In this document: positions 1-64,000 of the stretch, piece by piece | Layout: every line of letters begins with the position of its first letter | Position numbering within the stretch: position 1 is the first letter of the stretch | Assembly (NCBI RefSeq): GCF_002854065.1 | Contig: NZ_CP024147.1 | Source of the DNA: Escherichia coli | GTDB taxonomy: Bacteria; Pseudomonadota; Gammaproteobacteria; Enterobacterales; Enterobacteriaceae | DNA: 64,000 nucleotides | Reading direction: 5' to 3' (one strand) | Translations under genes and position numbers: made by a program | The notes under the pieces: generated by a model | Told to the model about the DNA's origin: nothing | The model's database searches: none | The model's input: only the letters and a program-made list of their open reading frames with translations

Positions 1-2
1 TG

Positions 3-500
3 GTGGGCGATCTGCAACCGGACAGCGGCACCGTAAAATGGTCTGAAAACGCGCGCATTGGTTACTATGCTCAGGACCACGAATATGAGTTTGAAAATGA
101 TCTGACCGTGTTCGAATGGATGAGCCAGTGGAAGCAGGAAGGCGATGACGAGCAGGCGGTACGCAGCATTCTCGGTCGTTTGCTGTTCAGCCAGGACGAC
201 ATCAAAAAGCCAGCTAAAGTGCTTTCCGGTGGAGAAAAAGGGCGGATGCTTTTTGGTAAGTTAATGATGCAGAAGCCGAACATTCTGATCATGGACGAAC
301 CGACCAACCACCTGGATATGGAATCCATCGAGTCACTGAACATGGCGCTGGAACTGTATCAGGGCACGCTGATCTTTGTTTCACACGACCGTGAGTTCGT
401 AAGCTCCCTGGCGACCCGCATTCTGGAAATCACCCCGGAACGCGTGATCGACTTTAGCGGTAATTACGAAGATTACCTGCGTAGTAAAGGGATCGAGTAA
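3..500 (+). CDS. ybiT: ABC-F family ATPase, C-terminal portion (gene begins upstream of window)
   Basis: ORF open from window edge to TAA at 498-500; ABC signature LSGGEKGRM and Walker B ILIMDEP visible; matches remembered K-12 YbiT C-terminus. Confidence 0.85.
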
Positions 501-508
501 GTTATTAT

Positions 509-538
509 CCGTCACCCCGATACTGTCGGGGTGACGGC
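509..538 (+). terminator. Rho-independent terminator-like hairpin downstream of ybiT
   Basis: Perfect inverted repeat ccgtcaccccga/tcggggtgacgg with 4-nt loop directly after the ybiT stop. Confidence 0.55.
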
Positions 539-560
539 GGCTGATGACAAACGCAAGATT

Positions 561-662
561 GCCTGATGCGCTATGCTTATCAGGTCTACGCAGTACCTGT
601 AATATATTGAATCTGCAGGATTTTGTAGGCCAGATAAGGCGTTAACGCCGCATCAGGCATTA
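561..662. repeat. REP/BIME-type extragenic palindromic repeats
   Basis: gcctgatgcg...ttatcaggtctac and tgtaggccagataaggcgttaacgccgcatcaggca match the enterobacterial REP consensus family. Confidence 0.6.
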
Positions 663-740
663 AGAAAGCGCACTTGTCAGCAATCTGAGTAACGTCGAAT
701 CGATTTTCTTAATCCCACATCAATTCACTTCCATTAACTC

Positions 741-2006
741 TCAAACATCCATGCCCAACGCTCGCTTACCGTGAATGTTGAGGTCAGCAAGCGTAAAGCG
801 TCCTTCCCAGTTTGTTTCATAGTCCTCGCGCGGGAAGTCGCCCGGCGATGCGCCTTTTTCCAGTGCGGCCTTCACCTTGTGCGCGTAGGCAAGATTTTTC
901 TCGCACATCGGTGCCGCAGGAATGTACATCACGTTGCCCCAACCCTGTTGATTTTCAACGGGGGCAACGGAATGGATGACGTCGCAGTGCCACCAGACGG
1001 AGTCTCCGGCCTCGAGTTTTGGAATGCTGGTTAACGCCTCAATTAACAGTGGATGCCATTGCTCTGATACCGGCAACACTCTTCCGGGCGCTACGCCGCA
1101 CAGTTCATCCTCCGGCACATCATCAAGCAGCGGACGTAACAGTACGTACGCCATGGCTTCAGGAATGGGCACGACGTGCAGCAACCCCTGACCAGGCAGC
1201 ATATCAGAGAGCGCTGTCCAGCCCTGGAATGTCCGAAACACGGAACATTTGGTGGTGTTGTCCACCGTGTACTCTTCAACTTCCGTACGATGTGCCGCAT
1301 GCCAGGGATCGTATTTCGCCAGATTGCCATTAAAGACGTTAGCGAAAACGTGCTGATACGCTGGAAGCAGCCAGCGTTCCAGCGCCCCGGAGTCGGTATG
1401 CGCTCCAAGACCTTTGGAGGTCGTTCCGGGCGGACGGCGGCGGATACGGTCAGGGTAGATGACGCTCACATCCGGGTTAAACCATTGCTTTCCATCACTT
1501 TCAAATGTCCACAGACGATTGAGAAACGACTGCGCATTCGCCATTTCTTCACTCTGGCGGGCCTGCATTTGCGCCTGCGACCAGTAGATGGGGTAAATCT
1601 CGGGACGTGAAGCGCTGAGCGTCCCGAAGAAATTATCGCCGGGGCCTTTGTAGACCTCGTCAAAGCGGTTGCGGTCCAGATAGTCCAGCATCGACTGATC
1701 CCAGCCTAGCGCTTGTTCGCGGGGGAAATGGCCTTTTATCACCGCACAACCGCGACGTTTAATCTGTTCGCGCTGCTCTGCAGTAACATGACCTGCTTTG
1801 ATATCGGCATAAGACAGCACCGGCCAGACGGCATCGCCCTGTGCTTTGAGTGCGTTGATTTCAGCCACTCGCGTGGCAATGTCATCGCTTAGCTGATTAA
1901 AGATCTGCTGGACGTCGCCAAGCTGCGCCCGCAGCGCGTGCTTCATCTGACGGATAGCTGCTTTGTGATCGGCAGGCAATGTGTCGCTGGTAAAAGTAGA
2001 AGCCAT
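741..2006 (-). CDS. ybiU: DUF1479 family protein YbiU
   Basis: Long ORF; ATG at 2006 (MASTFTS) preceded by GAGGTGG SD; ORF track starts 2 codons earlier at a GTG. Confidence 0.85.
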   Translation of the reverse strand: MASTFTSDTLPADHKAAIRQMKHALRAQLGDVQQIFNQLSDDIATRVAEINALKAQGDAVWPVLSYADIKAGHVTAEQREQIKRRGCAVIKGHFPREQALGWDQSMLDYLDRNRFDEVYKGPGDNFFGTLSASRPEIYPIYWSQAQMQARQSEEMANAQSFLNRLWTFESDGKQWFNPDVSVIYPDRIRRRPPGTTSKGLGAHTDSGALERWLLPAYQHVFANVFNGNLAKYDPWHAAHRTEVEEYTVDNTTKCSVFRTFQGWTALSDMLPGQGLLHVVPIPEAMAYVLLRPLLDDVPEDELCGVAPGRVLPVSEQWHPLLIEALTSIPKLEAGDSVWWHCDVIHSVAPVENQQGWGNVMYIPAAPMCEKNLAYAHKVKAALEKGASPGDFPREDYETNWEGRFTLADLNIHGKRALGMDV

Positions 2007-2021
2007 AACCACCTCGCATTA

Positions 2022-2035
2022 ACTTTCATTCGAAA
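2022..2035. promoter_or_regulatory. 14-bp conserved motif copy 1 (ACTTTCATTCGAAA) in ybiU 5' leader
   Basis: Exact reverse complement of the 14-mers at 3044 and 6492. Confidence 0.45.
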
Positions 2036-2112
2036 CTATGCTGATTTGCATGTGATAATATAAGTTATAAATAAGTTAATGCAAGTTTAATGATTTGATG
2101 TGATGTACAGGA

Positions 2113-2150
2113 TGTAAAAAGAAGGGATAACCGGAGCGCATGGCTCCGGT
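2113..2150 (-). terminator. Terminator hairpin downstream of ybiV
   Basis: Inverted repeat accggagcgcatggctccggt followed on the minus strand by a T-run. Confidence 0.55.
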
Positions 2151-2157
2151 AGAGAGG

Positions 2158-2973
2158 TCAGCTGTTAAAAGGGGATGTGTTATCCAGTACAGCCTGAATC
2201 ACATTCAGCGCGCCTTCATGATTATTATCATCGGTAGCGTAACGGGCGATTTGTTTAATGTTTTCCGCAGCATTGCCCATCGCAAAGGAATAACGCGCCA
2301 TTTTCAGCATCTCCGCATCGTTACCGCTGTCGCCAATCGCTACCACATTTTGCGGTGACAGATCCCAGCGTTTCAGTAACCGCGAAATACCGTTTGCTTT
2401 ATGTAGACCGGGAATAATCAGGTCGATAAAGCCAAAACCACTGGTAACGGGTTTCATAATGCCATCCAGCGCTATGTGCAGTTTGTCGATCACTAACGGG
2501 ATTTGTTCATCCGGCAGGTTGAGCGAAAACTTGAACAGTACGTCGTCAATTTCCTGATAATCTTTTACAGGTTTCAGGCGATGGTAGTGTTTTGCCATTA
2601 GTGCGACGAATGCTTCGGGGGCATTTTCGCTGACATATGCACTTTGCAGACCGCAGGCGACAAAATTGAGTTGCTTATCTTTTAGCAACTCGCCAATAAC
2701 AATCCGCGATTCATGTCGGGTCAGTTCGCCGTGGAACAGTTGCTTGCCATGTTCGTAAACCAGTGCGCCGTTTTCCGCGACAAAAGAGATCTCATCCTTT
2801 AGCTCAGGAAAGAACGAAATAAGCTGGTAATACTGATTACCGCTGGCGACAACGAACTTGATGCCGCGCTTTTTCAGTTCCTGATATTGCGCCATAAAAC
2901 GTGGTTGGTTGTACGTTTTGGCGTCGTTAAGAAAAGTACCGTCCATGTCTGTGACGATAACTTTTACGCTCAT
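2158..2973 (-). CDS. ybiV: HAD-superfamily (Cof-type) sugar phosphatase
   Basis: 271 aa ORF with N-terminal DxDGT motif (VTDMDGTFL); matches remembered YbiV. Confidence 0.9.
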
Positions 2974-3043
2974 AGGTGTGCTCCTGGCTCGAAAATGAAA
3001 CCGTAACAGTGTAATAACAATGTGACGCAGAGCACAAATTATA

Positions 3044-3057
3044 TTTCGAATGAAAGT
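3044..3057. promoter_or_regulatory. 14-bp conserved motif copy 2 (TTTCGAATGAAAGT) upstream of ybiV
   Basis: Exact 14-mer shared with 6492..6505 and reverse-complement of 2022..2035. Confidence 0.45.
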
Positions 3058-3118
3058 GAGAGTGAAATTGATGGTGTGAATGATTTAGCCCGGCGACGTC
3101 TCCGCCGGGCTGAGGGGA

Positions 3119-5551
3119 TTACAGCATATGTTCGGTACGGGCGATGATATCGTCCTGAGCGTCTGGAGAGAGCGCGGTGAAGAAGGCGGAATAACCCGCG
3201 ACACGCACTACCAGATCGCGATACTGATCGGGATGTTTTTTCGCATCCAGCAGCGTTTCGCGGGAAACGATGTTGTACTGAATATGCCAGCCTTTATGCA
3301 CCTCGAAGAAGGTGCGCAGCAGGATCATCAGTTTCTGCTTGTCAGATTCGTTCTCCAGTGTGGCTGGATTCAGTTTCTGGTTGAGCAACACGCCGCCGAG
3401 AATCGCTGCCGTAGGCAGTTTACCCACCGAGCCAATGACCGCAGTAGGGCCAAGATGATCAGTACCGGAAGCCGGGCTTGCGCCTTCTGCCAGCGGGGTA
3501 TGCGCTTTACGTCCGTCCGGCGTTGCCATAGTCTGCGCGCCAAACGGTACGTTAGCGGAGATAGACGACGTACCCGCGTAATAGTTGCCGCCAACCGGAC
3601 CACGACCGTAGCGTGGGTTATGGTACTGTTTCAGTTCGTCGATATAGGTCTGATAAGCGCGAGCCAGCAGCGTATCGACAGTATCATCGTCGTTGCCGTA
3701 CTTCGGCGCACCGTTAATCAGCCGCTGACGCAGCTGCTCGTGAGTCAGGCCGTCGAAGTCATCTGCCAGTGCGGCAGCAAGCTGTTGCTGACCAATCGCG
3801 CCCTGTTCAAATACCAGTTTCTTCACGGCCGCCAGGCTGTTGCCGAGGTTGGCAATGCCAACCTGCAGGCCAGAAACCCAGTCATATTTCGCGCCGCCTT
3901 GCTTGATGCTTTTCGCTCGCTCAATACAGTCATCCACCAGCGCCGAGCAGAGAATATCGTGCACGTTCTCTTCCAGCATGGTGTCGACGACATATTCGAT
4001 TTCGATTGATTTACGCGTGTAGTAACGGATTTGCGTATCCCACGCGTCCATCACTTCATCGAAGTTGTTGAAGTTACCTGCCGACAACGCTTTTTCTTGT
4101 GGCAGGAACACTTTGCCGCTGGTGGCATCACGCCCGCCTTCCAGCGCCGCCAGCATCACGCGGGCGAAGTTGATAAAGCTCATGCCGGTACAGCGATAGC
4201 CCCATTTGCCACCGACGGCGGTTTCTATACAACCAATCGCTGCGTAGTCGTAAGCGTCCTGCGGTTCAATACCGAGTTTAATAAATTCCGGGATCACGAT
4301 TTCGTCGTTGTTGAACGCCGGCATCCCGAAGCCGCAGCGGATCACCTGCACACAGGCGTCGAGGAAATCGTTGCTCATTCCCGCGTGGTAGCGCACGCTG
4401 AGGTTAGGCTGAGTCGAACGCAGACGGCCGCAGGACTCAAGGATCGCGTAAGAGAGGGGATTCACCGCGTCCATTGGTTGACCATCAACCAGATTTTGTC
4501 CGCCAATGGTGACATTCTGATACAGAGGACTTCCCGCAGAGGCTTTCGAGTGCGAGCCGGAGCGGATTTTGTTCACTTCCAGCAATTTCAACCAGCAGCT
4601 ATGCAGCAATTCGATGGCGTGTTCGCGATCCAGCGTCTGTTTCAGTTCAACATCACGACGATAGTACGGGTAGAGATACTGGTCCATACGACCAAACGAT
4701 ACCGAGTGACCGTTAGATTCGATCTGCAATATCAACTGGATGAAGTAACACAGTTGCAGCGCCTGCCAGAAAGTCTGCGGCGGCTGGTGGGCGATGAGAT
4801 CGCAGTTTTCTGCTATCGCCAGCAGTTCATCGCGACGGCTTTCGCGGGTTTCGGTCGCGGCCATTTCACGCGCCAGGGCAGCGAAACGTTCAATATGTTC
4901 ACTGACTGCCACCAGCACGATATCAATCGCTTTCAGGAATTGCTCACCGTGTAAATCTTCCAGCACCGTCAGGTTGATGCGCGAGCGACGTTCCGCTACT
5001 TTCTCGCGCAGACCATCAAGCCCTTTTTCCAGCAGCAGCGGGAAATTGACCGCCAGGTGCGCATCGCCGGAGGTCATATTGCCTTCCGCTTTAATGATGC
5101 CGGTCGCCAGCAGACCTTTTTGCTCATCGGTAAACATGCCGTAGCAGCGATCCTGTACGGTCTGACCGCGCCACCACGGGCACACTTCATGCAGAACGCG
5201 TTTGTTCTCTTCGCTCACCGCAAAGCCAGCACCGGGACGATCTGCCAGATCATCAATCTCTTTTTCGATCCACGAGACGGTATATTCCGGGAAGATCGGC
5301 GCGGCGCGAACTTCGCTTGCCTGGTTGCCAATGATCAACTCATCGTGTTTGATCCAGATGGTGCGATTCGCCAGGTGATGTGCCAGCGCCAGCGCGCGTC
5401 GTACCGGGATCGGCTTATCGAGATGTTGTTGATACATCTCGGTATAGTGCTGCGCGCGCTCGGTACAAACCGGCGGTTTCACAATATGCACCAGCGCATT
5501 TTTGTGCGCTTTAATGCGGTCGCTGAGCGTGTCCAGTTTCAGTGTGGTCAT
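3119..5551 (-). CDS. ybiW: Glycyl-radical enzyme (pyruvate formate-lyase-like), PflF/YbiW
   Basis: 810 aa ORF with C-terminal glycyl radical motif RVAGYSA. Confidence 0.9.
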   Translation of the reverse strand: MTTLKLDTLSDRIKAHKNALVHIVKPPVCTERAQHYTEMYQQHLDKPIPVRRALALAHHLANRTIWIKHDELIIGNQASEVRAAPIFPEYTVSWIEKEIDDLADRPGAGFAVSEENKRVLHEVCPWWRGQTVQDRCYGMFTDEQKGLLATGIIKAEGNMTSGDAHLAVNFPLLLEKGLDGLREKVAERRSRINLTVLEDLHGEQFLKAIDIVLVAVSEHIERFAALAREMAATETRESRRDELLAIAENCDLIAHQPPQTFWQALQLCYFIQLILQIESNGHSVSFGRMDQYLYPYYRRDVELKQTLDREHAIELLHSCWLKLLEVNKIRSGSHSKASAGSPLYQNVTIGGQNLVDGQPMDAVNPLSYAILESCGRLRSTQPNLSVRYHAGMSNDFLDACVQVIRCGFGMPAFNNDEIVIPEFIKLGIEPQDAYDYAAIGCIETAVGGKWGYRCTGMSFINFARVMLAALEGGRDATSGKVFLPQEKALSAGNFNNFDEVMDAWDTQIRYYTRKSIEIEYVVDTMLEENVHDILCSALVDDCIERAKSIKQGGAKYDWVSGLQVGIANLGNSLAAVKKLVFEQGAIGQQQLAAALADDFDGLTHEQLRQRLINGAPKYGNDDDTVDTLLARAYQTYIDELKQYHNPRYGRGPVGGNYYAGTSSISANVPFGAQTMATPDGRKAHTPLAEGASPASGTDHLGPTAVIGSVGKLPTAAILGGVLLNQKLNPATLENESDKQKLMILLRTFFEVHKGWHIQYNIVSRETLLDAKKHPDQYRDLVVRVAGYSAFFTALSPDAQDDIIARTEHML

Positions 5552-5556
5552 GGTTG

Positions 5557-6456
5557 TTATCCTCGTAAGGTCGCGGTTAACCCTTTCTGGCAGGCATACT
5601 GCTGGGCAAAGTCGAGCAGTTCTGGCGCATCAAGCGGTTTTTCCGGGGCGTCATAGGGCAGATTAAGTAAGTGATATTTGTTGATGCCTAGCGTGTGGTA
5701 GGGCAGGAAATGAATTTCGCCAACGTGCAGCTCGTCGGCGGCAAAATCGGTAATGGCTTTTACAGAGGTTTCGTCGGCATTAAAGCCCTGAATCAGCGGC
5801 ACGCGGATAATGATTTTTTTGCCCGCTGAGGCGAGTTTTTTCAGGTTATCCAGCACTCTGGCGGCGTTACCGTCGGTCCACTGTTTAAACGGCGCGTCGG
5901 CAACGTGTTTTAAATCGGCAAGAAACAGATCGATATAGGGCAGAGAAGGGGCGATATATTTCCACGGCACATGCAGACAGGTTTCTACCGCAGTATGAAT
6001 GCCAGCCTCGTGGCTGGCTTGCAGTAGCGCCATCGCCATTTCCGGCTGCATAAACGGTTCACCGCCAGAAAGCGTTAAGCCGCCGCCGCTGCGATCGTAA
6101 AACGGTTTATCGCGCAGAACGGTCGCCATGATCTCCTCAACGCTTTTCACTTCCCCACACACGGTTAACGCCTGTGTCGGGCAGCAGTCGGTTAACGCCG
6201 TCAGATGCTCCGGGGTTAACTTTTCCCGATGAATAAGCAAACCATTCAACGCACGCTCAATCACGTCCGGCGCGGCCTTAGCGCACAGCTCGCAGCCTTC
6301 CAGACACAGTCGTGCGTCATACAACAGATCCTGCGTGCGGGCGCGGCTTTCCGGGTTCTGACACCAGCGGCAGCCCAGCGAACAGCCTTTAAGAAATACG
6401 ACCGTGCGGATACCGGGGCCATCATGGGTCGAGTAGCGCTGAATATTGAAAATCAT
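5557..6456 (-). CDS. ybiY: Glycyl-radical enzyme activating protein (radical SAM), PflE/YbiY
   Basis: CxxxCxxC-type cluster region [14 protein letters not shown]; start set at ATG 6456 (MIFNIQ) with GAGAGG SD rather than the ORF-track start 6483. Confidence 0.8.
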
Positions 6457-6491
6457 AGTTGCCTCTCTGTTTCGTTCAAGCATTAAAATAC

Positions 6492-6505
6492 TTTCGAATG
6501 AAAGT
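6492..6505. promoter_or_regulatory. 14-bp conserved motif copy 3 (TTTCGAATGAAAGT) in ybiY/fsaA divergent region
   Basis: Exact 14-mer identical to copy 2. Confidence 0.45.
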
Positions 6506-6509
6506 TAGA

Positions 6510-6523
6510 TTGATGTGCGTCAA
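6510..6523. promoter_or_regulatory. FNR-like box TTGATgtgcGTCAA
   Basis: 9/10 match to FNR consensus TTGAT-N4-ATCAA; centre about 60 bp upstream of the ybiY ATG at 6456. Confidence 0.4.
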
Positions 6524-6586
6524 CTGTTCAGAGAGTTTTCCCGTGATAGTCTACATTCAGACAAAAAGTACATTTTGAGGATGGTT

Positions 6587-7249
6587 ATGGAACTGTATCT
6601 GGATACTTCAGACGTTGTTGCGGTGAAGGCGCTGTCACGTATTTTTCCGCTGGCGGGTGTGACTACTAACCCAAGCATTATCGCCGCGGGTAAAAAACCG
6701 CTGGAGGTTGTGCTTCCGGAACTTCATGAAGCGATGGGCGGTCAGGGGCGTCTGTTTGCCCAGGTAATGGCTACCACTGCTGAAGGGATGGTGAATGACG
6801 CGCTTAAGCTGCGTTCTATTATTGCGGATATCGTGGTGAAAGTTCCGGTGACCGCCGAGGGGCTGGCAGCGATTAAGATGTTAAAAGCGGAAGGGATTCC
6901 GACGCTGGGAACCGCGGTATATGGCGCGGCACAAGGGCTGCTGTCGGCGCTGGCAGGTGCGGAATATGTTGCGCCTTACGTTAATCGTATTGATGCTCAG
7001 GGCGGTAGCGGCATTCAGACTGTGACCGACTTACACCAGTTATTGAAAATGCATGCGCCGCAGGCGAAAGTGCTGGCAGCAAGTTTCAAAACCCCGCGTC
7101 AGGCGCTGGACTGCTTACTGGCAGGATGTGAATCAATTACTCTGCCGCTGGATGTCGCACAACAGATGATTAGCTATCCGGCGGTTGATGCCGCTGTGGC
7201 GAAGTTTGAGCAGGACTGGCAGGGAGCGTTTGGCAGAACGTCGATTTAA
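6587..7249 (+). CDS. fsaA: Fructose-6-phosphate aldolase 1
   Basis: ATG at 6587 ([10 protein letters not shown]) with GAGG SD; transaldolase-like fold protein of 220 aa; ORF track extends further upstream. Confidence 0.9.
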
Positions 7250-7324
7250 CCGGACGTTCTGCATCCTCGTAAATTGCTGATGACGTGGCGGAGTGCCGCG
7301 TCTTATCAGGCCTGAAGGTGGCAA

Positions 7325-8074
7325 TTACTGCCCGCACACCTCACACCCCGGATTACTCATCAGTTTCATTTCGCGAAACTGACAGGTCATCGCATCGTAC
7401 ATGACGATTTTCCCGCTGGCCGGTTTACCATAACCTGCCAGCAGTTTGATCGCTTCCATTGCCTGCAATGAACCAATTACGCCGATCAACGGTGCCATCA
7501 CGCCTGCTTCTACGCAGGTTAACGCGTTCTCGCCAAACAAACGGCTAAGGCAGCGATAGCACGGTTCGCCGTCCTGATAAGTGAAGACCGTGATTTGACC
7601 TTCCATACGAATTGCCGCGCCGGAAACCAGCGGCACCTTCGCGGCAAAACAGCCTGCGTTCAGTTGATTACGTACCGCAACGTTATCCGTACAGTCGAGC
7701 ACCAGATCGTGTTCAGCAATCAATGCTGCAAGTTCTGCGTCATCCAGCAGTGCATTGACTGGCGTAATCGCGATATGTGGGTTGATCCGCGCCAGGGCGT
7801 CACGGGCGGATTCCACCTTCGGTTGCCCGACCGTAGCATCACTGTGCAGCGTCTGGCGTTGCAGATTCGAGAGCGAAACCGAGTCGAAGTCGAGCAGCGT
7901 CAGGTTGCCGACACCGGCGCTTGCCAGATACTGCGAAGCTGCGCAGCCGAGTCCACCGAGGCCGACTACCAGCACACGAGAATCTTTTAGCGCCTCCTGA
8001 CCGTCAAAATCAAAACCGCGCAGAATGATTTGCCGGTTGTAGCGCAGCATCTCCTGATCGCTGAGTTCCGCCAT
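7325..8074 (-). CDS. moeB: Molybdopterin-synthase adenylyltransferase
   Basis: 249 aa; ThiF/MoeB nucleotide-binding motif GLGGLG and C-terminal CxxC. Confidence 0.9.
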   Translation of the reverse strand: MAELSDQEMLRYNRQIILRGFDFDGQEALKDSRVLVVGLGGLGCAASQYLASAGVGNLTLLDFDSVSLSNLQRQTLHSDATVGQPKVESARDALARINPHIAITPVNALLDDAELAALIAEHDLVLDCTDNVAVRNQLNAGCFAAKVPLVSGAAIRMEGQITVFTYQDGEPCYRCLSRLFGENALTCVEAGVMAPLIGVIGSLQAMEAIKLLAGYGKPASGKIVMYDAMTCQFREMKLMSNPGCEVCGQ

Positions 8075-9309
8075 TACAGGCCTCCGAACAACGCGTTAAA
8101 CGGTTCTACTTCCACCCATTCGCCCACTTCCACATTGCCGCGATCGCGTTCCAGTACGATAAAGCAGTTGCCGAGGCTAAAGGAGCTAAATATATGTGAA
8201 CCCTGATGTCCGGTGGTCGTCACTTCCAGTTCGCCATCGGCGTTGCGGTGCAGCACGCCGCGCTGGAAATCAAGACGTCCTGGCGTTTTTTTCAGGCGGG
8301 ACGCTGTGCGTACGCGCTGGCGCGCGGGCAGGCCGCTGGCGGTGTTGCCGCTTAGTTTTGCCAGCAAAGGCTGTACCAGTTGATAGAAGGTCAGCGTCGC
8401 TGAAACCGGGTTGCCCGGCAGGCCGCAGAACCAGCTATTGCTGAGTTTACCGAACGCGAACGGTTTACCTGGTTTAATCGCTAGCTTCCAGAAGGCGATC
8501 TCCCCCAGCTCTTCAAGAATCGTTTTGGTGTAATCCGCTTCACCCACTGAAACACCGCCGGAACTGATCACCACATCCGCCTGGCTGTCGGCTTCAATAA
8601 ATGCGGCGCGCAGGGCATGGGGATCGTCGCGGATAATCCCTAAGTTGATTACCTCGCATCCCAACTGTTCTAACATCAGGTGTACGGCGAGACGGTTGGT
8701 ATCGTAGATTTGGCCGTCGCCCAGCGGCTGACCGGGCAACTGGAGTTCATCACCGGTAGAAAAAAGCGCTACACGCACTTTACGAATCACCGGAACTTCG
8801 GCAATCCCCAGTGAAGCAATTACTGGCAGCTCTGCGGTAGTCAGGCGAGTTCCCGCCGGGAAAACAACCGCACCTGCAGAGATATCTTCACCGCGACGGC
8901 GAATATTTTGCCCGCTACGCACTTCAGCAGTAAAACGCACGCCATTGTCCGTTTGTTCAGTCTGCTCCTGCATCACCACCGCTTCGCAGCCTTCCGGCAC
9001 CGGCGCACCGGTCATAATACGAATGCAGGTACCCGCAGGCCATTCACCATGGTATGGCTGACCGGCAAAGGATTTACCGGCAACGGGCAGCGGTTGCCCG
9101 GAGGCAATATCGGCTAAACGCACCGCGTAGCCGTCCATTGCGGAGTTATCAAACCCCGGAACATCAAGCGGCGAAACGACATCGCTCGCCAGAATACGAC
9201 CAAAACACTGTACCAGTGGCAGCGTTTCCTGGGCGGTCAGTGGGGTGACGCGAGAAAGCATCTCATTAAGCGCGGTGTCGAGCGACATCAATCCGGTGGT
9301 AAATTCCAT
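8074..9309 (-). CDS. moeA: Molybdopterin molybdenumtransferase
   Basis: 411 aa; overlaps moeB start by ATGA, consistent with moeAB operon. Confidence 0.9.
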
Positions 9310-9512
9310 GAAAACACTCCTGCGGAGGCAAAATCGAATTTGCCTATTATGTCAGAAAAACGCCACAGACTGTATGCCACCTCGGGCGTAGCGCTGGGTC
9401 CTGCCTTTACATGCCATATCCATCTTTCTATATTCAAAAATTGAATGAGTAATTCATAAAAATTCTGATATTTATAGCAAAAGTGGCGAGCCACCCTTAA
9501 TGGACGAATACT

Positions 9513-10478
9513 ATGGGCAAAGCAGTTATTGCAATTCATGGTGGCGCAGGTGCAATTAGCCGCGCGCAGATGAGTCTGCAACAGGAATTACGCTACATCG
9601 AGGCGTTGTCTGCCATTGTTGAAACCGGGCAGAAAATGCTGGAAGCGGGCGAAAGTGCGCTGGATGTGGTGACGGAAGCGGTGCGTCTGCTGGAAGAGTG
9701 TCCACTGTTTAACGCCGGAATTGGCGCTGTCTTTACGCGTGATGAGACCCATGAACTGGACGCCTGTGTGATGGATGGTAACACCCTGAAAGCCGGTGCG
9801 GTGGCGGGCGTTAGTCATCTGCGTAATCCGGTTCTTGCCGCCCGGCTGGTGATGGAGCAAAGCCCGCATGTGATGATGATTGGCGAAGGGGCAGAAAATT
9901 TTGCGTTTGCTCATGGCATGGAGCGCGTCTCGCCGGAGATTTTCTCCACGCCTTTGCGTTATGAACAACTACTGGCAGCGCGCGAGGAAGGGGCAACAGT
10001 CCTCGACCATAGCGGTGCGCCACTGGATGAAAAACAGAAAATGGGCACCGTAGGGGCCGTGGCGTTGGATTTAGACGGCAATCTGGCGGCAGCCACGTCC
10101 ACGGGCGGAATGACCAATAAATTACCCGGACGAGTTGGCGATAGTCCCTTAGTGGGGGCCGGATGCTACGCCAATAACGCCAGTGTGGCGGTTTCTTGTA
10201 CCGGCACGGGCGAAGTCTTCATCCGCGCGCTGGCGGCATATGACATCGCCGCGTTAATGGATTACGGCGGATTAAGTCTCGCGGAAGCCTGCGAGCGGGT
10301 AGTAATGGAAAAACTCCCTGCGCTTGGCGGTAGCGGTGGCTTAATCGCTATCGACCATGAAGGGAATGTCGCGCTACCGTTTAACACCGAAGGAATGTAT
10401 CGCGCCTGGGGCTACGCAGGCGATACGCCAACCACCGGTATCTACCGTGAAAAAGGGGACACCGTTGCCACACAGTGA
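9513..10478 (+). CDS. iaaA: Isoaspartyl dipeptidase / L-asparaginase family (Ntn hydrolase)
   Basis: 321 aa; GTVGAVALD autoproteolytic Thr motif. Confidence 0.9.
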
Positions 10479-12336
10479 TGAACTTGATGCCGGTAATGTG
10501 CTGGCGGTTGAAAATCTTAATATTGCCTTTATGCAGGACCAGCAGAAAATAGCTGCGGTCCGCAATCTCTCTTTTAGTCTGCAACGCGGTGAGACGCTGG
10601 CAATTGTTGGCGAATCCGGCTCCGGTAAGTCAGTGACTGCGCTGGCATTGATGCGTCTGTTGGAACAGGCGGGCGGTTTAGTACAGTGCGATAAAATGCT
10701 GTTGCGGCGGCGCAGTCGTGATGTGATTGAACTTAGCGAGCAGAGCGCTGCACAAATGCGCCATGTGCGCGGTGCGGATATGGCGATGATATTTCAGGAG
10801 CCGATGACATCGCTGAACCCGGTATTTTCTGTGGGTGAACAGATTGCCGAATCAATTCGTCTGCATCAGAACGCCAGTCGTGAAGAAGCGATGGTCGAGG
10901 CGAAGCGGATGCTGGATCAGGTACGCATTCCGGAGGCACAAACCATTCTTTCACGTTATCCGCATCAACTCTCTGGCGGGATGCGCCAGCGAGTGATGAT
11001 TGCGATGGCGCTGTCATGCCGCCCGGCGGTGCTGATAGCCGATGAGCCAACCACCGCGCTGGATGTCACTATTCAGGCGCAGATCCTGCAATTAATCAAA
11101 GTATTGCAAAAAGAGATGTCGATGGGCGTTATCTTTATCACTCACGATATGGGCGTGGTGGCAGAGATTGCCGATCGGGTACTGGTGATGTATCAGGGCG
11201 AGGCGGTGGAAACGGGTACCGTCGAACAGATTTTTCATGCACCGCAACATCCTTACACCCGTGCGCTGTTAGCTGCTGTTCCGCAACTTGGTGTGATGAA
11301 AGGGTTAGATTATCCCCGACGTTTCTCATTGATATCGCTTGAACATCCAGCGAAACAGGAACCCCCCATCGAGCAGAAAACGGTGGTGGATGGCGAACCT
11401 GTTTTACGGGTGCGTAATCTGGTCACCCGTTTCCCTTTGCGCAGCGGTTTGTTGAATCGCGTAACGCGGGAAGTGCATGCCGTTGAGAAAGTCAGTTTTG
11501 ATCTCTGGCCTGGCGAAACGCTATCGCTGGTGGGCGAGTCTGGCAGCGGTAAATCCACTACCGGGCGGGCGTTGCTGCGCCTGGTCGAATCGCAGGGCGG
11601 CGAAATTATCTTTAACGGTCAGCGAATCGATACCTTGTCACCCGGCAAACTTCAGGCATTACGCCGCGATATTCAGTTTATTTTTCAGGACCCTTACGCT
11701 TCGCTGGACCCACGTCAGACCATCGGTGATTCGATTATCGAACCGCTGCGTGTACACGGTTTATTGCCAGGTAAAGACGCGGCTGCACGCGTTGCGTGGT
11801 TGCTGGAGCGCGTGGGCCTGTTACCTGAACATGCCTGGCGTTACCCGCATGAGTTTTCCGGCGGTCAGCGCCAGCGCATCTGCATTGCTCGCGCGTTGGC
11901 ATTGAATCCAAAAGTGATCATTGCCGACGAAGCCGTTTCGGCGCTGGATGTTTCAATTCGCGGGCAGATTATCAACTTGTTGCTCGATCTCCAGCGTGAT
12001 TTCGGCATTGCGTATCTGTTTATCTCCCACGATATGGCTGTGGTAGAGCGGATTAGTCATCGTGTGGCGGTGATGTATCTCGGGCAAATTGTTGAAATTG
12101 GTCCACGGCGCGCGGTCTTCGAAAACCCGCAGCATCCTTATACGCGTAAATTACTGGCGGCAGTTCCGGTCGCTGAACCGTCCCGACAACGACCGCAGCG
12201 TGTACTGCTGTCGGACGATCTTCCCAGCAATATTCATCTGCGTGGCGAAGAGGTGGCAGCCGTCTCGTTGCAATGCGTCGGGCCGGGGCATTACGTCGCA
12301 CAACCACAATCAGAATACGCATTCATGCGTAGATAA
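10465..12336 (+). CDS. gsiA: Glutathione ABC importer ATP-binding protein (double ATPase)
   Basis: Two Walker A motifs (GESGSGKS twice) and two LSGG signatures; start placed at TTG 10465 (MPHSDELD) overlapping iaaA end. Confidence 0.85.
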
Positions 12337-12355
12337 CATTCAGGCGGAGAATAAA

Positions 12356-13894
12356 ATGGCAAGAGCTGTACACCGTAGTGGGTTAGTGGCGCTGGGCATT
12401 GCGACAGCGTTGATGGCATCTTGTGCATTCGCTGCCAAAGATGTGGTGGTGGCGGTAGGATCGAATTTCACCACGCTCGATCCGTATGACGCGAATGACA
12501 CGTTATCTCAGGCCGTAGCGAAATCGTTTTACCAGGGGCTGTTCGGTCTGGATAAAGAGATGAAACTGAAAAACGTGCTGGCGGAGAGTTATACCGTTTC
12601 CGATGACGGCATTACTTACACCGTGAAATTGCGGGAAGGAATTAAATTCCAGGATGGCACCGATTTCAACGCCGCGGCGGTGAAAGCGAATCTGGACCGG
12701 GCCAGCGATCCGGCGAATCATCTTAAACGCTATAACCTGTATAAGAATATTGCCAAAACGGAAGCGATCGATCCGACAACGGTAAAGATTACCCTCAAAC
12801 AGCCGTTCTCAGCGTTTATTAATATTCTTGCCCATCCGGCGACCGCGATGATTTCACCGGCAGCGCTGGAAAAATATGGCAAGGAGATTGGTTTTCATCC
12901 GGTGGGAACCGGACCGTATGAACTGGATACCTGGAATCAGACCGATTTTGTGAAGGTGAAAAAATTCGCGGGTTACTGGCAGTCAGGATTGCCCAAACTG
13001 GACAGCATAACCTGGCGTCCGGTGGCGGATAACAACACCCGCGCGGCAATGCTGCAAACCGGTGAAGCGCAGTTTGCTTTCCCCATTCCTTACGAGCAGG
13101 CCGCACTGCTGGAGAAAAACAAAAATATCGAGTTGATGGCCAGTCCGTCAATTATGCAGCGTTATATCAGTATGAACGTGACGCAAAAGCCATTCGATAA
13201 CCCGAAGGTCCGTGAGGCGCTGAATTACGCCATTAACCGCCCGGCGCTGGTGAAAGTGGCCTTCGCGGGCTATGCAACGCCAGCTACTGGTGTGGTACCG
13301 CCGAGTATCGCCTACGCGCAAAGTTATAAACCGTGGCCTTACGATCCAGTGAAAGCGCGCGAATTACTGAAAGAGGCGGGATATCCCAACGGTTTCAGTA
13401 CCACGCTGTGGTCGTCACATAACCACAGCACCGCGCAGAAAGTGCTGCAATTTACCCAGCAGCAGTTAGCGCAGGTCGGGATTAAAGCCCAGGTGACTGC
13501 GATGGATGCCGGACAGCGGGCGGCAGAAGTTGAAGGTAAAGGGCAAAAAGAGAGCGGCGTGCGGATGTTCTACACTGGCTGGTCGGCTTCAACCGGCGAA
13601 GCGGACTGGGCGCTATCGCCACTGTTCGCCTCGCAAAACTGGCCACCGATGCTGTTTAATACCGCATTTTACAGCAATAAACAGGTGGATGACTTCCTGG
13701 CTCAGGCACTGAAAACGAATGATCCGGCGGAAAAGACCCGCTTGTATAAGGCGGCGCAGGATATCATCTGGCAAGAGTCGCCGTGGATCCCGCTGGTGGT
13801 AGAAAAACTGGTGTCGGCACACAGTAAAAACCTGACCGGTTTTTGGATCATGCCAGACACCGGCTTCAGCTTTGAAGACGCGGATTTGCAATAA
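12356..13894 (+). CDS. gsiB: Glutathione-binding periplasmic protein
   Basis: ATG 12356 with signal peptide [26 protein letters not shown]; family 5 SBP. Confidence 0.9.
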
Positions 13895-13911
13895 GCAACG
13901 CAGGGAGTGGA

Positions 13912-14832
13912 ATGCTTAATTACGTTATCAAACGCTTACTGGGGTTGATTCCAACGCTGTTTATCGTCTCGGTGCTGGTGTTTTTATTTGTGCATATGCT
14001 GCCCGGCGATCCGGCGCGATTGATTGCCGGGCCCGAAGCTGATGCGCAGGTTATAGAACTGGTGCGTCAGCAGCTGGGGTTGGATCAGCCGCTGTATCAC
14101 CAGTTCTGGCACTATATCAGCAATGCTGTGCAGGGGGATTTTGGCCTGTCGATGGTGTCGCGTCGTCCGGTTGCCGATGAGATTGCCAGCCGCTTTATGC
14201 CAACGCTGTGGCTGACCATAACCAGTATGGTCTGGGCGGTGATATTTGGTATGGCGGCGGGAATTATCGCCGCCGTCTGGCGTAACCGTTGGCCGGATCG
14301 ATTGAGTATGACCATTGCGGTGTCGGGGATCTCGTTTCCGGCATTTGCGCTGGGGATGCTTTTAATTCAGGTATTCTCCGTTGAACTGGGCTGGCTGCCT
14401 ACCGTGGGAGCAGACAGTTGGCAGCACTACATTTTACCCTCCCTGACGCTCGGCGCGGCAGTGGCCGCCGTGATGGCGCGCTTTACCCGCGCGTCGTTTG
14501 TCGACGTTTTAAGCGAAGATTATATGCGTACCGCGAGGGCGAAAGGGGTAAGCGAAACCTGGGTTGTCCTCAAACACGGGCTACGCAACGCGATGATCCC
14601 GGTAGTGACCATGATGGGCTTACAGTTTGGCTTTTTGCTCGGTGGTTCTATCGTGGTGGAGAAAGTTTTCAACTGGCCCGGACTTGGACGCTTACTCGTT
14701 GACTCCGTAGAAATGCGCGATTACCCGGTGATTCAGGCGGAAATTCTGCTTTTCTCGCTGGAATTTATTCTTATCAACTTAGTGGTGGATGTGCTTTACG
14801 CCGCCATTAACCCGGCTATCAGGTACAAGTAA
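13912..14832 (+). CDS. gsiC: Glutathione ABC transporter permease
   Basis: 306 aa polytopic membrane protein, DppB-like. Confidence 0.9.
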
Positions 14833-14834
14833 GG

Positions 14835-15746
14835 ATGCGACTATTTAACTGGCGACGTCAGGCGGTGTTAAACGCCATGCCACTGGTCAAACCTGACCAG
14901 GTACGTACACCGTGGCATGAATTCTGGCGACGATTTCGCCGTCAGCATATGGCGATGACCGCCGCATTATTCGTTATTTTATTGATTGTGGTGGCCATTT
15001 TTGCACGCTGGATCGCTCCCTATGACGCCGAAAATTATTTTGATTATGACAATCTGAATAACGGACCTTCTTTGCAGCACTGGTTTGGCGTCGATTCACT
15101 GGGGCGCGACATTTTCAGCCGTGTCCTGGTTGGTGCGCAAATCTCGCTGGCGGCGGGCGTGTTTGCCGTGTTTATCGGTGCGGCGATAGGGACGTTGCTG
15201 GGCTTGTTGGCTGGATATTATGAAGGCTGGTGGGATCGGCTGATCATGCGCATTTGCGATGTGCTGTTTGCCTTCCCGGGTATTTTACTGGCGATCGCTG
15301 TTGTTGCGGTGTTGGGAAGCGGCATTGCTAACGTGATTATTGCAGTCGCCATTTTTTCCATCCCTGCGTTTGCCCGCCTGGTGCGCGGCAACACGCTGGT
15401 GTTGAAACAGCAAACCTTTATTGAGTCAGCACGCAGTATTGGTGCTAGCGATATGACCATTTTGTTGCGTCATATCCTGCCTGGGACCGTCTCTTCTATC
15501 GTGGTGTTTTTCACCATGCGCATTGGTACCTCGATTATCTCTGCCGCCAGCCTGTCATTTCTCGGCCTCGGTGCGCAGCCGCCGACACCAGAGTGGGGAG
15601 CAATGCTCAATGAGGCTCGAGCGGATATGGTTATCGCGCCGCATGTCGCTGTTTTTCCGGCCCTGGCTATTTTTCTGACTGTACTGGCGTTCAATTTGTT
15701 GGGCGATGGTTTACGCGATGCGCTGGATCCGAAAATTAAAGGATAG
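14835..15746 (+). CDS. gsiD: Glutathione ABC transporter permease
   Basis: 303 aa DppC-like permease. Confidence 0.9.
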
Positions 15747-15923
15747 TTACGTTTGAATATTACTTGAAAGAGTAATCACCTCACAGGAAATTATTGCCCT
15801 AAGCAAGTGTTGTAACTTTCTGCTGATTTTGTAGAATCGGGTAATTTGGTTAAAAAGCCGCAGCAAGGGACTGTTTTTGCAGCGGCACAGCGTTCAGACA
15901 GTTATTTTGTTAAATGTATTAAC

Positions 15924-18272
15924 ATGCTGAGTTTATACGAAAAGATAAAGATAAGGCTGATAATTTTATTTTTATTGGCAGCACTGTCATTTATTGGCCT
16001 TTTTTTCATCATTAACTATCAACTGGTATCGGAACGCGCGGTAAAACGTGCCGATAGCCGCTTTGAACTTATTCAGAAAAACGTCGGCTATTTCTTTAAA
16101 GATATTGAACGTTCGGCCCTGACATTAAAGGACTCACTGTATTTATTAAAAAATACAGAGGAGATTCAACGCGCTGTGATCCTGAAAATGGAAATGATGC
16201 CATTTTTAGACTCGGTGGGACTGGTACTTGATGATAATAAATATTATCTCTTTTCGCGGAGGGCGAACGATAAAATCGTTGTTTATCATCAGGAACAAGT
16301 AAATGGACCGCTTGTCGACGAGTCAGGGCGGGTTATTTTTGCCGATTTTAACCCATCGAAACGACCGTGGTCGGTGGCTTCAGATGACTCTAACAACAGC
16401 TGGAATCCGGCATACAATTGCTTTGATCGTCCGGGTAAAAAATGTATCTCTTTTACGCTACGCATCAACGGCAAAGATCACGATTTGTTAGCGGTGGATA
16501 AAATTCATGTCGATTTAAACTGGCGATATCTGAACGAGTATCTTGATCAAATCAGCGCTAATGATGAAGTTCTATTTTTGAAACAAGGCCATGAGATCAT
16601 TGCCAAGAATCAACTCGCTCGTGAAAAACTGATTATTTATAATAGCGAAGGTAATTATAATATTATTGATTCTGTCGATACTGAATATATCGAAAAAACA
16701 TCAGCGGTGCCAAATAACGCATTATTCGAAATCTATTTTTATTATCCGGGCGGTAATTTATTGAACGCATCAGATAAACTTTTTTATCTGCCGTTTGCGT
16801 TCATTATTATCGTATTGCTGGTGGTTTATTTAATGACCACTCGTGTGTTCCGTCGGCAATTTTCTGAAATGACAGAGCTGGTTAATACGCTGGCGTTTTT
16901 GCCTGACTCAACGGATCAGATCGAGGCTCTGAAAATTCGCGAAGGCGATGCGAAAGAGATTATCAGCATCAAAAATTCGATCGCGGAAATGAAAGATGCC
17001 GAAATTGAACGGTCAAATAAATTGCTCTCACTGATCTCTTACGATCAGGAAAGTGGTTTTATTAAAAATATGGCGATTATTGAGTCCAACAATAATCAGT
17101 ATCTGGCTGTGGGGATCATCAAACTGTGTGGTCTGGAAGCCGTGGAAGCTGTGTTTGGTGTTGATGAACGCAATAAAATCGTCAGGAAATTGTGTCAGCG
17201 AATTGCTGAGAAATATGCACAATGCTGCGATATCGTGACATTCAATGCCGATCTCTATTTACTTCTGTGTCGGGAAAATGTACAGACATTTACCCGTAAA
17301 ATAGCGATGGTAAACGATTTTGACAGCAGCTTTGGCTACCGCAATCTGCGCATCCATAAGTCTGCCATTTGTGAACCTTTGCAGGGGGAAAACGCCTGGA
17401 GTTACGCAGAAAAACTGAAACTGGCGATTTCCAGTATCCGTGACCATATGTTCTCCGAGTTTATTTTCTGTGATGACGCGAAACTCAACGAAATAGAAGA
17501 GAATATCTGGATTGCGCGTAATATTCGCCATGCAATGGAAATTGGCGAACTATTCCTCGTCTATCAACCGATCGTTGATATTAACACCCGCGCCATTCTG
17601 GGCGCGGAGGCGTTGTGCCGTTGGGTGTCTGCGGAGCGGGGGATCATTTCACCGCTGAAGTTCATTACCATTGCTGAAGATATCGGGTTTATCAATGAGC
17701 TGGGTTATCAGATTATTAAAACGGCAATGGGTGAATTCAGACATTTTAGTCAGCGTGCATCGCTGAAGGATGATTTCTTACTGCATATTAATGTTTCGCC
17801 CTGGCAGTTAAACGAACCGCACTTTCATGAGCGTTTTACCACCATCATGAAAGAAAATGGCCTGAAGGCGAACAGCCTCTGTGTTGAGATCACTGAAACC
17901 GTGATCGAGCGAATTAATGAACATTTTTATCTCAATATTGAACAACTGCGTAAACAAGGGGTACGGATATCGATTGATGACTTTGGCACCGGTTTGTCAA
18001 ACCTGAAACGTTTTTATGAAATTAATCCAGACAGCATAAAGGTGGACTCGCAATTTACCGGCGATATTTTCGGTACTGCGGGAAAAATTGTGCGCATTAT
18101 TTTCGATCTGGCACGCTATAACCGGATCCCGGTGATTGCGGAAGGCGTAGAGAGCGAAGACGTTGCGCGTGAATTAATCAAATTAGGATGTGTTCAGGCT
18201 CAGGGGTATCTGTACCAGAAACCCATGCCATTCTCCGCCTGGGATAAAAGTGGAAAATTAGTAAAAGAGTAG
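15924..18272 (+). CDS. pdeI: c-di-GMP phosphodiesterase (EAL domain) PdeI/YliE
   Basis: Membrane-anchored protein with EAL motif (GAEALCRW); start chosen at MLSLYEK; AT-rich gene. Confidence 0.85.
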
Positions 18273-18279
18273 TTTACGT

Positions 18280-19608
18280 ATGTCCAGAATCAATAAGTTC
18301 GTACTTACAGTCAGTCTGCTGATTTTTATCATGATTTCAGCAGTTGCCTGCGGGATCTACACTCAAATGGTAAAGGAACGGGTGTATAGCCTGAAACAGT
18401 CCGTTATTGATACTGCTTTTGCGGTGGCAAATATTGCTGAATATCGGCGTAGCGTGACAATTGATCTTATCAACACGCTAAATCCCACGGAGGAACAGCT
18501 GTTGGTTGGCTTACGCACAGCTTACGCCGACTCGGTTTCACCCTCTTATTTGTACGATGTCGGTCCTTATCTGATTTCCAGTGACGAATGTATTCAGGTA
18601 AAGGAGTTCGAGAAAAATTATTGTGCAGATATTATGCAGGTTGTGAAGTATCGACATGTCAAAAATACAGGGTTTATCTCTTTTGACGGTAAAACCTTCG
18701 TCTATTACCTCTATCCGGTAACTCACAATCGTAGTCTGATATTTTTGCTTGGTCTGGAGCGTTTTTCTTTACTGTCAAAATCGCTGGCGATGGACAGCGA
18801 GAACCTGATGTTCTCTCTGTTTAAGAACGGTAAACCGGTGACCGGTGATGAATATAATGCTAAAAACGCCATCTTCACCGTTTCGGAAGCGATGGAGCAC
18901 TTCGCCTATTTGCCGACCGGATTGTACGTATTTTCGTATAAAAAAGATGTTTATTTGCGGGTTTGTACATTGATTATTTTCTTTGCCGCATTGGTGGCAG
19001 TGATATCGGGTGCCAGTTGCCTCTATCTGGTACGCAGAGTGATTAATCGTGGTATTGCGGAGAAAGAAGCCATTATTAATAACCATTTTGAACGCGTACT
19101 GGATGGCGGGCTTTTCTTTTCGGCTGCCGATGTCAAAAAACTCTACAGTATGTATAACTCGGCGTTCCTGGACGACCTGACCAAAGCAATGGGTAGAAAA
19201 TCCTTTGACGAAGATTTAAAAGCGCTGCCGGAAAAAGGCGGTTATTTGTGCCTGTTTGACGTCGATAAATTCAAAAATATTAACGACACCTTCGGTCATT
19301 TGCTGGGCGATGAAGTGTTGATGAAAGTGGTGAAAATCCTTAAATCACAGATCCCGGTAGATAAAGGTAAAGTCTACCGCTTCGGCGGTGACGAATTTGC
19401 GGTGATTTATACGGGTGGAACGCTGGAGGAGTTGCTATCGATTCTAAAAGAAATCGTTCATTTCCAGGTGGGAAGCATTAATTTAAGCACCAGTATCGGT
19501 GTAGCGCATTCAAATGAATGTACTACCGTCGAACGCTTGAAAATGCTGGCGGATGAGCGGCTGTATAAGAGTAAGAAAAACGGCAGGGCTCAGATTAGCT
19601 GGCAGTAG
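18280..19608 (+). CDS. dgcI: Diguanylate cyclase (GGDEF domain) DgcI/YliF
   Basis: 442 aa; GGDEF motif RFGGDEFAV present. Confidence 0.85.
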
Positions 19609-19623
19609 AATTAGAATAGTGTT

Positions 19624-19647
19624 AGTACCCCTGAATCAAGGGGTACT
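19624..19647. terminator. Bidirectional terminator hairpin between convergent dgcI and antitoxin gene
   Basis: agtacccct-gaatca-aggggtact perfect stem. Confidence 0.5.
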
Positions 19648-19677
19648 AATGAATGTGGTAAATCATTTGCAAACATT

Positions 19678-20007
19678 TTACTTTGCAAAAACTTCCGGCC
19701 CTTTTATTGCCAATGTATTCAAAATACGTAGTGCCGGGCCGCTCGGTTTTATTTCATTACGTTCCCATTTCGAGACACTTTCTTTTGACATTCCCATTGT
19801 ATGTGCCAGCACGGATTGTGACATGCCGTATCGGGTGCGGATGGCTTTGATCTCTTCACCCGTCATTGATTTGACTTTGGCTATACGGGCGCTGACTTCA
19901 CGGGCTTTGACCATGACGGCAATGGCATCAACCTCACTATCAGACATCAGGCCCAGTGCATTCAGTTCCTTTGCATCTTCCAGCATCATTTGTAATTTAT
20001 CGCTCAT
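19678..20007 (-). CDS. HTH (XRE-like) antitoxin candidate, HigA2-like
   Basis: 109 aa; C-terminal motif WERNEIKPSGPALRILNTLA resembles the WExGxRxPxGxAxxLL signature of HigA2-type antitoxins; overlaps upstream gene by 11 nt. Confidence 0.6.
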   Translation of the reverse strand: MSDKLQMMLEDAKELNALGLMSDSEVDAIAVMVKAREVSARIAKVKSMTGEEIKAIRTRYGMSQSVLAHTMGMSKESVSKWERNEIKPSGPALRILNTLAIKGPEVFAK

Positions 20008-20383
20008 TTTTCACCTCAATCAAAAAGCCGGTTTCGATCAAATCCTTTATTTGCTTATTGCTAAAGGCCAGAAATGCATTTGCCATTTTTTTGTAGGCCG
20101 CCAGTTCATCATCTTCGATTTCTTTGGTTCCTTTACTGCTTAGACCACTCTTGGACCAACCATCATAAAAAAACACATGATTTGCTGATTTAAAAAAGAT
20201 AATTGTTCTGGCTCCACCACTCTTTCCTTGTTGGAGGGGTAACCGTTTTTTGATGACACCGCTACCTAAATCAGCCTCCCATATGCCTTGCATCACTTCT
20301 TCAGCGGCAGCCATGAGAACTTTATCGTGAATACCAAGTTTTTTCGTGCTTTGGCTGAATCGCCTTTCCTTATACACACCCAT
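19997..20383 (-). CDS. RelE/HigB2-like toxin candidate
   Basis: 128 aa; motif GKSGGARTIIFF resembles HigB-2 family GxxxGGxRxIxY/F; ATG with AAGGA SD; upstream of and overlapping the antitoxin. Confidence 0.55.
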   Translation of the reverse strand: MGVYKERRFSQSTKKLGIHDKVLMAAAEEVMQGIWEADLGSGVIKKRLPLQQGKSGGARTIIFFKSANHVFFYDGWSKSGLSSKGTKEIEDDELAAYKKMANAFLAFSNKQIKDLIETGFLIEVKNER

Positions 20384-20398
20384 ACATCCATCCTTGTG

Positions 20399-20424
20399 GT
20401 AATGTTTACTATAGTAAGCATTAC
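20399..20424. promoter_or_regulatory. Near-perfect 26-bp palindrome (24/26) upstream of toxin start; candidate TA operator
   Basis: gtaatgtttactatagtaagcattac lies 16-41 bp upstream of the toxin ATG. Confidence 0.45.
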
Positions 20425-20435
20425 GCTTATTTCAA
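20408..20435 (-). promoter_or_regulatory. Candidate sigma70 promoter of TA operon (-35 TTGAAA, 16-bp spacer, -10 TATAGT)
   Basis: Hexamers read on minus strand; -10 lies inside the palindrome. Confidence 0.4.
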
Positions 20436-20608
20436 GTAATTGCGATCAAAACTTTAATTTGGTGTGAAAAAGTGAGAGTTGCCTCGAGTACGATTCATTT
20501 TTCTCGATTTATGCGTCAGGGGATTTTGTGCGTAAGGGTAGGACATCGGGAAGGGTAGTATAGGCAGATCGAAGAACAATATCCTTGTTAGATCTGCCTT
20601 TAGATTAA

Positions 20609-21934
20609 TTAAACCCGGCTACCCCACAAATCATACTCATCGGCGTGCTCGACTTTCACACACAGGATATCACCCGGCTTAACGTTGGTTTCACCATTGA
20701 GATAAACCGCACCGTCGATTTCCGGTGCATCTGCCATGCTGCGACCAATCGCGCCTTCTTCGTCCACTTCGTCGATAATCACCAGAATTTCACGGCCCAC
20801 TTTCTCTTGCAGGCGCTCGGCGGAAATCTGCTGCTGCAGCTGCATGAAACGGTTCCAGCGTTCTTCTTTCACTTCTTCCGGAACCTGGTCAGGCAGGGCA
20901 TTGGCGTCTGCACCTTCAACCGGGCTGTATTTAAAGCAGCCAACGCGATCCAGACGCGCTTCTTTCAGGAAGTCGAGTAGCATCTGGAAATCTTCTTCCG
21001 TCTCGCCAGGGAAGCCGACAATAAAGGTTGAGCGTAGGGTCAGTTCCGGGCAGATTTCGCGCCACTGTTTGATGCGCGCCAGTTGGCGATCTACAGAACC
21101 CGGACGCTTCATCAGTTTGAGAATGCGCGGGCTGGCGTGCTGCAACGGAATGTCCAGATACGGCAGGATTTTGCCTTCCGCCATCAGTGGGATGACGTCG
21201 TCCACATGCGGATAAGGGTAAACGTAGTGCAGACGTGTCCAGATCCCCAGTTTCGATAACTGTTCGCACAGGCTGACCATGCTGGTTTTTACCGGCTCGC
21301 CGTTGTGGAAGCCAGTACGATGTTTAACATCAACGCCATAGGCGGAAGTATCCTGCGAGATCACCAGAATCTCTTTAACGCCCGCATCTACCAGACGTTT
21401 CGCTTCACTTAACACTTCGCCAATCGGACGGCTCACCAGGTCGCCGCGCATAGACGGAATAATGCAGAAGGTGCAGCGGTGATTACAGCCTTCAGAAATT
21501 TTCAGATAGGCATAATGACGCGGCGTCAGTTTCACACCTTGTTCTGGCACCAGGCTCAGGAATGGGTTGTGTTTCGGTTTTGGCACGTAGTGATGAACGT
21601 GCTCCAGAACCTGCTCATAGCTATGAGGCCCGGTGATTTCCAGCACTTTCGGGTGGACTTCGCGGATCTGATCTTCTTTTGCCCCCAGACAACCGGTCAC
21701 AATTACCTTGCCGTTTTCATTCAACGCTTCACCAATGGCTTCCAGTGATTCTTGTACCGCGCTGTCAATAAAGCCGCAGGTGTTGACGATCACCATGTCC
21801 GCATCGTCATAGCTCGGTACCACGTCATAACCTTCAGTGCGTAGTTCGGTGAGAATACGCTCTGAATCAACAAGGTTTTTCGGACAGCCAAGGGAAACAA
21901 AGCCGATTTTCGGCTGGGGAGTTACTTTGCTCAT
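20609..21934 (-). CDS. rimO: Ribosomal protein S12 methylthiotransferase (radical SAM MTTase)
   Basis: 441 aa; radical [11 protein letters not shown] motif and N-terminal MTTase cysteines. Confidence 0.9.
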
Positions 21935-22146
21935 AGCTTAAAAAATATTCAGTTACAGGAAAGGTCAGGGCAGGGATTCTACAGAGTTCTGGATAAAATT
22001 TGTATCGCAATCTCATTCGCTGGCGGAGGCGAAGGAAATGTAAATTTTGTTAATTCGGCGTGAAGAATTGATCCTGGACAGCATTTTGCTCAAAAAATAG
22101 CCATACTATTTAATTGCAACAAGGCTGGAAAGAGGAGGATCGAAGT

Positions 22147-22530
22147 ATGTTCGTTGACAGACAGCGAATCGATCTGCTGAACCGGTTGATCGACGCACGC
22201 GTTGACCTCGCCGCATACGTGCAACTGAGGAAGGCAAAAGGATACATGTCCGTCAGCGAAAGCAATCATCTACGAGATAACTTTTTTAAACTGAATCGCG
22301 AACTGCACGATAAATCGCTGCGGTTGAATCTTCATCTGGATCAGGAAGAGTGGAGTGCTCTTCATCATGCTGAAGAAGCATTAGCGACAGCCGCAGTATG
22401 TTTGATGAGTGGGCACCATGATTGCCCGACTGTTATTACCGTCAACGCCGATAAGCTTGAAAATTGTCTGATGAGCTTAACGCTGAGTATCCAGAGCCTG
22501 CAGAAGCACGCCATGCTTGAGAAGGCCTGA
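22147..22530 (+). CDS. bssR: Biofilm regulator BssR
   Basis: Start at MFVDRQRIDLL (ORF track starts earlier); 127 aa. Confidence 0.8.
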   Translation: MFVDRQRIDLLNRLIDARVDLAAYVQLRKAKGYMSVSESNHLRDNFFKLNRELHDKSLRLNLHLDQEEWSALHHAEEALATAAVCLMSGHHDCPTVITVNADKLENCLMSLTLSIQSLQKHAMLEKA

Positions 22531-22640
22531 AAACTAAGGGGGAGAAAGCGTCTCCCCCTTCATGTTTAAGTTTTTGTAAAAATGAATTTGTTATCTCCTC
22601 CACTGACTACGCTTTAAGCCAGAGTCAATCCGGAGGCGTT

Positions 22641-23756
22641 ATGCATCGACAATCCTTTTTCCTTGTGCCCCTTATTTGTCTTTCTTCCGCTCTCTGGGCG
22701 GCTCCTGCAACGGTAAATGTCGAAGTACTGCAAGACAAACTCGACCATCCCTGGGCACTGGCCTTTTTACCCGATAATCACGGTATGTTAATCACTCTGC
22801 GCGGCGGCGAGTTGCGTCACTGGCAAGCAGGAAAAGGATTATCTGCGCCGCTTTCCGGAGTTCCGGACGTTTGGGCGCACGGGCAGGGCGGCCTGCTGGA
22901 CGTGGTTTTAGCGCCTGATTTTGCTCAGTCTCGCCGCATCTGGTTAAGTTATTCCGAAGTTGGCGATGATGGCAAAGCCGGAACTGCTGTGGGTTATGGC
23001 CGCTTAAGTGATGATCTCTCAAAAGTGACCGACTTTCGCACCGTCTTTCGCCAGATGCCAAAACTGTCTACCGGCAACCATTTTGGCGGGCGGCTGGTAT
23101 TCGACGGTAAAGGTTATCTTTTTATTGCTCTGGGCGAAAACAATCAGCGCCCGACGGCGCAGAATCTGGATAAATTACAGGGCAAACTGGTGCGTCTGAC
23201 CGACCAGGGCGAAATCCCGGATGATAATCCTTTTATAAAGGAATCCGGTGCGCGCGCCGAGATCTGGTCTTATGGCATTCGTAATCCGCAAGGAATGGCG
23301 ATGAATCCGTGGAGTAATGCACTATGGCTGAATGAACATGGCCCGCGCGGTGGTGATGAAATTAATATCCCGCAAAAAGGCAAAAACTACGGCTGGCCGC
23401 TGGCAACCTGGGGAATCAACTATTCAGGCTTTAAGATACCGGAAGCGAAAGGGGAGATCGTCGCCGGGACCGAGCAACCTGTTTTTTACTGGAAAGATTC
23501 GCCCGCCGTGAGCGGCATGGCCTTCTATAACAGCGATAAATTCCCCCAGTGGCAGCAAAAATTATTTATTGGCGCGCTGAAAGATAAAGATGTCATTGTG
23601 ATGAGCGTCAACGGCGACAAAGTGACAGAAGATGGCCGTATTTTAACGGACAGAGGGCAGCGAATTCGTGATGTTCGCACTGGACCCGACGGTTATTTAT
23701 ATGTTCTCACCGACGAGTCCAGTGGGGAATTACTTAAAGTTAGCCCACGCAATTAG
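22641..23756 (+). CDS. yliI: Soluble aldose sugar dehydrogenase (PQQ-dependent beta-propeller)
   Basis: 371 aa with signal peptide; matches remembered YliI. Confidence 0.85.
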
Positions 23757-24379
23757 CTAACGGGAATCATCACCACTTTGCGCACTGCGGGGCGTTCAGT
23801 GAGTTGCTGATACCAGCGTTGCAGATTTGGACGCGGTGTCCAGTTCAGGCCAACGTTAAACAAATTGTAGATGAACGGTGCGATAGCGATATCGCCCACA
23901 CCAAACTCGTCGCCAGAGAACCATTTTACTTTTGCCAGTTCCGCATCGAGCAGGGCAAACAGGGCGTCGCACTCTTTGCAACTGGCATCAATGGCGGCCT
24001 GATCGCGCTCTTCCGGTGGTGTTCTGACTAATCCCATCAGGATCCCGCGATGAGCATTACTGAGTGTCTGGTTTGCCCAGTCCATCCATTTTTCTGCTTC
24101 CGCACGACGTGCCGGTGAGTCGATCCACAGGCGTTTTTGCCCGTACTGTGCCGCCAGATAGCGGACAATGGCGTTTGATTCCCAAAGAATGAGATCACTT
24201 TCGTCGTCACGTAACAACGGCACCAGCCCGTTAGGGTTCATCGCCAGAAAATCAGCATCGTGATTTATCCCAAACTCACGGCCCGCGAGAATTTGCTCAT
24301 AAGGTAGTTCCAGTTCTTCGAGCGTCAGCAATACTTTTTTTACGTTGGTTGAATTATTCCGACCCCACAGCGTAATCAT
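23753..24379 (-). CDS. gstB: Glutathione S-transferase GstB
   Basis: Start at [13 protein letters not shown] fold protein of 208 aa. Confidence 0.85.
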
Positions 24380-24625
24380 ACTCACCCCTTTTCCGACAGG
24401 CAGCCACAGGCTGAACAGGACTCCGATGGTGAAGTAAAGTTAACTTTTAAGCAACAGCTGGCAAAAAAATGACACCAGAAGCAGCGAAGCGGCAGGATAT
24501 TGCATAAACTTTAAAAACTTTACCAACTTACGGTTTCTTTAAGTTTGTGTGTGCGTTATTAATCACCGAACTTATCATACGGCGATATAACGTATTTTTT
24601 TTGAATGGATACTCGGGTGGCATTT

Positions 24626-25828
24626 ATGACGCAATACTCCTCTCTCCTTCGTGGTCTTGCAGCGGGTTCTGCATTTTTATTCCTTTTTGCCCCAACGGCA
24701 TTCGCGGCCGAACAAACCGTTGAAGCGCCGAGCGTGGATGCGCGTGCATGGATTTTAATGGATTACGCCAGCGGTAAAGTGCTGGCAGAAGGCAATGCGG
24801 ATGAGAAACTGGATCCCGCGAGCCTGACTAAAATCATGACCAGCTATGTGGTTGGGCAGGCGCTTAAGGCCGATAAGATTAAACTCACCGATATGGTGAC
24901 GGTCGGTAAAGATGCCTGGGCGACGGGAAATCCGGCACTGCGTGGTTCATCGGTAATGTTCCTCAAACCGGGCGATCAGGTTTCGGTGGCAGACTTGAAC
25001 AAAGGTGTGATTATCCAGTCCGGTAATGACGCCTGTATTGCGCTGGCCGATTACGTTGCCGGGAGCCAGGAGTCATTTATTGGTTTGATGAATGGTTATG
25101 CCAAAAAACTGGGTCTGACCAACACTACCTTCCAGACGGTGCACGGTCTGGATGCGCCGGGGCAGTTCAGTACCGCGCGCGATATGGCATTGCTGGGTAA
25201 AGCATTGATCCACGATGTGCCGGAAGAGTACGCCATTCATAAAGAGAAAGAGTTCACCTTCAACAAAATTCGTCAGCCTAACCGTAACCGTCTGCTGTGG
25301 AGCAGCAATCTGAATGTTGATGGCATGAAGACAGGAACCACGGCAGGCGCGGGATATAATCTGGTTGCTTCGGCTACCCAGGGCGATATGCGTTTAATCT
25401 CCGTAGTGCTGGGGGCGAAAACTGACCGTATCCGTTTTAATGAGTCTGAGAAATTATTGACCTGGGGTTTCCGCTTCTTTGAAACCGTGACGCCAATTAA
25501 ACCTGATGCCACCTTTGTGACTCAGCGAGTCTGGTTTGGTGATAAGAGCGAAGTGAATCTCGGGGCAGGTGAAGCGGGCTCAGTGACCATACCGCGTGGG
25601 CAGCTGAAAAACCTGAAAGCGAGTTATACGTTAACGGAACCGCAGCTTACCGCACCGCTGAAAAAAGGTCAGGTTGTCGGGACCATTGATTTCCAGCTTA
25701 ACGGTAAATCCATTGAGCAGCGTCCGCTGATCGTGATGGAAAATGTGGAAGAGGGCGGATTCTTTGGTCGGATGTGGGATTTCGTGATGATGAAATTCCA
25801 TCAGTGGTTCGGCAGCTGGTTCTCTTAA
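24626..25828 (+). CDS. dacC: D-alanyl-D-alanine carboxypeptidase PBP6
   Basis: Start at MTQYSSLL; SxxK (SLTK), SGN and KTG motifs present. Confidence 0.9.
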
Positions 25829-25874
25829 TCTTCTGATAACCGGATGGCGCGAAACGTCATCCGGTTATACGTCA

Positions 25875-26633
25875 TTAATACATCAACTTAATACGCTGCG
25901 TCTGCGCGTACTTCACATACTCATCTTCCGGGCAACAATCACTCACCACAATATCAAAGCGTTTCAGGTCACCCATGCGCGCCGGACGCACCTTGCCAAA
26001 TTTACTGTGGTCGACAACCAGCACATGCTTTTGCGCCATCGACATGGCCCAGTGTTTTACCGGCAACTCTTCAAGATTAAAACAGGTAGCGCCTTTACTG
26101 ACATGCACGCCCGCCGCGGAATAAAAAGCGATATCCGGGCAAAAATTATTCAACGTTTGCTGAAAATCGATGGGTTTGAAAATGGCGTTGCTGGCGTGAA
26201 ATTCACCACCGCACAGAAATGCGCGGCAATGGGGTTTCTCTTTCAGCGCCAGAAAGGTATTTAGCGAATAACAAACGGCGGTGAAAGGTATTTCATTATC
26301 AATCGCTTCAATAATCCACGGCGTGGTGGTGCCACAGTCAAAAAAGAGGGTCTGATCGGGTTCTACTAGCGTCGCAGCCAGTTTTGCCGCCCGGCGTTTT
26401 TCTTCCACCAGGCGGGATTTTTGATCGCTTAACAGGTAATGGCTGGCACTGCGCGGTTCCAGAACAATATAGCCGCCGAGCAAAACGACGGGCGCACTGT
26501 GGTTGTTCAGATCGCGACGAATCGTCATCTCCGAAACCCCAAGCAGGGCGGCGGCGTCTTTAAGATGTAACTTATCGCTGCGTTTTAATTCTTGCAGCAG
26601 CTGCCCGATACGCTCTTCGCGACGTGTTTCCAT
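25875..26633 (-). CDS. deoR: DeoR transcriptional repressor
   Basis: 252 aa; N-terminal HTH, DeoR-family C-terminal domain. Confidence 0.9.
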   Translation of the reverse strand: METRREERIGQLLQELKRSDKLHLKDAAALLGVSEMTIRRDLNNHSAPVVLLGGYIVLEPRSASHYLLSDQKSRLVEEKRRAAKLAATLVEPDQTLFFDCGTTTPWIIEAIDNEIPFTAVCYSLNTFLALKEKPHCRAFLCGGEFHASNAIFKPIDFQQTLNNFCPDIAFYSAAGVHVSKGATCFNLEELPVKHWAMSMAQKHVLVVDHSKFGKVRPARMGDLKRFDIVVSDCCPEDEYVKYAQTQRIKLMY

Positions 26634-26690
26634 AATCCCTCTGAATAGTTATTGAAGCGAGCCGCTCAATACTACACTTTTTAGCAGAGA

Positions 26691-27287
26691 TCAGTCACGC
26701 ACCCAGCCTTTGCGGATCGGTAATGCAAAACAGAAGCGATACCACGATTGCAGACGTTGATAGAGTTTATGCCCCATCGCTTGCCAGATAATCTGGGCAC
26801 TAAGGCAGCCAATCATACCTGCCAGCAATCCACCGAGCATATCCAGCGGCCAGTGGACGCCAAGATAAACGCGCGACCAGGCAATGACGACGGCCAGCAC
26901 CATTAAAAGTGAGCCGGACCACAGGCGATGCCAGCATAAAAATGCCAGTGCAAAGGTGAAAATCACCGTACCGTGATCGCTCGGGAATGAGTCATCCGCC
27001 GCATGATGCAGGAAGTTATAGCCGATATTTTCGACAAACGGTCGGTCGTGCGGAAAAAGATGTCCCATCGTCCAGGACACAAACAGGCTGACCGCCAGCG
27101 CGATAGCGATTTTTATCACCAGTTGCCGTTGTGCTGTAAGCCCCCACAACCAAAGTACCGCGGCCAGCAACGGCACCACGGTAATCAAATCTTTAGCAAT
27201 AAAAATCGCCAACGAGATCATCCACGGAGCCGAGTCTGGCGTCGCGTTAATAAGAGAGAATAGAGAGAGATTCAAATTTTCCAGCAT
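26691..27287 (-). CDS. ybjG: Undecaprenyl-pyrophosphate phosphatase (PAP2 family)
   Basis: Start at MLENLNLS; PAP2 motifs PSDH and HWPLD. Confidence 0.85.
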   Translation of the reverse strand: MLENLNLSLFSLINATPDSAPWMISLAIFIAKDLITVVPLLAAVLWLWGLTAQRQLVIKIAIALAVSLFVSWTMGHLFPHDRPFVENIGYNFLHHAADDSFPSDHGTVIFTFALAFLCWHRLWSGSLLMVLAVVIAWSRVYLGVHWPLDMLGGLLAGMIGCLSAQIIWQAMGHKLYQRLQSWYRFCFALPIRKGWVRD

Positions 27288-27571
27288 AACTTCCCGACGC
27301 AAAGTGATTAAAAGGGAGCCAATACAGGCAACTCGTTGAGAATAAAGTGCAGGTTAAACTGGGTAAAGCGGCATCGTCTTATTTCCCTCAAGCGGCCTGT
27401 TTACGGTGGGTGATTGTAACGGGCATAGGTTAAATAAAACTTAAAGAAAGCGTAGCTATACTCGCAATAATGTAAGAATGTGCTTAACCGCGGTTTCAGC
27501 TACAAAATTCGCTTTCTCGTTAGCTGCGCTTTTATTAAACTTTGCGCGATTATTATTGGCGAAGAAATTGC

Positions 27572-28804
27572 ATGCAAAATAAATTAGCTTCCGGTGCCAG
27601 GCTTGGACGTCAGGCGTTACTTTTCCCTCTCTGTCTGGTGCTTTACGAATTTTCAACCTATATCGGCAACGATATGATTCAACCCGGTATGTTGGCCGTG
27701 GTGGAACAATATCAGGCGGGCATTGATTGGGTTCCTACTTCGATGACCGCGTATCTGGCGGGCGGGATGTTTTTACAATGGCTCCTGGGGCCGCTGTCGG
27801 ATCGTATTGGTCGCCGGCCGGTGATGCTGGCGGGTGTGGTGTGGTTTATTGTCACCTGTCTGGCAATATTACTGGCGCAAAACATTGAACAATTCACCCT
27901 GTTGCGCTTCTTGCAGGGCATAAGCCTCTGTTTCATTGGCGCTGTGGGATACGCCGCAATTCAGGAATCCTTCGAAGAGGCGGTTTGTATCAAGATCACC
28001 GCGCTGATGGCGAACGTGGCGCTGATTGCTCCGCTACTTGGTCCACTGGTGGGCGCGGCGTGGATCCATGTGCTGCCCTGGGAAGGGATGTTTGTCTTGT
28101 TTGCCGCATTGGCAGCGATCTCCTTTTTCGGTCTGCAACGAGCCATGCCTGAAACCGCCACGCGTATAGGCGAGAAACTGTCGCTGAAAGAACTCGGTCG
28201 TGACTATAAGCTGGTGCTGAAGAACGGTCGCTTTGTGGCGGGGGCGCTGGCGCTGGGATTCGTTAGCCTGCCGTTGCTGGCGTGGATCGCCCAGTCGCCG
28301 ATTATCATCATTACCGGCGAGCAGTTGAGCAGCTATGAATATGGTTTGCTGCAAGTGCCTATTTTCGGGGCGTTAATTGCGGGTAACTTGCTGTTAGCGC
28401 GTCTGACCTCGCGCCGCACCGTACGTTCGCTGATTATTATGGGCGGCTGGCCGATTATGATTGGTCTGTTGGTCGCTGCTGCGGCAACGGTTATCTCATC
28501 GCACGCGTATTTATGGATGACCGCCGGGTTAAGTATTTATGCTTTCGGTATTGGTCTGGCGAATGCGGGACTGGTGCGATTAACCCTGTTTGCCAGCGAT
28601 ATGAGTAAAGGTACGGTTTCTGCGGCGATGGGAATGCTGCAAATGCTGATCTTTACCGTCGGTATTGAAATCAGCAAACATGCCTGGCTGAACGGGGGCA
28701 ACGGACTGTTTAATCTCTTCAACCTTGTCAACGGAATTTTGTGGCTGTCGCTGATGGTTATCTTTTTAAAAGATAAACAGATGGGAAATTCTCACGAAGG
28801 GTAA
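27572..28804 (+). CDS. mdfA: Multidrug MFS efflux transporter MdfA
   Basis: Start at [12 protein letters not shown]; 410 aa, 12-TM MFS. Confidence 0.9.
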
Positions 28805-28807
28805 AAA

Positions 28808-28838
28808 AATGCCTGATTGCTTTGTGCGATCAGGCATT
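28808..28838. terminator. Bidirectional terminator hairpin between mdfA and ybjH
   Basis: aatgcctgat...atcaggcatt 10-bp perfect arms. Confidence 0.5.
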
Positions 28839-28844
28839 CTCGAA

Positions 28845-29129
28845 TTAATGGTGATGGTCGTCAATCTGGTGTTCGATAACCATCCCTTCACCTACGCTGG
28901 CAAGATGGCGAACATAAGGATGCGGGCGGTAAGCCGGAGCTGGCGCAGGAGCCACATAGACGGTTTGCGGCACAGTCGCGACGCTGACCGCTTGTGGAAC
29001 GCTGACTGAATCAGGAACCACAACCACTTTGTATCCACTCGGCACATCGACGGTGACACTTTGCGCCATCGCCACACCAGTAAAGCCCATTAAAAGCGCG
29101 CCCAACAGTAGACAATTTTTCATAAACAT
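28845..29129 (-). CDS. ybjH: Small secreted protein YbjH
   Basis: 94 aa with signal peptide and C-terminal His-rich tail. Confidence 0.7.
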   Translation of the reverse strand: MFMKNCLLLGALLMGFTGVAMAQSVTVDVPSGYKVVVVPDSVSVPQAVSVATVPQTVYVAPAPAPAYRPHPYVRHLASVGEGMVIEHQIDDHHH

Positions 29130-29214
29130 TTCGCCTGAAATAATGCAGCGGGTTAATTTCCGCGAATTATGCAGCCTTCATTCAGGTATTGTGTTGCCGG
29201 GCGTGCTGCCGTTT

Positions 29215-30030
29215 TTATTGGTCAAATGGCGCTTCGTGTTTAAGAACTTTATCGATCACATCCAGTACGCCTTCACGGTTATTGGAGCCTGCCCGGTATT
29301 TTGCCGCTGCGACGACCGCGTTGCCGGCATTTTCCATTGCAAAACTAAAGCCTGCCTGACGCAGCATCTCAATATCGTTACCGCCATCGCCAAAGACCAC
29401 CACTTCGCTGTCGTCTATTCCCCATAATTTCTGCAGTTGGCGAAGGCCATTGGCTTTATGTACGCCGGGGATAATCAGATCGATGCTGCCGTTGCCGGTG
29501 TGGACCGGCACCATAATATCGCCGATGGCCTCATGTAATGTTTTTTGTACTTGTGGAATCAGTTCATCGGAAAGATTCAGGCCAAACTTAAAGAAGATAT
29601 CTTCTAAGTTGTCAAAGTTATCGACGTATTCCAGACGGTGATAATACATTTCCGCCACCGTTTTCATGGCATCGTCATATTTTTTGAGCGTATAGGCGCT
29701 ATTTTTTCCGCAGGCAATAATTTCCACTTCCGGGCGCGTCAGCAAATGTTCCACGACAGTAGTAAACGCATCCTTCGACAGCTCGCCATTAAAAACATCT
29801 TTGCCTTCACTCACTACCCAGCCGCCGTTTTCAGCCACAAAGGCAATTTCATTAGCAATTTCAGGGAAGAAAGAGATCAACTGATAATATTGATTCCCGC
29901 TGGCGACCACAAAGCGAATGCCTTGTGCTTTCATTTGCTGATACTGAGCCATAAACCGCTCACGGTTATAGGTTTTTTGATCGCTTAAGAAAGTACCATC
30001 CATGTCTACCGCAATTAATTTAATGCTCAT
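29215..30030 (-). CDS. ybjI: HAD-superfamily (Cof-type) phosphatase YbjI
   Basis: Paralog-like to ybiV (AVDMDGTFL); start ATG overlaps ybjJ stop (ATGA). Confidence 0.85.
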   Translation of the reverse strand: MSIKLIAVDMDGTFLSDQKTYNRERFMAQYQQMKAQGIRFVVASGNQYYQLISFFPEIANEIAFVAENGGWVVSEGKDVFNGELSKDAFTTVVEHLLTRPEVEIIACGKNSAYTLKKYDDAMKTVAEMYYHRLEYVDNFDNLEDIFFKFGLNLSDELIPQVQKTLHEAIGDIMVPVHTGNGSIDLIIPGVHKANGLRQLQKLWGIDDSEVVVFGDGGNDIEMLRQAGFSFAMENAGNAVVAAAKYRAGSNNREGVLDVIDKVLKHEAPFDQ

Positions 30031-31238
30031 CAACTATTCTCCATCGCCGTCTGCGTTTTGGTATCGGGTTTGGCGACGGCTTTCGCGACAATAGCCGCGA
30101 GAATAACCAGCGCCAGTACAACCAGCATTGCACTACGTAATCCATAATGTTCGCCGAGATAGCCCAGCAGCGGCGGCCCGACGAGGAAAGCCAGATAACC
30201 GGTCGTTGCTACCACACTGACGCGGGTTGGTGCATCGGGGCCGGTATCGCTGGCAGCAGAAATAGTCAGCGGGAAGCCCAGCGAGGCACCCAGTCCCCAG
30301 AGTACAACAGACACCCCAGCGACCCAGGCGCTATCGACAAAAATAATCAGCCCAATACCCAACGCCCCCATTAGCGCACTGGCCCGAACCACGGCAACGC
30401 GACTGTAACGGTCGATGAACCAACCGCCAGTGAAGCGTCCAACGGTCATCCCCAGGGTAAAACCGGCATAAATCAGCGAGCCGGAAGTGGGGCTAAAACC
30501 GTGACCGTCAACCATTAATAAGGGTAACCAGTCGTTGGCAGAACCTTCGGCAAAGGCCATCGCCAGCACCACAACACCAATCAGCAGCAACTGGATATCG
30601 CGATAAAAAGGTACGCCTTTTTCGCCATGCTGGGTGCCATCGGCAGCATTTTTGCCCGTACCGTCAGGGATTGCCTGAATGGCGATATATATAGGCGCGA
30701 TGCCTACCAGCGCCGCCAATAAAATGTGCACCGTTGCCGGAACGCCAAAGGCCGTCAGTGCCATCCCGACACCAGCGCCTGCCAGCGTGCCCAGGCTATA
30801 AAAACCGTGCATCATCGGCAAAACCGTTTTATTCATTTCTCGCTCAACGGCGGCACCTTCAACGTTTATCGCCACTTCCGCAGAACCAAAACTTGCCCCA
30901 AAGACGCCGAGACCAACGGCAAAGAGCAGGGGCGATGTCAGCCAGAGTGCCAGACTTAATATCATCATCCCGACCAATGCGCAGGACATGGTGACCAGGA
31001 TGACATTACGTGTCCCAAAGCGTTTCACTAACCACGCCGAGCAGAGAATACCGCTCATCGAACCGATCGACAGACCAAAGAGAACACCGCCCATTTCAGC
31101 GATCGAGACAGAGAGAATATCGCGGATAGCAGGCGTACGGGTTGCCCAGGACGTCATTAACAGGCCCGGCAAAAAGAAGAACATAAACAGCGCCCAGGTT
31201 CGGCGTTTCAATGCATTACGTGAAGAATTTACGGTCAT
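30030..31238 (-). CDS. ybjJ: MFS transporter YbjJ
   Basis: 402 aa polytopic membrane protein. Confidence 0.85.
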
Positions 31239-31321
31239 AGATCACGTCAAAATAAGAAGAGGGAAGACAACATTAGCAAGGTTGTGTACATTTGTACACA
31301 ATTGCAGACAGAGGAAATGAC

Positions 31322-31858
31322 ATGCGTCGCGCTAACGATCCGCAACGGCGAGAAAAAATTATCCAGGCCACGCTGGAGGCGGTGAAACTTTACGGAATAC
31401 ATGCTGTTACGCACCGCAAAATTGCTACCCTTGCCGGGGTACCGTTGGGATCGATGACCTACTATTTTTCAGGAATTGATGAGTTGTTGCTGGAGGCGTT
31501 CAGCAGTTTTACTGAGATCATGTCCCGGCAATATCAGGCATTTTTTAGCGATGTTATTGATGCTCAAGGCGCATGCCAGGCTATCACCGATATGATCTAC
31601 AGCTCACAGGTGGCAACGCCGGATAACATGGAGTTGATGTACCAGCTCTACGCGCTGGCTAGCCGAAAACCGCTATTAAAAACGGTAATGCAAAACTGGA
31701 TGCAGCGCAGTCAGCAAACGCTCGAACAATGGTTTGAACCCGGAACCGCCCGCGCGCTTGATGCGTTTATTGAGGGGATGACGCTGCATTTTGTCACCGA
31801 CCGTAAGCCGCTATCGCGCGAGGAGATTTTGAGGATGGTTGAGAGGGTTGCTGGGTAG
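31322..31858 (+). CDS. rcdA: TetR-family regulator RcdA
   Basis: Start at [14 protein letters not shown]-terminal TetR HTH. Confidence 0.85.
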
Positions 31859-32032
31859 TAGATAAATTTTAGGCAACAAAAAACCCACCAACCTTGAACC
31901 GAAATGGCGGGGTTGATGGGCTCCACAAAATGGGGACATCAAAGAAAAGCAGTGGCACTAATTAAGACTGATGCCCTGCGGAAAAGTTCTGCGGTTGTGC
32001 AAAAAAATTTCATTTTCAGGGCAACTTCAGTT

Positions 32033-33718
32033 TTATCCTAATCCTGGCCATACCATGACGATGATTGTCCCTGCCAGCGTCAGCAGGACGTTGGCGATTG
32101 CATAGGTGCCCGCATAGCCCAGCGCCGGGATGTTACTGCGAGCTGTATCACTGATGATCTCCATTGCCGGCGCGCAGGTGCGTGCGCCCATCATTGCGCC
32201 GAACAACAGTGCGCGGTTCATTCGCAATACATAAGCACCGAACAAGAAACAGATAACTACGGGCACCAGACTGACAATCAATCCGGCAATCAACATCTGG
32301 CCGCCAATCGCGCCCAGGCCGTTATTAATACCGCTACCGGCGCTCAGACCAACGCCTGCCATAAACACCATCAAGCCGAACTCTTTCACCATGCTTAATG
32401 CACCTTGCGGAATGTAACCGAAGGTCGGGTGGTTAGCACGCATAAAGCCCAGCATAATTCCGGCGAATAACAACCCGGCAGCGTTCCCCATGCCGAAACT
32501 GAATGTGCTGAACTGGAAGGTGATCATCCCGATCATCAGCCCAATAACAAAGAAGGCGCAGAATGCCAGCAGGTCAGTGACCTGGCTGTGAATCGAGATA
32601 AAGCCGATGCGATCGGCGATGGTTTTTACGCGGCGGGCATCGCCGCTGACTTGTAAAACGTCACCTTTGTTAAGCACGACGTTGTCATCTATCGGCATCT
32701 CAATCTGGCTACGAATGACGCGGTTAAGGAAGCAACCGTGATCGGTCAACTTCAGTTGTGCGAGACGTTTGCCAACGGCGTTATGGTTTTTAACGACCAC
32801 TTCTTCAGTGACGATACGCATGTCGAGAAGGTCACGATCGAAAACTTCTTTACCGTTACGGAAGCTGGGATCGAGTCGGGCATGGGCGTCGGGATAGCCT
32901 ACCAACGCTATTTCATCGCCCATTTGTAGCACGGCATCACCGTCTGGATTTGCCAGAATCCCGTTACGTCGAATACGTTCAATGTAGCAGCCGGTTTGTC
33001 GATAAATACCCAGTTCACGCAGATTTTTGCCGTCGGTCCAGGCCACCAGCTCCGGGCCGACGCGGTAGGCGCGGATCACCGGTAAATAAACTTTACGGTT
33101 GGCATCAGTGTCCAGGCCACGTTCGCGGGCGATTTGCTGGGCGCTGGTCTGTAAGTCCTGATGCTGCAATTTCGGCAAGTAACGCGCACCAACAATCAAA
33201 CTCACCAGACCGATTAAATAGGTTAAGGCATACCCGAGGCTCAGATTATCCAGTGCCAGTGCGAGCTGCCTGCTTTCCATACCGGAATGACGCAGTGTAT
33301 CGCCAGCACCGACCAGAACCGGTGTCGACGTCATAGAGCCTGCTAACATACCGGCCGTCAGGCCAATATCCCAGCCAAACAGCTTACCTAACCCTAAGGC
33401 GATCACCAGCGCACTGCCAACCATCACCAGTGCTAACATTAGGTAATTTTTCCCATCGCGAAAAAAAATGGAAAAAAAGTTCGGTCCGGCTTCGACCCCG
33501 ACGCAGAAAATAAACAGCATAAAGCCAAGATTAAGCGCATCGGTGTTAATGCTGAAATGTTGTTGGCCTAATAACAGCGATACGACTAAAACGCCAATGG
33601 AATTACCCAGTTGGATCGAACCAAGTCGTAACTTTCCGAGACATAGCCCAAGCGCGAGGACCACAAATAATAACAGAATGTAATTCCCATTTAACAATTC
33701 GGCGACGTTTATATTCAC
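32033..33718 (-). CDS. ybjL: Putative transporter YbjL (AAE-family, two TrkA-C domains)
   Basis: 561 aa membrane protein. Confidence 0.85.
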
Positions 33719-33987
33719 GGAGGCTAACTTCTTGTTTACTAGTAAGCTGTTGAAAGAAATGGTAATTTACGATAATGTTTTTTACCAGAATTCAGGGCGC
33801 AGATTCATTCAGCGCACCTAAACGATAGTAAAGTAACAATATATTTTACTAGTGTAATCACATTAGGTATCAACGGCTATATGAATTGCGTTGGCCTATA
33901 TTAGCATGGAATGCGAAGCGGCTTTATCTTACTGAACGCCACACTGGCGAAAAATGTGTTCGATAGACGCAGTGTCAGGAGGAACGA

Positions 33988-34365
33988 GTGAAACATAAAC
34001 AACGTTGGGCGGGGGCAATCTGCTGTTTTGTCCTCTTCATTGTGGTGTGCCTTTTTCTGGCGACGCACATGAAAGGCGCTTTTCGGGCTGCCGGGCATCC
34101 TGAAATCGGCTTGCTGTTTTTCATTCTTCCTGGAGCAGTTGCCAGTTTCTTTTCACAGCGTAGAGAAGTCCTGAAACCTCTATTTGGCGCAATGCTGGCG
34201 GCACCCTGTTCAATGCTTATTATGCGGCTGTTTTTTTCACCGACCCGCTCATTCTGGCAAGAGCTGGCATGGTTACTAAGCGCGGTGTTCTGGTGTGCGC
34301 TGGGGGCACTGTGTTTCTTATTTATCAGTAGTTTGTTTAAACCACAGCACAGAAAAAATCAGTAA
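33988..34365 (+). CDS. ybjM: Inner membrane protein YbjM
   Basis: 125 aa hydrophobic ORF. Confidence 0.7.
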   Translation: MKHKQRWAGAICCFVLFIVVCLFLATHMKGAFRAAGHPEIGLLFFILPGAVASFFSQRREVLKPLFGAMLAAPCSMLIMRLFFSPTRSFWQELAWLLSAVFWCALGALCFLFISSLFKPQHRKNQ

Positions 34366-34394
34366 AGCCCTCAACGTGAGGGCTCGTCAGACGA

Positions 34395-34652
34395 TCAGGC
34401 GTCCAGATTTTCTTTCACCCATGCAGCAAAATCGGTATAGCCGCCGATATGTTGCTGATCGACAAAAATCTGCGGCACGGTTTCTACGGGTTTACCTGCC
34501 TTTTGTTGTAGATCTTCTTTAGTGATCCCTTCCGCACGAATATCTACATACTGATACTGAAAATCATCGCGTTCATTGCTCAATTTCTCAGCCAGATCTT
34601 TTGCACGCACACAGTAAGGGCAACCCGGACGACCAAAAATAACGGTTTGCAT
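34395..34652 (-). CDS. grxA: Glutaredoxin 1
   Basis: Start at MQTVIFGRPGCPYC; CPYC active site. Confidence 0.9.
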   Translation of the reverse strand: MQTVIFGRPGCPYCVRAKDLAEKLSNERDDFQYQYVDIRAEGITKEDLQQKAGKPVETVPQIFVDQQHIGGYTDFAAWVKENLDA

Positions 34653-34811
34653 TATTTCTCTCCTCATAGATTTATGCCTGTAATGATCACGCTAAAATGT
34701 ATTCGCTGAAAGTAGGTTTAACCTGTTGCATTAATTGCTAAAAGCTATAACTGTTAAACACAATACAGTGAAAAGTTTTAGACTGAAGGCTCACTTTGCA
34801 GAGGGAAGCGT

Positions 34812-35099
34812 ATGCGCGCGATCGGTAAATTGCCTAAGAGCGTGTTGATACTGGAATTTATCGGAATGATGTTGCTGGCGGTGGCGCTGCTGTCGGTAAG
34901 CGACTCCCTGTCGCTGCCTGAGCCATTTTCTCGGCCAGAAGTGCAGATTCTGATGATTTTTCTCGGTGTTTTGCTCATGCTTCCCGCTGCGGTGGTGGTT
35001 ATTCTTCAGGTGGCAAAACGTCTTGCCCCACAGCTGATGAACCGTCCACCGCAATATTCACGTTCAGAAAGAGAAAAAGATAATGACGCCAACCATTGA
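34812..35099 (+). CDS. ybjC: Small membrane protein YbjC
   Basis: 95 aa; overlaps nfsA start, consistent with ybjC-nfsA-rimK-ybjN operon. Confidence 0.75.
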   Translation: MRAIGKLPKSVLILEFIGMMLLAVALLSVSDSLSLPEPFSRPEVQILMIFLGVLLMLPAAVVVILQVAKRLAPQLMNRPPQYSRSEREKDNDANH

Positions 35100-35805
35100 A
35101 CTTATTTGTGGCCATCGCTCCATTCGCCATTTCACTGATGAACCCATTTCCGAGGCGCAGCGTGAGGCGATTATTAACAGCGCCCGTGCGACGTCCAGTT
35201 CCAGTTTTTTGCAGTGTAGTAGCATTATTCGCATTACCGACAAAGCATTACGTGAAGAGCTGGTGACGCTGACCGGCGGGCAAAAACACGTAGCGCAAGC
35301 GGCGGAGTTCTGGGTGTTCTGTGCCGACTTTAACCGCCATTTACAGATCTGTCCGGATGCTCAGCTCGGCCTGGCGGAACAGCTGTTGCTCGGTGTCGTT
35401 GATACGGCAATGATGGCGCAGAATGCATTAACCGCAGCGGAATCGCTGGGATTGGGCGGCGTATATATCGGCGGCCTGCGCAATAATATTGAAGCGGTGA
35501 CGAAACTGCTGAAATTACCGCAGCATGTTCTGCCGCTGTTTGGGCTGTGCCTTGGCTGGCCTGCGGATAATCCGGATCTCAAGCCGCGTTTACCGGCCTC
35601 CATTTTGGTGCATGAAAACAGCTATCAACCGCTGGATAAAGACGCACTGGCGCAGTATGACGAGCAACTGGCGGAATATTACCTCACCCGTGGCAGCAAT
35701 AATCGCCGGGATACCTGGAGCGATCATATCCGCCGAACAATCATTAAAGAAAGCCGCCCATTTATTCTGGATTATTTGCACAAACAGGGTTGGGCGACGC
35801 GCTAA
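35083..35805 (+). CDS. nfsA: Oxygen-insensitive NADPH nitroreductase
   Basis: 240 aa; matches remembered NfsA N-terminus MTPTIELICGHRSIRHFTDEP. Confidence 0.9.
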   Translation: MTPTIELICGHRSIRHFTDEPISEAQREAIINSARATSSSSFLQCSSIIRITDKALREELVTLTGGQKHVAQAAEFWVFCADFNRHLQICPDAQLGLAEQLLLGVVDTAMMAQNALTAAESLGLGGVYIGGLRNNIEAVTKLLKLPQHVLPLFGLCLGWPADNPDLKPRLPASILVHENSYQPLDKDALAQYDEQLAEYYLTRGSNNRRDTWSDHIRRTIIKESRPFILDYLHKQGWATR

Positions 35806-35865
35806 AACCGCCACGTCGATGTATGATACGCGGGCTTTTGACCAGGTCTGACAGAGAGGTGCAGG

Positions 35866-36768
35866 GTGAAAATTGCCATATTGTCCCGGGATGGAACGCT
35901 CTATTCGTGTAAGCGGCTGCGTGAAGCCGCTATACAGCGCGGTCACCTGGTTGAAATTCTTGATCCGCTTTCTTGCTACATGAACATAAATCCTGCGGCG
36001 TCTTCTATTCACTACAAAGGCCGCAAGTTACCCCATTTTGACGCAGTGATCCCGCGTATTGGCACCGCCATTACCTTTTATGGGACGGCGGCACTGCGCC
36101 AGTTCGAGATGCTGGGGAGCTATCCGCTCAATGAGTCGGTCGCCATTGCCCGGGCGCGTGACAAATTGCGTTCCATGCAACTGCTGGCGCGTCAGGGCAT
36201 CGACCTGCCTGTCACGGGCATTGCGCATTCGCCGGATGATACCAGCGATTTAATCGACATGGTCGGTGGTGCGCCGCTGGTGGTCAAGTTGGTTGAAGGC
36301 ACGCAGGGAATTGGCGTCGTGCTGGCGGAGACGCGTCAGGCGGCGGAAAGCGTGATTGACGCTTTCCGCGGTCTGAACGCGCATATTCTGGTGCAGGAAT
36401 ATATCAAAGAGGCGCAAGGGTGCGATATCCGCTGTCTGGTTGTTGGCGATGAAGTGGTCGCTGCGATTGAACGGCGGGCGAAAGAGGGCGATTTTCGTTC
36501 CAATTTGCATCGTGGCGGCGCGGCAAGCGTCGCCAGTATCACACCACAGGAGCGTGAAATCGCGATAAAAGCCGCGCGAACGATGGCGCTGGACGTTGCT
36601 GGTGTGGATATTCTGCGTGCTAATCGCGGGCCGTTGGTGATGGAAGTGAATGCGTCGCCGGGGCTGGAAGGAATAGAAAAAACCACCGGTATCGACATCG
36701 CGGGTAAAATGATCCGCTGGATCGAACGCCACGCTACGACAGAATATTGCCTGAAAACGGGTGGTTAG
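35866..36768 (+). CDS. rimK: Ribosomal protein S6 glutamate ligase (ATP-grasp)
   Basis: 300 aa ATP-grasp protein. Confidence 0.9.
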
Positions 36769-36855
36769 TCGCAATCACATTACTGATCATGGTTTTGCCT
36801 GCGCTTTTTGCGTAAGCTGTGCCGGTCTTTTTATCGAAAGAGGTTGTACAAAATT

Positions 36856-37332
36856 ATGACATCGCTGGTCGTTCCTGGTCTGGATACGCTGCGTCAATGG
36901 CTCGATGACCTGGGGATGAGTTTTTTTGAATGTGATAACTGTCAGGCTCTGCATCTGCCCCATATGCAGAATTTCGACGGTGTCTTTGATGCCAAAATCG
37001 ATTTGATCGATAACACGATCCTGTTTTCTGCCATGGCGGAAGTCCGACCTTCAGCCGTATTGCCGCTGGCGGCGGATTTATCTGCCATCAATGCCAGTTC
37101 GCTGACCGTGAAAGCATTTCTTGATATGCAGGATGATAATCTGCCAAAACTGGTGGTTTGCCAGTCTTTATCCGTTATGCAGGGCGTAACCTATGAGCAG
37201 TTTGCATGGTTCGTGCGTCAGAGCGAAGAGCAGATTTCGATGGTCATTCTTGAAGCTAATGCCCATCAACTGCTGTTACCGACTGACGATGAAGGGCAAA
37301 ACAACGTTACCGAAAACTATTTCCTCCACTGA
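36856..37332 (+). CDS. ybjN: YbjN (putative sensory transduction regulator)
   Basis: Start at MTSLVVPGLD; 158 aa. Confidence 0.8.
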   Translation: MTSLVVPGLDTLRQWLDDLGMSFFECDNCQALHLPHMQNFDGVFDAKIDLIDNTILFSAMAEVRPSAVLPLAADLSAINASSLTVKAFLDMQDDNLPKLVVCQSLSVMQGVTYEQFAWFVRQSEEQISMVILEANAHQLLLPTDDEGQNNVTENYFLH

Positions 37333-37682
37333 TAACTCCTTTCGAGCACGCAGTCGCTGCCGCAGTGACTGCGCGCTGCAATATTATCTGCTGTTTTTAA
37401 CCTTTTCTTAAAGATTATTTCACTTCTCTTGTGTCGATTTGGCTTTATCACATAGAGCAAATACGCATAAAAATTTGTTAAATACCGTTTTTTAATCCGA
37501 GCTATAGTCTCAAACCCTGGCTAAAGTTATTCTTGCGATGCTTTTATATAGCGAGCAGTGCTGGCCGGGAGAGAGTTCTCTTTTCTTACACCGCGCCGAT
37601 AAAAAATATGCACGTTTATTGCATATCTTTCAGTGTGACAACTTTTGTTCGTTTGTTAACGAACTTTCAGAAGGAAAGAGAT

Positions 37683-38795
37683 ATGACCGCCTTAAATAAA
37701 AAATGGCTTTCGGGTCTGGTTGCGGGTGCTCTGATGGCCGTCTCTGTCGGCACGCTCGCGGCTGAACAAAAAACACTCCACATTTATAACTGGTCTGATT
37801 ATATCGCCCCCGACACGGTGGCTAACTTTGAAAAAGAAACCGGTATTAAAGTCGTCTACGATGTTTTCGACTCTAACGAAGTACTGGAAGGCAAATTAAT
37901 GGCCGGGAGCACCGGCTTTGACCTGGTGGTGCCGTCAGCAAGCTTTCTTGAACGCCAGCTGACAGCGGGAGTTTTCCAGCCGCTGGATAAAAGCAAATTG
38001 CCGGAGTGGAAGAATCTCGACCCGGAACTGCTGAAGTTGGTCGCCAAACACGATCCCGACAATAAATTTGCTATGCCCTATATGTGGGCGACGACCGGGA
38101 TTGGCTATAACGTCGATAAAGTCAAAGCGGTGCTGGGCGAAAACGCGCCCGTCGATAGCTGGGACTTGATCCTCAAGCCTGAAAATCTGGAAAAACTGAA
38201 AAGCTGCGGTGTATCTTTCCTCGATGCGCCAGAAGAAGTTTTTGCTACCGTGCTGAATTATCTCGGCAAAGATCCCAACAGCACTAAAGCGGATGATTAC
38301 ACCGGACCGGCTACCGATCTGCTGTTAAAGCTGCGCCCGAACATTCGTTATTTCCATTCATCTCAATACATTAACGACCTGGCAAACGGCGATATTTGCG
38401 TCGCTATCGGCTGGGCAGGTGATGTCTGGCAGGCGTCAAACCGCGCGAAGGAAGCGAAGAATGGCGTGAATGTCTCGTTCTCGATTCCAAAAGAAGGGGC
38501 GATGGCGTTCTTTGATGTATTCGCCATGCCTGCGGATGCCAAAAATAAAGACGAAGCCTATCAGTTCCTGAATTACCTGCTGCGTCCTGATGTGGTGGCA
38601 CATATCTCTGACCATGTGTTCTATGCTAACGCCAATAAAGCAGCCACGCCGCTGGTGAGTGCGGAAGTCCGTGATAACCCGGGTATTTATCCGCCTGCGG
38701 ATGTCCGCGCGAAGTTGTTCACTCTGAAAGTACAGGATCCGAAAATCGACCGTGTGCGCACCCGCGCGTGGACCAAAGTGAAGAGCGGAAAATAA
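37683..38795 (+). CDS. potF: Putrescine-binding periplasmic protein
   Basis: Start at MTALNKKWLSGL with signal peptide; 370 aa. Confidence 0.9.
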   Translation: MTALNKKWLSGLVAGALMAVSVGTLAAEQKTLHIYNWSDYIAPDTVANFEKETGIKVVYDVFDSNEVLEGKLMAGSTGFDLVVPSASFLERQLTAGVFQPLDKSKLPEWKNLDPELLKLVAKHDPDNKFAMPYMWATTGIGYNVDKVKAVLGENAPVDSWDLILKPENLEKLKSCGVSFLDAPEEVFATVLNYLGKDPNSTKADDYTGPATDLLLKLRPNIRYFHSSQYINDLANGDICVAIGWAGDVWQASNRAKEAKNGVNVSFSIPKEGAMAFFDVFAMPADAKNKDEAYQFLNYLLRPDVVAHISDHVFYANANKAATPLVSAEVRDNPGIYPPADVRAKLFTLKVQDPKIDRVRTRAWTKVKSGK

Positions 38796-38889
38796 TCCGC
38801 AGCCTTAGATGCCGGGCGGGCGCACCACACCCGCCGGCAATTCGCACCATCATGGTGCGCTTGCACACATTCAATGCCGGAGAGCAGCC

Positions 38890-40023
38890 GTGAATGACGC
38901 TATCCCTCGCCCGCAGGCGAAAAACCGTAAGGCGCTGACGCCGCTATTAGAAATCCGCAACCTCACCAAATCCTACGATGGTCAACATGCGGTGGATGAT
39001 GTCAGCCTGACCATCTACAAAGGTGAAATCTTCGCGCTGCTGGGCGCATCCGGCTGTGGCAAGTCCACGCTGCTGCGTATGCTGGCAGGTTTCGAACAAC
39101 CTTCTGCCGGACAGATAATGCTTGATGGCGTCGATTTGTCACAGGTTCCGCCTTACCTGCGCCCCATCAATATGATGTTTCAGTCTTACGCGCTGTTTCC
39201 GCATATGACCGTGGAACAGAACATCGCTTTTGGCCTGAAACAGGACAAACTACCGAAAGCGGAAATTGCCAGCCGGGTCAATGAGATGCTCGGCCTTGTG
39301 CATATGCAGGAGTTCGCCAAACGCAAACCGCATCAGCTTTCCGGTGGTCAGCGACAGCGTGTGGCCCTGGCCCGAAGCCTTGCCAAACGCCCGAAACTAT
39401 TACTGCTCGATGAGCCGATGGGCGCGCTGGATAAAAAGCTGCGTGACCGGATGCAGCTTGAAGTGGTGGATATTCTGGAGCGCGTCGGTGTGACCTGCGT
39501 GATGGTTACTCACGATCAGGAAGAGGCGATGACCATGGCGGGGCGTATCGCCATTATGAATCGTGGGAAATTTGTCCAGATTGGCGAACCGGAAGAGATC
39601 TACGAGCATCCGACTACCCGCTATAGCGCCGAATTTATTGGCTCGGTTAATGTCTTTGAAGGTGTACTCAAAGAGCGTCAGGAAGATGGTCTGGTGCTTT
39701 ATTCGCCGGGGCTGATGCATCCACTGAAAGTCGATGCGGATGCTTCAGTGGTCGATAACGTGCCGGTACACGTAGCGCTGCGCCCGGAAAAAATCATGCT
39801 TTGCGAAGAGCCGCCCGCCAATGGTTGTAACTTCGCGGTGGGGGAGGTGATACACATTGCCTATCTCGGCGATCTTTCGGTGTATCACGTTCGTCTGAAA
39901 AGTGGGCAGATGATTAGCGCCCAGCTACAAAACGCCCATCGTCATCGTAAAGGGTTACCGACCTGGGGCGACGAAGTGCGTTTGTGCTGGGAAGTGGACA
40001 GCTGTGTGGTGCTGACGGTTTAA
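38890..40023 (+). CDS. potG: Putrescine ABC transporter ATPase
   Basis: GTG start (VNDAIPRPQ); Walker A GASGCGKST and LSGGQRQR. Confidence 0.85.
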   Translation: MNDAIPRPQAKNRKALTPLLEIRNLTKSYDGQHAVDDVSLTIYKGEIFALLGASGCGKSTLLRMLAGFEQPSAGQIMLDGVDLSQVPPYLRPINMMFQSYALFPHMTVEQNIAFGLKQDKLPKAEIASRVNEMLGLVHMQEFAKRKPHQLSGGQRQRVALARSLAKRPKLLLLDEPMGALDKKLRDRMQLEVVDILERVGVTCVMVTHDQEEAMTMAGRIAIMNRGKFVQIGEPEEIYEHPTTRYSAEFIGSVNVFEGVLKERQEDGLVLYSPGLMHPLKVDADASVVDNVPVHVALRPEKIMLCEEPPANGCNFAVGEVIHIAYLGDLSVYHVRLKSGQMISAQLQNAHRHRKGLPTWGDEVRLCWEVDSCVVLTV

Positions 40024-40032
40024 GGAGCAAAG

Positions 40033-40986
40033 ATGAGTACACTTGAACCTGCTGCCCAGTCGAAACCGCCGGGCGGATTTAAGCTGTGGTTGTCGCAGCT
40101 GCAAATGAAGCATGGGCGCAAACTGGTCATTGCGTTGCCGTATATCTGGTTGATCTTGCTGTTTCTGCTGCCATTTCTGATTGTCTTTAAAATAAGCCTG
40201 GCGGAGATGGCGCGCGCTATTCCACCTTATACCGAACTGATGGAGTGGGCTGACGGGCAACTGTCCATCACCCTTAATTTCGGTAATTTCCTGCAACTGA
40301 CCGACGATCCGCTCTATTTCGATGCTTATCTCCAGTCGTTACAGGTGGCGGCGATTTCGACATTTTGCTGTTTACTGATCGGCTATCCGCTGGCGTGGGC
40401 GGTGGCGCACAGTAAGCCTTCGACCCGTAATATCTTATTACTACTGGTGATCCTGCCGTCGTGGACCTCGTTTCTGATTCGTGTCTACGCCTGGATGGGA
40501 ATATTAAAAAACAACGGTGTGCTGAATAATTTTCTGCAGTGGCTGGGGGTTATCGATCAACCGCTGACCATTCTGCATACCAATCTGGCAGTTTATATTG
40601 GCATTGTTTACGCCTACGTGCCGTTTATGGTGCTGCCGATTTATACCGCGTTGATTCGTATTGATTATTCGCTGGTGGAAGCAGCGCTGGATCTCGGTGC
40701 ACGACCGCTGAAAACGTTCTTTACTGTGATCGTGCCGCTGACTAAAGGTGGGATTATTGCCGGATCGATGCTGGTGTTTATCCCGGCTGTGGGCGAGTTT
40801 GTGATCCCGGAACTGCTCGGTGGCCCGGACAGCATCATGATCGGGCGCGTGCTATGGCAAGAGTTTTTCAATAACCGCGACTGGCCGGTGGCCTCGGCGG
40901 TAGCGATCATCATGTTGCTGCTGCTAATTGTGCCGATAATGTGGTTCCACAAACACCAGCAAAAAAGCGTGGGAGAACACGGATGA
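40033..40986 (+). CDS. potH: Putrescine ABC transporter permease
   Basis: 317 aa permease. Confidence 0.9.
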   Translation: MSTLEPAAQSKPPGGFKLWLSQLQMKHGRKLVIALPYIWLILLFLLPFLIVFKISLAEMARAIPPYTELMEWADGQLSITLNFGNFLQLTDDPLYFDAYLQSLQVAAISTFCCLLIGYPLAWAVAHSKPSTRNILLLLVILPSWTSFLIRVYAWMGILKNNGVLNNFLQWLGVIDQPLTILHTNLAVYIGIVYAYVPFMVLPIYTALIRIDYSLVEAALDLGARPLKTFFTVIVPLTKGGIIAGSMLVFIPAVGEFVIPELLGGPDSIMIGRVLWQEFFNNRDWPVASAVAIIMLLLLIVPIMWFHKHQQKSVGEHG

Positions 40987-41828
40987 ATAATTTACCGGTA
41001 GTTCGTTCGCCCTGGCGGATTGTGATTTTGCTGCTGGGCTTTACCTTTCTCTACGCGCCAATGCTGATGCTGGTTATCTATTCGTTTAACAGCTCGAAGC
41101 TGGTGACGGTGTGGGCCGGCTGGTCAACGCGCTGGTATGGCGAATTATTGCGCGATGACGCGATGATGAGTGCGGTTGGTTTAAGTCTGACAATTGCGGC
41201 CTGTGCGGCGACGGCGGCGGCGATCCTCGGAACTATTGCGGCGGTGGTGCTGGTGCGCTTTGGCAGGTTTCGCGGATCAAATGGCTTTGCCTTTATGATC
41301 ACCGCGCCGCTGGTAATGCCAGATGTCATCACGGGCTTGTCGCTGTTGTTATTATTCGTCGCGCTTGCTCATGCCATTGGCTGGCCTGCGGACCGCGGTA
41401 TGCTTACCATCTGGCTGGCGCATGTCACTTTCTGTACGGCTTATGTGGCAGTCGTTATTTCGTCGCGTCTGCGGGAACTGGATCGCTCGATAGAAGAAGC
41501 AGCGATGGATCTCGGTGCGACGCCGCTGAAAGTGTTTTTCGTCATTACGCTACCGATGATCATGCCCGCGATCATTTCTGGCTGGTTACTGGCTTTTACT
41601 TTGTCGCTTGATGATCTGGTGATCGCCAGCTTTGTTTCCGGGCCGGGAGCCACCACGTTACCGATGCTGGTCTTTTCCAGCGTGCGGATGGGGGTGAATC
41701 CGGAAATCAACGCCCTGGCAACATTGATCCTTGGTGCGGTCGGAATTGTCGGATTTATCGCCTGGTATCTGATGGCTCGCGCAGAAAAACAGCGGATACG
41801 CGACATCCAGCGTGCAAGACGTGGCTGA
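40983..41828 (+). CDS. potI: Putrescine ABC transporter permease
   Basis: Start at MNNLPVVRSPW overlapping potH stop; 281 aa. Confidence 0.9.
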   Translation: MNNLPVVRSPWRIVILLLGFTFLYAPMLMLVIYSFNSSKLVTVWAGWSTRWYGELLRDDAMMSAVGLSLTIAACAATAAAILGTIAAVVLVRFGRFRGSNGFAFMITAPLVMPDVITGLSLLLLFVALAHAIGWPADRGMLTIWLAHVTFCTAYVAVVISSRLRELDRSIEEAAMDLGATPLKVFFVITLPMIMPAIISGWLLAFTLSLDDLVIASFVSGPGATTLPMLVFSSVRMGVNPEINALATLILGAVGIVGFIAWYLMARAEKQRIRDIQRARRG

Positions 41829-41887
41829 AGACACTAAAATTTGCCAACCTGGCTACATAATGCCGCGTATGTCGCGGCATTGTTTTC

Positions 41888-42376
41888 ATGGAAGACGAAA
41901 CGTTGGGATTTTTTAAGAAAACATCTTCATCTCATGCTCGCCTGAATGTGCCTGCGCTGGTGCAGGTGGCGGCGCTCGCCATTATTATGATCCGTGGCCT
42001 CGACGTGCTGATGATTTTCAATACGCTGGGCGTGCGCGGTATTGGCGAGTTCATTCATCGCAGCGTACAAACCTGGAGTTTAACGCTGGTCTTTTTAAGC
42101 AGTCTGGTGCTGGTTTTCATTGAGATCTGGTGTGCGTTTTCACTGGTGAAAGGGCGTCGCTGGGCGCGCTGGCTATATCTGCTGACACAAATCACCGCCG
42201 CAAGTTACTTGTGGGCGGCTTCGCTGGGGTACGGTTATCCGGAGCTGTTCAGCATTCCCGGTGAATCAAAACGTGAAATCTTCCATAGCCTGATGCTGCA
42301 GAAGCTGCCGGATATGCTCATCCTGATGCTGCTGTTCGTTCCCTCGACCAGTCGGCGGTTCTTCCAGTTGCAATAA
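41888..42376 (+). CDS. ybjO: Inner membrane protein YbjO
   Basis: 162 aa hydrophobic ORF. Confidence 0.7.
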   Translation: MEDETLGFFKKTSSSHARLNVPALVQVAALAIIMIRGLDVLMIFNTLGVRGIGEFIHRSVQTWSLTLVFLSSLVLVFIEIWCAFSLVKGRRWARWLYLLTQITAASYLWAASLGYGYPELFSIPGESKREIFHSLMLQKLPDMLILMLLFVPSTSRRFFQLQ

Positions 42377-42416
42377 TGTGTATAATCGTCGCCCCTGATG
42401 ATGTGAAGGTCAATGT

Positions 42417-43544
42417 ATGCAGTGCGCACTTTACGACGCGGGTCGCTGTCGTTCCTGTCAGTGGATAACGCAGCCGATTCCAGAGCAACTCTCCGCTAAA
42501 ACCGCCGATCTTAAAAATCTGCTCGCCGATTTTCCGGTTGAGGAATGGTGCGCGCCGGTGTCAGGCCCAGAACAAGGGTTTCGTAATAAAGCCAAAATGG
42601 TGGTGAGTGGTAGCGTTGAAAAACCCCTGCTCGGTATGCTGCATCGCGACGGCACACCGGAAGACCTTTGTGACTGCCCGCTTTATCCTGCCTCATTTGC
42701 GCCCGTTTTTGCGGCGCTAAAACCGTTTATCGCCCGAGCGGGGTTAACGCCCTACAACGTGGCGCGTAAGCGTGGCGAACTGAAATACATTCTGCTGACC
42801 GAAAGCCAGAGCGATGGCGGCATGATGCTGCGCTTTGTACTGCGTTCTGATACCAAGCTGGCGCAACTGCGTAAGGCGCTGCCGTGGTTACACGAACAAC
42901 TACCGCAGCTGAAAGTTATTACCGTCAATATTCAGCCGGTACATATGGCGATTATGGAAGGGGAGACGGAGATCTACCTGACCGAACAACAGGCGCTGGC
43001 AGAGCGTTTTAACGATGTGCCGCTGTGGATCCGTCCGCAAAGTTTCTTCCAGACTAATCCGGCGGTCGCCAGCCAGCTGTACGCTACCGCGCGCGACTGG
43101 GTACGACAGCTGCCGGTTAAACATATGTGGGATCTGTTCTGCGGTGTGGGGGGCTTTGGTTTACACTGCGCGACGCCTGACATGCAGTTAACCGGGATCG
43201 AAATTGCGCCAGAGGCCATTGCCTGTGCAAAGCAGTCAGCTGCTGAACTGGGCTTAACGCGTTTGCAATTTCAGGCGCTGGACTCCACTCAGTTTGCCAC
43301 CGCTCAGGGGGAGGTGCCGGAGCTGGTGCTGGTTAACCCGCCGCGCCGCGGCATTGGTAAACCGCTGTGTGATTATCTCTCAACGATGGCACCGCGTTTT
43401 ATCATCTACTCCAGCTGTAACGCCCAAACTATGGCGAAAGATATCCGAGAACTGCCTGGTTATCGCATTGAACGGGTGCAGCTTTTCGATATGTTCCCTC
43501 ACACCGCGCATTATGAAGTGTTGACGCTGCTGGTAAAAATGTAA
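42417..43544 (+). CDS. rlmC: 23S rRNA (uracil747-C5)-methyltransferase
   Basis: 375 aa; N-terminal Cys cluster and SAM-MTase domain. Confidence 0.9.
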
Positions 43545-43597
43545 ATACATCATTCAAATCAATATCACCTCGGCATACATCCATCCAAAATAATAAT

Positions 43598-43634
43598 CGT
43601 GATCGATCGATTAATAATAACCGATCGATCACGG
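43598..43634. promoter_or_regulatory. 12-bp-arm perfect palindrome containing four GATC sites (terminator and/or operator)
   Basis: cgtgatcgatcg-attaataataac-cgatcgatcacg downstream of rlmC, upstream of PTS operon. Confidence 0.4.
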
Positions 43635-44104
43635 TTATATATTGCTCTATTTTTGCAAATCAAATCACAAATAATCAAATAAGATCTTTAATTGAACTGT
43701 TTTGATTACTACAGTGCACTTACCGAATACATACAGAGGCATTGCTTAGCGAAACACAAAATTTCCTGAGACATTATTAACGTCAGCAGAAGGTTCATGC
43801 ATTGACAACGGAAATGTACGCTTATGGAGGGCGTTCCGACGATGTTTGCCAAATTCATAGATGTTATTCAAACGTTTTTAACTGAACCGGCAATTTTAAT
43901 TGGTTTGCTGGTGGGTATTGGTTATGCCCTTGATAAGAAATCGCCAATAAAAATTATTACCGGCATGGTCAGCGCCATGGTGGGATTAATGATGGTGTTA
44001 TTTGGTGGTTTCCAGTTTTCCGCAACATTTAAACCGGTAGCAGAAGCCGGGTGATGCTGCCAACTTACTGATTTAGTGTATGATGGTGTTTTTGAGGTGC
44101 TCCA

Positions 44105-44380
44105 GTGGCTTCTGTTTCTATCAGCTGTCCCTCCTGTTCAGCTACTGACGGGGTGGTGCGTAACGGCAAAAGCACTGCCGGACATCAGCGCTATCTCTGC
44201 TCTCACTGCCGTAAAACATGGCAACTGCAGTTCACTTACACCGCTTCTCAACCCGGTACGCACCAGAAAATCATTGATATGGCCATGAATGGCGTTGGAT
44301 GCCGGGCAACCGCCCGCATTATGGGCGTTGGCCTCAACACGATTTTCCGCCATTTAAAAAACTCAGGCCGCAGTCGGTAA
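44105..44380 (+). CDS. insA: IS1 InsA
   Basis: 91 aa with CxxC zinc finger; part of IS1. Confidence 0.9.
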
Positions 44381-44802
44381 CCTCGCGCATACAGCCGGGC
44401 AGTGACGTCATCGTCTGCGCGGAAATGGACGAACAGTGGGGATACGTCGGGGCTAAATCGCGCCAGCGCTGGCTGTTTTACGCGTATGACAGGCTCCGGA
44501 AGACGGTTGTTGCGCACGTATTCGGTGAACGCACTATGGCGACGCTGGGGCGTCTTATGAGCCTGCTGTCACCCTTTGACGTGGTGATATGGATGACGGA
44601 TGGCTGGCCGCTGTATGAATCCCGCCTGAAGGGAAAGCTGCACGTAATCAGCAAGCGATATACGCAGCGAATTGAGCGGCATAACCTGAATCTGAGGCAG
44701 CACCTGGCACGGCTGGGACGGAAGTCGCTGTCGTTCTCAAAATCGGTGGAGCTGCATGACAAAGTCATCGGGCATTATCTGAACATAAAACACTATCAAT
44801 AA
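44299..44802 (+). CDS. insB: IS1 InsB (transposase catalytic portion, expressed as InsAB by -1 frameshift)
   Basis: 167 aa ORF; A6C slippery motif TTAAAAAAC at 44354-44362. Confidence 0.9.
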
Positions 44803-45965
44803 GTTGGAGTCATTACCCAGAAGCCGTAAGTAAAGCCTATGGTGTTCACGGATATTTAATGGATTCCTACGCAATGAAAGCGGCAACGCAAATTGCATTG
44901 GGGGATAATTTTGGTTATGTCGGGTATGTATTTGTACTGGCGTTTTTTACCAACCTGCTGCTGGTATTATTTGGTCGGTATACTGGTGCCAAAGGGATAT
45001 TTTTGACAGGGAATACCGGTGTTTCACATTCTCAGGCGGTATTATGGTTGATTGTCTTTTGGCTGGGTTTTAGCTGGACTACATCCATTATTATTGCCGG
45101 AATATTAACGGGTGTATTCTGGGCGTTCTTCACCACGCTCATTGTTAAGCCCATTGCCAAAGTTACCAAAGATGCCGGTTTTACCATTGCTCATAACCAG
45201 ATGTTGGGATTGTGGTTTTTCTCCAAATTCGCCCATAAATTTGGTGACCCTGAAAAGCACGATGCTGAAAACCTGAAACTTCCCGGGTGGCTGGCGATTT
45301 TTAACCATAACGTAACGGCTATCGCCATTGTGATGACGCTGTTTGTCGGTGGTTTCTTGCTATCAACGGGTATCGATAATGTCCAGTTAATGGCGAAAGG
45401 CAAGCCCTGGTACATCTATATCATCAACCTTGGCTTACAGTTCTCCATGTATATGGTCATTCTGCTGCAGGGTGTGCGCATGATGGTGGGCGAAATTAAC
45501 GGTTCGTTTAAAGGCTGGCAAGATCGCTTTATTCCTAACGCTATTCCTGCTGTCGATGTTGCAGCGCTGTTACCTTTTTCACCCAATGCCACAACGTTAG
45601 GCTTCGTCTTCTGTACTTTTGGCACCATTTTTTCGATGGGGATCTTATTACTGGTTCACAGCCCAATTATGGTATTGCCTGGCTTTGTACCTCTGTTTTT
45701 CTCTGGCGGTCCAATTGGCGTATTAGCAAACCGCATGGGCGGATACCGTTCCGTAATTATCTGTACGTTCTTGCTGGGTATTATTCAGACCTTTGGTACG
45801 GTGTGGGCTATTCCGTTAACCGGGCTTGCTGAAAATGGCGTCGGCTGGACAGGAATATTTGACTGGGCAACCGTATGGCCTGCTATTTGTGAAGTTCTGA
45901 AATTTATCGCTGCAACATTCCATCTTGGTCCTTACGCGGGTTAATTAAATATTAAGGGTTTAAAA

Positions 45966-46286
45966 ATGAAAGATACAATTAATATTCTGTTTGTCTGTGG
46001 TTACGGTGTAGGCAGTAGCGTTATGTTACAAACGGTCGTTAAAAAAGCGCTGACCAAATATGATTTCAAAGTTGAAATGGAACATACCGCCGCAGGTGAA
46101 GTCGGCGGATTTACCGACTGGGCGGATATTTTTGCTATTTCCAAAAAATTACTCGATGTGGTTAGTCTTGACCCGAAACAAGGGCAATATCTGATCCCGA
46201 TAGAGAATATTATGGACGGTGAAACTATTGGTCAGCAAATTTATGAAGTGGTTCAGCAACATTATCCGCATTTAATTAATCAATAA
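45966..46286 (+). CDS. PTS EIIB, ascorbate (UlaB/SgaB) family
   Basis: 106 aa; N-terminal ILFVCGYGVGSS phospho-cysteine loop. Confidence 0.75.
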   Translation: MKDTINILFVCGYGVGSSVMLQTVVKKALTKYDFKVEMEHTAAGEVGGFTDWADIFAISKKLLDVVSLDPKQGQYLIPIENIMDGETIGQQIYEVVQQHYPHLINQ

Positions 46287-46353
46287 GGTAGGGCGTAATG
46301 AGAGCGATTATTCTGCTGTTCGATAGTCTGAATAAACGGGTAATGACTCCAAC

Positions 46354-64000: not shown

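Follow-up and report, generated by a model that had tools for sequence, protein, structure and literature searches.

A 14-bp motif repeated across the ybiU-ybiV-ybiYW-fsaA cluster of Escherichia coli is very probably an operator of the DeoR-family repressor YciT

A 14-bp sequence, TTTCGAATGAAAGT, occurs three times in a 64-kb stretch of Escherichia coli DNA (hereafter the window) and is very probably the high-affinity operator of the DeoR-family repressor YciT, acting on ybiU, ybiV, ybiY-ybiW and fsaA. We make this attribution because ten of the eleven strong YciT peaks examined elsewhere in the genome carry the same core, because loss of yciT derepresses the genes that adjoin the boxes, because YciT was recovered by mass spectrometry on the ybiY promoter and because the boxes are conserved. 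The regulon itself is already known; it is refined here to the level of the operator.

Three copies of the 14-mer and their genes

Exact matches to the 14-mer are found at 2022-2035 on the minus strand and at 3044-3057 and 6492-6505 on the plus strand, each 5' of a minus-strand gene (ybiU, ybiV and ybiY, respectively), as an earlier sequence-only reading of this DNA had reported. That three copies are beyond chance was also borne out, with zero matches in 100 dinucleotide-preserving shuffles of the 64-kb window. Allowing up to two mismatches adds only one site in the window, TTGTGAATGAAAGT at 55455-55468, which is without the left arm, and the three exact copies recur in K-12 MG1655. The flanks had been described as shared too; the ATA lines up in copies 1 and 3 only, and the shared A two positions past the motif was correctly read.

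Genes were identified through the RefSeq annotation of E. coli genomes that are identical or nearly so. For YbiW, PMC12441222 summarises a function as anhydro-hexitol-6-phosphate dehydratase. Copy 3 lies inside the divergent ybiY/fsaA intergenic region, and this box also serves fsaA, an addition to the operons listed in the earlier reading. The features are as follows, the boxes being numbered as the copies.

741..2006, minus strand: ybiU, DUF1479 protein, target gene (RefSeq annotation of K-12 and identical strains)
2022..2035, minus strand: putative YciT box 1, exact match, reading TTTCGAATGAAAGT on the ybiU sense strand
2158..2973, minus strand: ybiV, sugar phosphatase, target gene (RefSeq annotation)
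3021..3036, no strand assigned: CRP-type inverted repeat TGTGC-N6-TCACA (minus-strand reading), one mismatch to TGTGA-N6-TCACA
3038..3066, minus strand: predicted sigma-70 promoter of ybiV (consensus scan, 10/12)
3044..3057, plus strand: putative YciT box 2, exact match, upstream of ybiV
3119..5551, minus strand: ybiW, glycyl radical enzyme, second gene of ybiY-ybiW (RefSeq annotation)
5557..6456, minus strand: ybiY, glycyl radical activating enzyme, first gene of ybiY-ybiW (RefSeq annotation)
6482..6487, minus strand: candidate -10 element of the ybiY promoter, TTTAAT, a conserved block directly after box 3 in the 80-species alignment
6492..6505, plus strand: putative YciT box 3, exact match, in the divergent ybiY/fsaA control region
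6510..6523, no strand assigned: FNR-type box TTGATgtgcGTCAA, one mismatch to TTGAT-N4-ATCAA
6587..7249, plus strand: fsaA, divergent from ybiY (RefSeq annotation)

YciT binding, derepression and the symmetry of the site

YciT consists of an N-terminal HTH_DeoR domain (E = 1.4e-15) and a C-terminal DeoRC sugar-phosphate sensor domain (E = 7.7e-47), and its gene lies elsewhere on the E. coli chromosome. The K-12 sites and regulon of YciT have been published by Gao et al. 2021 (PMC8464067), in Reg-Seq (PMC7567609) and in bioRxiv 10.1101/2025.05.13.653802. According to the portions of the published RNA-seq tables covered here, deletion of yciT raises ybiY by 7.7, ybiU by 7.0, ybiW by 3.5, ybiV by 2.2 and fsaA by 1.8 log2 units, that is from 3.4-fold (fsaA) to about 200-fold (ybiY), and these five are the top up-regulated genes in those portions. 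RegulonDB reportedly lists YciT as an activator at ybiY. With the ybiY promoter as bait, DNA-affinity mass spectrometry found YciT enriched at a repressor footprint, some 100 bp away from the ChIP-exo peak and in agreement with the position of box 3; the bait sequence is absent from the supplements of the 2025 Reg-Seq preprint. The same promoter is active in anaerobic conditions only. Mass spectrometry also identified YciT, independently, as the protein at a phnA site, and the core of the 14-mer recurs in the box of the phnA/yjdM promoter, TTTCATTTGAAA.

In the parts of these papers covered here, the YciT motif is described as palindromic and a role in osmolarity is proposed; these passages are silent on the threefold identical 14-mer, on where it stands in the promoters and on its conservation in Enterobacterales. 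A search of the literature returned no footprint or gel shift on the exact 14-mers.

The published YciT ChIP-exo peaks were placed on the K-12 sequence and the eleven strongest outside the ybi locus were examined. Ten of them (yfcV, rdcA/phnA, yjiT, ompX, yhgE, oppA, yjjI, sixA, lrhA and pdeR) contain TTTC-N4/5-GAAA, exact or with one mismatch. In nine of these the centre of the box is 0-1 bp away from that of the peak, in yjiT 11 bp; the 40 kb of K-12 sequence covered holds only 12 exact boxes. It is on this mapping, and not on the published logo, that TTTC-N4-GAAA is equated with the YciT motif. No good box for autoregulation was found directly upstream of yciT in K-12, the sole box nearby being TTTCAAACGAAAGT, upstream of pdeR and under a ChIP-exo peak.

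The inverted repeat TTTC-N4-GAAA is present exactly in all three 14-mers, and with its flanks in copy 3 it grows to 16 nt (ACTTTC-GAAT-GAAAGT). It is this repeat that constitutes the operative symmetry, since the other YciT-bound sites retain TTTC/GAAA and not TTCGAA and since the spacer of the ybiV box changes from species to species; the central TTCGAA palindrome on which the sequence-only reading had based its symmetry is thus contradicted. Its broader proposal, a shared site for a dimeric DNA-binding protein co-regulating neighbouring genes, is supported, and the regulator that it left unnamed is in all likelihood YciT.

At the ybi locus the called peaks, named for 'ybiV' and 'ybiY', sit at the 3' end of ybiV and the 5' end of fsaA, 164 bp from box 1 and 111 bp from box 3, and none was called at box 2. 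This would be expected if another regulator bound the 14-mer and YciT acted through the DNA under the called peaks, a reading that we consider highly unlikely: no TTTC/GAAA box lies beneath either of these two peaks, against ten of the eleven other strong peaks centred on one, the bait that captured YciT points to the location of box 3, and the yciT deletion derepresses precisely the genes adjacent to the boxes. A coordinate shift between NC_000913.2 and.3 was rejected as the source of the displacements, since the same offsets place ten of the eleven other peaks on boxes and the two displacements at the ybi locus are unequal.

Promoter positions and conservation

All transcription starts considered here are predicted. 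Box 1 lies 16-29 nt before the ybiU ATG (2006), downstream of a candidate promoter; its placement in the leader near the ribosome-binding site, as suggested earlier, fits the sequence, the leader itself being a predicted one. Box 2 (71-84 nt before the ybiV ATG at 2973) occupies the spacer of the predicted ybiV promoter, TTCACT-17-TATAAT, between a -35 element at 3066-3061 and an adjoining -10 element at 3043-3038, the latter block being kept across species as TAAATT. Box 3 (36-49 nt before the ybiY ATG at 6456) stands between the conserved FNR-type site and the candidate -10 element, which would give a start near 6475; relative to this start, box 3 would span roughly -17 to -30 and the FNR-type site would fall at -41.5. 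The boxes overlap or just follow the likely core promoters, an arrangement that fits repression by occlusion.

A motif acting in RNA, as a short 5'-leader hairpin affecting translation or stability, appears still less probable than a different DNA-binding regulator. The ybiU copy is near enough to its start codon to be probably transcribed and TTTC/GAAA could form a 4-bp stem, but this copy is oriented opposite to those of ybiV and ybiY, the ybiV box flips its orientation between species, and the ybiV and ybiY copies, being within or ahead of the predicted -10 element, would be untranscribed. When the three leader regions were folded, that of ybiU was no better than its shuffles (z = -0.9); the ybiY region reached z = -2.0, but there the box precedes the likely -10 element. 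A scan of positions 1-9000 against Rfam found no family, and the single orientation and stable, conserved structure of cis-acting RNA leaders were not found for the 14-mer.

Conservation of the boxes was followed at the orthologous ybi loci of 80 Enterobacterales species. An intact box is found at the orthologous position in 73 of 80 species for box 3, in 56 of 58 for box 2 (counted with either spacer orientation) and in all 55 for box 1 (TTTC-N4-GAAA intact). At box 3 the sequence ACTTTCATTCGAAAGT is present in 57 species, and the spacer of the ybiV box varies among species as GAAT, ATTC or ATAT. Alignment columns of the box carry 1.6-1.8 bits of information each, those of the remaining intergenic DNA 0.85-1.15, and almost no other match to the box was seen in about 20 kb per locus. 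Lastly, the idea that the copies belong to a dispersed repeat family, or that they arose by recent local duplication and regulate nothing, the former having been raised in the sequence-only reading itself, can practically be set aside: the copies are identical and their likeness runs slightly past 14 nt, but it ends at 20-22 nt with no longer unit found, the window holds the three copies and one half-match, in 55-80 species each copy keeps a constant distance from its own gene amid diverging flanks, YciT occupies related boxes elsewhere, and the characters of REP/BIME, ERIC/IRU, box C and similar repeats are not those of the 14-mer, all copies of which stand at promoter positions.

The 14-mer itself matches neither the FNR pattern TTGAT-N4-ATCAA nor the CRP pattern TGTGA-N6-TCACA. 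The FNR-type box is present with at most one mismatch in 59 of 80 species, with conserved half-sites and an unconserved spacer, and its centre lies 19 bp from that of the 12-nt core of box 3, a distance constant in 67 species. The CRP-type repeat, which in the window is 21 bp promoter-proximal of box 2, is kept with at most one mismatch in 45 of 58 species at a constant 20-21 bp from that box, and may be partly core-promoter sequence. As matches to either type within the window are no more numerous than expected by chance, the case for both sites is drawn from conservation and not from frequency.

The gene neighbourhood also connects YciT with this cluster. A YciT homologue (58-78% identical) adjoins ybiW in 11 of the 80 species, spread over several genera, and that of Franconibacter clears the NCBIfam cut-off for YciT; there, fsaA-ybiY-ybiW lies at the pyrF/lapB/pdeR locus, the site of yciT in E. 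coli. The next-best NCBIfam matches of YciT-type proteins are GlpR, AgaR, SrlR and UlaR, the YciT model scoring far higher. A further box stands before a sugar transporter gene of Rouxiella, in a cluster that includes gldA and a ROK kinase gene.

The proposed switch and known systems

In the mechanism that we propose, a YciT dimer or larger oligomer would bind the inverted repeat TTTC-N4-GAAA, with one operator per promoter: at ybiV it would lie between the -35 and -10 elements; at ybiY-ybiW, flanked by a class II-type FNR site and the -10 element, and also beside the divergent fsaA; and at ybiU, just downstream of the likely start. YciT on these operators would block RNA polymerase; we infer the exact contacts and the promoter geometry. 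The inducer would be a phosphorylated intermediate of the YbiW/FsaA pathway, either 1,5-anhydro-hexitol-6-phosphate or 1-deoxy-fructose-6-phosphate. FNR would bind 6510..6523 and give anaerobic activation; no paper linking ybiY with FNR was found in the searchable literature.

More tentatively, YciT could be the missing pathway-specific switch of a glycyl-radical 'anhydro-hexitol' glycolysis (YbiW/YbiY, FsaA, YbiV and YbiU), sensing one of these two compounds. Together with a single FNR site at -41.5 serving both the ybiY and fsaA promoters, it might form an 'anaerobic AND substrate present' gate, and an oligomer might bridge the three operators by looping of the DeoR type. Such bridging could also explain the displaced ChIP-exo signals.

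The motif joins three promoters in one switch for a recently described anaerobic route, which lets gut enterobacteria use 1,5-anhydroglucitol-type sugars. The overall picture is unchanged, regulator and targets having been published previously; what is gained are base-pair operator positions, the working symmetry, conservation across Enterobacterales and a likely FNR partner site. Precise operators ease direct testing of the inducer and of the aerobic/anaerobic logic. Compared with the published K-12 regulon, the regulator, its targets (ybiU, ybiV, ybiY, ybiW and fsaA) and its role as a repressor are the same, whereas the published ChIP-exo peaks are 111-164 bp off the boxes with none at the ybiV box, and we therefore flag these coordinates.

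The closest parallel is DeoR with its three deo operators, where several near-identical palindromic operators are spread over a catabolic cluster and repression takes place at core promoters. DeoR-family proteins combine HTH_DeoR with a DeoRC sensor domain of the sugar-phosphate type, as YciT does. DeoR recognises another palindrome, of 16 bp, TGTTAGAA.TTCTAACA. Its operators are known to cooperate through looping, which for YciT would be a hypothesis; the YciT operators are 1.0 and 3.4 kb apart, at separate promoters. GlpR, AgaR, SrlR and UlaR likewise repress genes of sugar or polyol catabolism and are relieved by phosphorylated intermediates; their recognition sequences differ from that of YciT. 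Finally, the ybiY promoter resembles class II FNR-dependent promoters with an overlapping pathway-specific repressor: FNR binding at ybiY, as suggested by sequence and conservation, would combine a conserved FNR-type box 19 bp from the operator with a promoter active only under anaerobiosis.

Three identical boxes at the ybi locus

Exact search of the 64-kb window returned three copies of the 14-mer TTTCGAATGAAAGT, which was absent from all of 100 dinucleotide-preserving shuffles of the window. An identical set of three exact copies is carried by K-12 MG1655, at 859077-859090, 860099-860112 and 863547-863560 in NC_000913.3 numbering. The sequence-only reading, which had reported exact copies upstream of ybiU, ybiV and ybiY, is confirmed. 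The locus was found in 5425 of 5426 complete genomes, and positions 1-9000 of this E. coli window are 100% identical to one RefSeq strain.

Genes and boxes of the ybi locus (window coordinates, strand)
741-2006, minus: ybiU
2022-2035, minus: box 1, exact 14-mer, 16-29 nt before the ybiU ATG
2158-2973, minus: ybiV
3044-3057, plus: box 2, exact 14-mer, 71-84 nt before the ybiV ATG
3119-5551, minus: ybiW
5557-6456, minus: ybiY
6492-6505, plus: box 3, exact 14-mer, 36-49 nt before the ybiY ATG
6587-7249, plus: fsaA

The core of the 14-mer is an inverted repeat, TTTC-GAAT-GAAA, which is longer in the third copy (ACTTTC-GAAT-GAAAGT). Allowing two mismatches added a single site in the window, the intergenic TTGTGAATGAAAGT at 55455-55468. 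This site retains the right half of the box alone, its left arm being missing, and is absent from the published peaks of YciT, a DeoR-family repressor encoded elsewhere on the chromosome. A further exact TTTC-N4-GAAA, TTTCGCGGGAAA, lies at 3256-3267, inside ybiW in its 3' part and some 210 bp away from box 2. It is probably a chance occurrence, since no published YciT peak is listed there; the pattern, expected 1.8 times in the window, occurs five times, with the operators accounting for three.

YciT as the probable binder of the boxes

ChIP-exo peaks of YciT (b1284) were assigned to ybiV and ybiY by Gao et al. 2021 (PMC8464067), who reported log2 changes of +7.7 for ybiY, +7.0 for ybiU, +3.5 for ybiW, +2.2 for ybiV and +1.8 for fsaA upon yciT deletion. 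This derepression identifies YciT as a repressor of exactly those genes flanked by the 14-mers. Activity of the ybiY promoter is restricted to anaerobic conditions according to a 2025 Reg-Seq preprint (10.1101/2025.05.13.653802), in which DNA-affinity mass spectrometry caught YciT on a repressor footprint at this promoter, located 'about 100 bases' away from the Gao peak. YciT was also identified at the phnA (yjdM) promoter by Reg-Seq in 2020 (PMC7567609). The protein consists of HTH_DeoR and DeoRC domains.

Published peak coordinates were converted from NC_000913.2 to NC_000913.3 with offsets of +777, +1976, +1977 or +1978 depending on position, which reflect the differences between the two versions and are validated by the coincidence of peaks and boxes. 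Of the 49 published peaks, K-12 sequence was taken around the 12 with the highest signal and around the pdeR peak, 11 of these being outside the ybi locus. In ten of the 11, TTTC-N4/5-GAAA is present with no more than one mismatch; the centres of box and peak are 0-1 bp apart in nine of these, and 11 bp apart at yjiT.

Boxes under YciT peaks outside the ybi locus (K-12)
yfcV: ACTTTCCGAATGAAAGT
rdcA/phnA: TTTCATTTGAAA
yjiT: TTTCATTTGAAA
ompX: TTTCGGGTCGAAA
yhgE: TTTCGTTCGGAA
oppA: TTTCAAATGAAA
yjjI: ATTCATTTGAAA
sixA: TTTCATCTGAAA
lrhA: TTTCATCCGGAA
pdeR: TTTCAAACGAAAGT

Only 12 exact boxes of the TTTC-N4-GAAA type are present in the 40 kb of K-12 sequence around the peaks; this rarity, combined with the centring of the peaks, indicates that YciT recognises TTTC-N4-GAAA, a pattern to which the ybi 14-mers are, by sequence, the best matches. 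The central TTCGAA palindrome, which the sequence-only reading had singled out, is not the working symmetry: the other sites under YciT peaks preserve TTTC and GAAA, not TTCGAA. The peak in the K-12 yjjI-deoC intergenic region has its centre on ATTCATTTGAAAGT (locus L089, 858-869), which precedes yjjI, a gene for a DUF3029 domain protein. As yjjI is probably another glycyl-radical-type enzyme gene, YciT may touch a second system of this type.

The two peaks at the ybi locus itself (858455-858488 and 862873-862900 in NC_000913.2 numbering) correspond to positions 3233-3266 and 7651-7678 of the K-12 locus L001, about 2177-2210 and 6595-6622 in the window. The first falls in the 3' end of ybiV, its centre 164 bp away from box 1, and the second in the 5' end of fsaA, with 111 bp between its centre and box 3. 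Neither peak has a TTTC/GAAA box under it, and no published peak is listed at box 2. A numbering error was rejected as the cause, because the other peaks, converted in the same way, coincide with their boxes to one base or better. The displacement could come from a problem of peak calling or of the table, or genuinely reflect a larger YciT-DNA complex. A different regulator acting on the 14-mer is conceivable but improbable; such a protein would not account for the fit to boxes bound by YciT, for what mass spectrometry recovered or for the yciT-deletion phenotype.

Conservation across Enterobacterales and linkage to yciT

A search with YbiW, taking one genome per species, provided 80 loci from Escherichia to Yersinia, Serratia and Brenneria. 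Sequences within two mismatches of the 14-mer are almost confined to the three orthologous sites, whose spacing from the ybiY, ybiV and ybiU starts is fixed across species. TTTC-N4-GAAA is intact in 73/80 ybiY, 56/58 ybiV and 55/55 ybiU sequences, and mean information per column reaches 1.74, 1.58 and 1.78 bits in the respective boxes, compared with 0.85, 0.99 and 1.15 for intergenic positions outside them.

The spacer of the ybiV box varies among species between GAAT and ATTC, with a few having ATAT; such flipping of orientation is expected of a symmetric protein site and not of an RNA element. That the 14-mer acts as RNA is unlikely also in view of the opposite orientation of the ybiU copy, the position of two copies before a likely -10, the lack of an Rfam match and the unexceptional fold of the ybiU leader. 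A dispersed repeat family, which the sequence-only reading had named as a possible refutation, or a neutral duplication is excluded by the low copy number, by the similarity between copies, which ends after 20-22 nt, and by the positional conservation.

A gene for a YciT homologue (58-78% identity) adjoins ybiW in 11 of the 80 species. The gene order in Franconibacter pulveris (L077 4905-17537) is pdeR, crotonase, fsaA, divergent ybiY-ybiW-yciT, then pyrF, lapB and pgpB, and its regulator scores 510.7 bits, above the NCBIfam YciT cut-off of 450. The same pdeR...pyrF/lapB/pgpB neighbourhood contains yciT alone in E. coli, without fsaA-ybiY-ybiW, which suggests that the enzyme genes and yciT once formed one unit and were separated later.

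YbiW and PflD are reported to turn anhydro-hexitol-6-phosphates into 1-deoxy-fructose-6-phosphate, which is metabolised further (PMC12441222). In Rouxiella aceris (L072 5074-19107), an extended cluster comprises a yciT-like gene, ybiU, fsaA, ybiY-ybiW and a ptsG-like gene, together with neighbours that fit this pathway: genes for a ROK-family kinase and a gldA-type dehydrogenase, another yciT-like gene, and one for an MFS sugar transporter with the box TTTCATATGAAAGT in front of it (L072 17334-17347). In the original pathway paper, 1-deoxy-fructose-6-phosphate is reportedly cleaved by an FsaA-type aldolase, the resulting hydroxyacetone then being reduced by GldA.

Promoter geometry and neighbouring boxes

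Repression by promoter occlusion at the three operators is the best-supported mechanism, with the placements of the boxes relative to promoters being what we infer from sequence. As a family-typical guess, the inducer would be a phosphorylated pathway intermediate.

Promoter elements and additional boxes (window coordinates, strand)
3066-3061, minus: -35 (TTCACT) of the predicted ybiV promoter
3043-3038, minus: -10 (TATAAT) of the same promoter, 17-nt spacer, 10/12 consensus
3021-3036, minus-strand reading: CRP-type TGTGC-N6-TCACA, 21 bp promoter-proximal of box 2
6510-6523: FNR-type box TTGATgtgcGTCAA (TTGAT-N4-GTCAA), between ybiY and fsaA

At ybiV, box 2 would occupy the -35/-10 spacer, abutting the -10. 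The CRP-type box has at most one mismatch in 45/58 species, with an unconserved spacer, and its position relative to the predicted promoter fits neither standard CRP activation geometry. The repeat may be partly core-promoter sequence. Two promoter readings are possible at ybiV, and a second, YciT-independent promoter would fit the modest derepression of this gene.

At ybiY, box 3 stands between the FNR-type box, which precedes it, and a conserved TTTAAT (6487-6482) that follows it directly. With TTTAAT as -10, transcription would start near 6475, placing the YciT box at about -17 to -30 and the FNR-type box at -41.5, where FNR classically binds at class II promoters; a start of fsaA near 6558 would likewise put this box at -41.5. 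It has at most one mismatch in 59/80 species (perfect consensus in 18), its half-sites being conserved and its spacer variable, and stands at a constant 19 bp from box 3 in 67 of the 80. Its distance to the YciT footprint roughly agrees with that of the unidentified 'activator around -20' described at the ybiY promoter in 10.1101/2025.05.13.653802, which the box may represent. No link between ybiY and FNR was found in the searchable literature.

At ybiU, box 1 follows a conserved promoter-like TTGCAT...TATATT/TAAAGT block and precedes the Shine-Dalgarno, and would lie shortly past the start, where RNA polymerase still covers the DNA. This promoter and box 1 are bracketed by a 13-nt inverted repeat, CTCGCATTAACTT / AAGTTAATGCAAG (2013-2025, 2073-2085), and the sense (minus) strand carries TTAACTTA/TAACTTA twice, 11 bp apart (2058-2080), strongly conserved across species. 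The latter repeat may belong to the core promoter or be a second site for a protein.

The regulatory link between YciT and the ybi genes, the repressor role of YciT and a palindromic YciT motif are already published, and the system is therefore known both in kind and in this instance. To this, our analysis adds the assignment of three identical boxes at operator level, with the correct site symmetry, their Enterobacterales-wide conservation, the putative ancestral yciT-ybiYW linkage, the FNR-type and CRP-type boxes beside the operators, and the mismatch with the published peak coordinates.

Follow-up and report, generated by a model that had tools for sequence, protein, structure and literature searches.

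Class II FNR-dependent promoters of Escherichia coli include narG, dmsA, nirB and pflB P6. FNR is inactive in air, and its sites carry a T in the core TTGA where CRP sites carry the G of GTGA. Several glycyl-radical enzyme genes are under FNR control, among them pflB-pflA, nrdDG and grcA/yfiD. At glpACB, GlpR, a repressor of the DeoR family, is combined with global regulators.

Here we describe an FNR box upstream of another glycyl-radical enzyme operon, ybiY-ybiW, in a window of 64,000 nucleotides (the whole stretch of E. coli chromosome that was analysed). We consider it likely that the ybiY-ybiW promoter uses the box as its class II activator site and that the action of the box is gated by the repressor YciT, with FNR activation deduced from occupancy, geometry and expression together. 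The sequence is already in the literature as an FNR-bound motif with no assigned function. We add its conservation in 81 sequences, the geometry of palindrome and -10 element, the predicted placement at -41.5, and the retention of the box in 18 species in which fsaA is not the neighbour.

The box, the palindrome and the predicted ybiY promoter

The box TTGATgtgcGTCAA occupies positions 6510-6523 of the window (plus strand; centre 6516.5) and reads TTGACgcacATCAA on the ybiY strand. It lies in the 130-bp intergenic region between two genes whose divergent arrangement the initial annotation had noted. The first of these, ybiY (5557-6456, minus strand; ATG at 6456-6454), encodes a glycyl-radical enzyme activase and is the first gene of ybiY-ybiW. 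It is followed by ybiW (3119-5551, minus strand), which encodes the glycyl-radical enzyme, reported to cleave 1,5-anhydroglucitol-6-phosphate. On the other side is fsaA (6587-7249, plus strand; ATG at 6587), encoding fructose-6-phosphate aldolase 1. The RefSeq gene order is ybiT, ybiU, ybiV, ybiW and ybiY on one side and fsaA, moeB and moeA on the other. The 451 bp around the site are present in 5425 of 5426 complete E. coli genomes, and the 30 nt spanning the box are identical in 4409 of the 5426. A G+C-rich hairpin (gcccggcg gagac gtcgccgggc, 3086-3112) is found just past the ybiW stop and ahead of the ybiV promoter, and looks like a terminator or REP-like element that parts ybiYW from ybiV.

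Re-reading the window gave the same count as the initial annotation for the match to TTGAT-N4-ATCAA: TTGATGTGCGTCAA agrees at nine of the ten specified positions, both the TTGA and the TCAA core are intact, and the sole mismatch is G for A at 6519. The centre of the box is 60.5 bp from the ybiY ATG, in line with the roughly 60 bp upstream of 6456 given there, and 70.5 bp from that of fsaA. By frequency alone the match is not significant. When up to one mismatch is allowed, the consensus is found five times in the 64 kb window against 2.9 expected, and the narrower pattern TTGAY-N4-RTCAA once against 0.31 expected, with at least one occurrence in 26 of 100 shuffles. The hcp-type FNR site given in the table of Myers et al. 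(2013) has no match in the window. A chance match, left standing by frequency, is excluded by conservation and the ChIP data; because of these and of its position, we take the box to be more than chance.

Four bp from the box is a 14-bp motif, TTTCGAATGAAAGT (6492-6505), which the initial annotation had correctly placed next to it. This motif is part of a 16-bp palindrome, ACTTTC-N4-GAAAGT (6490-6505), which is 95-100% conserved and is the probable operator of YciT. Further copies of the 14-bp motif are located at 3044-3057 and, reverse-complemented, at 2022-2035. The corresponding operator-type sequences cover 3042-3057 in the ybiV promoter and 2022-2037 just upstream of the ybiU start codon. 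We found no TTGA-N6-TCAA beside either of these copies in the window or in 31 orthologous ybiV promoters, and therefore the box is not part of the repressor's operator. Directly downstream of the copy ahead of ybiV is a CRP-type box, TGTGCtctgcgTCACA (3021-3036, minus strand), conserved as TGTG(C/G)-N6-TCAC(A/C) with a variable spacer across 31 orthologous loci. YciT may therefore have CRP as its partner at the ybiV promoter, in the way that it has FNR at the ybiY promoter.

To describe conservation, we took 80 YbiY orthologue loci from Enterobacteriaceae, one per species, together with the window (81 sequences), and aligned their upstream regions ungapped on the palindrome. The TTGA core is kept in 80 of the 81 sequences (about 1.9 bits per base) and the TCAA core in 80-81 (1.9-2.0 bits per base). 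At the first core position the T of FNR sites, rather than the G of CRP sites, is found in 80/81 sequences on the left and 81/81 on the right. At position 5 of the half-sites, C and T alternate on the left and A and G on the right. The four spacer bases take 24 different forms (0.3-1.0 bits), and the 8-nt flank upstream of the box holds 0.1-0.6 bits. Within Escherichia, differences in the box are confined to the spacer or to position 5. The gap between palindrome and box is a constant 4 bp (19 bp from centre to centre), and the offset of the box to the palindrome and to the hexamer TTTAAT is the same in 80 of 81 sequences. The single outlier (locus L068) still has a perfect TTGATttcaATCAA, shifted by a run of A. 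Thus the suggestion that the box and the 14-bp motif could act together gains support from their conserved association in 80 species. Box, palindrome and -10 element are also kept in 18 species without fsaA as neighbour, in which the sequence further upstream differs. The box is therefore assigned to the ybiY promoter.

The hexamer TTTAAT (6482-6487, minus strand) is the predicted -10 element of ybiY and is 95-100% conserved in the 81 sequences. It lies 22 nt from the box, with 29.5 nt between the centre of the box and its first base, and does not have the usual A at -11. Seven nt past the hexamer is an A (6475, minus strand) that is present in 81/81 sequences and is the predicted transcription start. 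Given the conserved TTTAAT and this invariant A, the centre of the box is predicted to lie at -41.5, and the palindrome would span -30 to -15. The class II distance proposed in the initial annotation is thus matched by a geometry fixed in 80 species, at least as judged from the predicted start. An alternative, overlapping -10 is TAATGC (6480-6485); if the real element is TAATnT, the box would be at about -43.5. We found no match to a -35 element in the ybiY promoter, where AATCTA lies 17 nt upstream of TTTAAT, and a simple sigma-70 scan found no promoter there. That scan did return TTGAAC-16-TATGAT (6479-6452), which was rejected because it extends over the ybiY start codon and lacks conservation as a unit.

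Position 6480 is C in the window and in K-12 MG1655 and T in all 80 other species and in the other aligned Escherichia. If the -10 element is TAATnT (6485-6480), this C removes its conserved final T and could weaken the K-12 promoter; it could in that way contribute to the missing FNR effect in the K-12 studies described below. We also considered a longer ybiY ORF of 308 amino acids, which starts in the ORF list at an in-frame ATG at 6483 (6481-6483) that overlaps the predicted -10 element. Because this ATG reads ATA in several other Escherichia, the longer ORF was rejected, and the annotated 299-amino-acid start at 6456 is on comparative grounds the real one.

FNR occupancy, YciT repression and expression of ybiYW

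The initial annotation had named FNR ChIP-seq occupancy as a check, and published peaks do lie over the box. Myers et al. (2013) list a ChIP-seq peak “ybiY/fsaA” that was positive by MOSAiCS, NCIS and CisGenome (Table S5) and negative in their ChIP-chip data and in an earlier ChIP-chip study (PMC3688515). The predicted site under this peak is TTGATGTGCGTCAA at 862788, with a PatSer score of 14.54 and an ln p of -13.06 (Table S6; PMC3688515). This position corresponds to ATG+54 in NC_000913.2, an offset equal to that in the window. Adding 857,055 to a window position gives that in K-12 NC_000913.3, so that the predicted starts of ybiY (6475) and fsaA (near 6559) fall at 863,530 and near 863,614. 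In Table S9, ybiY is the estimated target, and neither a co-regulator nor a transcription start is given as known (PMC3688515). Federowicz et al. (2014) reported Fnr ChIP-chip regions at 862561-863006 and 862543-862976 under fermentative and nitrate conditions (PMC3974632). A full-text literature search for ybiY together with FNR gave no match; the data sit only in supplementary tables. In combination, these results leave little doubt that FNR binds the box.

ArcA regions were reported in the same study. One is strong, lies at ybiU (NC_000913.2 857915-858999, approximately 1637-2721 of the window) and has a value of 49.9, with repression; a weaker one over ybiY/fsaA was found with nitrate (862364-862943, approximately 6086-6665; 8.6), with fsaA marked as “activation” (PMC3974632). 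ArcA may thus also act on the ybiU-ybiY/fsaA cluster.

YciT, a member of the DeoR family, has ChIP-exo peaks at ybiY (S/N 45.4) and ybiV (24.0), and deletion of yciT raised ybiY by a log2 of 7.7, ybiU by 7.0 and ybiW by 3.5 (Gao et al., 2021; PMC8464067). In a Reg-Seq preprint, YciT was also pulled down on ybiY promoter bait, and the authors concluded that it represses (10.1101/2025.05.13.653802). We assign YciT to the 16-bp palindrome as its probable operator. The ChIP-exo peaks are displaced from the palindromes by 105-165 bp in the plus direction. One (6595-6622; 862873-862900 in NC_000913.2) is within the beginning of fsaA and the other (2177-2210; 858455-858488) within the 3′ end of ybiV, and no motif like the palindrome is evident in the former. 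A shift of about 100 bp in the YciT peaks was likewise noted by the Reg-Seq authors (10.1101/2025.05.13.653802). Two further conserved sequences, ACGAAA at the predicted ybiY start (6470-6475) and GAAAAC, on the ybiY strand, between the box and the fsaA -10 element (6534-6539), resemble the CGAAAG half of the palindrome and are roughly 22 and 44 bp from it. They could be auxiliary YciT half-sites.

Expression data bear on both regulators. In the Reg-Seq preprint, activity of the ybiYW promoter was confined to anaerobic growth, whether or not nitrate was supplied. An activator footprint was seen slightly upstream of the YciT site, and scanning for motifs yielded no candidate factor for it (10.1101/2025.05.13.653802). 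The lysates came from aerobic cells, and FNR is not named in the text (10.1101/2025.05.13.653802). The 19 bp between the centres of palindrome and box fit the footprints given there at “-5” and “around -20.” Being inactive in air, FNR would not be recoverable from aerobic lysates. We infer that the activator footprint is probably the FNR box.

Measurements of fnr dependence differ between organisms and methods. In Shigella flexneri M90T without oxygen, ybiY changed by a log2 of -2.49 in an fnr mutant relative to wild type by FRT-seq (adjusted p<0.05), an effect that was not significant in standard RNA-seq. In K-12 grown in glucose minimal medium, the peak is among those for which expression did not depend on fnr (Myers et al., 2013, Table S9), and ybiY is not in the list of aerobic versus anaerobic differences from that study (PMC3688515). 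Expression of ybiWY and fsaA was marked “N/D” in both conditions by Federowicz et al. (2014; PMC3974632). The expression checks proposed in the initial annotation gave split answers. Anaerobic activity was found with the promoter in Reg-Seq, whereas the K-12 comparison of aerobic and anaerobic cells does not list ybiY; dependence on fnr appeared in Shigella by FRT-seq but not in K-12 in glucose minimal medium. In the model set out below, YciT repression would account for the missing fnr effect in K-12 in glucose medium.

In shaken cultures of the yciT mutant, mean counts were 23.6 for ybiY, 142 for ybiW and 6488 for ybiU (PMC8464067). The ybiU promoter has no FNR box. Low counts for ybiY and ybiW are expected if the ybiY promoter, though derepressed, is without its activator in air.

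In the mechanism that we favour, [4Fe-4S]-FNR would dimerise without oxygen and bind TTGAC-N4-ATCAA, with its centre at about -41.5 relative to a start near 6475. There it would substitute for the missing -35 element and recruit RNA polymerase to the weak -10 hexamer TTTAAT. YciT would bind the palindrome, which separates the FNR site from the -10 element, and would block the promoter until a presumed sugar-phosphate signal removes it, so that transcription of ybiYW would need two inputs, the absence of oxygen and a substrate signal. The enzyme fits this logic. A review states that YbiW uses glycyl-radical chemistry to cleave 1,5-anhydroglucitol-6-phosphate, which yields 1-deoxyfructose-6-phosphate (Ma et al., 2024, JACS 146:26187, as cited in PMC12441222) and that this chemistry is strictly anaerobic (PMC12441222). 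Two-input control would suit an oxygen-labile glycyl-radical enzyme that degrades such a substrate.

Other explanations and the divergent fsaA promoter

FNR might bind at this site to no regulatory effect, as a silent or decoy site of the kind proposed for many ChIP peaks without an expression change. Two K-12 studies did find binding without an fnr-dependent change (PMC3688515, PMC3974632). We nevertheless think this unlikely, as both half-sites and the exact spacing to the -10 element are kept in 80 species while neighbouring bases drift. The strong derepression of ybiY on yciT deletion would also explain silence in glucose medium, and ybiY drops in the Shigella fnr mutant, with reporters active only anaerobically. 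The last two results also weigh against a repressing role, in which FNR would, for example, shut off fsaA or ybiY anaerobically. Some promoters are FNR-repressed, and no activation was measured in K-12 in the two studies. In this case, however, ybiY falls rather than rises in the Shigella fnr mutant, the footprint nearby behaves as an activator site in Reg-Seq, and the box takes the place of the -35 element in a promoter that has none. Repression by FNR is accordingly very unlikely.

It is harder still to credit that the box is no FNR element at all, given that published ChIP places FNR on it. The similarity between the ybiV and ybiY operators (repeat family D13) does run a few bases into the box, as would suit a box that belongs to that operator; we rejected this assignment because the YciT-type operators at ybiU and ybiV have no such box beside them. 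A CRP site is opposed by the conserved T at the first position of both cores and by FNR having been the ChIP target. Read as a -35 hexamer, TTGACG matches TTGACA at five of six positions, but it has no usable -10 element 16-18 bp downstream, and a conserved inverted repeat is not required of a -35 element.

The remaining alternative extends our preferred explanation and would not replace it. One FNR dimer could occupy a class II site common to both promoters, about -41.5 relative to the ybiY start and about -42.5 relative to that of fsaA. The box would then drive fsaA too, and the YbiW cleavage step and the FsaA aldolase step would be switched on together anaerobically. The 63 species with adjacent fsaA share, on the fsaA strand, a conserved cGTGnTAgnnT (6542-6552) and a conserved CA (6558-6559). 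This conservation points to a predicted extended -10 element (TGaTAGTCT, 6544-6552, plus strand). In the 63 species, the sequence between the box and this element varies in its bases but has no indels. Indels do fall further downstream, in the fsaA leader, and the box accordingly lies 58 to 70 nt from the fsaA ATG. A start predicted near 6559 would place the centre of the box at about -42.5. FsaA plausibly cleaves the YbiW product 1-deoxyfructose-6-phosphate, and fsaA expression changes in the yciT deletion (PMC8464067). Against a shared site, fsaA was “N/D” in both Fnr ChIP-chip conditions (PMC3974632), the fsaA transcription start is a prediction, one dimer is unlikely to serve two polymerases simultaneously, and the 18 species that keep the box without fsaA show that fsaA is not needed to explain it. 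We regard the shared site as a possibility worth keeping, if a doubtful one.

A fuller version seems to us slightly more doubtful. Here the FNR dimer, centred in an 84-bp back-to-back promoter pair, would activate both ybiYW and fsaA, and a YciT oligomer on the palindrome and the CGAAA-like half-sites would clamp the region. FNR would be the Reg-Seq activator, and the C at 6480 would help to explain the silence in K-12. If true, the region would work as a compact AND gate in both directions, with the absence of oxygen and a 1,5-anhydroglucitol signal as its inputs, for a recently described pathway of radical-mediated glycolysis.

Comparison with described promoters

For the preferred reading, in which the box is the FNR activator site of ybiYW, three results have not previously been combined: the function of ybiW (2024), the YciT repressor data (2021) and the anaerobic-only promoter activity (2025-26 preprint). 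With the deep conservation, they give a testable account of why a strong FNR site looks silent, in which anaerobiosis and release of YciT are both needed. If it is true, one “Category 5” FNR peak joins the functional regulon and the missing activator of the ybiYW promoter is named. This would be an incremental gain, limited to E. coli regulation and gut 1,5-anhydroglucitol metabolism.

Within the scheme of Myers et al. (2013), the site resembles Category 4 (feoABC and other Fur-repressed operons), which combines a strong-motif FNR peak and fnr-independent expression in the test medium with a second regulator that holds the promoter off (PMC3688515). It differs in that the masking regulator at ybiY would be YciT, a DeoR-family protein of the sugar-phosphate type, and not Fur. 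As YciT was then uncharacterised, the ybiY site was filed under “other or unknown regulators” (Table S9).

The logic may also be compared with that of the glp system, in which a DeoR-family repressor would similarly provide substrate specificity and a global regulator the physiological condition. Operator sequences and geometry differ between the two, and the likeness serves only as a lead.

With class II FNR promoters, the ybiY promoter shares the TTGAT-N4-ATCAA inverted repeat near -41.5 (from a start predicted here), a weak or absent -35 element, anaerobic activity and FNR ChIP occupancy. Unlike those, it has a repressor operator inserted between FNR site and -10 element, and its box may also face a second, divergent promoter. 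With pflB-pflA, nrdDG and grcA/yfiD it has in common an oxygen-labile radical enzyme whose transcription is tied to anaerobiosis, for ybiYW presumably also via FNR. Unlike these genes, ybiYW is proposed to require a substrate-specific signal as well.

Follow-up and report, generated by a model that had tools for sequence, protein, structure and literature searches.

The gsiA gene of Escherichia coli starts at a known TTG codon inside iaaA, and the overlap may have come from loss of an iaaA stop codon

An already known, non-AUG start codon opens gsiA within the last codons of the gene upstream, iaaA, in the 64,000-nt stretch of Escherichia coli DNA that was analysed (the window). Taken as a whole, we hold with high confidence that gsiA is translated from the UUG at 10465 into a product beginning MPHSDELD; its overlap with iaaA is probably secondary to the loss of an iaaA stop codon. 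The start is annotated and experimentally supported, an ordinary feature that was correctly read. Every testable property of a genuine non-AUG initiation site is found at this TTG, and there is no new kind of element or mechanism at the iaaA-gsiA junction. Our additions to what was known are a cross-species demonstration of the start codon and a proposed stop-loss origin of the overlap.

The N-terminus MPHSDELD is read directly from the sequence: after the TTG, the gsiA frame continues with CCA CAC AGT GAT GAA CTT GAT and runs for 623 codons to TAA 12334-12336. This frame is +2 relative to that of iaaA, which ends in ATC TAC CGT GAA AAA GGG GAC ACC GTT GCC ACA CAG TGA with its stop at 10476-10478, and the two genes share the 14 nt listed in Table 1. 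The first-pass annotation had placed the start at this TTG, inside iaaA and with this overlap, which is exact in the sequence and agrees with RefSeq and with published initiation data. It had also called the TTG the only in-frame start giving the MPHSDELD terminus; this is true by definition, and circular, but the gsiA frame is already open from 10345 and has five more in-frame ATG, GTG or TTG codons near its 5′ end. TTG starts are unusual, not exceptional, in the reference strain (1 of the 58 annotated genes of this region). Elsewhere in the window, ybjC (34812-35099) and nfsA (35083-35805), both on the + strand, overlap by 17 nt (35083-35099), and thus overlaps of the size seen at gsiA are not exceptional either.

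Table 1. Features of the iaaA-gsiA junction in window coordinates, with the predicted Shine-Dalgarno pairing and spacing of each candidate gsiA start
Feature	Position	Strand	Pairing (kcal/mol)	Spacing (nt)	Basis or remark
iaaA CDS (isoaspartyl dipeptidase / EcAIII proenzyme, 321 aa)	9513..10478	+			ORF list; RefSeq in the identical strain and in K-12
ATG, in-frame gsiA start codon	10357		-1.5
ATG, in-frame gsiA start codon	10366		-4.8	0
GTG, in-frame gsiA start codon	10447		-3.0
iaaA codon 314, AAA (Lys)	10452..10454	+			TAA stop here in many other Enterobacteriaceae (junction alignment, iaaA stop positions)
gsiA Shine-Dalgarno, AAGGGG	10453..10458	+			Within iaaA codons 314-316; 6 nt before the TTG
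gsiA TTG initiation codon	10465..10467	+	-7.8	6	Annotation; K-12 TetRP site at the homologous base; start codon in 26/26 loci
Two-frame overlap, 14 nt	10465..10478	+			gsiA codons 1-5 (fifth in part); iaaA codons 318-321 and stop
gsiA CDS, 623 aa, ABC ATPase with two nucleotide-binding domains	10465..12336	+			ORF frame; stop TAA
GTG (Val12), 2006 annotated start (612-aa version), now an internal codon	10498..10500	+	-3.0	2	TetRP, Shine-Dalgarno, codon variation
ATG, in-frame gsiA start codon	10531		+1.9

The same start is annotated in other strains. Over positions 10200-10800 the window is 100% identical to E. coli 2013C-4991 and shows at least 97.5% identity to all but one of 5426 complete E. 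coli genomes. In RefSeq, iaaA and gsiA occupy 2314..3279 and 3266..5137 in 2013C-4991 (locus L001 of our set), and 866568..867533 (b0828) and 867520..869391 (b0829, NP_415350.2) in K-12 MG1655, with the same TTG and the same 14-nt overlap in both strains.

Upstream of the TTG, the AAGGGG sequence pairs with the 3′ end of 16S rRNA at -7.8 kcal/mol, with a spacing of 6 nt. Among all positions of 9600-12300 this value ranks within the top 2.6%, and it is the best for any of the six candidate gsiA starts; the motif is kept across genera as AAGGGG or AAGGAG (AAGGRG). Folding of 10405-10525 in search of an RNA structure masking the start gave -36.8 kcal/mol with z = -1.26, which is not significant. 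Scans of 9250-16100 for an internal promoter or a terminator between iaaA and gsiA stayed at chance level (6 promoter-like sites vs 6.7 expected, and 9 terminator-like sites vs 8.4 expected). The ATG of iaaA itself (9513) has a weak Shine-Dalgarno pairing of -3.0 kcal/mol, compared with the -7.8 of the gsiA site that lies inside iaaA; should this difference count, ribosome recruitment may be better at the downstream ATPase gene than at the gene that opens the operon.

How would ribosomes come to use such a start? Most likely, the UUG is used on an iaaA-gsiABCD polycistronic mRNA through ordinary Shine-Dalgarno-directed initiation at a weak start codon. The AAGGGG, which in the other frame codes for IaaA residues 314-316, would position the 30S subunit, and the initiator tRNA would read the UUG as formyl-methionine. 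We infer that initiation is mainly Shine-Dalgarno-driven and that gsiA translation is independent of the ribosomes terminating on iaaA, although ribosomes that reach the end of iaaA, 11 nt further on, may contribute some re-initiation or prevent the site from folding. The UUG probably holds expression of the ATPase at a modest level.

An alternative that we consider unlikely, though the likeliest of the rivals, is that use of the TTG depends on translational coupling, which the first-pass annotation had taken the overlap to suggest. Ribosomes ending at the iaaA TGA would then step back about 11 nt and re-initiate, and GsiA output would be tied to that of IaaA. This would suit two co-directional, overlapping genes whose junction is tight across Enterobacteriaceae (-17 to +13 nt), and a weak UUG could profit from a high local ribosome concentration. 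The published rules on spacing, however, point the other way. Coupling has been reviewed as working best at -4 to +3 nt and as suffering more from a growing overlap than from growing spacing, with a synthetic series showing no coupling at -25 nt (PMC12548453), and the -14 nt of iaaA-gsiA falls in the range where efficiency declines. In native E. coli pairs the dependence on distance is steep, spacings of -8 to +10 nt being predictive of re-initiation and the +10/11 class likely to initiate independently (Huber et al., PMC10666635); iaaA and gsiA are co-directional, but their overlap lies outside the -8 to about +10 nt range. Many relatives have the +10/+11 spacing, which by the same study would make their initiation likely independent. 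Moreover, gsiA is served by its own strong Shine-Dalgarno, and the local RNA shows no significant structure that would have to be melted. Pausing on the iaaA stop would place a ribosome over the TTG, which at high iaaA translation could even inhibit gsiA initiation. Judging from the spacing rules, the Shine-Dalgarno and the z value, coupling between iaaA and gsiA is possible, probably partial and probably not required.

The initiation sites of K-12 have been mapped by tetracycline-inhibited ribosome profiling (TetRP; Nakahigashi et al. 2016, DNA Res 23:193, PMC4909307). In that study, row 8 of Table S2 (ECK0819 yliA, that is, gsiA) reports a new initiation site at 866743 (U00096.2) with the codon TTG, shifted by -33 nt, i.e. 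upstream, from the start annotated in 2006. TetRP depth in the three samples was 46.3/140.5/70.6 at the TTG versus 0/0/3.0 at the 2006 GTG, no second candidate site is given for yliA, and in Table S3 the TetRP start coincides with that of the 2014 re-annotation (867520..869391, U00096.3). The search covered 60 nt around the old start, and within it the TTG was picked rather than GTG 10447; a distance of 8-11 nt separates the peak from the stop of iaaA, where terminating iaaA ribosomes could in principle contribute to the signal. Ribosome profiling had been proposed by the first-pass annotation as a check on the start, and these published data agree with the TTG. No N-terminal peptide of GsiA was found: the TetRP table (PMC4909307) has no entry for yliA under ‘N-peptide found’, the entries listed in the TRAINSPOTTER tables include the IaaA N-terminus and not that of GsiA, and Giess 2017 and the 2024 riboproteogenomics paper are without a gsiA entry. 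The N-terminal tryptic peptide expected from the TTG start is a long one.

The 2006 start of K-12 (U00096.2) corresponds to GTG 10498 in the window (867553 in NC_000913.3), and a 612-aa GsiA beginning there with (M/V)LAVENL, alone or alongside the TTG product, is the second alternative, one that we regard as very improbable. It has in its favour that it was the annotated start in U00096.2, that the ABC domains of solved homologues align only from GsiA residue 12-13 or so, and that the GTG is kept in 17 of 26 relatives. Since the conserved ABC fold does not include the first 11 residues, which form a short extension, protein homology alone cannot separate the TTG from GTG 10498. The TetRP depths do separate them, and the Shine-Dalgarno of the GTG is both weak and badly placed (Table 1).

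The comparison across species bears on the same choice. A scan of one genome per species yielded 80 loci with GsiA relatives, from Enterobacterales to Burkholderiales, most of them with iaaA immediately upstream, and starts were compared in the 26 non-redundant Enterobacterales loci with alignable N-termini. At the codon homologous to 10465 we found ATG in nine loci, GTG in nine and TTG in eight, that is, a start codon in all 26 and never a non-start synonym; the TTG group comprises Escherichia, E. albertii, three Citrobacter, Superficieibacter and Pseudocitrobacter. The Val12 codon, which served as a control, reads GTG in 17 loci, GTA in five, GTT in three and GTC in one. It is therefore not a start codon in 9 of the 26, among them an Escherichia species and two Citrobacter. 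Because an ordinary Leu, Val or Met position would be expected to show non-start synonyms too, as Val12 does, the codon at 10465 is held as a start. The residues directly following it, PHS(D/E)EL, lie upstream of Val12 and are conserved as protein, which again speaks against GTG 10498, while translation of the gsiA frame before the start is not conserved. In Pseudocitrobacter, an upstream stop and the ABC domain leave room for a single start candidate, the TTG, and the 14-nt overlap stretch is invariant between Escherichia and Citrobacter.

Longer forms of GsiA starting further upstream in iaaA, at ATG 10357, ATG 10366 or GTG 10447 (up to 659 aa, overlap of at most 122 nt), can be set aside almost entirely: an ORF listing mechanically yields the 659-aa frame from ATG 10357, but their Shine-Dalgarno sequences are poor or misplaced (Table 1), the codons are missing in E. 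albertii, another Escherichia species or Citrobacter, TetRP chose the TTG over GTG 10447, and nine loci, including Lelliottia, Enterobacter, Siccibacter, Cedecea and Mixta, carry an in-frame stop 3-12 codons before the conserved start, which excludes longer forms there.

A start at a downstream ATG, named in the first-pass annotation as the finding that would overturn its reading, is contradicted by the data. The ATG at codon 23 (10531; 867586 in NC_000913.3) was considered and rejected: it has no Shine-Dalgarno (Table 1), a protein initiated there would lack the ABC domain's first strand, and the codon is poorly conserved, being missing from Citrobacter and most other genera.

How did the start of gsiA come to lie inside iaaA? 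Loss of the stop codon in the upstream gene is a general model for the origin of short gene overlaps. In eight sampled loci (Leclercia, Lelliottia, Enterobacter MGH24, Phytobacter, Superficieibacter, Pseudocitrobacter, Siccibacter and one MAG) iaaA ends in GAA TAA GGRG, its stop overlaps the gsiA Shine-Dalgarno, and gsiA begins 9-11 nt later; a TAA stop within the Shine-Dalgarno, usually at +10/+11, is the arrangement of most Enterobacteriaceae genera in the sample. In Escherichia and Citrobacter the motif reads GAA AAA GGRG, and IaaA runs for 8 codons more (KGDTVATQ) to a TGA inside gsiA. Elsewhere, the iaaA stop is found at -1 (TGATG or TAATG; Pluralibacter, Cedecea and Enterobacter Ag1/R1), at -4 (ATGA; Rahnella) or at -8. 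The junction thus changes easily, over the whole range of -17 to +13 nt, while the gsiA start stays fixed.

It seems to us somewhat more probable than its opposite that the overlap is derived, a change of TAA to AAA in the iaaA of Escherichia and Citrobacter having moved the junction from +10/11 to -14, where the direction of the change follows from parsimony over a limited number of genera, with Salmonella, Klebsiella and Shigella outside the set of loci. Such a change would have given IaaA a dispensable tail of 8 residues, might have altered the IaaA:GsiA ratio, and would offer a small natural test case for the effect of stop-codon position on coupling. The IaaA of Salmonella is, we take it, 313 aa long. 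The PDB entries for the E. coli IaaA enzyme match residues 1-321, and one of them gives the beta chain as residues 179-315 only, a hint that the C-terminal tail is not structural.

Within E. coli, 5207 of 5425 complete genomes share the 40-nt junction (10446-10485) without a difference, and both variant strains inspected retain the gsiA Shine-Dalgarno and the TTG. In one of them, 23CRST011 (locus L085), the C homologous to window position 10473 is a T, which is silent in gsiA (His3, CAC to CAT) and turns iaaA codon 321 from CAG into TAG; IaaA is then 320 aa long and the overlap is 11 nt. This variant is in line with selection for the frame of gsiA and not for the tail of IaaA. If the stop-loss reading is true, it placed terminating ribosomes on the gsiA start, and the IaaA:GsiA ratio may have changed. 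The variation of the junction (+13 to -17 nt between genera, 11 versus 14 nt within E. coli, and ATG, GTG or TTG at a fixed site) makes a modest natural series in which stop-start geometry and start-codon identity could be set against operon expression.

The protein encoded from the TTG is 98.7-99.4% identical to annotated GsiA, and 98.7% identical to K-12 GsiA over 623 aa; its two ABC domains match the structures of DppD/OppD/OppF and Rv1281c. A solved GsiA structure was sought for its N-terminus, and only homologues were found. By its sequence, the gene of the window is the ortholog of K-12 b0829 and encodes the ATPase of the GsiABCD ABC importer, whose role in glutathione transport is taken from the literature (PMC11719327). 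The genes follow one another as iaaA, gsiA (-14 nt), gsiB (+19), gsiC (+17) and gsiD (+2), an order and spacing that fit a shared iaaA-gsiABCD transcript, as the literature also indicates. The operon is probably CysB-regulated, with sulfur limitation as a candidate inducing condition. The original paper on yliABCD is reportedly that of Suzuki et al. in 2005. The correct start sets GsiA at 623 rather than 612 aa, which is relevant to cloning, tagging and proteomics of the glutathione importer. Beyond annotation, the TTG start matters little. The first-pass annotation recovered a non-ATG, overlapping start from raw sequence.

The surroundings of the locus are those of an ordinary E. coli core region, from ybiT to macB, and the window is collinear with 2013C-4991 only over about 7294-19607. 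At the left limit of this segment, fsa and moeB, which are convergent, are separated by a spacer (about 7250-7296) some 100 bp shorter than in 2013C-4991, where a REP-type element may account for the difference. At its right limit, between dgcI and rimO, the window carries extra DNA relative to that strain (19608-20603), a toxin-antitoxin-like islet with two genes on the minus strand (19678-20383). One encodes an HTH protein of 109 aa whose matches to MqsA/HigA-type antitoxins stay below threshold; the other, a 128-aa ORF overlapping the first by 11 nt, is a RelE/ParE family toxin in the RefSeq annotation of matching strains. Of 5426 complete E. coli genomes, about 1128 have the islet in this place.

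Further along the window, IS1 is present in three identical copies of about 769 nt, at 44050-44818 (+), 46338-47106 (-) and 54662-55432 (+), and their 167-aa ORFs match NF033558 (IS1 family transposase). The first two interrupt an accessory islet between rlmC and artJ (43535-48599) that is absent from 2013C-4991 and intact, without IS1, in other E. coli. It comprises a PTS ascorbate-family IIC gene (44859-45944) that aligns only from profile position 87 of 447, IS1 having cut off its 5′ end; a IIB gene at 45966-46286; and, directly against the second IS1, a sulfatase-like gene (about 47093-48556). The complete E. coli genomes of the collection cover at most 71% of 43400-48700 and none has this rlmC-artJ IS1 arrangement; the insertions are therefore specific to the source strain. 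Next to ybjP, another segment that is extra compared with 2013C-4991 (53287-56241; about 1129 genomes) holds what other annotations call a pentapeptide repeat-containing protein gene, which is probably interrupted, the third IS1 directly following. Three IS1 copies in 64 kb suggest an IS1-rich lineage, and one could speculate that it is Shigella-like.

How does the junction compare with known systems? Its closest counterpart is gsiA of K-12 MG1655 (yliA, b0829; U00096.3 / NC_000913.3 867520..869391), with the same codon, overlap and N-terminus and no difference at the junction; the approximately 1.3% of residues that differ lie further along the protein. More broadly, gsiA belongs with the E. 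coli genes that TetRP and the 2014 re-annotation moved to a non-AUG start, being itself row 8 of the table in which they are listed together with, for instance, ybeZ, also TTG (PMC4909307, Table S2). As in that set, the TTG differs from the 2006 start, its TetRP peak is clear, and yliA has no signal at the old position. The difference is that the gsiA start lies inside the upstream gene with terminating ribosomes nearby, a type of confounding that the authors flag for ymdC and surE but not for gsiA.

The likeness to termination-reinitiation pairs of the ATGA or TGATG type (Huber et al. 2019, 2023) consists in co-directional genes with the downstream start placed before the upstream stop, and relatives of the iaaA-gsiA junction do show the classic TGATG/TAATG and ATGA forms. 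In contrast, the 14-nt overlap of E. coli is outside the enriched -8, -4 and -1 classes, and the two products, an ATPase and a peptidase, are not known as subunits of one complex. Finally, the junction differs from a plain case of the stop-loss model in that the direction of change comes from limited genera and that one E. coli strain has already acquired a new TAG that leaves an overlap of 11 nt. It resembles the model in that a single T-to-A difference, TAA versus AAA, separates a +10/+11 spacing from a 14-nt overlap and gives IaaA its 8 further residues.

Follow-up and report, generated by a model that had tools for sequence, protein, structure and literature searches.

A probable two-layer, horizontally acquired AT-rich islet between gsiD and rimO of Escherichia coli, with pdeI-dgcI and a toxin-antitoxin cassette

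The pdeI-dgcI (yliE-yliF) locus of Escherichia coli K-12 encodes enzymes of c-di-GMP metabolism. When expressed, PdeI is an active phosphodiesterase in vivo (PMC7553319) and DgcI an active cyclase; c-di-GMP synthesis has been shown for the Shigella ortholog of DgcI (PMC11327459). Expression of dgcI in K-12 is very weak or undetectable, and both genes are induced at 37 °C (PMC5635695, PMC12890032). A YliE/YliF-like pair has also been reported beside accessory bcs (cellulose) clusters on plasmids (preprint 10.1101/2025.05.09.653004). With regard to genomic context, islets at convergent-gene spacers, which are gene-gain hotspots, are inserted between two stop codons and differ in cargo among species; classical genomic islands carry an integrase, a tRNA and direct repeats. 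The framework for the host-ward compositional drift of acquired genes is the amelioration model of Lawrence and Ochman.

The locus described here lies in a 64-kb window, by which we mean the whole stretch of 64,000 nucleotides that was analysed. It shares with the K-12 locus the genes, their order, the domains and the catalytic motifs (~99% identity), whereas between dgcI and rimO it carries a 995-bp toxin-antitoxin (TA) segment where K-12 has a 40-bp hairpin alone. We consider the block between gsiD and rimO to be, in all likelihood, an islet that was acquired horizontally in two layers, at a permissive spacer where two genes converge. It would thus represent an ordinary gene gain of that kind, with genes that are already known and annotated. 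The features of the locus are as follows.

14835-15746, plus strand: gsiD, left flank, native composition, GC 0.525; its stop codon is the left edge of the block.
15747-15923, plus strand: gsiD-pdeI spacer, GC 0.373, homologous in E. coli, E. albertii and E. fergusonii.
15857-15886, no strand assigned: weak, imperfect GC-rich hairpin GCCGCAGCAA..TTGCAGCGGC (-15.8 kcal/mol, z -2.2).
15924-18272, plus strand: pdeI (yliE), CHASE9 sensor and EAL c-di-GMP phosphodiesterase, GC 0.417.
18280-19608, plus strand: dgcI (yliF), GAPES2 sensor and GGDEF diguanylate cyclase, GC 0.435.
19609-20603, no strand assigned: accessory TA segment of 995 bp, GC 0.417, in place of the ancestral 40-bp dgcI-rimO spacer hairpin.
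19621-19650, no strand assigned: hairpin with a perfect 11-12-bp stem, between the convergent stops of dgcI and the antitoxin gene.
19678-20007, minus strand: antitoxin gene, 109 aa, C-terminal HTH_3 domain (E = 1.9e-9).
19997-20383, minus strand: toxin gene, 128 aa, RelE family PF06296 (113.6 bits against a cut-off of 27).
20399-20435, minus strand: promoter-like TTGAAA-16-TATAGT (20435-20408) overlapping the palindrome GTAATGTTTACTATAGTAAGCATTAC (20399-20424), consensus matches only.
20562-20599, no strand assigned: hairpin GGCAGATC..GATCTGCC, abutting the rimO stop (-15.5/-16.7 kcal/mol).
20609-21934, minus strand: rimO, right flank, native composition, GC 0.526; its stop codon is the right edge of the block.

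An AT-rich block at 15750-20600 had been predicted from the sequence, and its GC content of 0.420 (42.0%), compared with ~51-52% in the surroundings, bears this out. It is the GC minimum among 4.85-kb stretches within the 64-kb window, in which non-overlapping segments of 4,851 bp have a mean GC of 0.510 (sd 0.027). Sliding windows with a GC as low as that of the block make up 0.16% of the total, and every one of them overlaps it. A two-change-point maximum-likelihood fit over 9.5-27 kb placed the boundaries at 15730 and 20614, with GC 0.419 inside and 0.522 outside. Each lies no more than ~15 bp from the stop codon of gsiD or rimO, and the support intervals (15625-15755 and 20589-20719) include these stops (15746 and 20609). 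At the gene level, the lowest GC values among the 58 genes of the window belong to the toxin gene (0.408), pdeI and dgcI, while the flanking gsiABCD (0.533) and rimO are typical of the window.

A second low-GC stretch (0.429) lies at ~51.5-56.4 kb of the window, and several single native genes have GC values of 0.45-0.47. Such cases would suit the explanation that the dip is ordinary gene-to-gene variation with no evolutionary meaning. We give this explanation almost no credence: the log-likelihood ratio of the fit was 74.6, as against a maximum of 17.1 among 200 block-shuffles, the boundaries fall at two stop codons, and these boundaries match the presence/absence boundary across genera described below.

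No mobility gene (integrase, transposase or IS element) was found among the ORFs of the block, nor any tRNA or known RNA family within it, and no flanking direct repeats or target-site duplication marked its edges. With no integrase or transposase, tRNA or edge repeats, the block is an islet and not a classical integrative island. It resembles the islets at convergent-gene spacers in its position between two stop codons, so the insertion disrupts no promoter.

The EAL domain of PdeI (PF00563, E = 1.4e-69) retains its catalytic and metal-binding motifs (EALCR at 562, DDFGTG at 685 and EGVE at 740), in agreement with the motif table for PdeI in PMC3484386. DgcI carries a GGDEF domain (PF00990, 89.4 bits against a cut-off of 23.8) with an intact GGDEF motif at residue 369; an RxxD I-site is absent upstream of it. 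The two proteins are enzymes of c-di-GMP synthesis and breakdown that are coupled to periplasmic sensors. As dgcI starts 7 nt downstream of pdeI, the two genes probably form a single operon. Together with the PF06296 toxin and the HTH_3 antitoxin, these assignments uphold the gene identities originally proposed and agree with the RefSeq annotation.

Upstream of pdeI, the spacer has a core conserved in E. coli, E. albertii and E. fergusonii (ATTTTGTAGAATCrGG..ATTTG), within which lies a promoter-like TTGTAA-16-TAGAAT at 15810-15837. The spacer was probably gained together with pdeI. The claim that GC-rich terminator hairpins bound the block holds in part. On the right, the hairpin at 20562-20599 does abut the rimO stop, and it has no clear U-tract. 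There is no hairpin at the left boundary itself; the one at 15857-15886, probably what had been taken as the left terminator, lies 110 nt inside the block, has a T-run on the minus strand only and is not conserved in E. albertii or E. fergusonii.

Codon usage separates the two parts of the block. For pdeI and dgcI, the codon bias B ranks 26 and 16 of 29, which is native-like, the rare-codon fractions are 0.032 and 0.034 against 0.031, and the dinucleotide signature delta* is ~1.5 sd above the mean. Amino-acid composition accounts for about three quarters of the GC deficit of the chromosomal pair. Therefore a CAI-type test alone would miss the AT-richness of pdeI-dgcI, and with native-like codons and this delta* the case for horizontal transfer rests on phylogenetic distribution and not on a compositional "foreign" signature. 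In the TA pair codon usage is foreign: the pooled B is 0.467 compared with 0.288 +/- 0.036 (maximum 0.392), and the pair ranks first in rare codons, the toxin gene having the top rare-codon fraction in the window.

Matches to the locus were found in 5,425 of 5,426 E. coli genomes, with at least 80% of the query covered in 5,366 (~99%), and pdeI-dgcI occupies an identical position in E. coli, E. albertii, E. fergusonii and E. marmotae. Outgroup sampling is wide but incomplete, as the genome scan covered the 80 best loci out of a confirmed total of more than 586. Among these loci, the gsiD-rimO site is empty in ~45 non-Escherichia species, in genera that include Citrobacter, Salmonella, Enterobacter, Klebsiella, Kluyvera and Kosakonia. 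The empty sites hold a spacer of 37-130 bp made of GC-rich hairpin or REP-like DNA (GC 0.48-0.77, Enterobacterales outgroups). Some 15 other species among the loci listed have unrelated cargo at the junction, and none of the 79 non-Escherichia loci has a pdeI or dgcI ortholog. Protein cluster searches returned full-length PdeI relatives from Escherichia only, and the sensor region gave just 37 matches among 1.84 billion cluster representatives; the distant sensor-region matches that we checked were, where named, all from Escherichia or Salmonella.

The pair at one position in four Escherichia species and the empty site elsewhere argue, by parsimony, for a single gain at the base of the genus. 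The comparison of this junction across genomes therefore supports the original prediction of an old horizontally acquired segment. Could pdeI-dgcI instead be an ancient, vertically inherited enterobacterial pair that was lost outside Escherichia and whose AT-richness reflects protein composition? The native-like codon choice and rare-codon use, the mainly amino-acid source of the GC deficit and the lack of mobility genes or repeats at the edges would agree with this. It would however require dozens of lineages to have lost the pair precisely, with a GC-rich spacer of 37-130 bp left behind in every case. Moreover, no ortholog was found outside Escherichia among 5.8 billion protein clusters or among 1.84 billion representatives, and the remaining members of the family are all accessory or plasmid-borne. 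We regard this alternative as very unlikely.

After its gain, pdeI-dgcI descended vertically, with purifying selection acting on it. In the comparison of E. coli with E. albertii, dS is 1.12 for pdeI and 0.66 for dgcI, compared with 0.54-0.87 for the flanks, and dN/dS is ~0.05. In E. fergusonii, the whole gsiB-yliI stretch is unexpectedly divergent and dS is saturated.

A paralogous CHASE9-EAL/GAPES2-GGDEF pair adjoins bcsAB on ~100 E. coli plasmids (for example pF719-2, NZ_OY754394). The plasmid proteins align with chromosomal PdeI and DgcI over their full length at 36.6% and 40.1% identity, and gene order, orientation and the AT-rich amino-acid composition are shared. The plasmid pair differs in being located on IncHI1B-type plasmids, in having bcsAB and flanking IS26 and IS3 elements nearby, and in its lower GC (0.35), whereas no bcs genes lie near the chromosomal pair, whose codon choice is near-native. 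The level of identity (37-40%) rules out the plasmid paralogs as the source itself and makes them relatives of the source; no donor lineage was identified.

The comparison separates two components of the GC deficit. The amino-acid component is 0.074-0.084 in chromosomal and plasmid copies alike, while the codon-choice component is 0.022-0.033 on the chromosome versus 0.096-0.099 on plasmids. GC3 increases from the plasmid copies (0.29-0.31) through E. fergusonii (0.37-0.40) and E. albertii (0.41-0.47) to E. coli (0.45-0.50). This pattern is like that of Lawrence-Ochman amelioration, with GC3 shifted towards the host and codon positions 1 and 2 lagging behind.

For the first layer (15747-19608), we propose that a c-di-GMP module was inserted once, in the Escherichia ancestor, between the gsiD stop and the hairpin that ends rimO. 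The module would have been self-contained, with a promoter region, pdeI and dgcI. It would have come from an AT-rich accessory gene pool, which large E. coli plasmids still carry in the form of the paralogous pde-dgc pair. During the vertical inheritance that followed, the synonymous sites would have drifted largely to host usage, while proteins still rich in Phe, Tyr, Met, Ile, Asn and Lys (FYMINK, with AT-rich codons) would have held the DNA at ~42% GC.

AT-richness may also be kept by selection, through H-NS-type regulation or a need for proteins rich in Lys, Asn, Ile, Phe and Tyr, and not be a foreign relic. Such selection is compatible with horizontal acquisition and alters what the composition means. 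We hold it to be a possible though doubtful reading. The amino-acid component is equal in all members of the family, including the 37-40%-identical plasmid paralogs (FYMINK 0.33-0.36, GC2 0.31-0.33), and the block is still AT-rich after the entire history of the genus. The sole perfect match in the 64-kb window to TCGATAAATT, which we take to be the high-affinity motif of H-NS, lies in dgcI. The motif is weakly enriched, with 4 matches where 1.06 would be expected (P = 0.023), and no direct H-NS binding data for pdeI-dgcI were found in the searchable literature. H-NS silencing probably acts on the AT-rich block. This would agree with dgcI being nearly silent in K-12 and with both genes responding to 37 °C by induction, two further points in favor of selection. 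Against strong selection on nucleotide content, GC3 differs among hosts and between plasmid and chromosome as passive amelioration predicts. Slow amino-acid replacement, as indicated by dN/dS, would suffice for a frozen composition.

The second layer (19609-20603) is proposed to be a later event within E. coli, in which the 995-bp cassette of a RelE-family toxin and an HTH antitoxin displaced the 40-bp spacer hairpin and would have brought its own promoter-operator and flanking hairpins. Of 5,426 complete E. coli genomes, 1,138 (21%) carry the segment, with identical internal spacing, and it persists as a presence/absence polymorphism. Its junctions show an exact replacement of the spacer between the dgcI and rimO stop codons. 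The earlier suggestion that a TA module had inserted into or beside the segment is thereby narrowed to a separate, later insertion beside dgcI, not inside. E. fergusonii and E. marmotae lack the segment and have a short spacer instead; K-12 and E. marmotae have homologous spacer hairpins, which makes the empty state ancestral. At this spot, E. albertii carries another, unrelated ORF. TA sequences differ by up to ~1.6% within E. coli, about as much as core genes do, and the cassette is therefore not of very recent origin.

This diversity, together with the near-equal GC of the two parts (0.421 for pdeI-dgcI and 0.417 for TA), might suggest that both arrived as one island and that the TA genes were later deleted in most E. 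coli. The short spacers of E. fergusonii and E. marmotae, the unrelated ORF in E. albertii and the absence from the TA allele of the ancestral hairpin all speak against such an arrival. So do the markedly more foreign codon usage of the TA genes and the lack of a TA pair beside the plasmid paralogs, and we find a common arrival highly improbable.

Both hairpins of the cassette belong to the inserted segment. The one at 19621-19650 is strong (-19.8 kcal/mol with z -4.5 on one strand, -16.8 kcal/mol on the other), separates dgcI from the TA genes and is likely a bidirectional transcription stop, although it has no U-tract; the one at 20562-20599 occupies the place of the ancestral spacer hairpin. 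Like HigBA-like type II modules of the RelE/ParE superfamily, the toxin gene comes first, co-oriented with an HTH (Xre-type) antitoxin gene that it overlaps by 11 nt (19997-20007), and a palindrome lies at a promoter-like site. TTGAAA-16-TATAGT and GTAATGTTTACTATAGTAAGCATTAC are likely the TA promoter and operator, and the two genes presumably make up a type II module of the classic autoregulated kind. The toxin, a RelE/ParE family toxin in RefSeq, spans positions 1-120 of the 120 of the PF06296 profile. The antitoxin HTH resembles the MqsA/NadS type, with scores under the curated cut-offs. No NCBIfam toxin model, PADLOC model or, by sequence, solved structure was matched. The nearest relatives outside E. 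coli share 59% identity and lie on plasmids of Morganellaceae, a low-GC group, and relatives of the toxin occur on other plasmids as well.

Across positions 15750-20600, between gsiD and the convergent gene rimO, the GC content drops from about 0.52-0.55 to 0.37-0.45. The interval as a whole has a GC content of 0.420, against a mean of 0.510 (sd 0.027, minimum 0.429) for equal-length non-overlapping windows. A two-change-point likelihood fit placed the edges at 15730 and 20614 with an LLR of 74.6, compared with at most 17.1 in 200 block-shuffles, and the support intervals include the stop codons of gsiD (15746) and rimO (20609). The AT-rich block of the original prediction is thus a significant deviation from its surroundings, and the coordinates proposed for it were essentially exact. 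The three genes of lowest GC content among the 58 of the window are pdeI, dgcI and the toxin gene. The features of the region are as follows.

Ending at 15746, + strand: gsiABCD, the left neighbours of the block
15924-18272, + strand: pdeI (yliE), c-di-GMP phosphodiesterase gene encoding CHASE9 and EAL domains
18280-19608, + strand: dgcI (yliF), diguanylate cyclase gene encoding GAPES2 and GGDEF domains
19678-20007, - strand: HTH antitoxin gene
19997-20383, - strand: PF06296 RelE-family toxin gene
20609-21934, - strand: rimO, the right neighbour of the block

The window covers E. coli chromosomal DNA from ybiT to lysO and matches CUWW06 with 100% identity as far as position 44,050; the annotation of CUWW06 served as the gene table to that point. 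Genes past 44,050 were called de novo, because the window departs there from CUWW06 through IS1-associated changes.

An outgroup sample was obtained by a GsiD scan with one genome per species, from which the best 80 of more than 586 confirmed loci were kept, and the window proteins were placed in each gsiD locus by tblastn. In about 45 species among these best 80 loci, gsiD is followed directly by the convergent rimO; they include members of Citrobacter, Salmonella, Enterobacter, Klebsiella, Raoultella, Lelliottia, Kluyvera, Kosakonia, Buttiauxella, Atlantibacter, Cedecea, Trabulsiella and Yokenella. Their empty spacers are 37-130 bp long, have a GC content of 0.48-0.77 and consist of hairpin or REP-like sequence. 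No ortholog of pdeI or dgcI was found in any of the 79 non-Escherichia loci among the best 80. In E. coli, E. albertii, E. fergusonii and E. marmotae, the pair sits precisely at the gsiD-rimO junction. Judged by this gene order, pdeI-dgcI would be a gain specific to Escherichia, and the idea of an old horizontally acquired segment finds support in a syntenic site that is empty in about 45 species and holds the pair in four Escherichia species. Across the three species compared, the gsiD-pdeI spacers are homologous and share a conserved core with a promoter-like TTGTAA-16-TAGAAT, which argues for a single insertion that would have carried its own 5' region.

Full-length relatives of PdeI are confined to Escherichia: the E. 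albertii protein is 88% identical, a partial E. marmotae protein about 92% and the E. fergusonii protein 70%. The matches that follow show about 30% identity and cover the EAL domain only. An exhaustive HMMER search of the PdeI sensor half against 1.84 billion representatives returned 37 matches, mostly Escherichia PdeI fragments. Among the distant sensor-region matches that were looked up, the named ones were all E. coli, E. fergusonii or Salmonella enterica sequences. Neither this search nor a word-indexed search with PdeI and DgcI against 5.8 billion clusters found a donor lineage outside Escherichia and Salmonella.

In the comparison of E. coli with E. albertii, dS is 1.12 for pdeI and 0.66 for dgcI, which we took to be within the range of the flanks (0.54-0.87), and the dN/dS of the pair is about 0.05. 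With such values, pdeI-dgcI has been passed on vertically under constraint and is functional, yet it is under weaker constraint than its neighbours. The rates come from the E. albertii comparison alone, because the comparison with E. fergusonii gives saturated dS throughout the region. In E. fergusonii (L086, 3478-13878) the entire gsiB-yliI stretch is unexpectedly far from E. coli, with a dS of 1-3 and all genes saturated; its GsiD is 87% identical to that of E. coli, compared with 91-92% for Citrobacter GsiD. A possible cause is recombination from a divergent lineage. In E. marmotae (L087, 4431-8595), a LacY-like permease, a LacI-family regulator and a GH42 beta-galactosidase-family gene lie just past rimO, where E. 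coli has bssR.

The AT-richness of the pair consists mostly of amino-acid composition. As the window holds no highly expressed reference set, we used a Karlin-type codon distance, the rare-codon fraction and a decomposition of the GC deficit in place of CAI. Rare codons are not enriched (pdeI 0.032, dgcI 0.034, background 0.031), the per-amino-acid codon distance ranks pdeI 26th and dgcI 16th among 29 long genes, and the dinucleotide signature of the two genes is just about 1.5 sd over the mean. The content of Phe, Tyr, Met, Ile, Asn and Lys is 0.33-0.35, which places PdeI and DgcI first and third among the 58 window proteins. Since the codon tests look native and the AT signal resides mainly in amino-acid composition, it is synteny and not codon usage that proves the gain. 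A CAI scan alone, one of the checks proposed originally, would probably have missed the pair.

Full-length YliE and YliF homologs have been described on plasmids with accessory cellulose operons (preprint 10.1101/2025.05.09.653004). Direct examination confirmed this: on about 100 E. coli plasmids, a CHASE9-EAL gene has a GAPES2-GGDEF gene immediately after it, as in the chromosomal pair. Over the full length, the encoded proteins share 36.6% identity with PdeI and 40.1% with DgcI. On pF719-2 (L089, 6395-15207; NZ_OY754394, IncHI1B-type), the pair lies directly upstream of bcsA-bcsB, is bracketed by IS26 and IS3, and has a GC content of 0.35 and a GC3 of 0.29-0.31. Its pde and dgc genes overlap by 11 nt, whereas a 7-nt gap separates pdeI from dgcI on the chromosome.

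Table. GC deficit of the chromosomal and plasmid genes and its two components
Gene; total; amino-acid composition; codon choice
pdeI; 0.114; 0.081; 0.033
dgcI; 0.095; 0.074; 0.022
plasmid pde; 0.178; 0.079; 0.099
plasmid dgc; 0.180; 0.084; 0.096

The plasmid copies match the chromosomal ones in the amino-acid component, but their codon-choice component is 3-4 times larger. The GC3 of the pair rises from the plasmid (0.29-0.31) through E. fergusonii (0.37-0.40) and E. albertii (0.41-0.47) to E. coli (0.45-0.50), and the host flanking genes have a GC3 of 0.54-0.59. This is the pattern expected of an old acquisition. In the amelioration framework of Lawrence and Ochman, the synonymous sites of pdeI-dgcI would have been largely ameliorated toward the host, and the amino-acid composition, slow to change under purifying selection, would still keep the low-GC signature. 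The plasmid genes establish the two-gene module as a mobile unit and low GC content as a family property. A plasmid pair as the direct donor of pdeI-dgcI was rejected, as 36.6% and 40.1% identity are too distant.

In about 15 species among the best 80 of more than 586 loci, the gsiD-rimO junction holds other insertions of 1.8-7.8 kb (loci L008, L012, L015, L019, L025, L028, L042, L046, L049, L055, L060, L068 and L079). Their cargo is unrelated from case to case and includes an RCC1-repeat protein, an RHS fragment, a sigma-54/PRD activator with a PTS EIIA-type domain, an MFS transporter, a GH31 hydrolase, a chemoreceptor and a GNAT protein. The junction is a site of recurrent gene gain. No tRNA, integrase, IS element or Rfam family was found in the Escherichia block, and no flanking direct or inverted repeats were found to delimit either pdeI-dgcI or the toxin-antitoxin (TA) segment. 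The simplest explanation is that insertions are tolerated in a spacer lying between two stop codons, with no site-specific mechanism involved.

A megablast search with 15000-21500 against 5,426 complete E. coli genomes gave matches in 5,425, for most of them at 85% query coverage and in two pieces, with a gap at 19609-20603. We set the junctions against K-12 by direct base-by-base extension. Homology to K-12 ends immediately past the dgcI stop codon and restarts about 3 bp short of the rimO stop region; in K-12 a 40-bp spacer with a strong hairpin (-20/-23.5 kcal/mol) lies there instead. The 995-bp segment occurs in 1,138 of the 5,426 genomes (21%), many O157:H7 strains included, at 98.4-100% identity, and its internal spacing is unchanged in a divergent carrier. 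The dgcI-rimO spacer measures 40 bp in E. fergusonii and 46 bp in E. marmotae, and that of E. marmotae is clearly homologous to the K-12 hairpin. These short spacers argue that the short form is ancestral and that the TA allele would be derived within E. coli. In the E. albertii type strain NBRC 107761 (L005, 12802-13515, - strand), the spacer contains a 237-aa ORF and no TA cassette. The ORF resembles PRK09687 'putative lyase' (119 bits, under the cut-off of 275), its segment was found in none of the 5,426 E. coli genomes, and it is a third allelic state at this spot. In E. coli BS-01 (L091, 1-2171), the TA segment is decayed (93% identity over 48% of its length); its annotation has a 122-aa toxin gene only, with no antitoxin gene, and an internal stop makes pdeI a pseudogene.

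The equal GC content of the two parts of the block raises the possibility that the TA cassette was acquired together with pdeI-dgcI. Among the short genes, codon usage deviates most in the TA genes (pooled B 0.467 against 0.288 ± 0.036, maximum 0.392, in size-matched samples), and in rare-codon fraction the toxin gene ranks first in the window. Co-acquisition was rejected on this codon usage together with the outgroup spacers, which lack the cassette, so that the equal GC content is a coincidence. The cassette would be a separate acquisition, younger than pdeI-dgcI. Of the two placements first proposed for it, into or beside the old segment, the second fits: it lies beside dgcI and replaces the spacer hairpin at exact K-12 junctions.

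The toxin's closest relatives outside E. coli, at about 59% identity, are on plasmids of the low-GC lineages Moellerella, Providencia and Xenorhabdus, and just one phage relative (37% identical) was found. The toxin matches the full PF06296 profile with 113.6 bits, and the antitoxin has an HTH_3 domain. The toxin gene precedes the antitoxin gene with an overlap of 11 nt. A promoter-like TTGAAA-16-TATAGT, recognized by consensus matches, overlaps a 26-bp palindrome at 20399-20424, the expected place for a putative autoregulation. The toxin had no match in NCBIfam, PADLOC or PDB sequences, and the antitoxin had no informative match in PDB sequences.

The terminator hairpins said to bound the block are borne out in part. 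At the right edge, a hairpin at 20562-20599 (-15.5/-16.7 kcal/mol) adjoins the rimO stop. The left edge has none: an imperfect GC-rich hairpin at 15857-15886 (-15.8 kcal/mol, z -2.2) lies 110 nt within the block, with no T-run on the gsi strand and no conservation in E. albertii or E. fergusonii. A stronger hairpin (19621-19650, -19.8 kcal/mol, z -4.5) lies between dgcI and the TA genes and, like that at 20562-20599, is part of the TA-bearing insert.

The catalytic motifs of both proteins are intact (GGDEF in DgcI; EALCR, DDFGTG and EGVE in PdeI). The sole perfect TCGATAAATT, which we take to be the H-NS high-affinity motif, in the 64-kb window is at 19262-19271, within dgcI. With at most one mismatch, the window has 14 matches where shuffles give an expectation of 5.4, and four of these 14 lie in the block against 1.06 expected (P = 0.023). 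A literature search found no direct H-NS binding at yliE/pdeI. The PdeI motifs are referenced in PMC3484386, DgcI expressed in Shigella produces c-di-GMP (PMC11327459), and phage N4 is blocked when PdeI is overexpressed, an effect shared with other phosphodiesterases (PMC7553319). In K-12, dgcI expression is very low or none, DgcI protein is undetectable and high-copy expression is toxic (PMC5635695); in strain CFT073, pdeI and dgcI expression is higher at 37 °C than at 23 °C (PMC12890032). AT-richness, low expression and induction at 37 °C suggest that the pair is under H-NS-type silencing. A far more speculative joint reading, which we consider improbable, is that the pair is a mobile, self-contained 'c-di-GMP set-point cassette', from a family apparently limited to the accessory genes of Escherichia and Salmonella, of which one copy was domesticated at the Escherichia root; its low GC content would be actively maintained since H-NS xenogeneic silencing would give a host-temperature switch, and the strain-variable TA cassette and its hairpins would also change termination and read-through at the convergent dgcI/rimO junction.

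Both the genes and this type of feature are already known and annotated, and current understanding of pdeI-dgcI and the TA cassette is unchanged by these results. The block is a clean worked example in which a sharp compositional boundary matches a cross-genus presence/absence boundary within a few bases, and two acquisitions differing in age stand side by side in it. It carries a methodological caution as well, since codon-adaptation and rare-codon tests appear native in the old part. For c-di-GMP biology, the pair would be an addition, specific to the genus, to the signalling network of Escherichia, and it has plasmid-borne paralogs tied to cellulose operons, and about one-fifth of E. coli strains, O157:H7 included, have the TA cassette immediately 3' of it.

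Elsewhere in the window, the stretch at 53300-56300 between ybjP and ybjQ is very AT-rich (GC 0.30-0.33 at 53500-54500 and 55500-56000) and ORF-poor, contains an IS1 copy (insB-like ORF 54911-55414) and accounts for the second-lowest GC content of any 4.85-kb stretch (0.429). At 44050-47100, two inverted IS1 copies (ORFs 44105-44802, + strand, and 46354-47051, - strand) flank PTS-like ORFs at 44859-45944 and 45966-46286 inside an accessory PTS/sulfatase cluster. This arrangement and the divergence of the window from CUWW06 at 44050 suggest an IS1-mediated rearrangement.

Follow-up and report, generated by a model that had tools for sequence, protein, structure and literature searches.

A toxin–antitoxin cassette between dgcI and rimO

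The window, a 64-kb stretch of Escherichia coli DNA, contains a cassette of approximately 1 kb (~19609 to ~20603) located between the convergent genes dgcI (plus strand, ending at 19608) and rimO (minus strand, 21934–20609). Read along the minus strand, the cassette is composed of a hairpin 3′ of rimO, ~120 bp of sequence, a −35 hexamer, a near-perfect palindrome that includes the −10 hexamer, the motif AAGGA, open reading frames of 128 and 109 residues, and a second hairpin at 19622–19649 (Table 1). The two genes overlap by 11 nucleotides on the same strand with the toxin first, and this order is kept in all homologous loci. RefSeq labels their products "RelE/ParE family toxin" and "helix-turn-helix domain-containing protein", and has zero annotated features under the matched 66 bp which hold the palindrome. 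In K-12-like genomes, which are without the cassette, dgcI and rimO are separated by a 46-bp spacer that holds another hairpin. The cassette is present to at least 80% of its length in 1128 of 5426 complete E. coli genomes and the promoter region in 1135; the O157:H7 strains among the sampled matches carry the cassette.

Table 1 Features of the cassette with their positions in the window.
Feature	Position	Strand	Description	Source
Hairpin	19622..19649	no strand	perfect, 11-bp stem: TTAGTACCCCT, 6-nt loop, AGGGGTACTAA; between the dgcI stop (19608) and the antitoxin gene stop (19678)	
Antitoxin gene	19678..20007	-	109 aa; C-terminal XRE-type helix-turn-helix like that of HigA-2; proposed repressor	ORF list, Pfam
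Toxin gene	19997..20383	-	128 aa; PF06296 (HigB-2 family of RelE-like mRNA interferases, predicted)	ORF list, Pfam
Shine–Dalgarno sequence	20391..20395	-	AAGGA, 7 nt upstream of the toxin ATG	read from sequence
Near-perfect palindrome (proposed operator)	20399..20424	no strand	26 bp; plus strand GTAATGTTTACTATAGTAAGCATTAC; coding (minus) strand GTAATGCTTACTATAGTAAACATTAC	
Most conserved palindrome core	20406..20417	no strand	TTACTATAGTAA; inner TAC-N4-GTA inverted repeat, holds the −10 hexamer	
−10 hexamer	20408..20413	-	TATAGT; palindrome positions 12–17	consensus scan
−35 hexamer	20430..20435	-	TTGAAA; 16-bp spacer to the −10 hexamer	consensus scan

Assignment of the gene pair to the HigBA-2 family

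The toxin matches Pfam family PF06296 with an E value of 9.5e-33, residues 1–124 aligning to model positions 1–120 of 120, and has zero matching models in NCBIfam. A phmmer search of the PDB with the single toxin sequence returned nothing at E values up to 1, and HigB-2 was reached only with a family profile. The profile of 28 homologues matches the HigB-2 structures 5ja9, 5ja8, and 8a0x (E 3.4e-4), the last of which is the HigB2–HigA2 tetramer on operator DNA. The antitoxin contains an HTH_3 domain at residues 53–94 (E 3.4e-9), and the best PDB match of its own profile, also from 28 homologues, is HigA-2 of Vibrio cholerae (E 1.7e-12). The AF2 model of the antitoxin has a mean pLDDT of 90.2, and its top Foldseek matches are to the C-terminal domain of HigA2, with an rmsd of 1.1–1.2 Å over 60–61 aligned columns and target-normalised TM scores of 0.80–0.83. 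These are followed by the HigBA2 complex and by the HigB2–HigA2 tetramer on operator DNA. The family of the toxin and its profile match to HigB-2, together with the match and model of the antitoxin, identify the gene pair as a HigBA-2-family type II toxin–antitoxin module. As in other members of the family, the toxin is predicted to be a ribosome-dependent mRNA endonuclease, which the antitoxin would neutralise.

The N-terminal half of the antitoxin is modelled as two helices (residues 3–17 and 23–41) with pLDDT of 80–96 by AF2, which often draws the bound state. The N-terminal region of a HigBA-2 antitoxin is intrinsically disordered, becomes folded upon the toxin, and contacts DNA in a fuzzy manner. 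The model of the E. coli half has confident helices in place of the obvious disorder of V. cholerae HigA2, and the free protein may be either ordered or disordered.

The toxin gene of strain MB53 is frameshifted and flagged as a pseudogene, and the antitoxin gene and the palindrome of this strain are intact. Several short E. coli variants of the toxin form separate protein clusters (P0009–P0051) and may be truncated forms. The frameshift and the short variants suggest that the toxin is inactivated recurrently. A 1198-bp contig of a metagenome-assembled genome labelled "Collinsella sp." (JAIJJM010000872.1) encodes a toxin 98% identical to that of E. coli, and most likely represents E. coli DNA mis-binned into an actinobacterial genome. 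Literature searches by the RefSeq protein accessions and for a study of the E. coli locus found nothing, and a search for the core motif TTACTATAGTAA found one paper, whose title is on an unrelated Salmonella topic.

A palindrome overlaps the predicted promoter

The arms of the palindrome (20399–20411 and 20412–20424) adjoin with zero spacer, and positions 7 and 20 form the only non-complementary pair of the 26-mer. A scan of the whole window for gapless palindromes with 13-nucleotide arms and at most one mismatch found this one alone, with a mean of 0.05 per window expected by chance from 100 dinucleotide-preserving shuffles. No further copies of the motif that could indicate a regulon are present in the 64-kb window, in which the consensus pattern and the core each match once.

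The exact allele of the window is rare, with the identical 66 bp occurring in only two of the 1135 E. coli genomes in which the region is present. The common E. coli allele has C instead of G on the plus strand at 20418 (palindrome position 20), and the C is likewise mismatched with its partner. It is present in all four other genomes that were aligned, which were sampled across the ranking. Among the five aligned E. coli genomes, the only polymorphic positions in the site are 20418 and 20404 (positions 20 and 6 of the 26-mer). The sampled genome GmM062 is the one that differs also at 20404.

On the minus strand, TTGAAA and TATAGT separated by 16 bp agree with the sigma-70 promoter consensus at 10 of 12 positions, and are the best of three promoter-like matches in the region 19500–20800; 2.4 such matches are expected, and the promoter scan by itself is not significant. 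The first-pass annotation had described a 24/26 palindrome 16–41 bp upstream of the toxin ATG, overlapped by a promoter of this composition with its −10 hexamer inside the palindrome. The description holds in each of these particulars: 12 of the 13 arm pairs are complementary, the A of the ATG is at 20383 on the minus strand, and the consensus scan reads the promoter from 20435 to 20408. Judged from the −10 hexamer at 20413–20408, transcription is predicted to start at ~20400–20403 on the minus strand, within the promoter-distal arm of the palindrome.

Conservation of the palindrome in Enterobacterales

A scan of the representative genomes of 100,044 species with the toxin alignment provided 47 loci, and two further homologues were added by contig look-ups. 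The homologues from Enterobacterales, with toxin identities of 44–74%, belong to the genera Kluyvera, Siccibacter, Photorhabdus, Xenorhabdus, Proteus, Morganella, Providencia, Pantoea, Enterobacter, Pectobacterium, Pluralibacter, and Phytobacter. A first pattern search recovered the 10-bp centre of the core, TACTATAGTA, or a sequence one or two changes away from it, from 27 of 31 loci, and the remaining four loci were anchored by a looser pattern. This centre starts 31–42 nucleotides upstream of the toxin start codon. Anchoring on the core resulted in 28 distinct upstream sequences, the operator consensus of which is GTAat..TTACTATAgTAat.atTAC. The family consensus can be written GTA-N4-TTAC-TATA-GTAA-N4-TAC, and its distance from the start codon is fixed.

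Averaged over the 26 bp, the 28 sequences have an information content of 1.26 bits per position, compared to 0.27 in the 30 nucleotides upstream and 0.33 downstream. The strongly conserved positions are GTA (1–3), TTAC (8–11), GTAA (16–19), and TAC (24–26), and both E. coli polymorphisms are at low-information positions. The symmetry of the palindrome stems from fixed bases. Compensatory covariation of the arm pairs, including the variable positions 4–7 versus 20–23, was not detected among the 28 sequences (all permutation p values at least 0.1); therefore, the outer variable bases are under zero detectable symmetric constraint.

The −10 hexamer is retained as TATAGT or TATAAT at the same position in 25 of the 28 homologues. 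Conservation of the −35 hexamer is far below that of the palindrome: a sequence matching at least four of the six bases is positioned 16–18 bp upstream of the same −10 hexamer in 14 homologues, and in five more the −35 begins with TT and matches at just three. An alternative −10 hexamer, TACTAT, is located 3 bp further upstream and is paired with a TTGnnn sequence that recurs in several homologues. It scores below TATAGT or TATAAT in most loci, but could serve in some of them, and either −10 reading falls inside the palindrome. The homologues have GAGG or AGGA at the place of the Shine–Dalgarno sequence.

The genes adjacent to the pair differ among the loci examined, being PTS and opp in K. 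georgiana, bssR and opp in K. sichuanensis, and dgcI and rimO in the window. The occurrence of the motif in several different neighbourhoods indicates that it travels with the gene pair.

Distant homologues and the recognition helix

Distant homologues, found in Betaproteobacteria, Rheinheimera, Geomonas, Omnitrophota, and others, have toxins with 30–39% identity and are without the enteric motif. A YAC-N3-GTR palindrome is present within 90 nucleotides upstream in 10 of 14 of them, against 0.9 of 14 expected from shuffles, and in eight of these ten it lies directly 5′ of a −10-like hexamer. The recognition helix of the antitoxin reads S-V/I-S-K-W-E-R in all 19 aligned enteric sequences, S/T-T/S/L-V/I-R/Q/S-K/Q/S-W-E in the distant ones, and R-T-L-E-N-W-E in V. 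cholerae. The operator and the recognition helix therefore appear to change together, as would be expected if the antitoxin is the binder; the homologues are phylogenetically related, and this suggested link rests on few independent events.

Four distant loci (L045, L047, and the Omnitrophica metagenome-assembled genomes L051 and L054) have two separate 9–11-bp palindromes in a layout unlike the enteric one. One copy is positioned between TTGACA and the −10 hexamer, and the second is ~28–30 bp downstream, near the ribosome-binding site.

The palindrome as a probable autorepression operator

The palindrome is very probably the operator through which a HigBA-2-type type II toxin–antitoxin operon represses itself, with the binding of the antitoxin predicted from sequence comparison. 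Autorepression of a toxin–antitoxin operon was the arrangement proposed in the first-pass annotation, and it gains support from the homology to HigBA-2, the operator of V. cholerae, the conservation of individual bases, and the palindrome of the distant homologues. A dimer of the antitoxin, by itself or within a toxin–antitoxin heterotetramer, would bind the palindrome by its C-terminal XRE helix-turn-helix domains. The −10 hexamer lies within this site, as does the likely transcription start at ~20400–20403. Occupation of the operator would exclude RNA polymerase, and the operon would thereby repress itself. Loss of the antitoxin would vacate the site and allow transcription to resume. For the E. 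coli system, we infer the binding of the antitoxin, the repression, and the start site.

The closest characterised system is higBA2 of V. cholerae (PDB 8a0w, 8a0x). V. cholerae HigB-2 belongs to PF06296, and its gene precedes that of the antitoxin (2025 survey of the RelE/ParE superfamily, PMC11980606). The higBA2 promoter has one 24-bp footprint over a 7-bp inverted repeat, which starts after the −35 hexamer and extends over the −10 hexamer; the HigA2 dimer binds this operator through helices α2 and α3, and repression by HigA2 was shown in vivo by a reporter (PMC11006873). The E. coli locus shares with it the toxin-first operon, the PF06296 toxin, and the C-terminal XRE helix-turn-helix of the antitoxin, which dimerises in HigA2 and to which the model superimposes with the rmsd given above. 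It also shares a single symmetric site of ~24–26 bp that reaches from after the −35 hexamer to past the −10 hexamer, to which binding is predicted in E. coli. By contrast, the V. cholerae operator has the 7-N5-7 format TGTACGC-N5-GCGTACA instead of GTA-N4-TTAC-TATA-GTAA-N4-TAC, and the base-contacting residues R68, E71, N72, and R77 of HigA2 correspond to E76, S79, K80, and E85 in the E. coli antitoxin. Because both the operator sequence and the base-contacting residues differ, the homology predicts the arrangement of the operator but not its sequence.

A more remote parallel is provided by HigA of Proteus vulgaris Rts1 with its operators O1 and O2 (PMC12266136). That system has a toxin-first hig-type operon, the XRE helix-turn-helix antitoxin of which represses by way of inverted repeats overlapping promoter elements. 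The E. coli pair shares the operon type, the antitoxin domain, and an inverted repeat over a promoter element, and repression is predicted for it. However, the Rts1 toxin belongs to PF05015, the antitoxin has another architecture, and the two operators are separate.

The arrangement of the E. coli locus, which is itself uncharacterised, is ordinary and expected for the HigBA-2 family, and leaves the current understanding of toxin–antitoxin regulation unchanged. It is slightly unusual in the four-triplet architecture of the site, considered below, and in the difference from the V. cholerae operator. The analysis provides a concrete candidate operator and promoter for the HigBA-2-type cassette of approximately one-fifth of complete E. 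coli genomes. The family-wide operator consensus and the correlated change of the recognition helix may be used to study how repressor–operator specificity diverges among paralogous toxin–antitoxin systems and to predict cross-talk or insulation between such systems.

One site or two adjacent units

It is possible, although we consider it the less likely organization, that the operator is composed of two adjacent 11-bp GTAA-N3-TTAC repeats (20399–20409 and 20414–20424) with centres 15 bp apart, each of which would bind one antitoxin dimer, and that the 26-bp palindrome is a by-product of their placement. Such a composite site would refine the autorepression operator and not replace it, and the probability of the one is not to be added to that of the other. 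With few exceptions, the homologues conform to GTA-N5-TAC in both 11-mers. In Pantoea allii, P. ananatis, and Providencia rustigianii, the left unit alone is retained and is extended into a 15-bp palindrome TAGTAA-N3-TTACTA; the right unit and the inner symmetry are gone from these three loci, but their toxin and antitoxin genes are intact, and the 11-bp unit may thus be the basic site. However, the loci with a single unit could be decaying.

The antitoxin MqsA binds palindromes with the sequence ACCT-N3-AGGT, which have a 4-N3-4 format. The 11-bp GTAA-N3-TTAC units share this format, although the register of binding is putative. The helix-turn-helix of the window's antitoxin is related to that of E. 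coli MqsA (PDB 3o9x): it matches the MqsA model TIGR03830 (E 1.8e-12, below the cut-off of the model), the Pfam model MqsA_antitoxin (E 5e-4), and MqsA structures. The mqsRA operon is also toxin-first. By contrast, the antitoxin of the window is without the N-terminal zinc-binding domain of MqsA, the half-site sequence is different, and MqsR belongs to toxin family PF15723 instead of PF06296.

Two further observations count against a pair of units. The YAC-N3-GTR palindromes of the distant homologues fit the orientation of the inner TAC-N4-GTA and not that of GTA-N5-TAC, and the V. cholerae prototype is a single site for one dimer. The consensus itself satisfies three symmetric readings at once, namely the 26-bp palindrome, the inner TAC-N4-GTA repeat, and the two 11-bp units. 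A more speculative proposal, which we regard as doubtful, is that the operator in the enterobacterial branch of the HigBA-2 family, unlike the single 7-N5-7 site of V. cholerae, is an array of four alternating GTA and TAC triplets (positions 1–3, 9–11, 16–18, and 24–26) with three overlapping symmetric registers, and that the antitoxin alone and the toxin–antitoxin complex use different registers or stoichiometries, with one dimer or two. If true, it would enable ratio-dependent control from a single 26-bp element.

Explanations without the antitoxin

Explanations of the palindrome other than an autorepression operator fare considerably worse. It is highly improbable that the conservation reflects only the promoter, that is the −10 hexamer and neighbouring elements, with no repressor and with incidental symmetry. 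The most invariant bases do include TATAGT, and in seven of the 28 homologues a change of G to A improves the −10 hexamer and breaks the palindrome pair 11/16. However, the −10 hexamer covers positions 12–17 only and so explains just part of the central conservation. The symmetric GTA (1–3), TTAC (8–11), and TAC (24–26) are conserved outside the −10 and −35 hexamers, to a much greater extent than the actual −35 hexamer. Promoter function alone is thus insufficient to explain the outer GTA and TAC triplets, neither of which overlaps a promoter hexamer. Furthermore, the homologous antitoxin of V. cholerae demonstrably binds such a site.

There is slightly less reason still to assume that an unrelated host regulator binds the palindrome or that it is a recombination site for insertion of the cassette. 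The cassette is indeed an insertion/deletion polymorphism, but nothing specific favours either function. The motif moves with the gene pair into other neighbourhoods and genera, it changes together with the recognition helix of the antitoxin, and it has no second copy in the window. As a junction of the cassette the palindrome can be ruled out: the insertion boundaries are at ~19609 and ~20603, and the palindrome is ~180 bp inside the latter.

The least credible explanation is a nucleic-acid hairpin, acting as a terminator or attenuator of rimO read-through on the minus strand or as an antisense terminator on the plus strand: the plus strand was called terminator-like in the scan, with 11 pairs followed by GCTTATTTCA and a predicted RNA folding energy of −12.7 kcal/mol (z −3.5), but the homologues show no conserved T-tract, the coding strand folds weakly (−7.3 kcal/mol, z −1.8) and continues with CACAAGG and no U-tract, only three of the 11 stem pairs are G–C, the inferred start at ~20400–20403 leaves most of the stem outside the mRNA, the lack of covariation among the 28 sequences argues against a hairpin, and dgcI has a strong hairpin of its own at 19622–19649. 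On the coding strand, the palindrome lacks the G+C-rich stem and the following U-tract of an intrinsic terminator.

Hairpins and repeats at the ends of the cassette

The hairpin at 19622–19649 lies inside the cassette and is missing from the K-12 empty site. Its calculated folding energy is −16.8 kcal/mol on the minus strand (z −4.8) and −19.8 kcal/mol on the plus strand (z −5.2), and it probably closes the operon by terminating transcription in both directions. At the other end of the cassette, a hairpin at 20559–20602 (−16.5 kcal/mol, without a U-tract) is positioned directly 3′ of the rimO stop codon. It replaces a different, REP-like hairpin of the K-12 empty site, and therefore the cassette brings its own sequence downstream of rimO. 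The ~120 bp upstream of the −35 hexamer contain a tandem 17-nucleotide direct repeat at 20508–20541, the copies of which (TTTATGCGTCAGGGGAT and TTTGTGCGTAAGGGTAG) are 76% identical. In E. coli strain MRY15-131, the dgcI gene beside the cassette is annotated as frameshifted.

Follow-up and report, generated by a model that had tools for sequence, protein, structure and literature searches.

Three kinds of described element bear on the palindrome reported here. Intrinsic terminators and hairpins that stabilize mRNA 3ʹ ends have a stable stem-loop soon after a stop codon, flanked by A-rich sequence on the 5ʹ side and U-rich sequence on the 3ʹ side, and their pairing is held by compensatory change. 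REP/BIME elements are intergenic palindromes that can end a convergent gene pair and may form a hairpin at an mRNA 3ʹ end. OxyR/Dam switches, such as those of agn43/flu, gtr (P22 and Salmonella) and opvAB (Salmonella), have a cluster of GATC sites in the AT-rich regulatory region of horizontally acquired genes. The geometry of the half-sites has been described for gtr and opvAB (PMC2909390, PMC4856963); in gtr they have the layout GATC-N9-GATC, with the GATC pairs 13 nt apart (PMC2909390), and the agn43 sequence of K-12 itself shows this layout.

Between the rlmC stop codon and the start of a PTS EIIC gene, the window (the whole stretch of 64,000 nucleotides of E. coli DNA that was analysed) carries a palindrome that shares with each of these systems the traits listed above, the half-site layout excepted (Table 1). 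The original prediction described perfect 12-bp arms, a 12-nt spacer and four GATC sites, all of which were confirmed by reading out the sequence; its right end, put at 43634, was one base too far and lies at 43633. The four GATCs form two GATCGATC octamers, 22 bp apart, and the spacer is partly self-complementary in E. coli. Symmetry extends well past the perfect arms, to arms of 21 nt that are 90% complementary with 4 nt between them. The palindrome core lies 54 nt past the rlmC stop and 190 nt ahead of the IIC ATG (43824), and the extended hairpin starts 49 nt past the stop of this co-directional gene. The AT-rich character ascribed to the surrounding sequence also stands, since the rlmC-EIIC intergenic region has a G+C content of 33.7%, against 50.5% for the window.

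Of perfect inverted repeats whose arms are 12 bp or longer and whose spacer does not exceed 20 nt, the window contains four distinct ones, against 0.07 expected per window from first-order Markov simulations. Each of the other three (at 509, 48566 and 49458) lies immediately 3ʹ of a gene end. Nowhere else in the window do four GATCs fall within 40 bp, and such clusters were seen in 5.7% of simulated windows. As RNA, the plus-strand hairpin folds with -28.1 kcal/mol (z = -5.75); as DNA, the palindrome folds with -17.3 kcal/mol (z = -7.2). The palindrome is real and beyond chance.

Table 1. Features in and around the palindrome, in window coordinates.
Feature	Position	Strand	Remarks
rlmC stop codon	43542..43544	+	ORF 42417..43544, 375 aa; rlmC from RefSeq annotation, identical CUWW06 region
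Variable AT-rich spacer, rlmC stop to hairpin	43545..43592	+	diverged with indels in O145, Escherichia sp. E1V33 and E. whittamii; diverged in Salmonella
A-rich tract ccaaaataataat	43585..43597	-	tail ATTATTATTT when read leftward; AATAATAA invariant
Extended hairpin, 21-nt arms and 4-nt loop	43593..43638	+	arms 43593-43613 / 43618-43638; RNA fold, complementarity
Evolutionarily conserved stem, 17 pairs	43593-43609 with 43622-43638	+	ten-variant alignment
Left perfect 12-bp arm cgtgatcgatcg	43598-43609		GATC starts at 43601 and 43605
12-nt spacer between perfect arms attaataataac	43610-43621
Right perfect 12-bp arm cgatcgatcacg	43622-43633		GATC starts at 43623 and 43627
T/A-rich tail gttatatattgctc	43634..43647	+	imperfect U-tract; TTATATATT invariant in 10/10 variants (columns 51-58)
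Promoter/operator-like block, PTS operon	43648..43716	+	conserved in five genera and metagenome loci
CRP-like sequence TGCAAATCAAATCACA	43654-43669	+	half-sites match 8/10
Inverted repeat TAATCAAA / TTTGATTA	43672-79 / 43701-08	+	within conserved block
Fifth GATC (AAGATCTT)	43683-43686		inside promoter block; Escherichia only, AATCTT in other genera
-10-like TACAGT	43710-43715	+	within conserved block
5ʹ part of PTS EIIC gene (EIIC-GAT / ascorbate-type)	43824..44049	+	cut by IS1 at 44050
IS1, first copy	44050-44817		splits EIIC gene; target duplication CAGAAGCCG
IS1, second copy	46339-47106		inverted; splits sulfatase gene; duplication GAATAAACG
Inverted repeat with perfect 14-bp arms, TTTGCCGGAGTGGG..CCCACTCCGGCAAA	48566-48599		between sulfatase stop and artJ stop
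IS1, third copy	54662-55429

Comparison with the rlmC-artJ intergenic region of K-12 settled whether the palindrome belongs to the core genome or to the islet that follows it: it is islet-borne. K-12 has at the same spot a different hairpin of its own after rlmC (GCCGCAtgtGCGGC), then REP-like sequences and then the artJ hairpin; the K-12 rlmC hairpin also lacks a clean U-tract. Unlike REP/BIME elements, the palindrome is single-copy, and it has no sequence similarity to REP. We found it in 566 of 5426 complete E. coli genomes, always together with an islet encoding IIC, IIB and a sulfatase, and at one locus per carrier genome, with no second locus matched. Islet-free genomes are similar only up to query positions 135-138, 7-10 nt short of the rlmC stop; core DNA meets the islet within the final rlmC codons, 54 bp from the palindrome. 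Islet carriers (O157:H7, O145 and others) have a 3.5-kb insert with genes for EIIC (of the EIIC-GAT/ascorbate type), IIB and the sulfatase, and no regulator, IIA, recombinase, integrase or transposase was found in its coding content. This distribution indicates that the palindrome came in with the PTS-sulfatase islet, as its leftmost part. At the other side of the islet, the repeat with 14-bp arms forms the right end and resembles a bidirectional terminator.

A search of phages for the palindrome gave no match. The plasmid collection gave two matches, both large E. coli replicons (of 0.73 and 4.9 Mb) with a variant of the same palindrome. An origin as a dispersed repeat or mobile element was rejected, as there are no further copies in E. 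coli genomes, phages or plasmids. Membership of a known RNA family was rejected as well: searching Rfam with the hairpin returned generic hairpin matches only, far below gathering scores.

Because IS1 copies interrupt both the EIIC gene and the sulfatase gene, the islet in our window is a pseudogene cluster, and the operon is dead here. From the number of IS1 copies, the host may be Shigella-like or an IS-expanded E. coli.

How the palindrome has evolved was read from regions upstream of EIIC taken from other E. coli lineages, from the GTDB set (one genome per species) and from metagenome contigs, the last selected as carriers of the conserved promoter block. The resulting alignment comprises ten distinct variants from Escherichia, Salmonella IIIa and IIIb, and metagenomes. 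Across these ten variants, 99.4% of the cells in the 17 stem pairs are paired, and seven of the 17 pairs have changed on both sides. The observed stem pairing and covariation were reached by none of 500 shuffles, and moving the partner by 1-3 columns left only 14-46% of cells paired. The pair 43599:43632, for example, is G-C in most E. coli, A-T in Salmonella, and G.T in the WP7/CB8671 lineage (about 150 genomes fall in that identity band), and the pair 43597:43634 is T.G, C-G, T-A or A-T, depending on the lineage. A Salmonella-like metagenome contig (L054) has the arms ATAAATACAATCAATTG and CAATTGGTTGTATTTAT, with five further double substitutions, one wobble pair and not a single GATC. Its hairpin is more AT-rich still (-19.9 kcal/mol), and about 40% of its arm sequence has diverged with pairing kept, on a contig that is 98.3% identical to another such contig outside a diverged patch of about 130 bp.

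The GATC sites have been lost elsewhere too. S. diarizonae has three, the fourth having disappeared through a G-to-A change, and strain KK05-19, whose 80-90% identity band contains three genomes, has three after a 4-bp deletion removed one unit. The loop varies freely in sequence and in length: it has 12 nt here, and that of Salmonella has 11 nt and differs for the most part. The PT62 variant has no loop and forms an almost perfect palindrome of 46 bp. The palindrome is present only in Escherichia and Salmonella loci, where rlmC lies upstream and is co-directional, and it is absent from Silvania, Leclercia and Yokenella, where operon and promoter block are both retained. In these alignments, evolution has preserved the pairing or symmetry, and neither the sequence of the arms nor the Dam sites. 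Covariation alone cannot separate RNA pairing from symmetry at the DNA level or from templated mutation of a quasi-palindrome. We also looked in the alignments for the strand of action, using single-transition mismatches compatible with wobble pairing; these were about evenly split, and neither strand was favoured.

Sequence to the left of the palindrome is variable in its own right. The spacer of about 35 bp between rlmC and the palindrome (seen also in L005, L006 and L013) comes in two strongly differing forms within Escherichia, one of the O157 type and one common to O145, E1V33 and E. whittamii, with identity resuming exactly at AAAATAATAATCG. When L054 is compared with contig L068, the diverged patch lies at about 4590-4720 of L054 (oriented), with 62 differences in 150 columns, and the contigs are about 98-99% identical elsewhere. 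Starting about 35 nt before the end of rlmC and reaching as far as the palindrome's right end, the patch has the appearance of a recombinant mosaic at the islet's left edge. In L054 the EIIC reading frame is apparently split (374 + 102 aa).

The original prediction offered three roles for the palindrome: terminator of rlmC, operator of the PTS operon, or element associated with the islet junction. A hairpin at the end of rlmC is the best supported of these because of the covariation in the stem and the correlation of the hairpin with the orientation of the upstream gene. The hairpin is the only strong one between rlmC and the PTS promoter block. Wherever the gene upstream of the block is co-directional, there is a clean hairpin on the plus strand, with -20 to -26 kcal/mol: this is the case for rlmC in Escherichia, Salmonella and L054, and in Yokenella, where the co-directional upstream gene is that for a histidine kinase, an unrelated GC-rich hairpin is found. 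Where the upstream gene is divergent (Silvania, Leclercia, L041 and L046), we found no clean single stem-loop on the plus strand; L046 has GC-rich long-range pairing upstream. A terminator or insulator predicts such a correlation, which here comprises only two independent co-directional contexts, among roughly five independent ones in all.

On the plus strand the hairpin is not a canonical intrinsic terminator. A consensus terminator scan called a site on the minus strand only (43633..43598, tail ATTATTATTT, with 7 G-C among 16 pairs). The plus-strand tail GTTATATATT fails the scan with the stem at full length, and the U-tract that sets the palindrome apart from intrinsic terminators is interrupted, GUUAUAUAUU being broken up by A residues. 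Other differences from intrinsic terminators are the unusual length of the stem (17-21 bp), its core of 50% G+C, and arms that derive from (GATC)2 runs. The invariant flanks AATAATAA and TTATATATT fit a bidirectional design and do not prove it. In favour of the hairpin reading, the palindrome in our window is identical to the O157 type, although two IS1 insertions destroy the PTS operon; K-12, too, has a hairpin after rlmC, of another sequence, and the three other perfect inverted repeats of the window likewise close genes at their 3ʹ side. Our reading of the literature on ECs0940-0942 and on Term-seq in EHEC gave no usable expression or 3ʹ-end data for the locus.

We consider it fairly likely that the palindrome is a 3ʹ-end hairpin of rlmC that terminates or stabilizes the transcript and insulates the PTS promoter. 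The islet would have replaced the K-12-type rlmC-artJ intergenic region, with its rlmC hairpin and REP sequences, in place, and the new hairpin would have taken over from the K-12 rlmC hairpin. RNA polymerase leaving rlmC would transcribe the extended hairpin, and the nascent RNA is predicted to fold into a stem of 17-21 bp with about -26 kcal/mol, with the A-rich tract on its 5ʹ side and the U/A-rich tract on its 3ʹ side. This stem could partly stop transcription, or block 3ʹ-exonucleases at the end of the mRNA, or both, and would thereby prevent read-through from rlmC into the regulated PTS promoter, 15-80 bp downstream. The four GATCs would be a by-product of the (GATC)2 run in each arm: the region is rich in GATC because the arms are runs of a self-complementary tetranucleotide, a property that also explains the slippage deletion. 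We infer that the constraint most likely acts at the level of RNA, and that it serves termination, insulation or protection of the 3ʹ end. The element is most likely a new but ordinary gene-end hairpin or bidirectional terminator.

Two other arrangements in which the palindrome would take part in transcription were tried and rejected. A leader terminator controlled by a BglG-type antiterminator was set aside: no antiterminator is encoded in the islet, and the palindrome precedes the conserved promoter block. The candidate for a promoter overlapping the palindrome (TCGGCA-16-AATAAT, 43570-43597) falls within the spacer that is not conserved, and shuffles give matches as good.

A different explanation is that the palindrome has no selected function, its symmetry being maintained by template switching within a quasi-palindrome and by slippage of the (GATC)n runs. 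Templated mutation of a quasi-palindrome could match the two arms without selection, the GATC unit missing from KK05-19 shows that slippage occurs, the PT62 variant has become almost perfectly symmetrical, and the hairpin lacks the canonical tail of a terminator. Mutation of this kind leaves several observations aside: the hairpin keeps its position and stem length across Escherichia and Salmonella lineages, survives in the patch of L054 that is otherwise about 40% diverged, and correlates with a co-directional upstream gene. We regard an element without function as unlikely, though deserving of some weight.

Conservation is far better in the promoter block than in the palindrome, and the block is the part that all genera have in common. 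We found it in Escherichia, Salmonella subsp. arizonae and diarizonae, Silvania, Leclercia, Yokenella and two metagenome lineages. It contains repeated AATCA motifs in addition to the elements in Table 1. If transcription starts near 43722, the CRP-like site would be centred at -61.5, which is class I geometry. The block is probably where the true promoter and operator of the PTS operon lie. Neighbouring genes vary with genus. In Yokenella regensburgei (L010, 3499-5690), the PTS-sulfatase operon is directly preceded, in the same orientation, by genes for an OmpR-type response regulator and a histidine kinase; in Silvania and Leclercia its upstream neighbour is a divergent arylsulfotransferase gene. 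These neighbours hint at a pathway for a sulfated substrate, and at a possible dedicated regulator that is absent from the E. coli islet.

The block bears directly on the suggestion that the palindrome is itself a sequence-specific operator of the PTS operon, bound by a dimeric regulator. A perfect dyad upstream of an operon in need of regulation, with a self-symmetric GATCGATC in each arm and the octamers two helical turns apart, has the look of such a site; the islet encodes no regulator. Nonetheless, this role fits poorly, because the arms diverge while pairing is kept and because the palindrome is absent from the other genera. Three genera without the palindrome have retained the block, whose own inverted repeat is the obvious operator candidate. 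The change in spacer length between 12 and 11 nt, and the fact that the palindrome has no second site among E. coli genomes, phages and plasmids, also speak against an operator, and we think this role improbable. Nucleation of H-NS was considered as well: the palindrome centre, TCGATTAATA, resembles the high-affinity H-NS motif tCGATAAATT.

The GATC sites raise the question of an epigenetic switch as in agn43, gtr and opvAB, operated by OxyR and Dam or by another methylation-sensitive protein. A regulator would bind the unmethylated arms and block Dam, so that the PTS-sulfatase operon would be heritably ON or OFF. The palindrome does have four GATCs, their paired arrangement recalling gtr and opvAB, and the operon downstream was acquired horizontally; the palindrome also has ATCGATCGAT and TAATAATAACC in common with the OxyR site of K-12 agn43 (10-nt and 11-nt strings, checked in the sequence). 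Matches to the OxyR half-site reach 7/10 at 43593 and 43624, and 8/10 in L054; the half-sites (43593-43607 and 43624-43638) each overlap two GATCs. As a positive control for the OxyR consensus scan we used the grxA-ybjC intergenic region (34712-34748), which scores 17/20, the best in the window; grxA is regulated by OxyR. With the canonical spacing of OxyR sites (a gap of 7 or 17), the palindrome scores at best 12/20, and this is matched or beaten at 54 and 42 window positions. A score of 14/20 requires a non-canonical gap of 16, which is 15 in Salmonella, and the half-site centres are 31 bp apart in E. coli and 30 bp apart in Salmonella. The palindrome has no GATC-N9-GATC half-site layout, unlike gtr and agn43. 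Consensus scoring gave no canonical site, and the switch was rejected.

Evolutionary evidence points the same way. Every variable position in the arms is an "n" or an already mismatched position of ATAGnTnnnAnCTAT, as would suit an OxyR site, but this concordance is confounded by GC-to-AT bias, and the OxyR model does not explain symmetric covariation at the "n" positions, which points to pairing rather than to contacts with a protein. The GATCs are not conserved among orthologous loci; with one lineage that has the hairpin without GATC and two in which one GATC is lost, the idea of control by methylation is weakened. Silvania, Leclercia and Yokenella have kept the operon and its promoter block without the palindrome. 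In contrast to the known OxyR/Dam switches, the palindrome combines weak half-sites and non-canonical spacing with a position upstream of, and not over, the conserved promoter-like block. The literature on unmethylated GATCs in O157 and on ECs0940-0942 yielded nothing usable, and no methylome data for the locus. A switch of this kind seems to us very unlikely. Equally doubtful is a combined reading for Escherichia and Salmonella IIIa and IIIb, in which an ancestral gene-end hairpin gained (GATC)2 runs and doubles as a Dam-sensitive site, giving heterogeneous or phase-variable PTS-sulfatase expression; the binder would be an OxyR-like factor at non-canonical spacing, or SeqA on the GATC pairs spaced by 22 bp.

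The palindrome is close to the left boundary of the islet, next to a hypervariable, mosaic segment on its left, but that it is a junction element (whether att site, recombination site or mobile-element end) is extremely unlikely, as it is single-copy and lies 54 bp inside a junction located in the last rlmC codons, no direct or inverted repeat of at least 8 bp is common to both islet ends, and the islet has no integrase or transposase.

What is the significance of the rlmC-end hairpin? The left end of the PTS-sulfatase islet between rlmC and artJ (ECs0940-0942 in O157:H7 Sakai, where the palindrome core is at 1,024,987-1,025,022) can now be placed. The rlmC transcription unit would be closed by a hairpin that the islet brought along, and beyond annotation the significance of this is small. 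If the reading as a switch were true, a sugar-uptake operon would join the few known Dam-dependent epigenetic switches. The locus also carries a caution for the search for such switches, in that a hairpin whose arms repeat a self-complementary tetranucleotide can produce a striking cluster of GATC sites incidentally.
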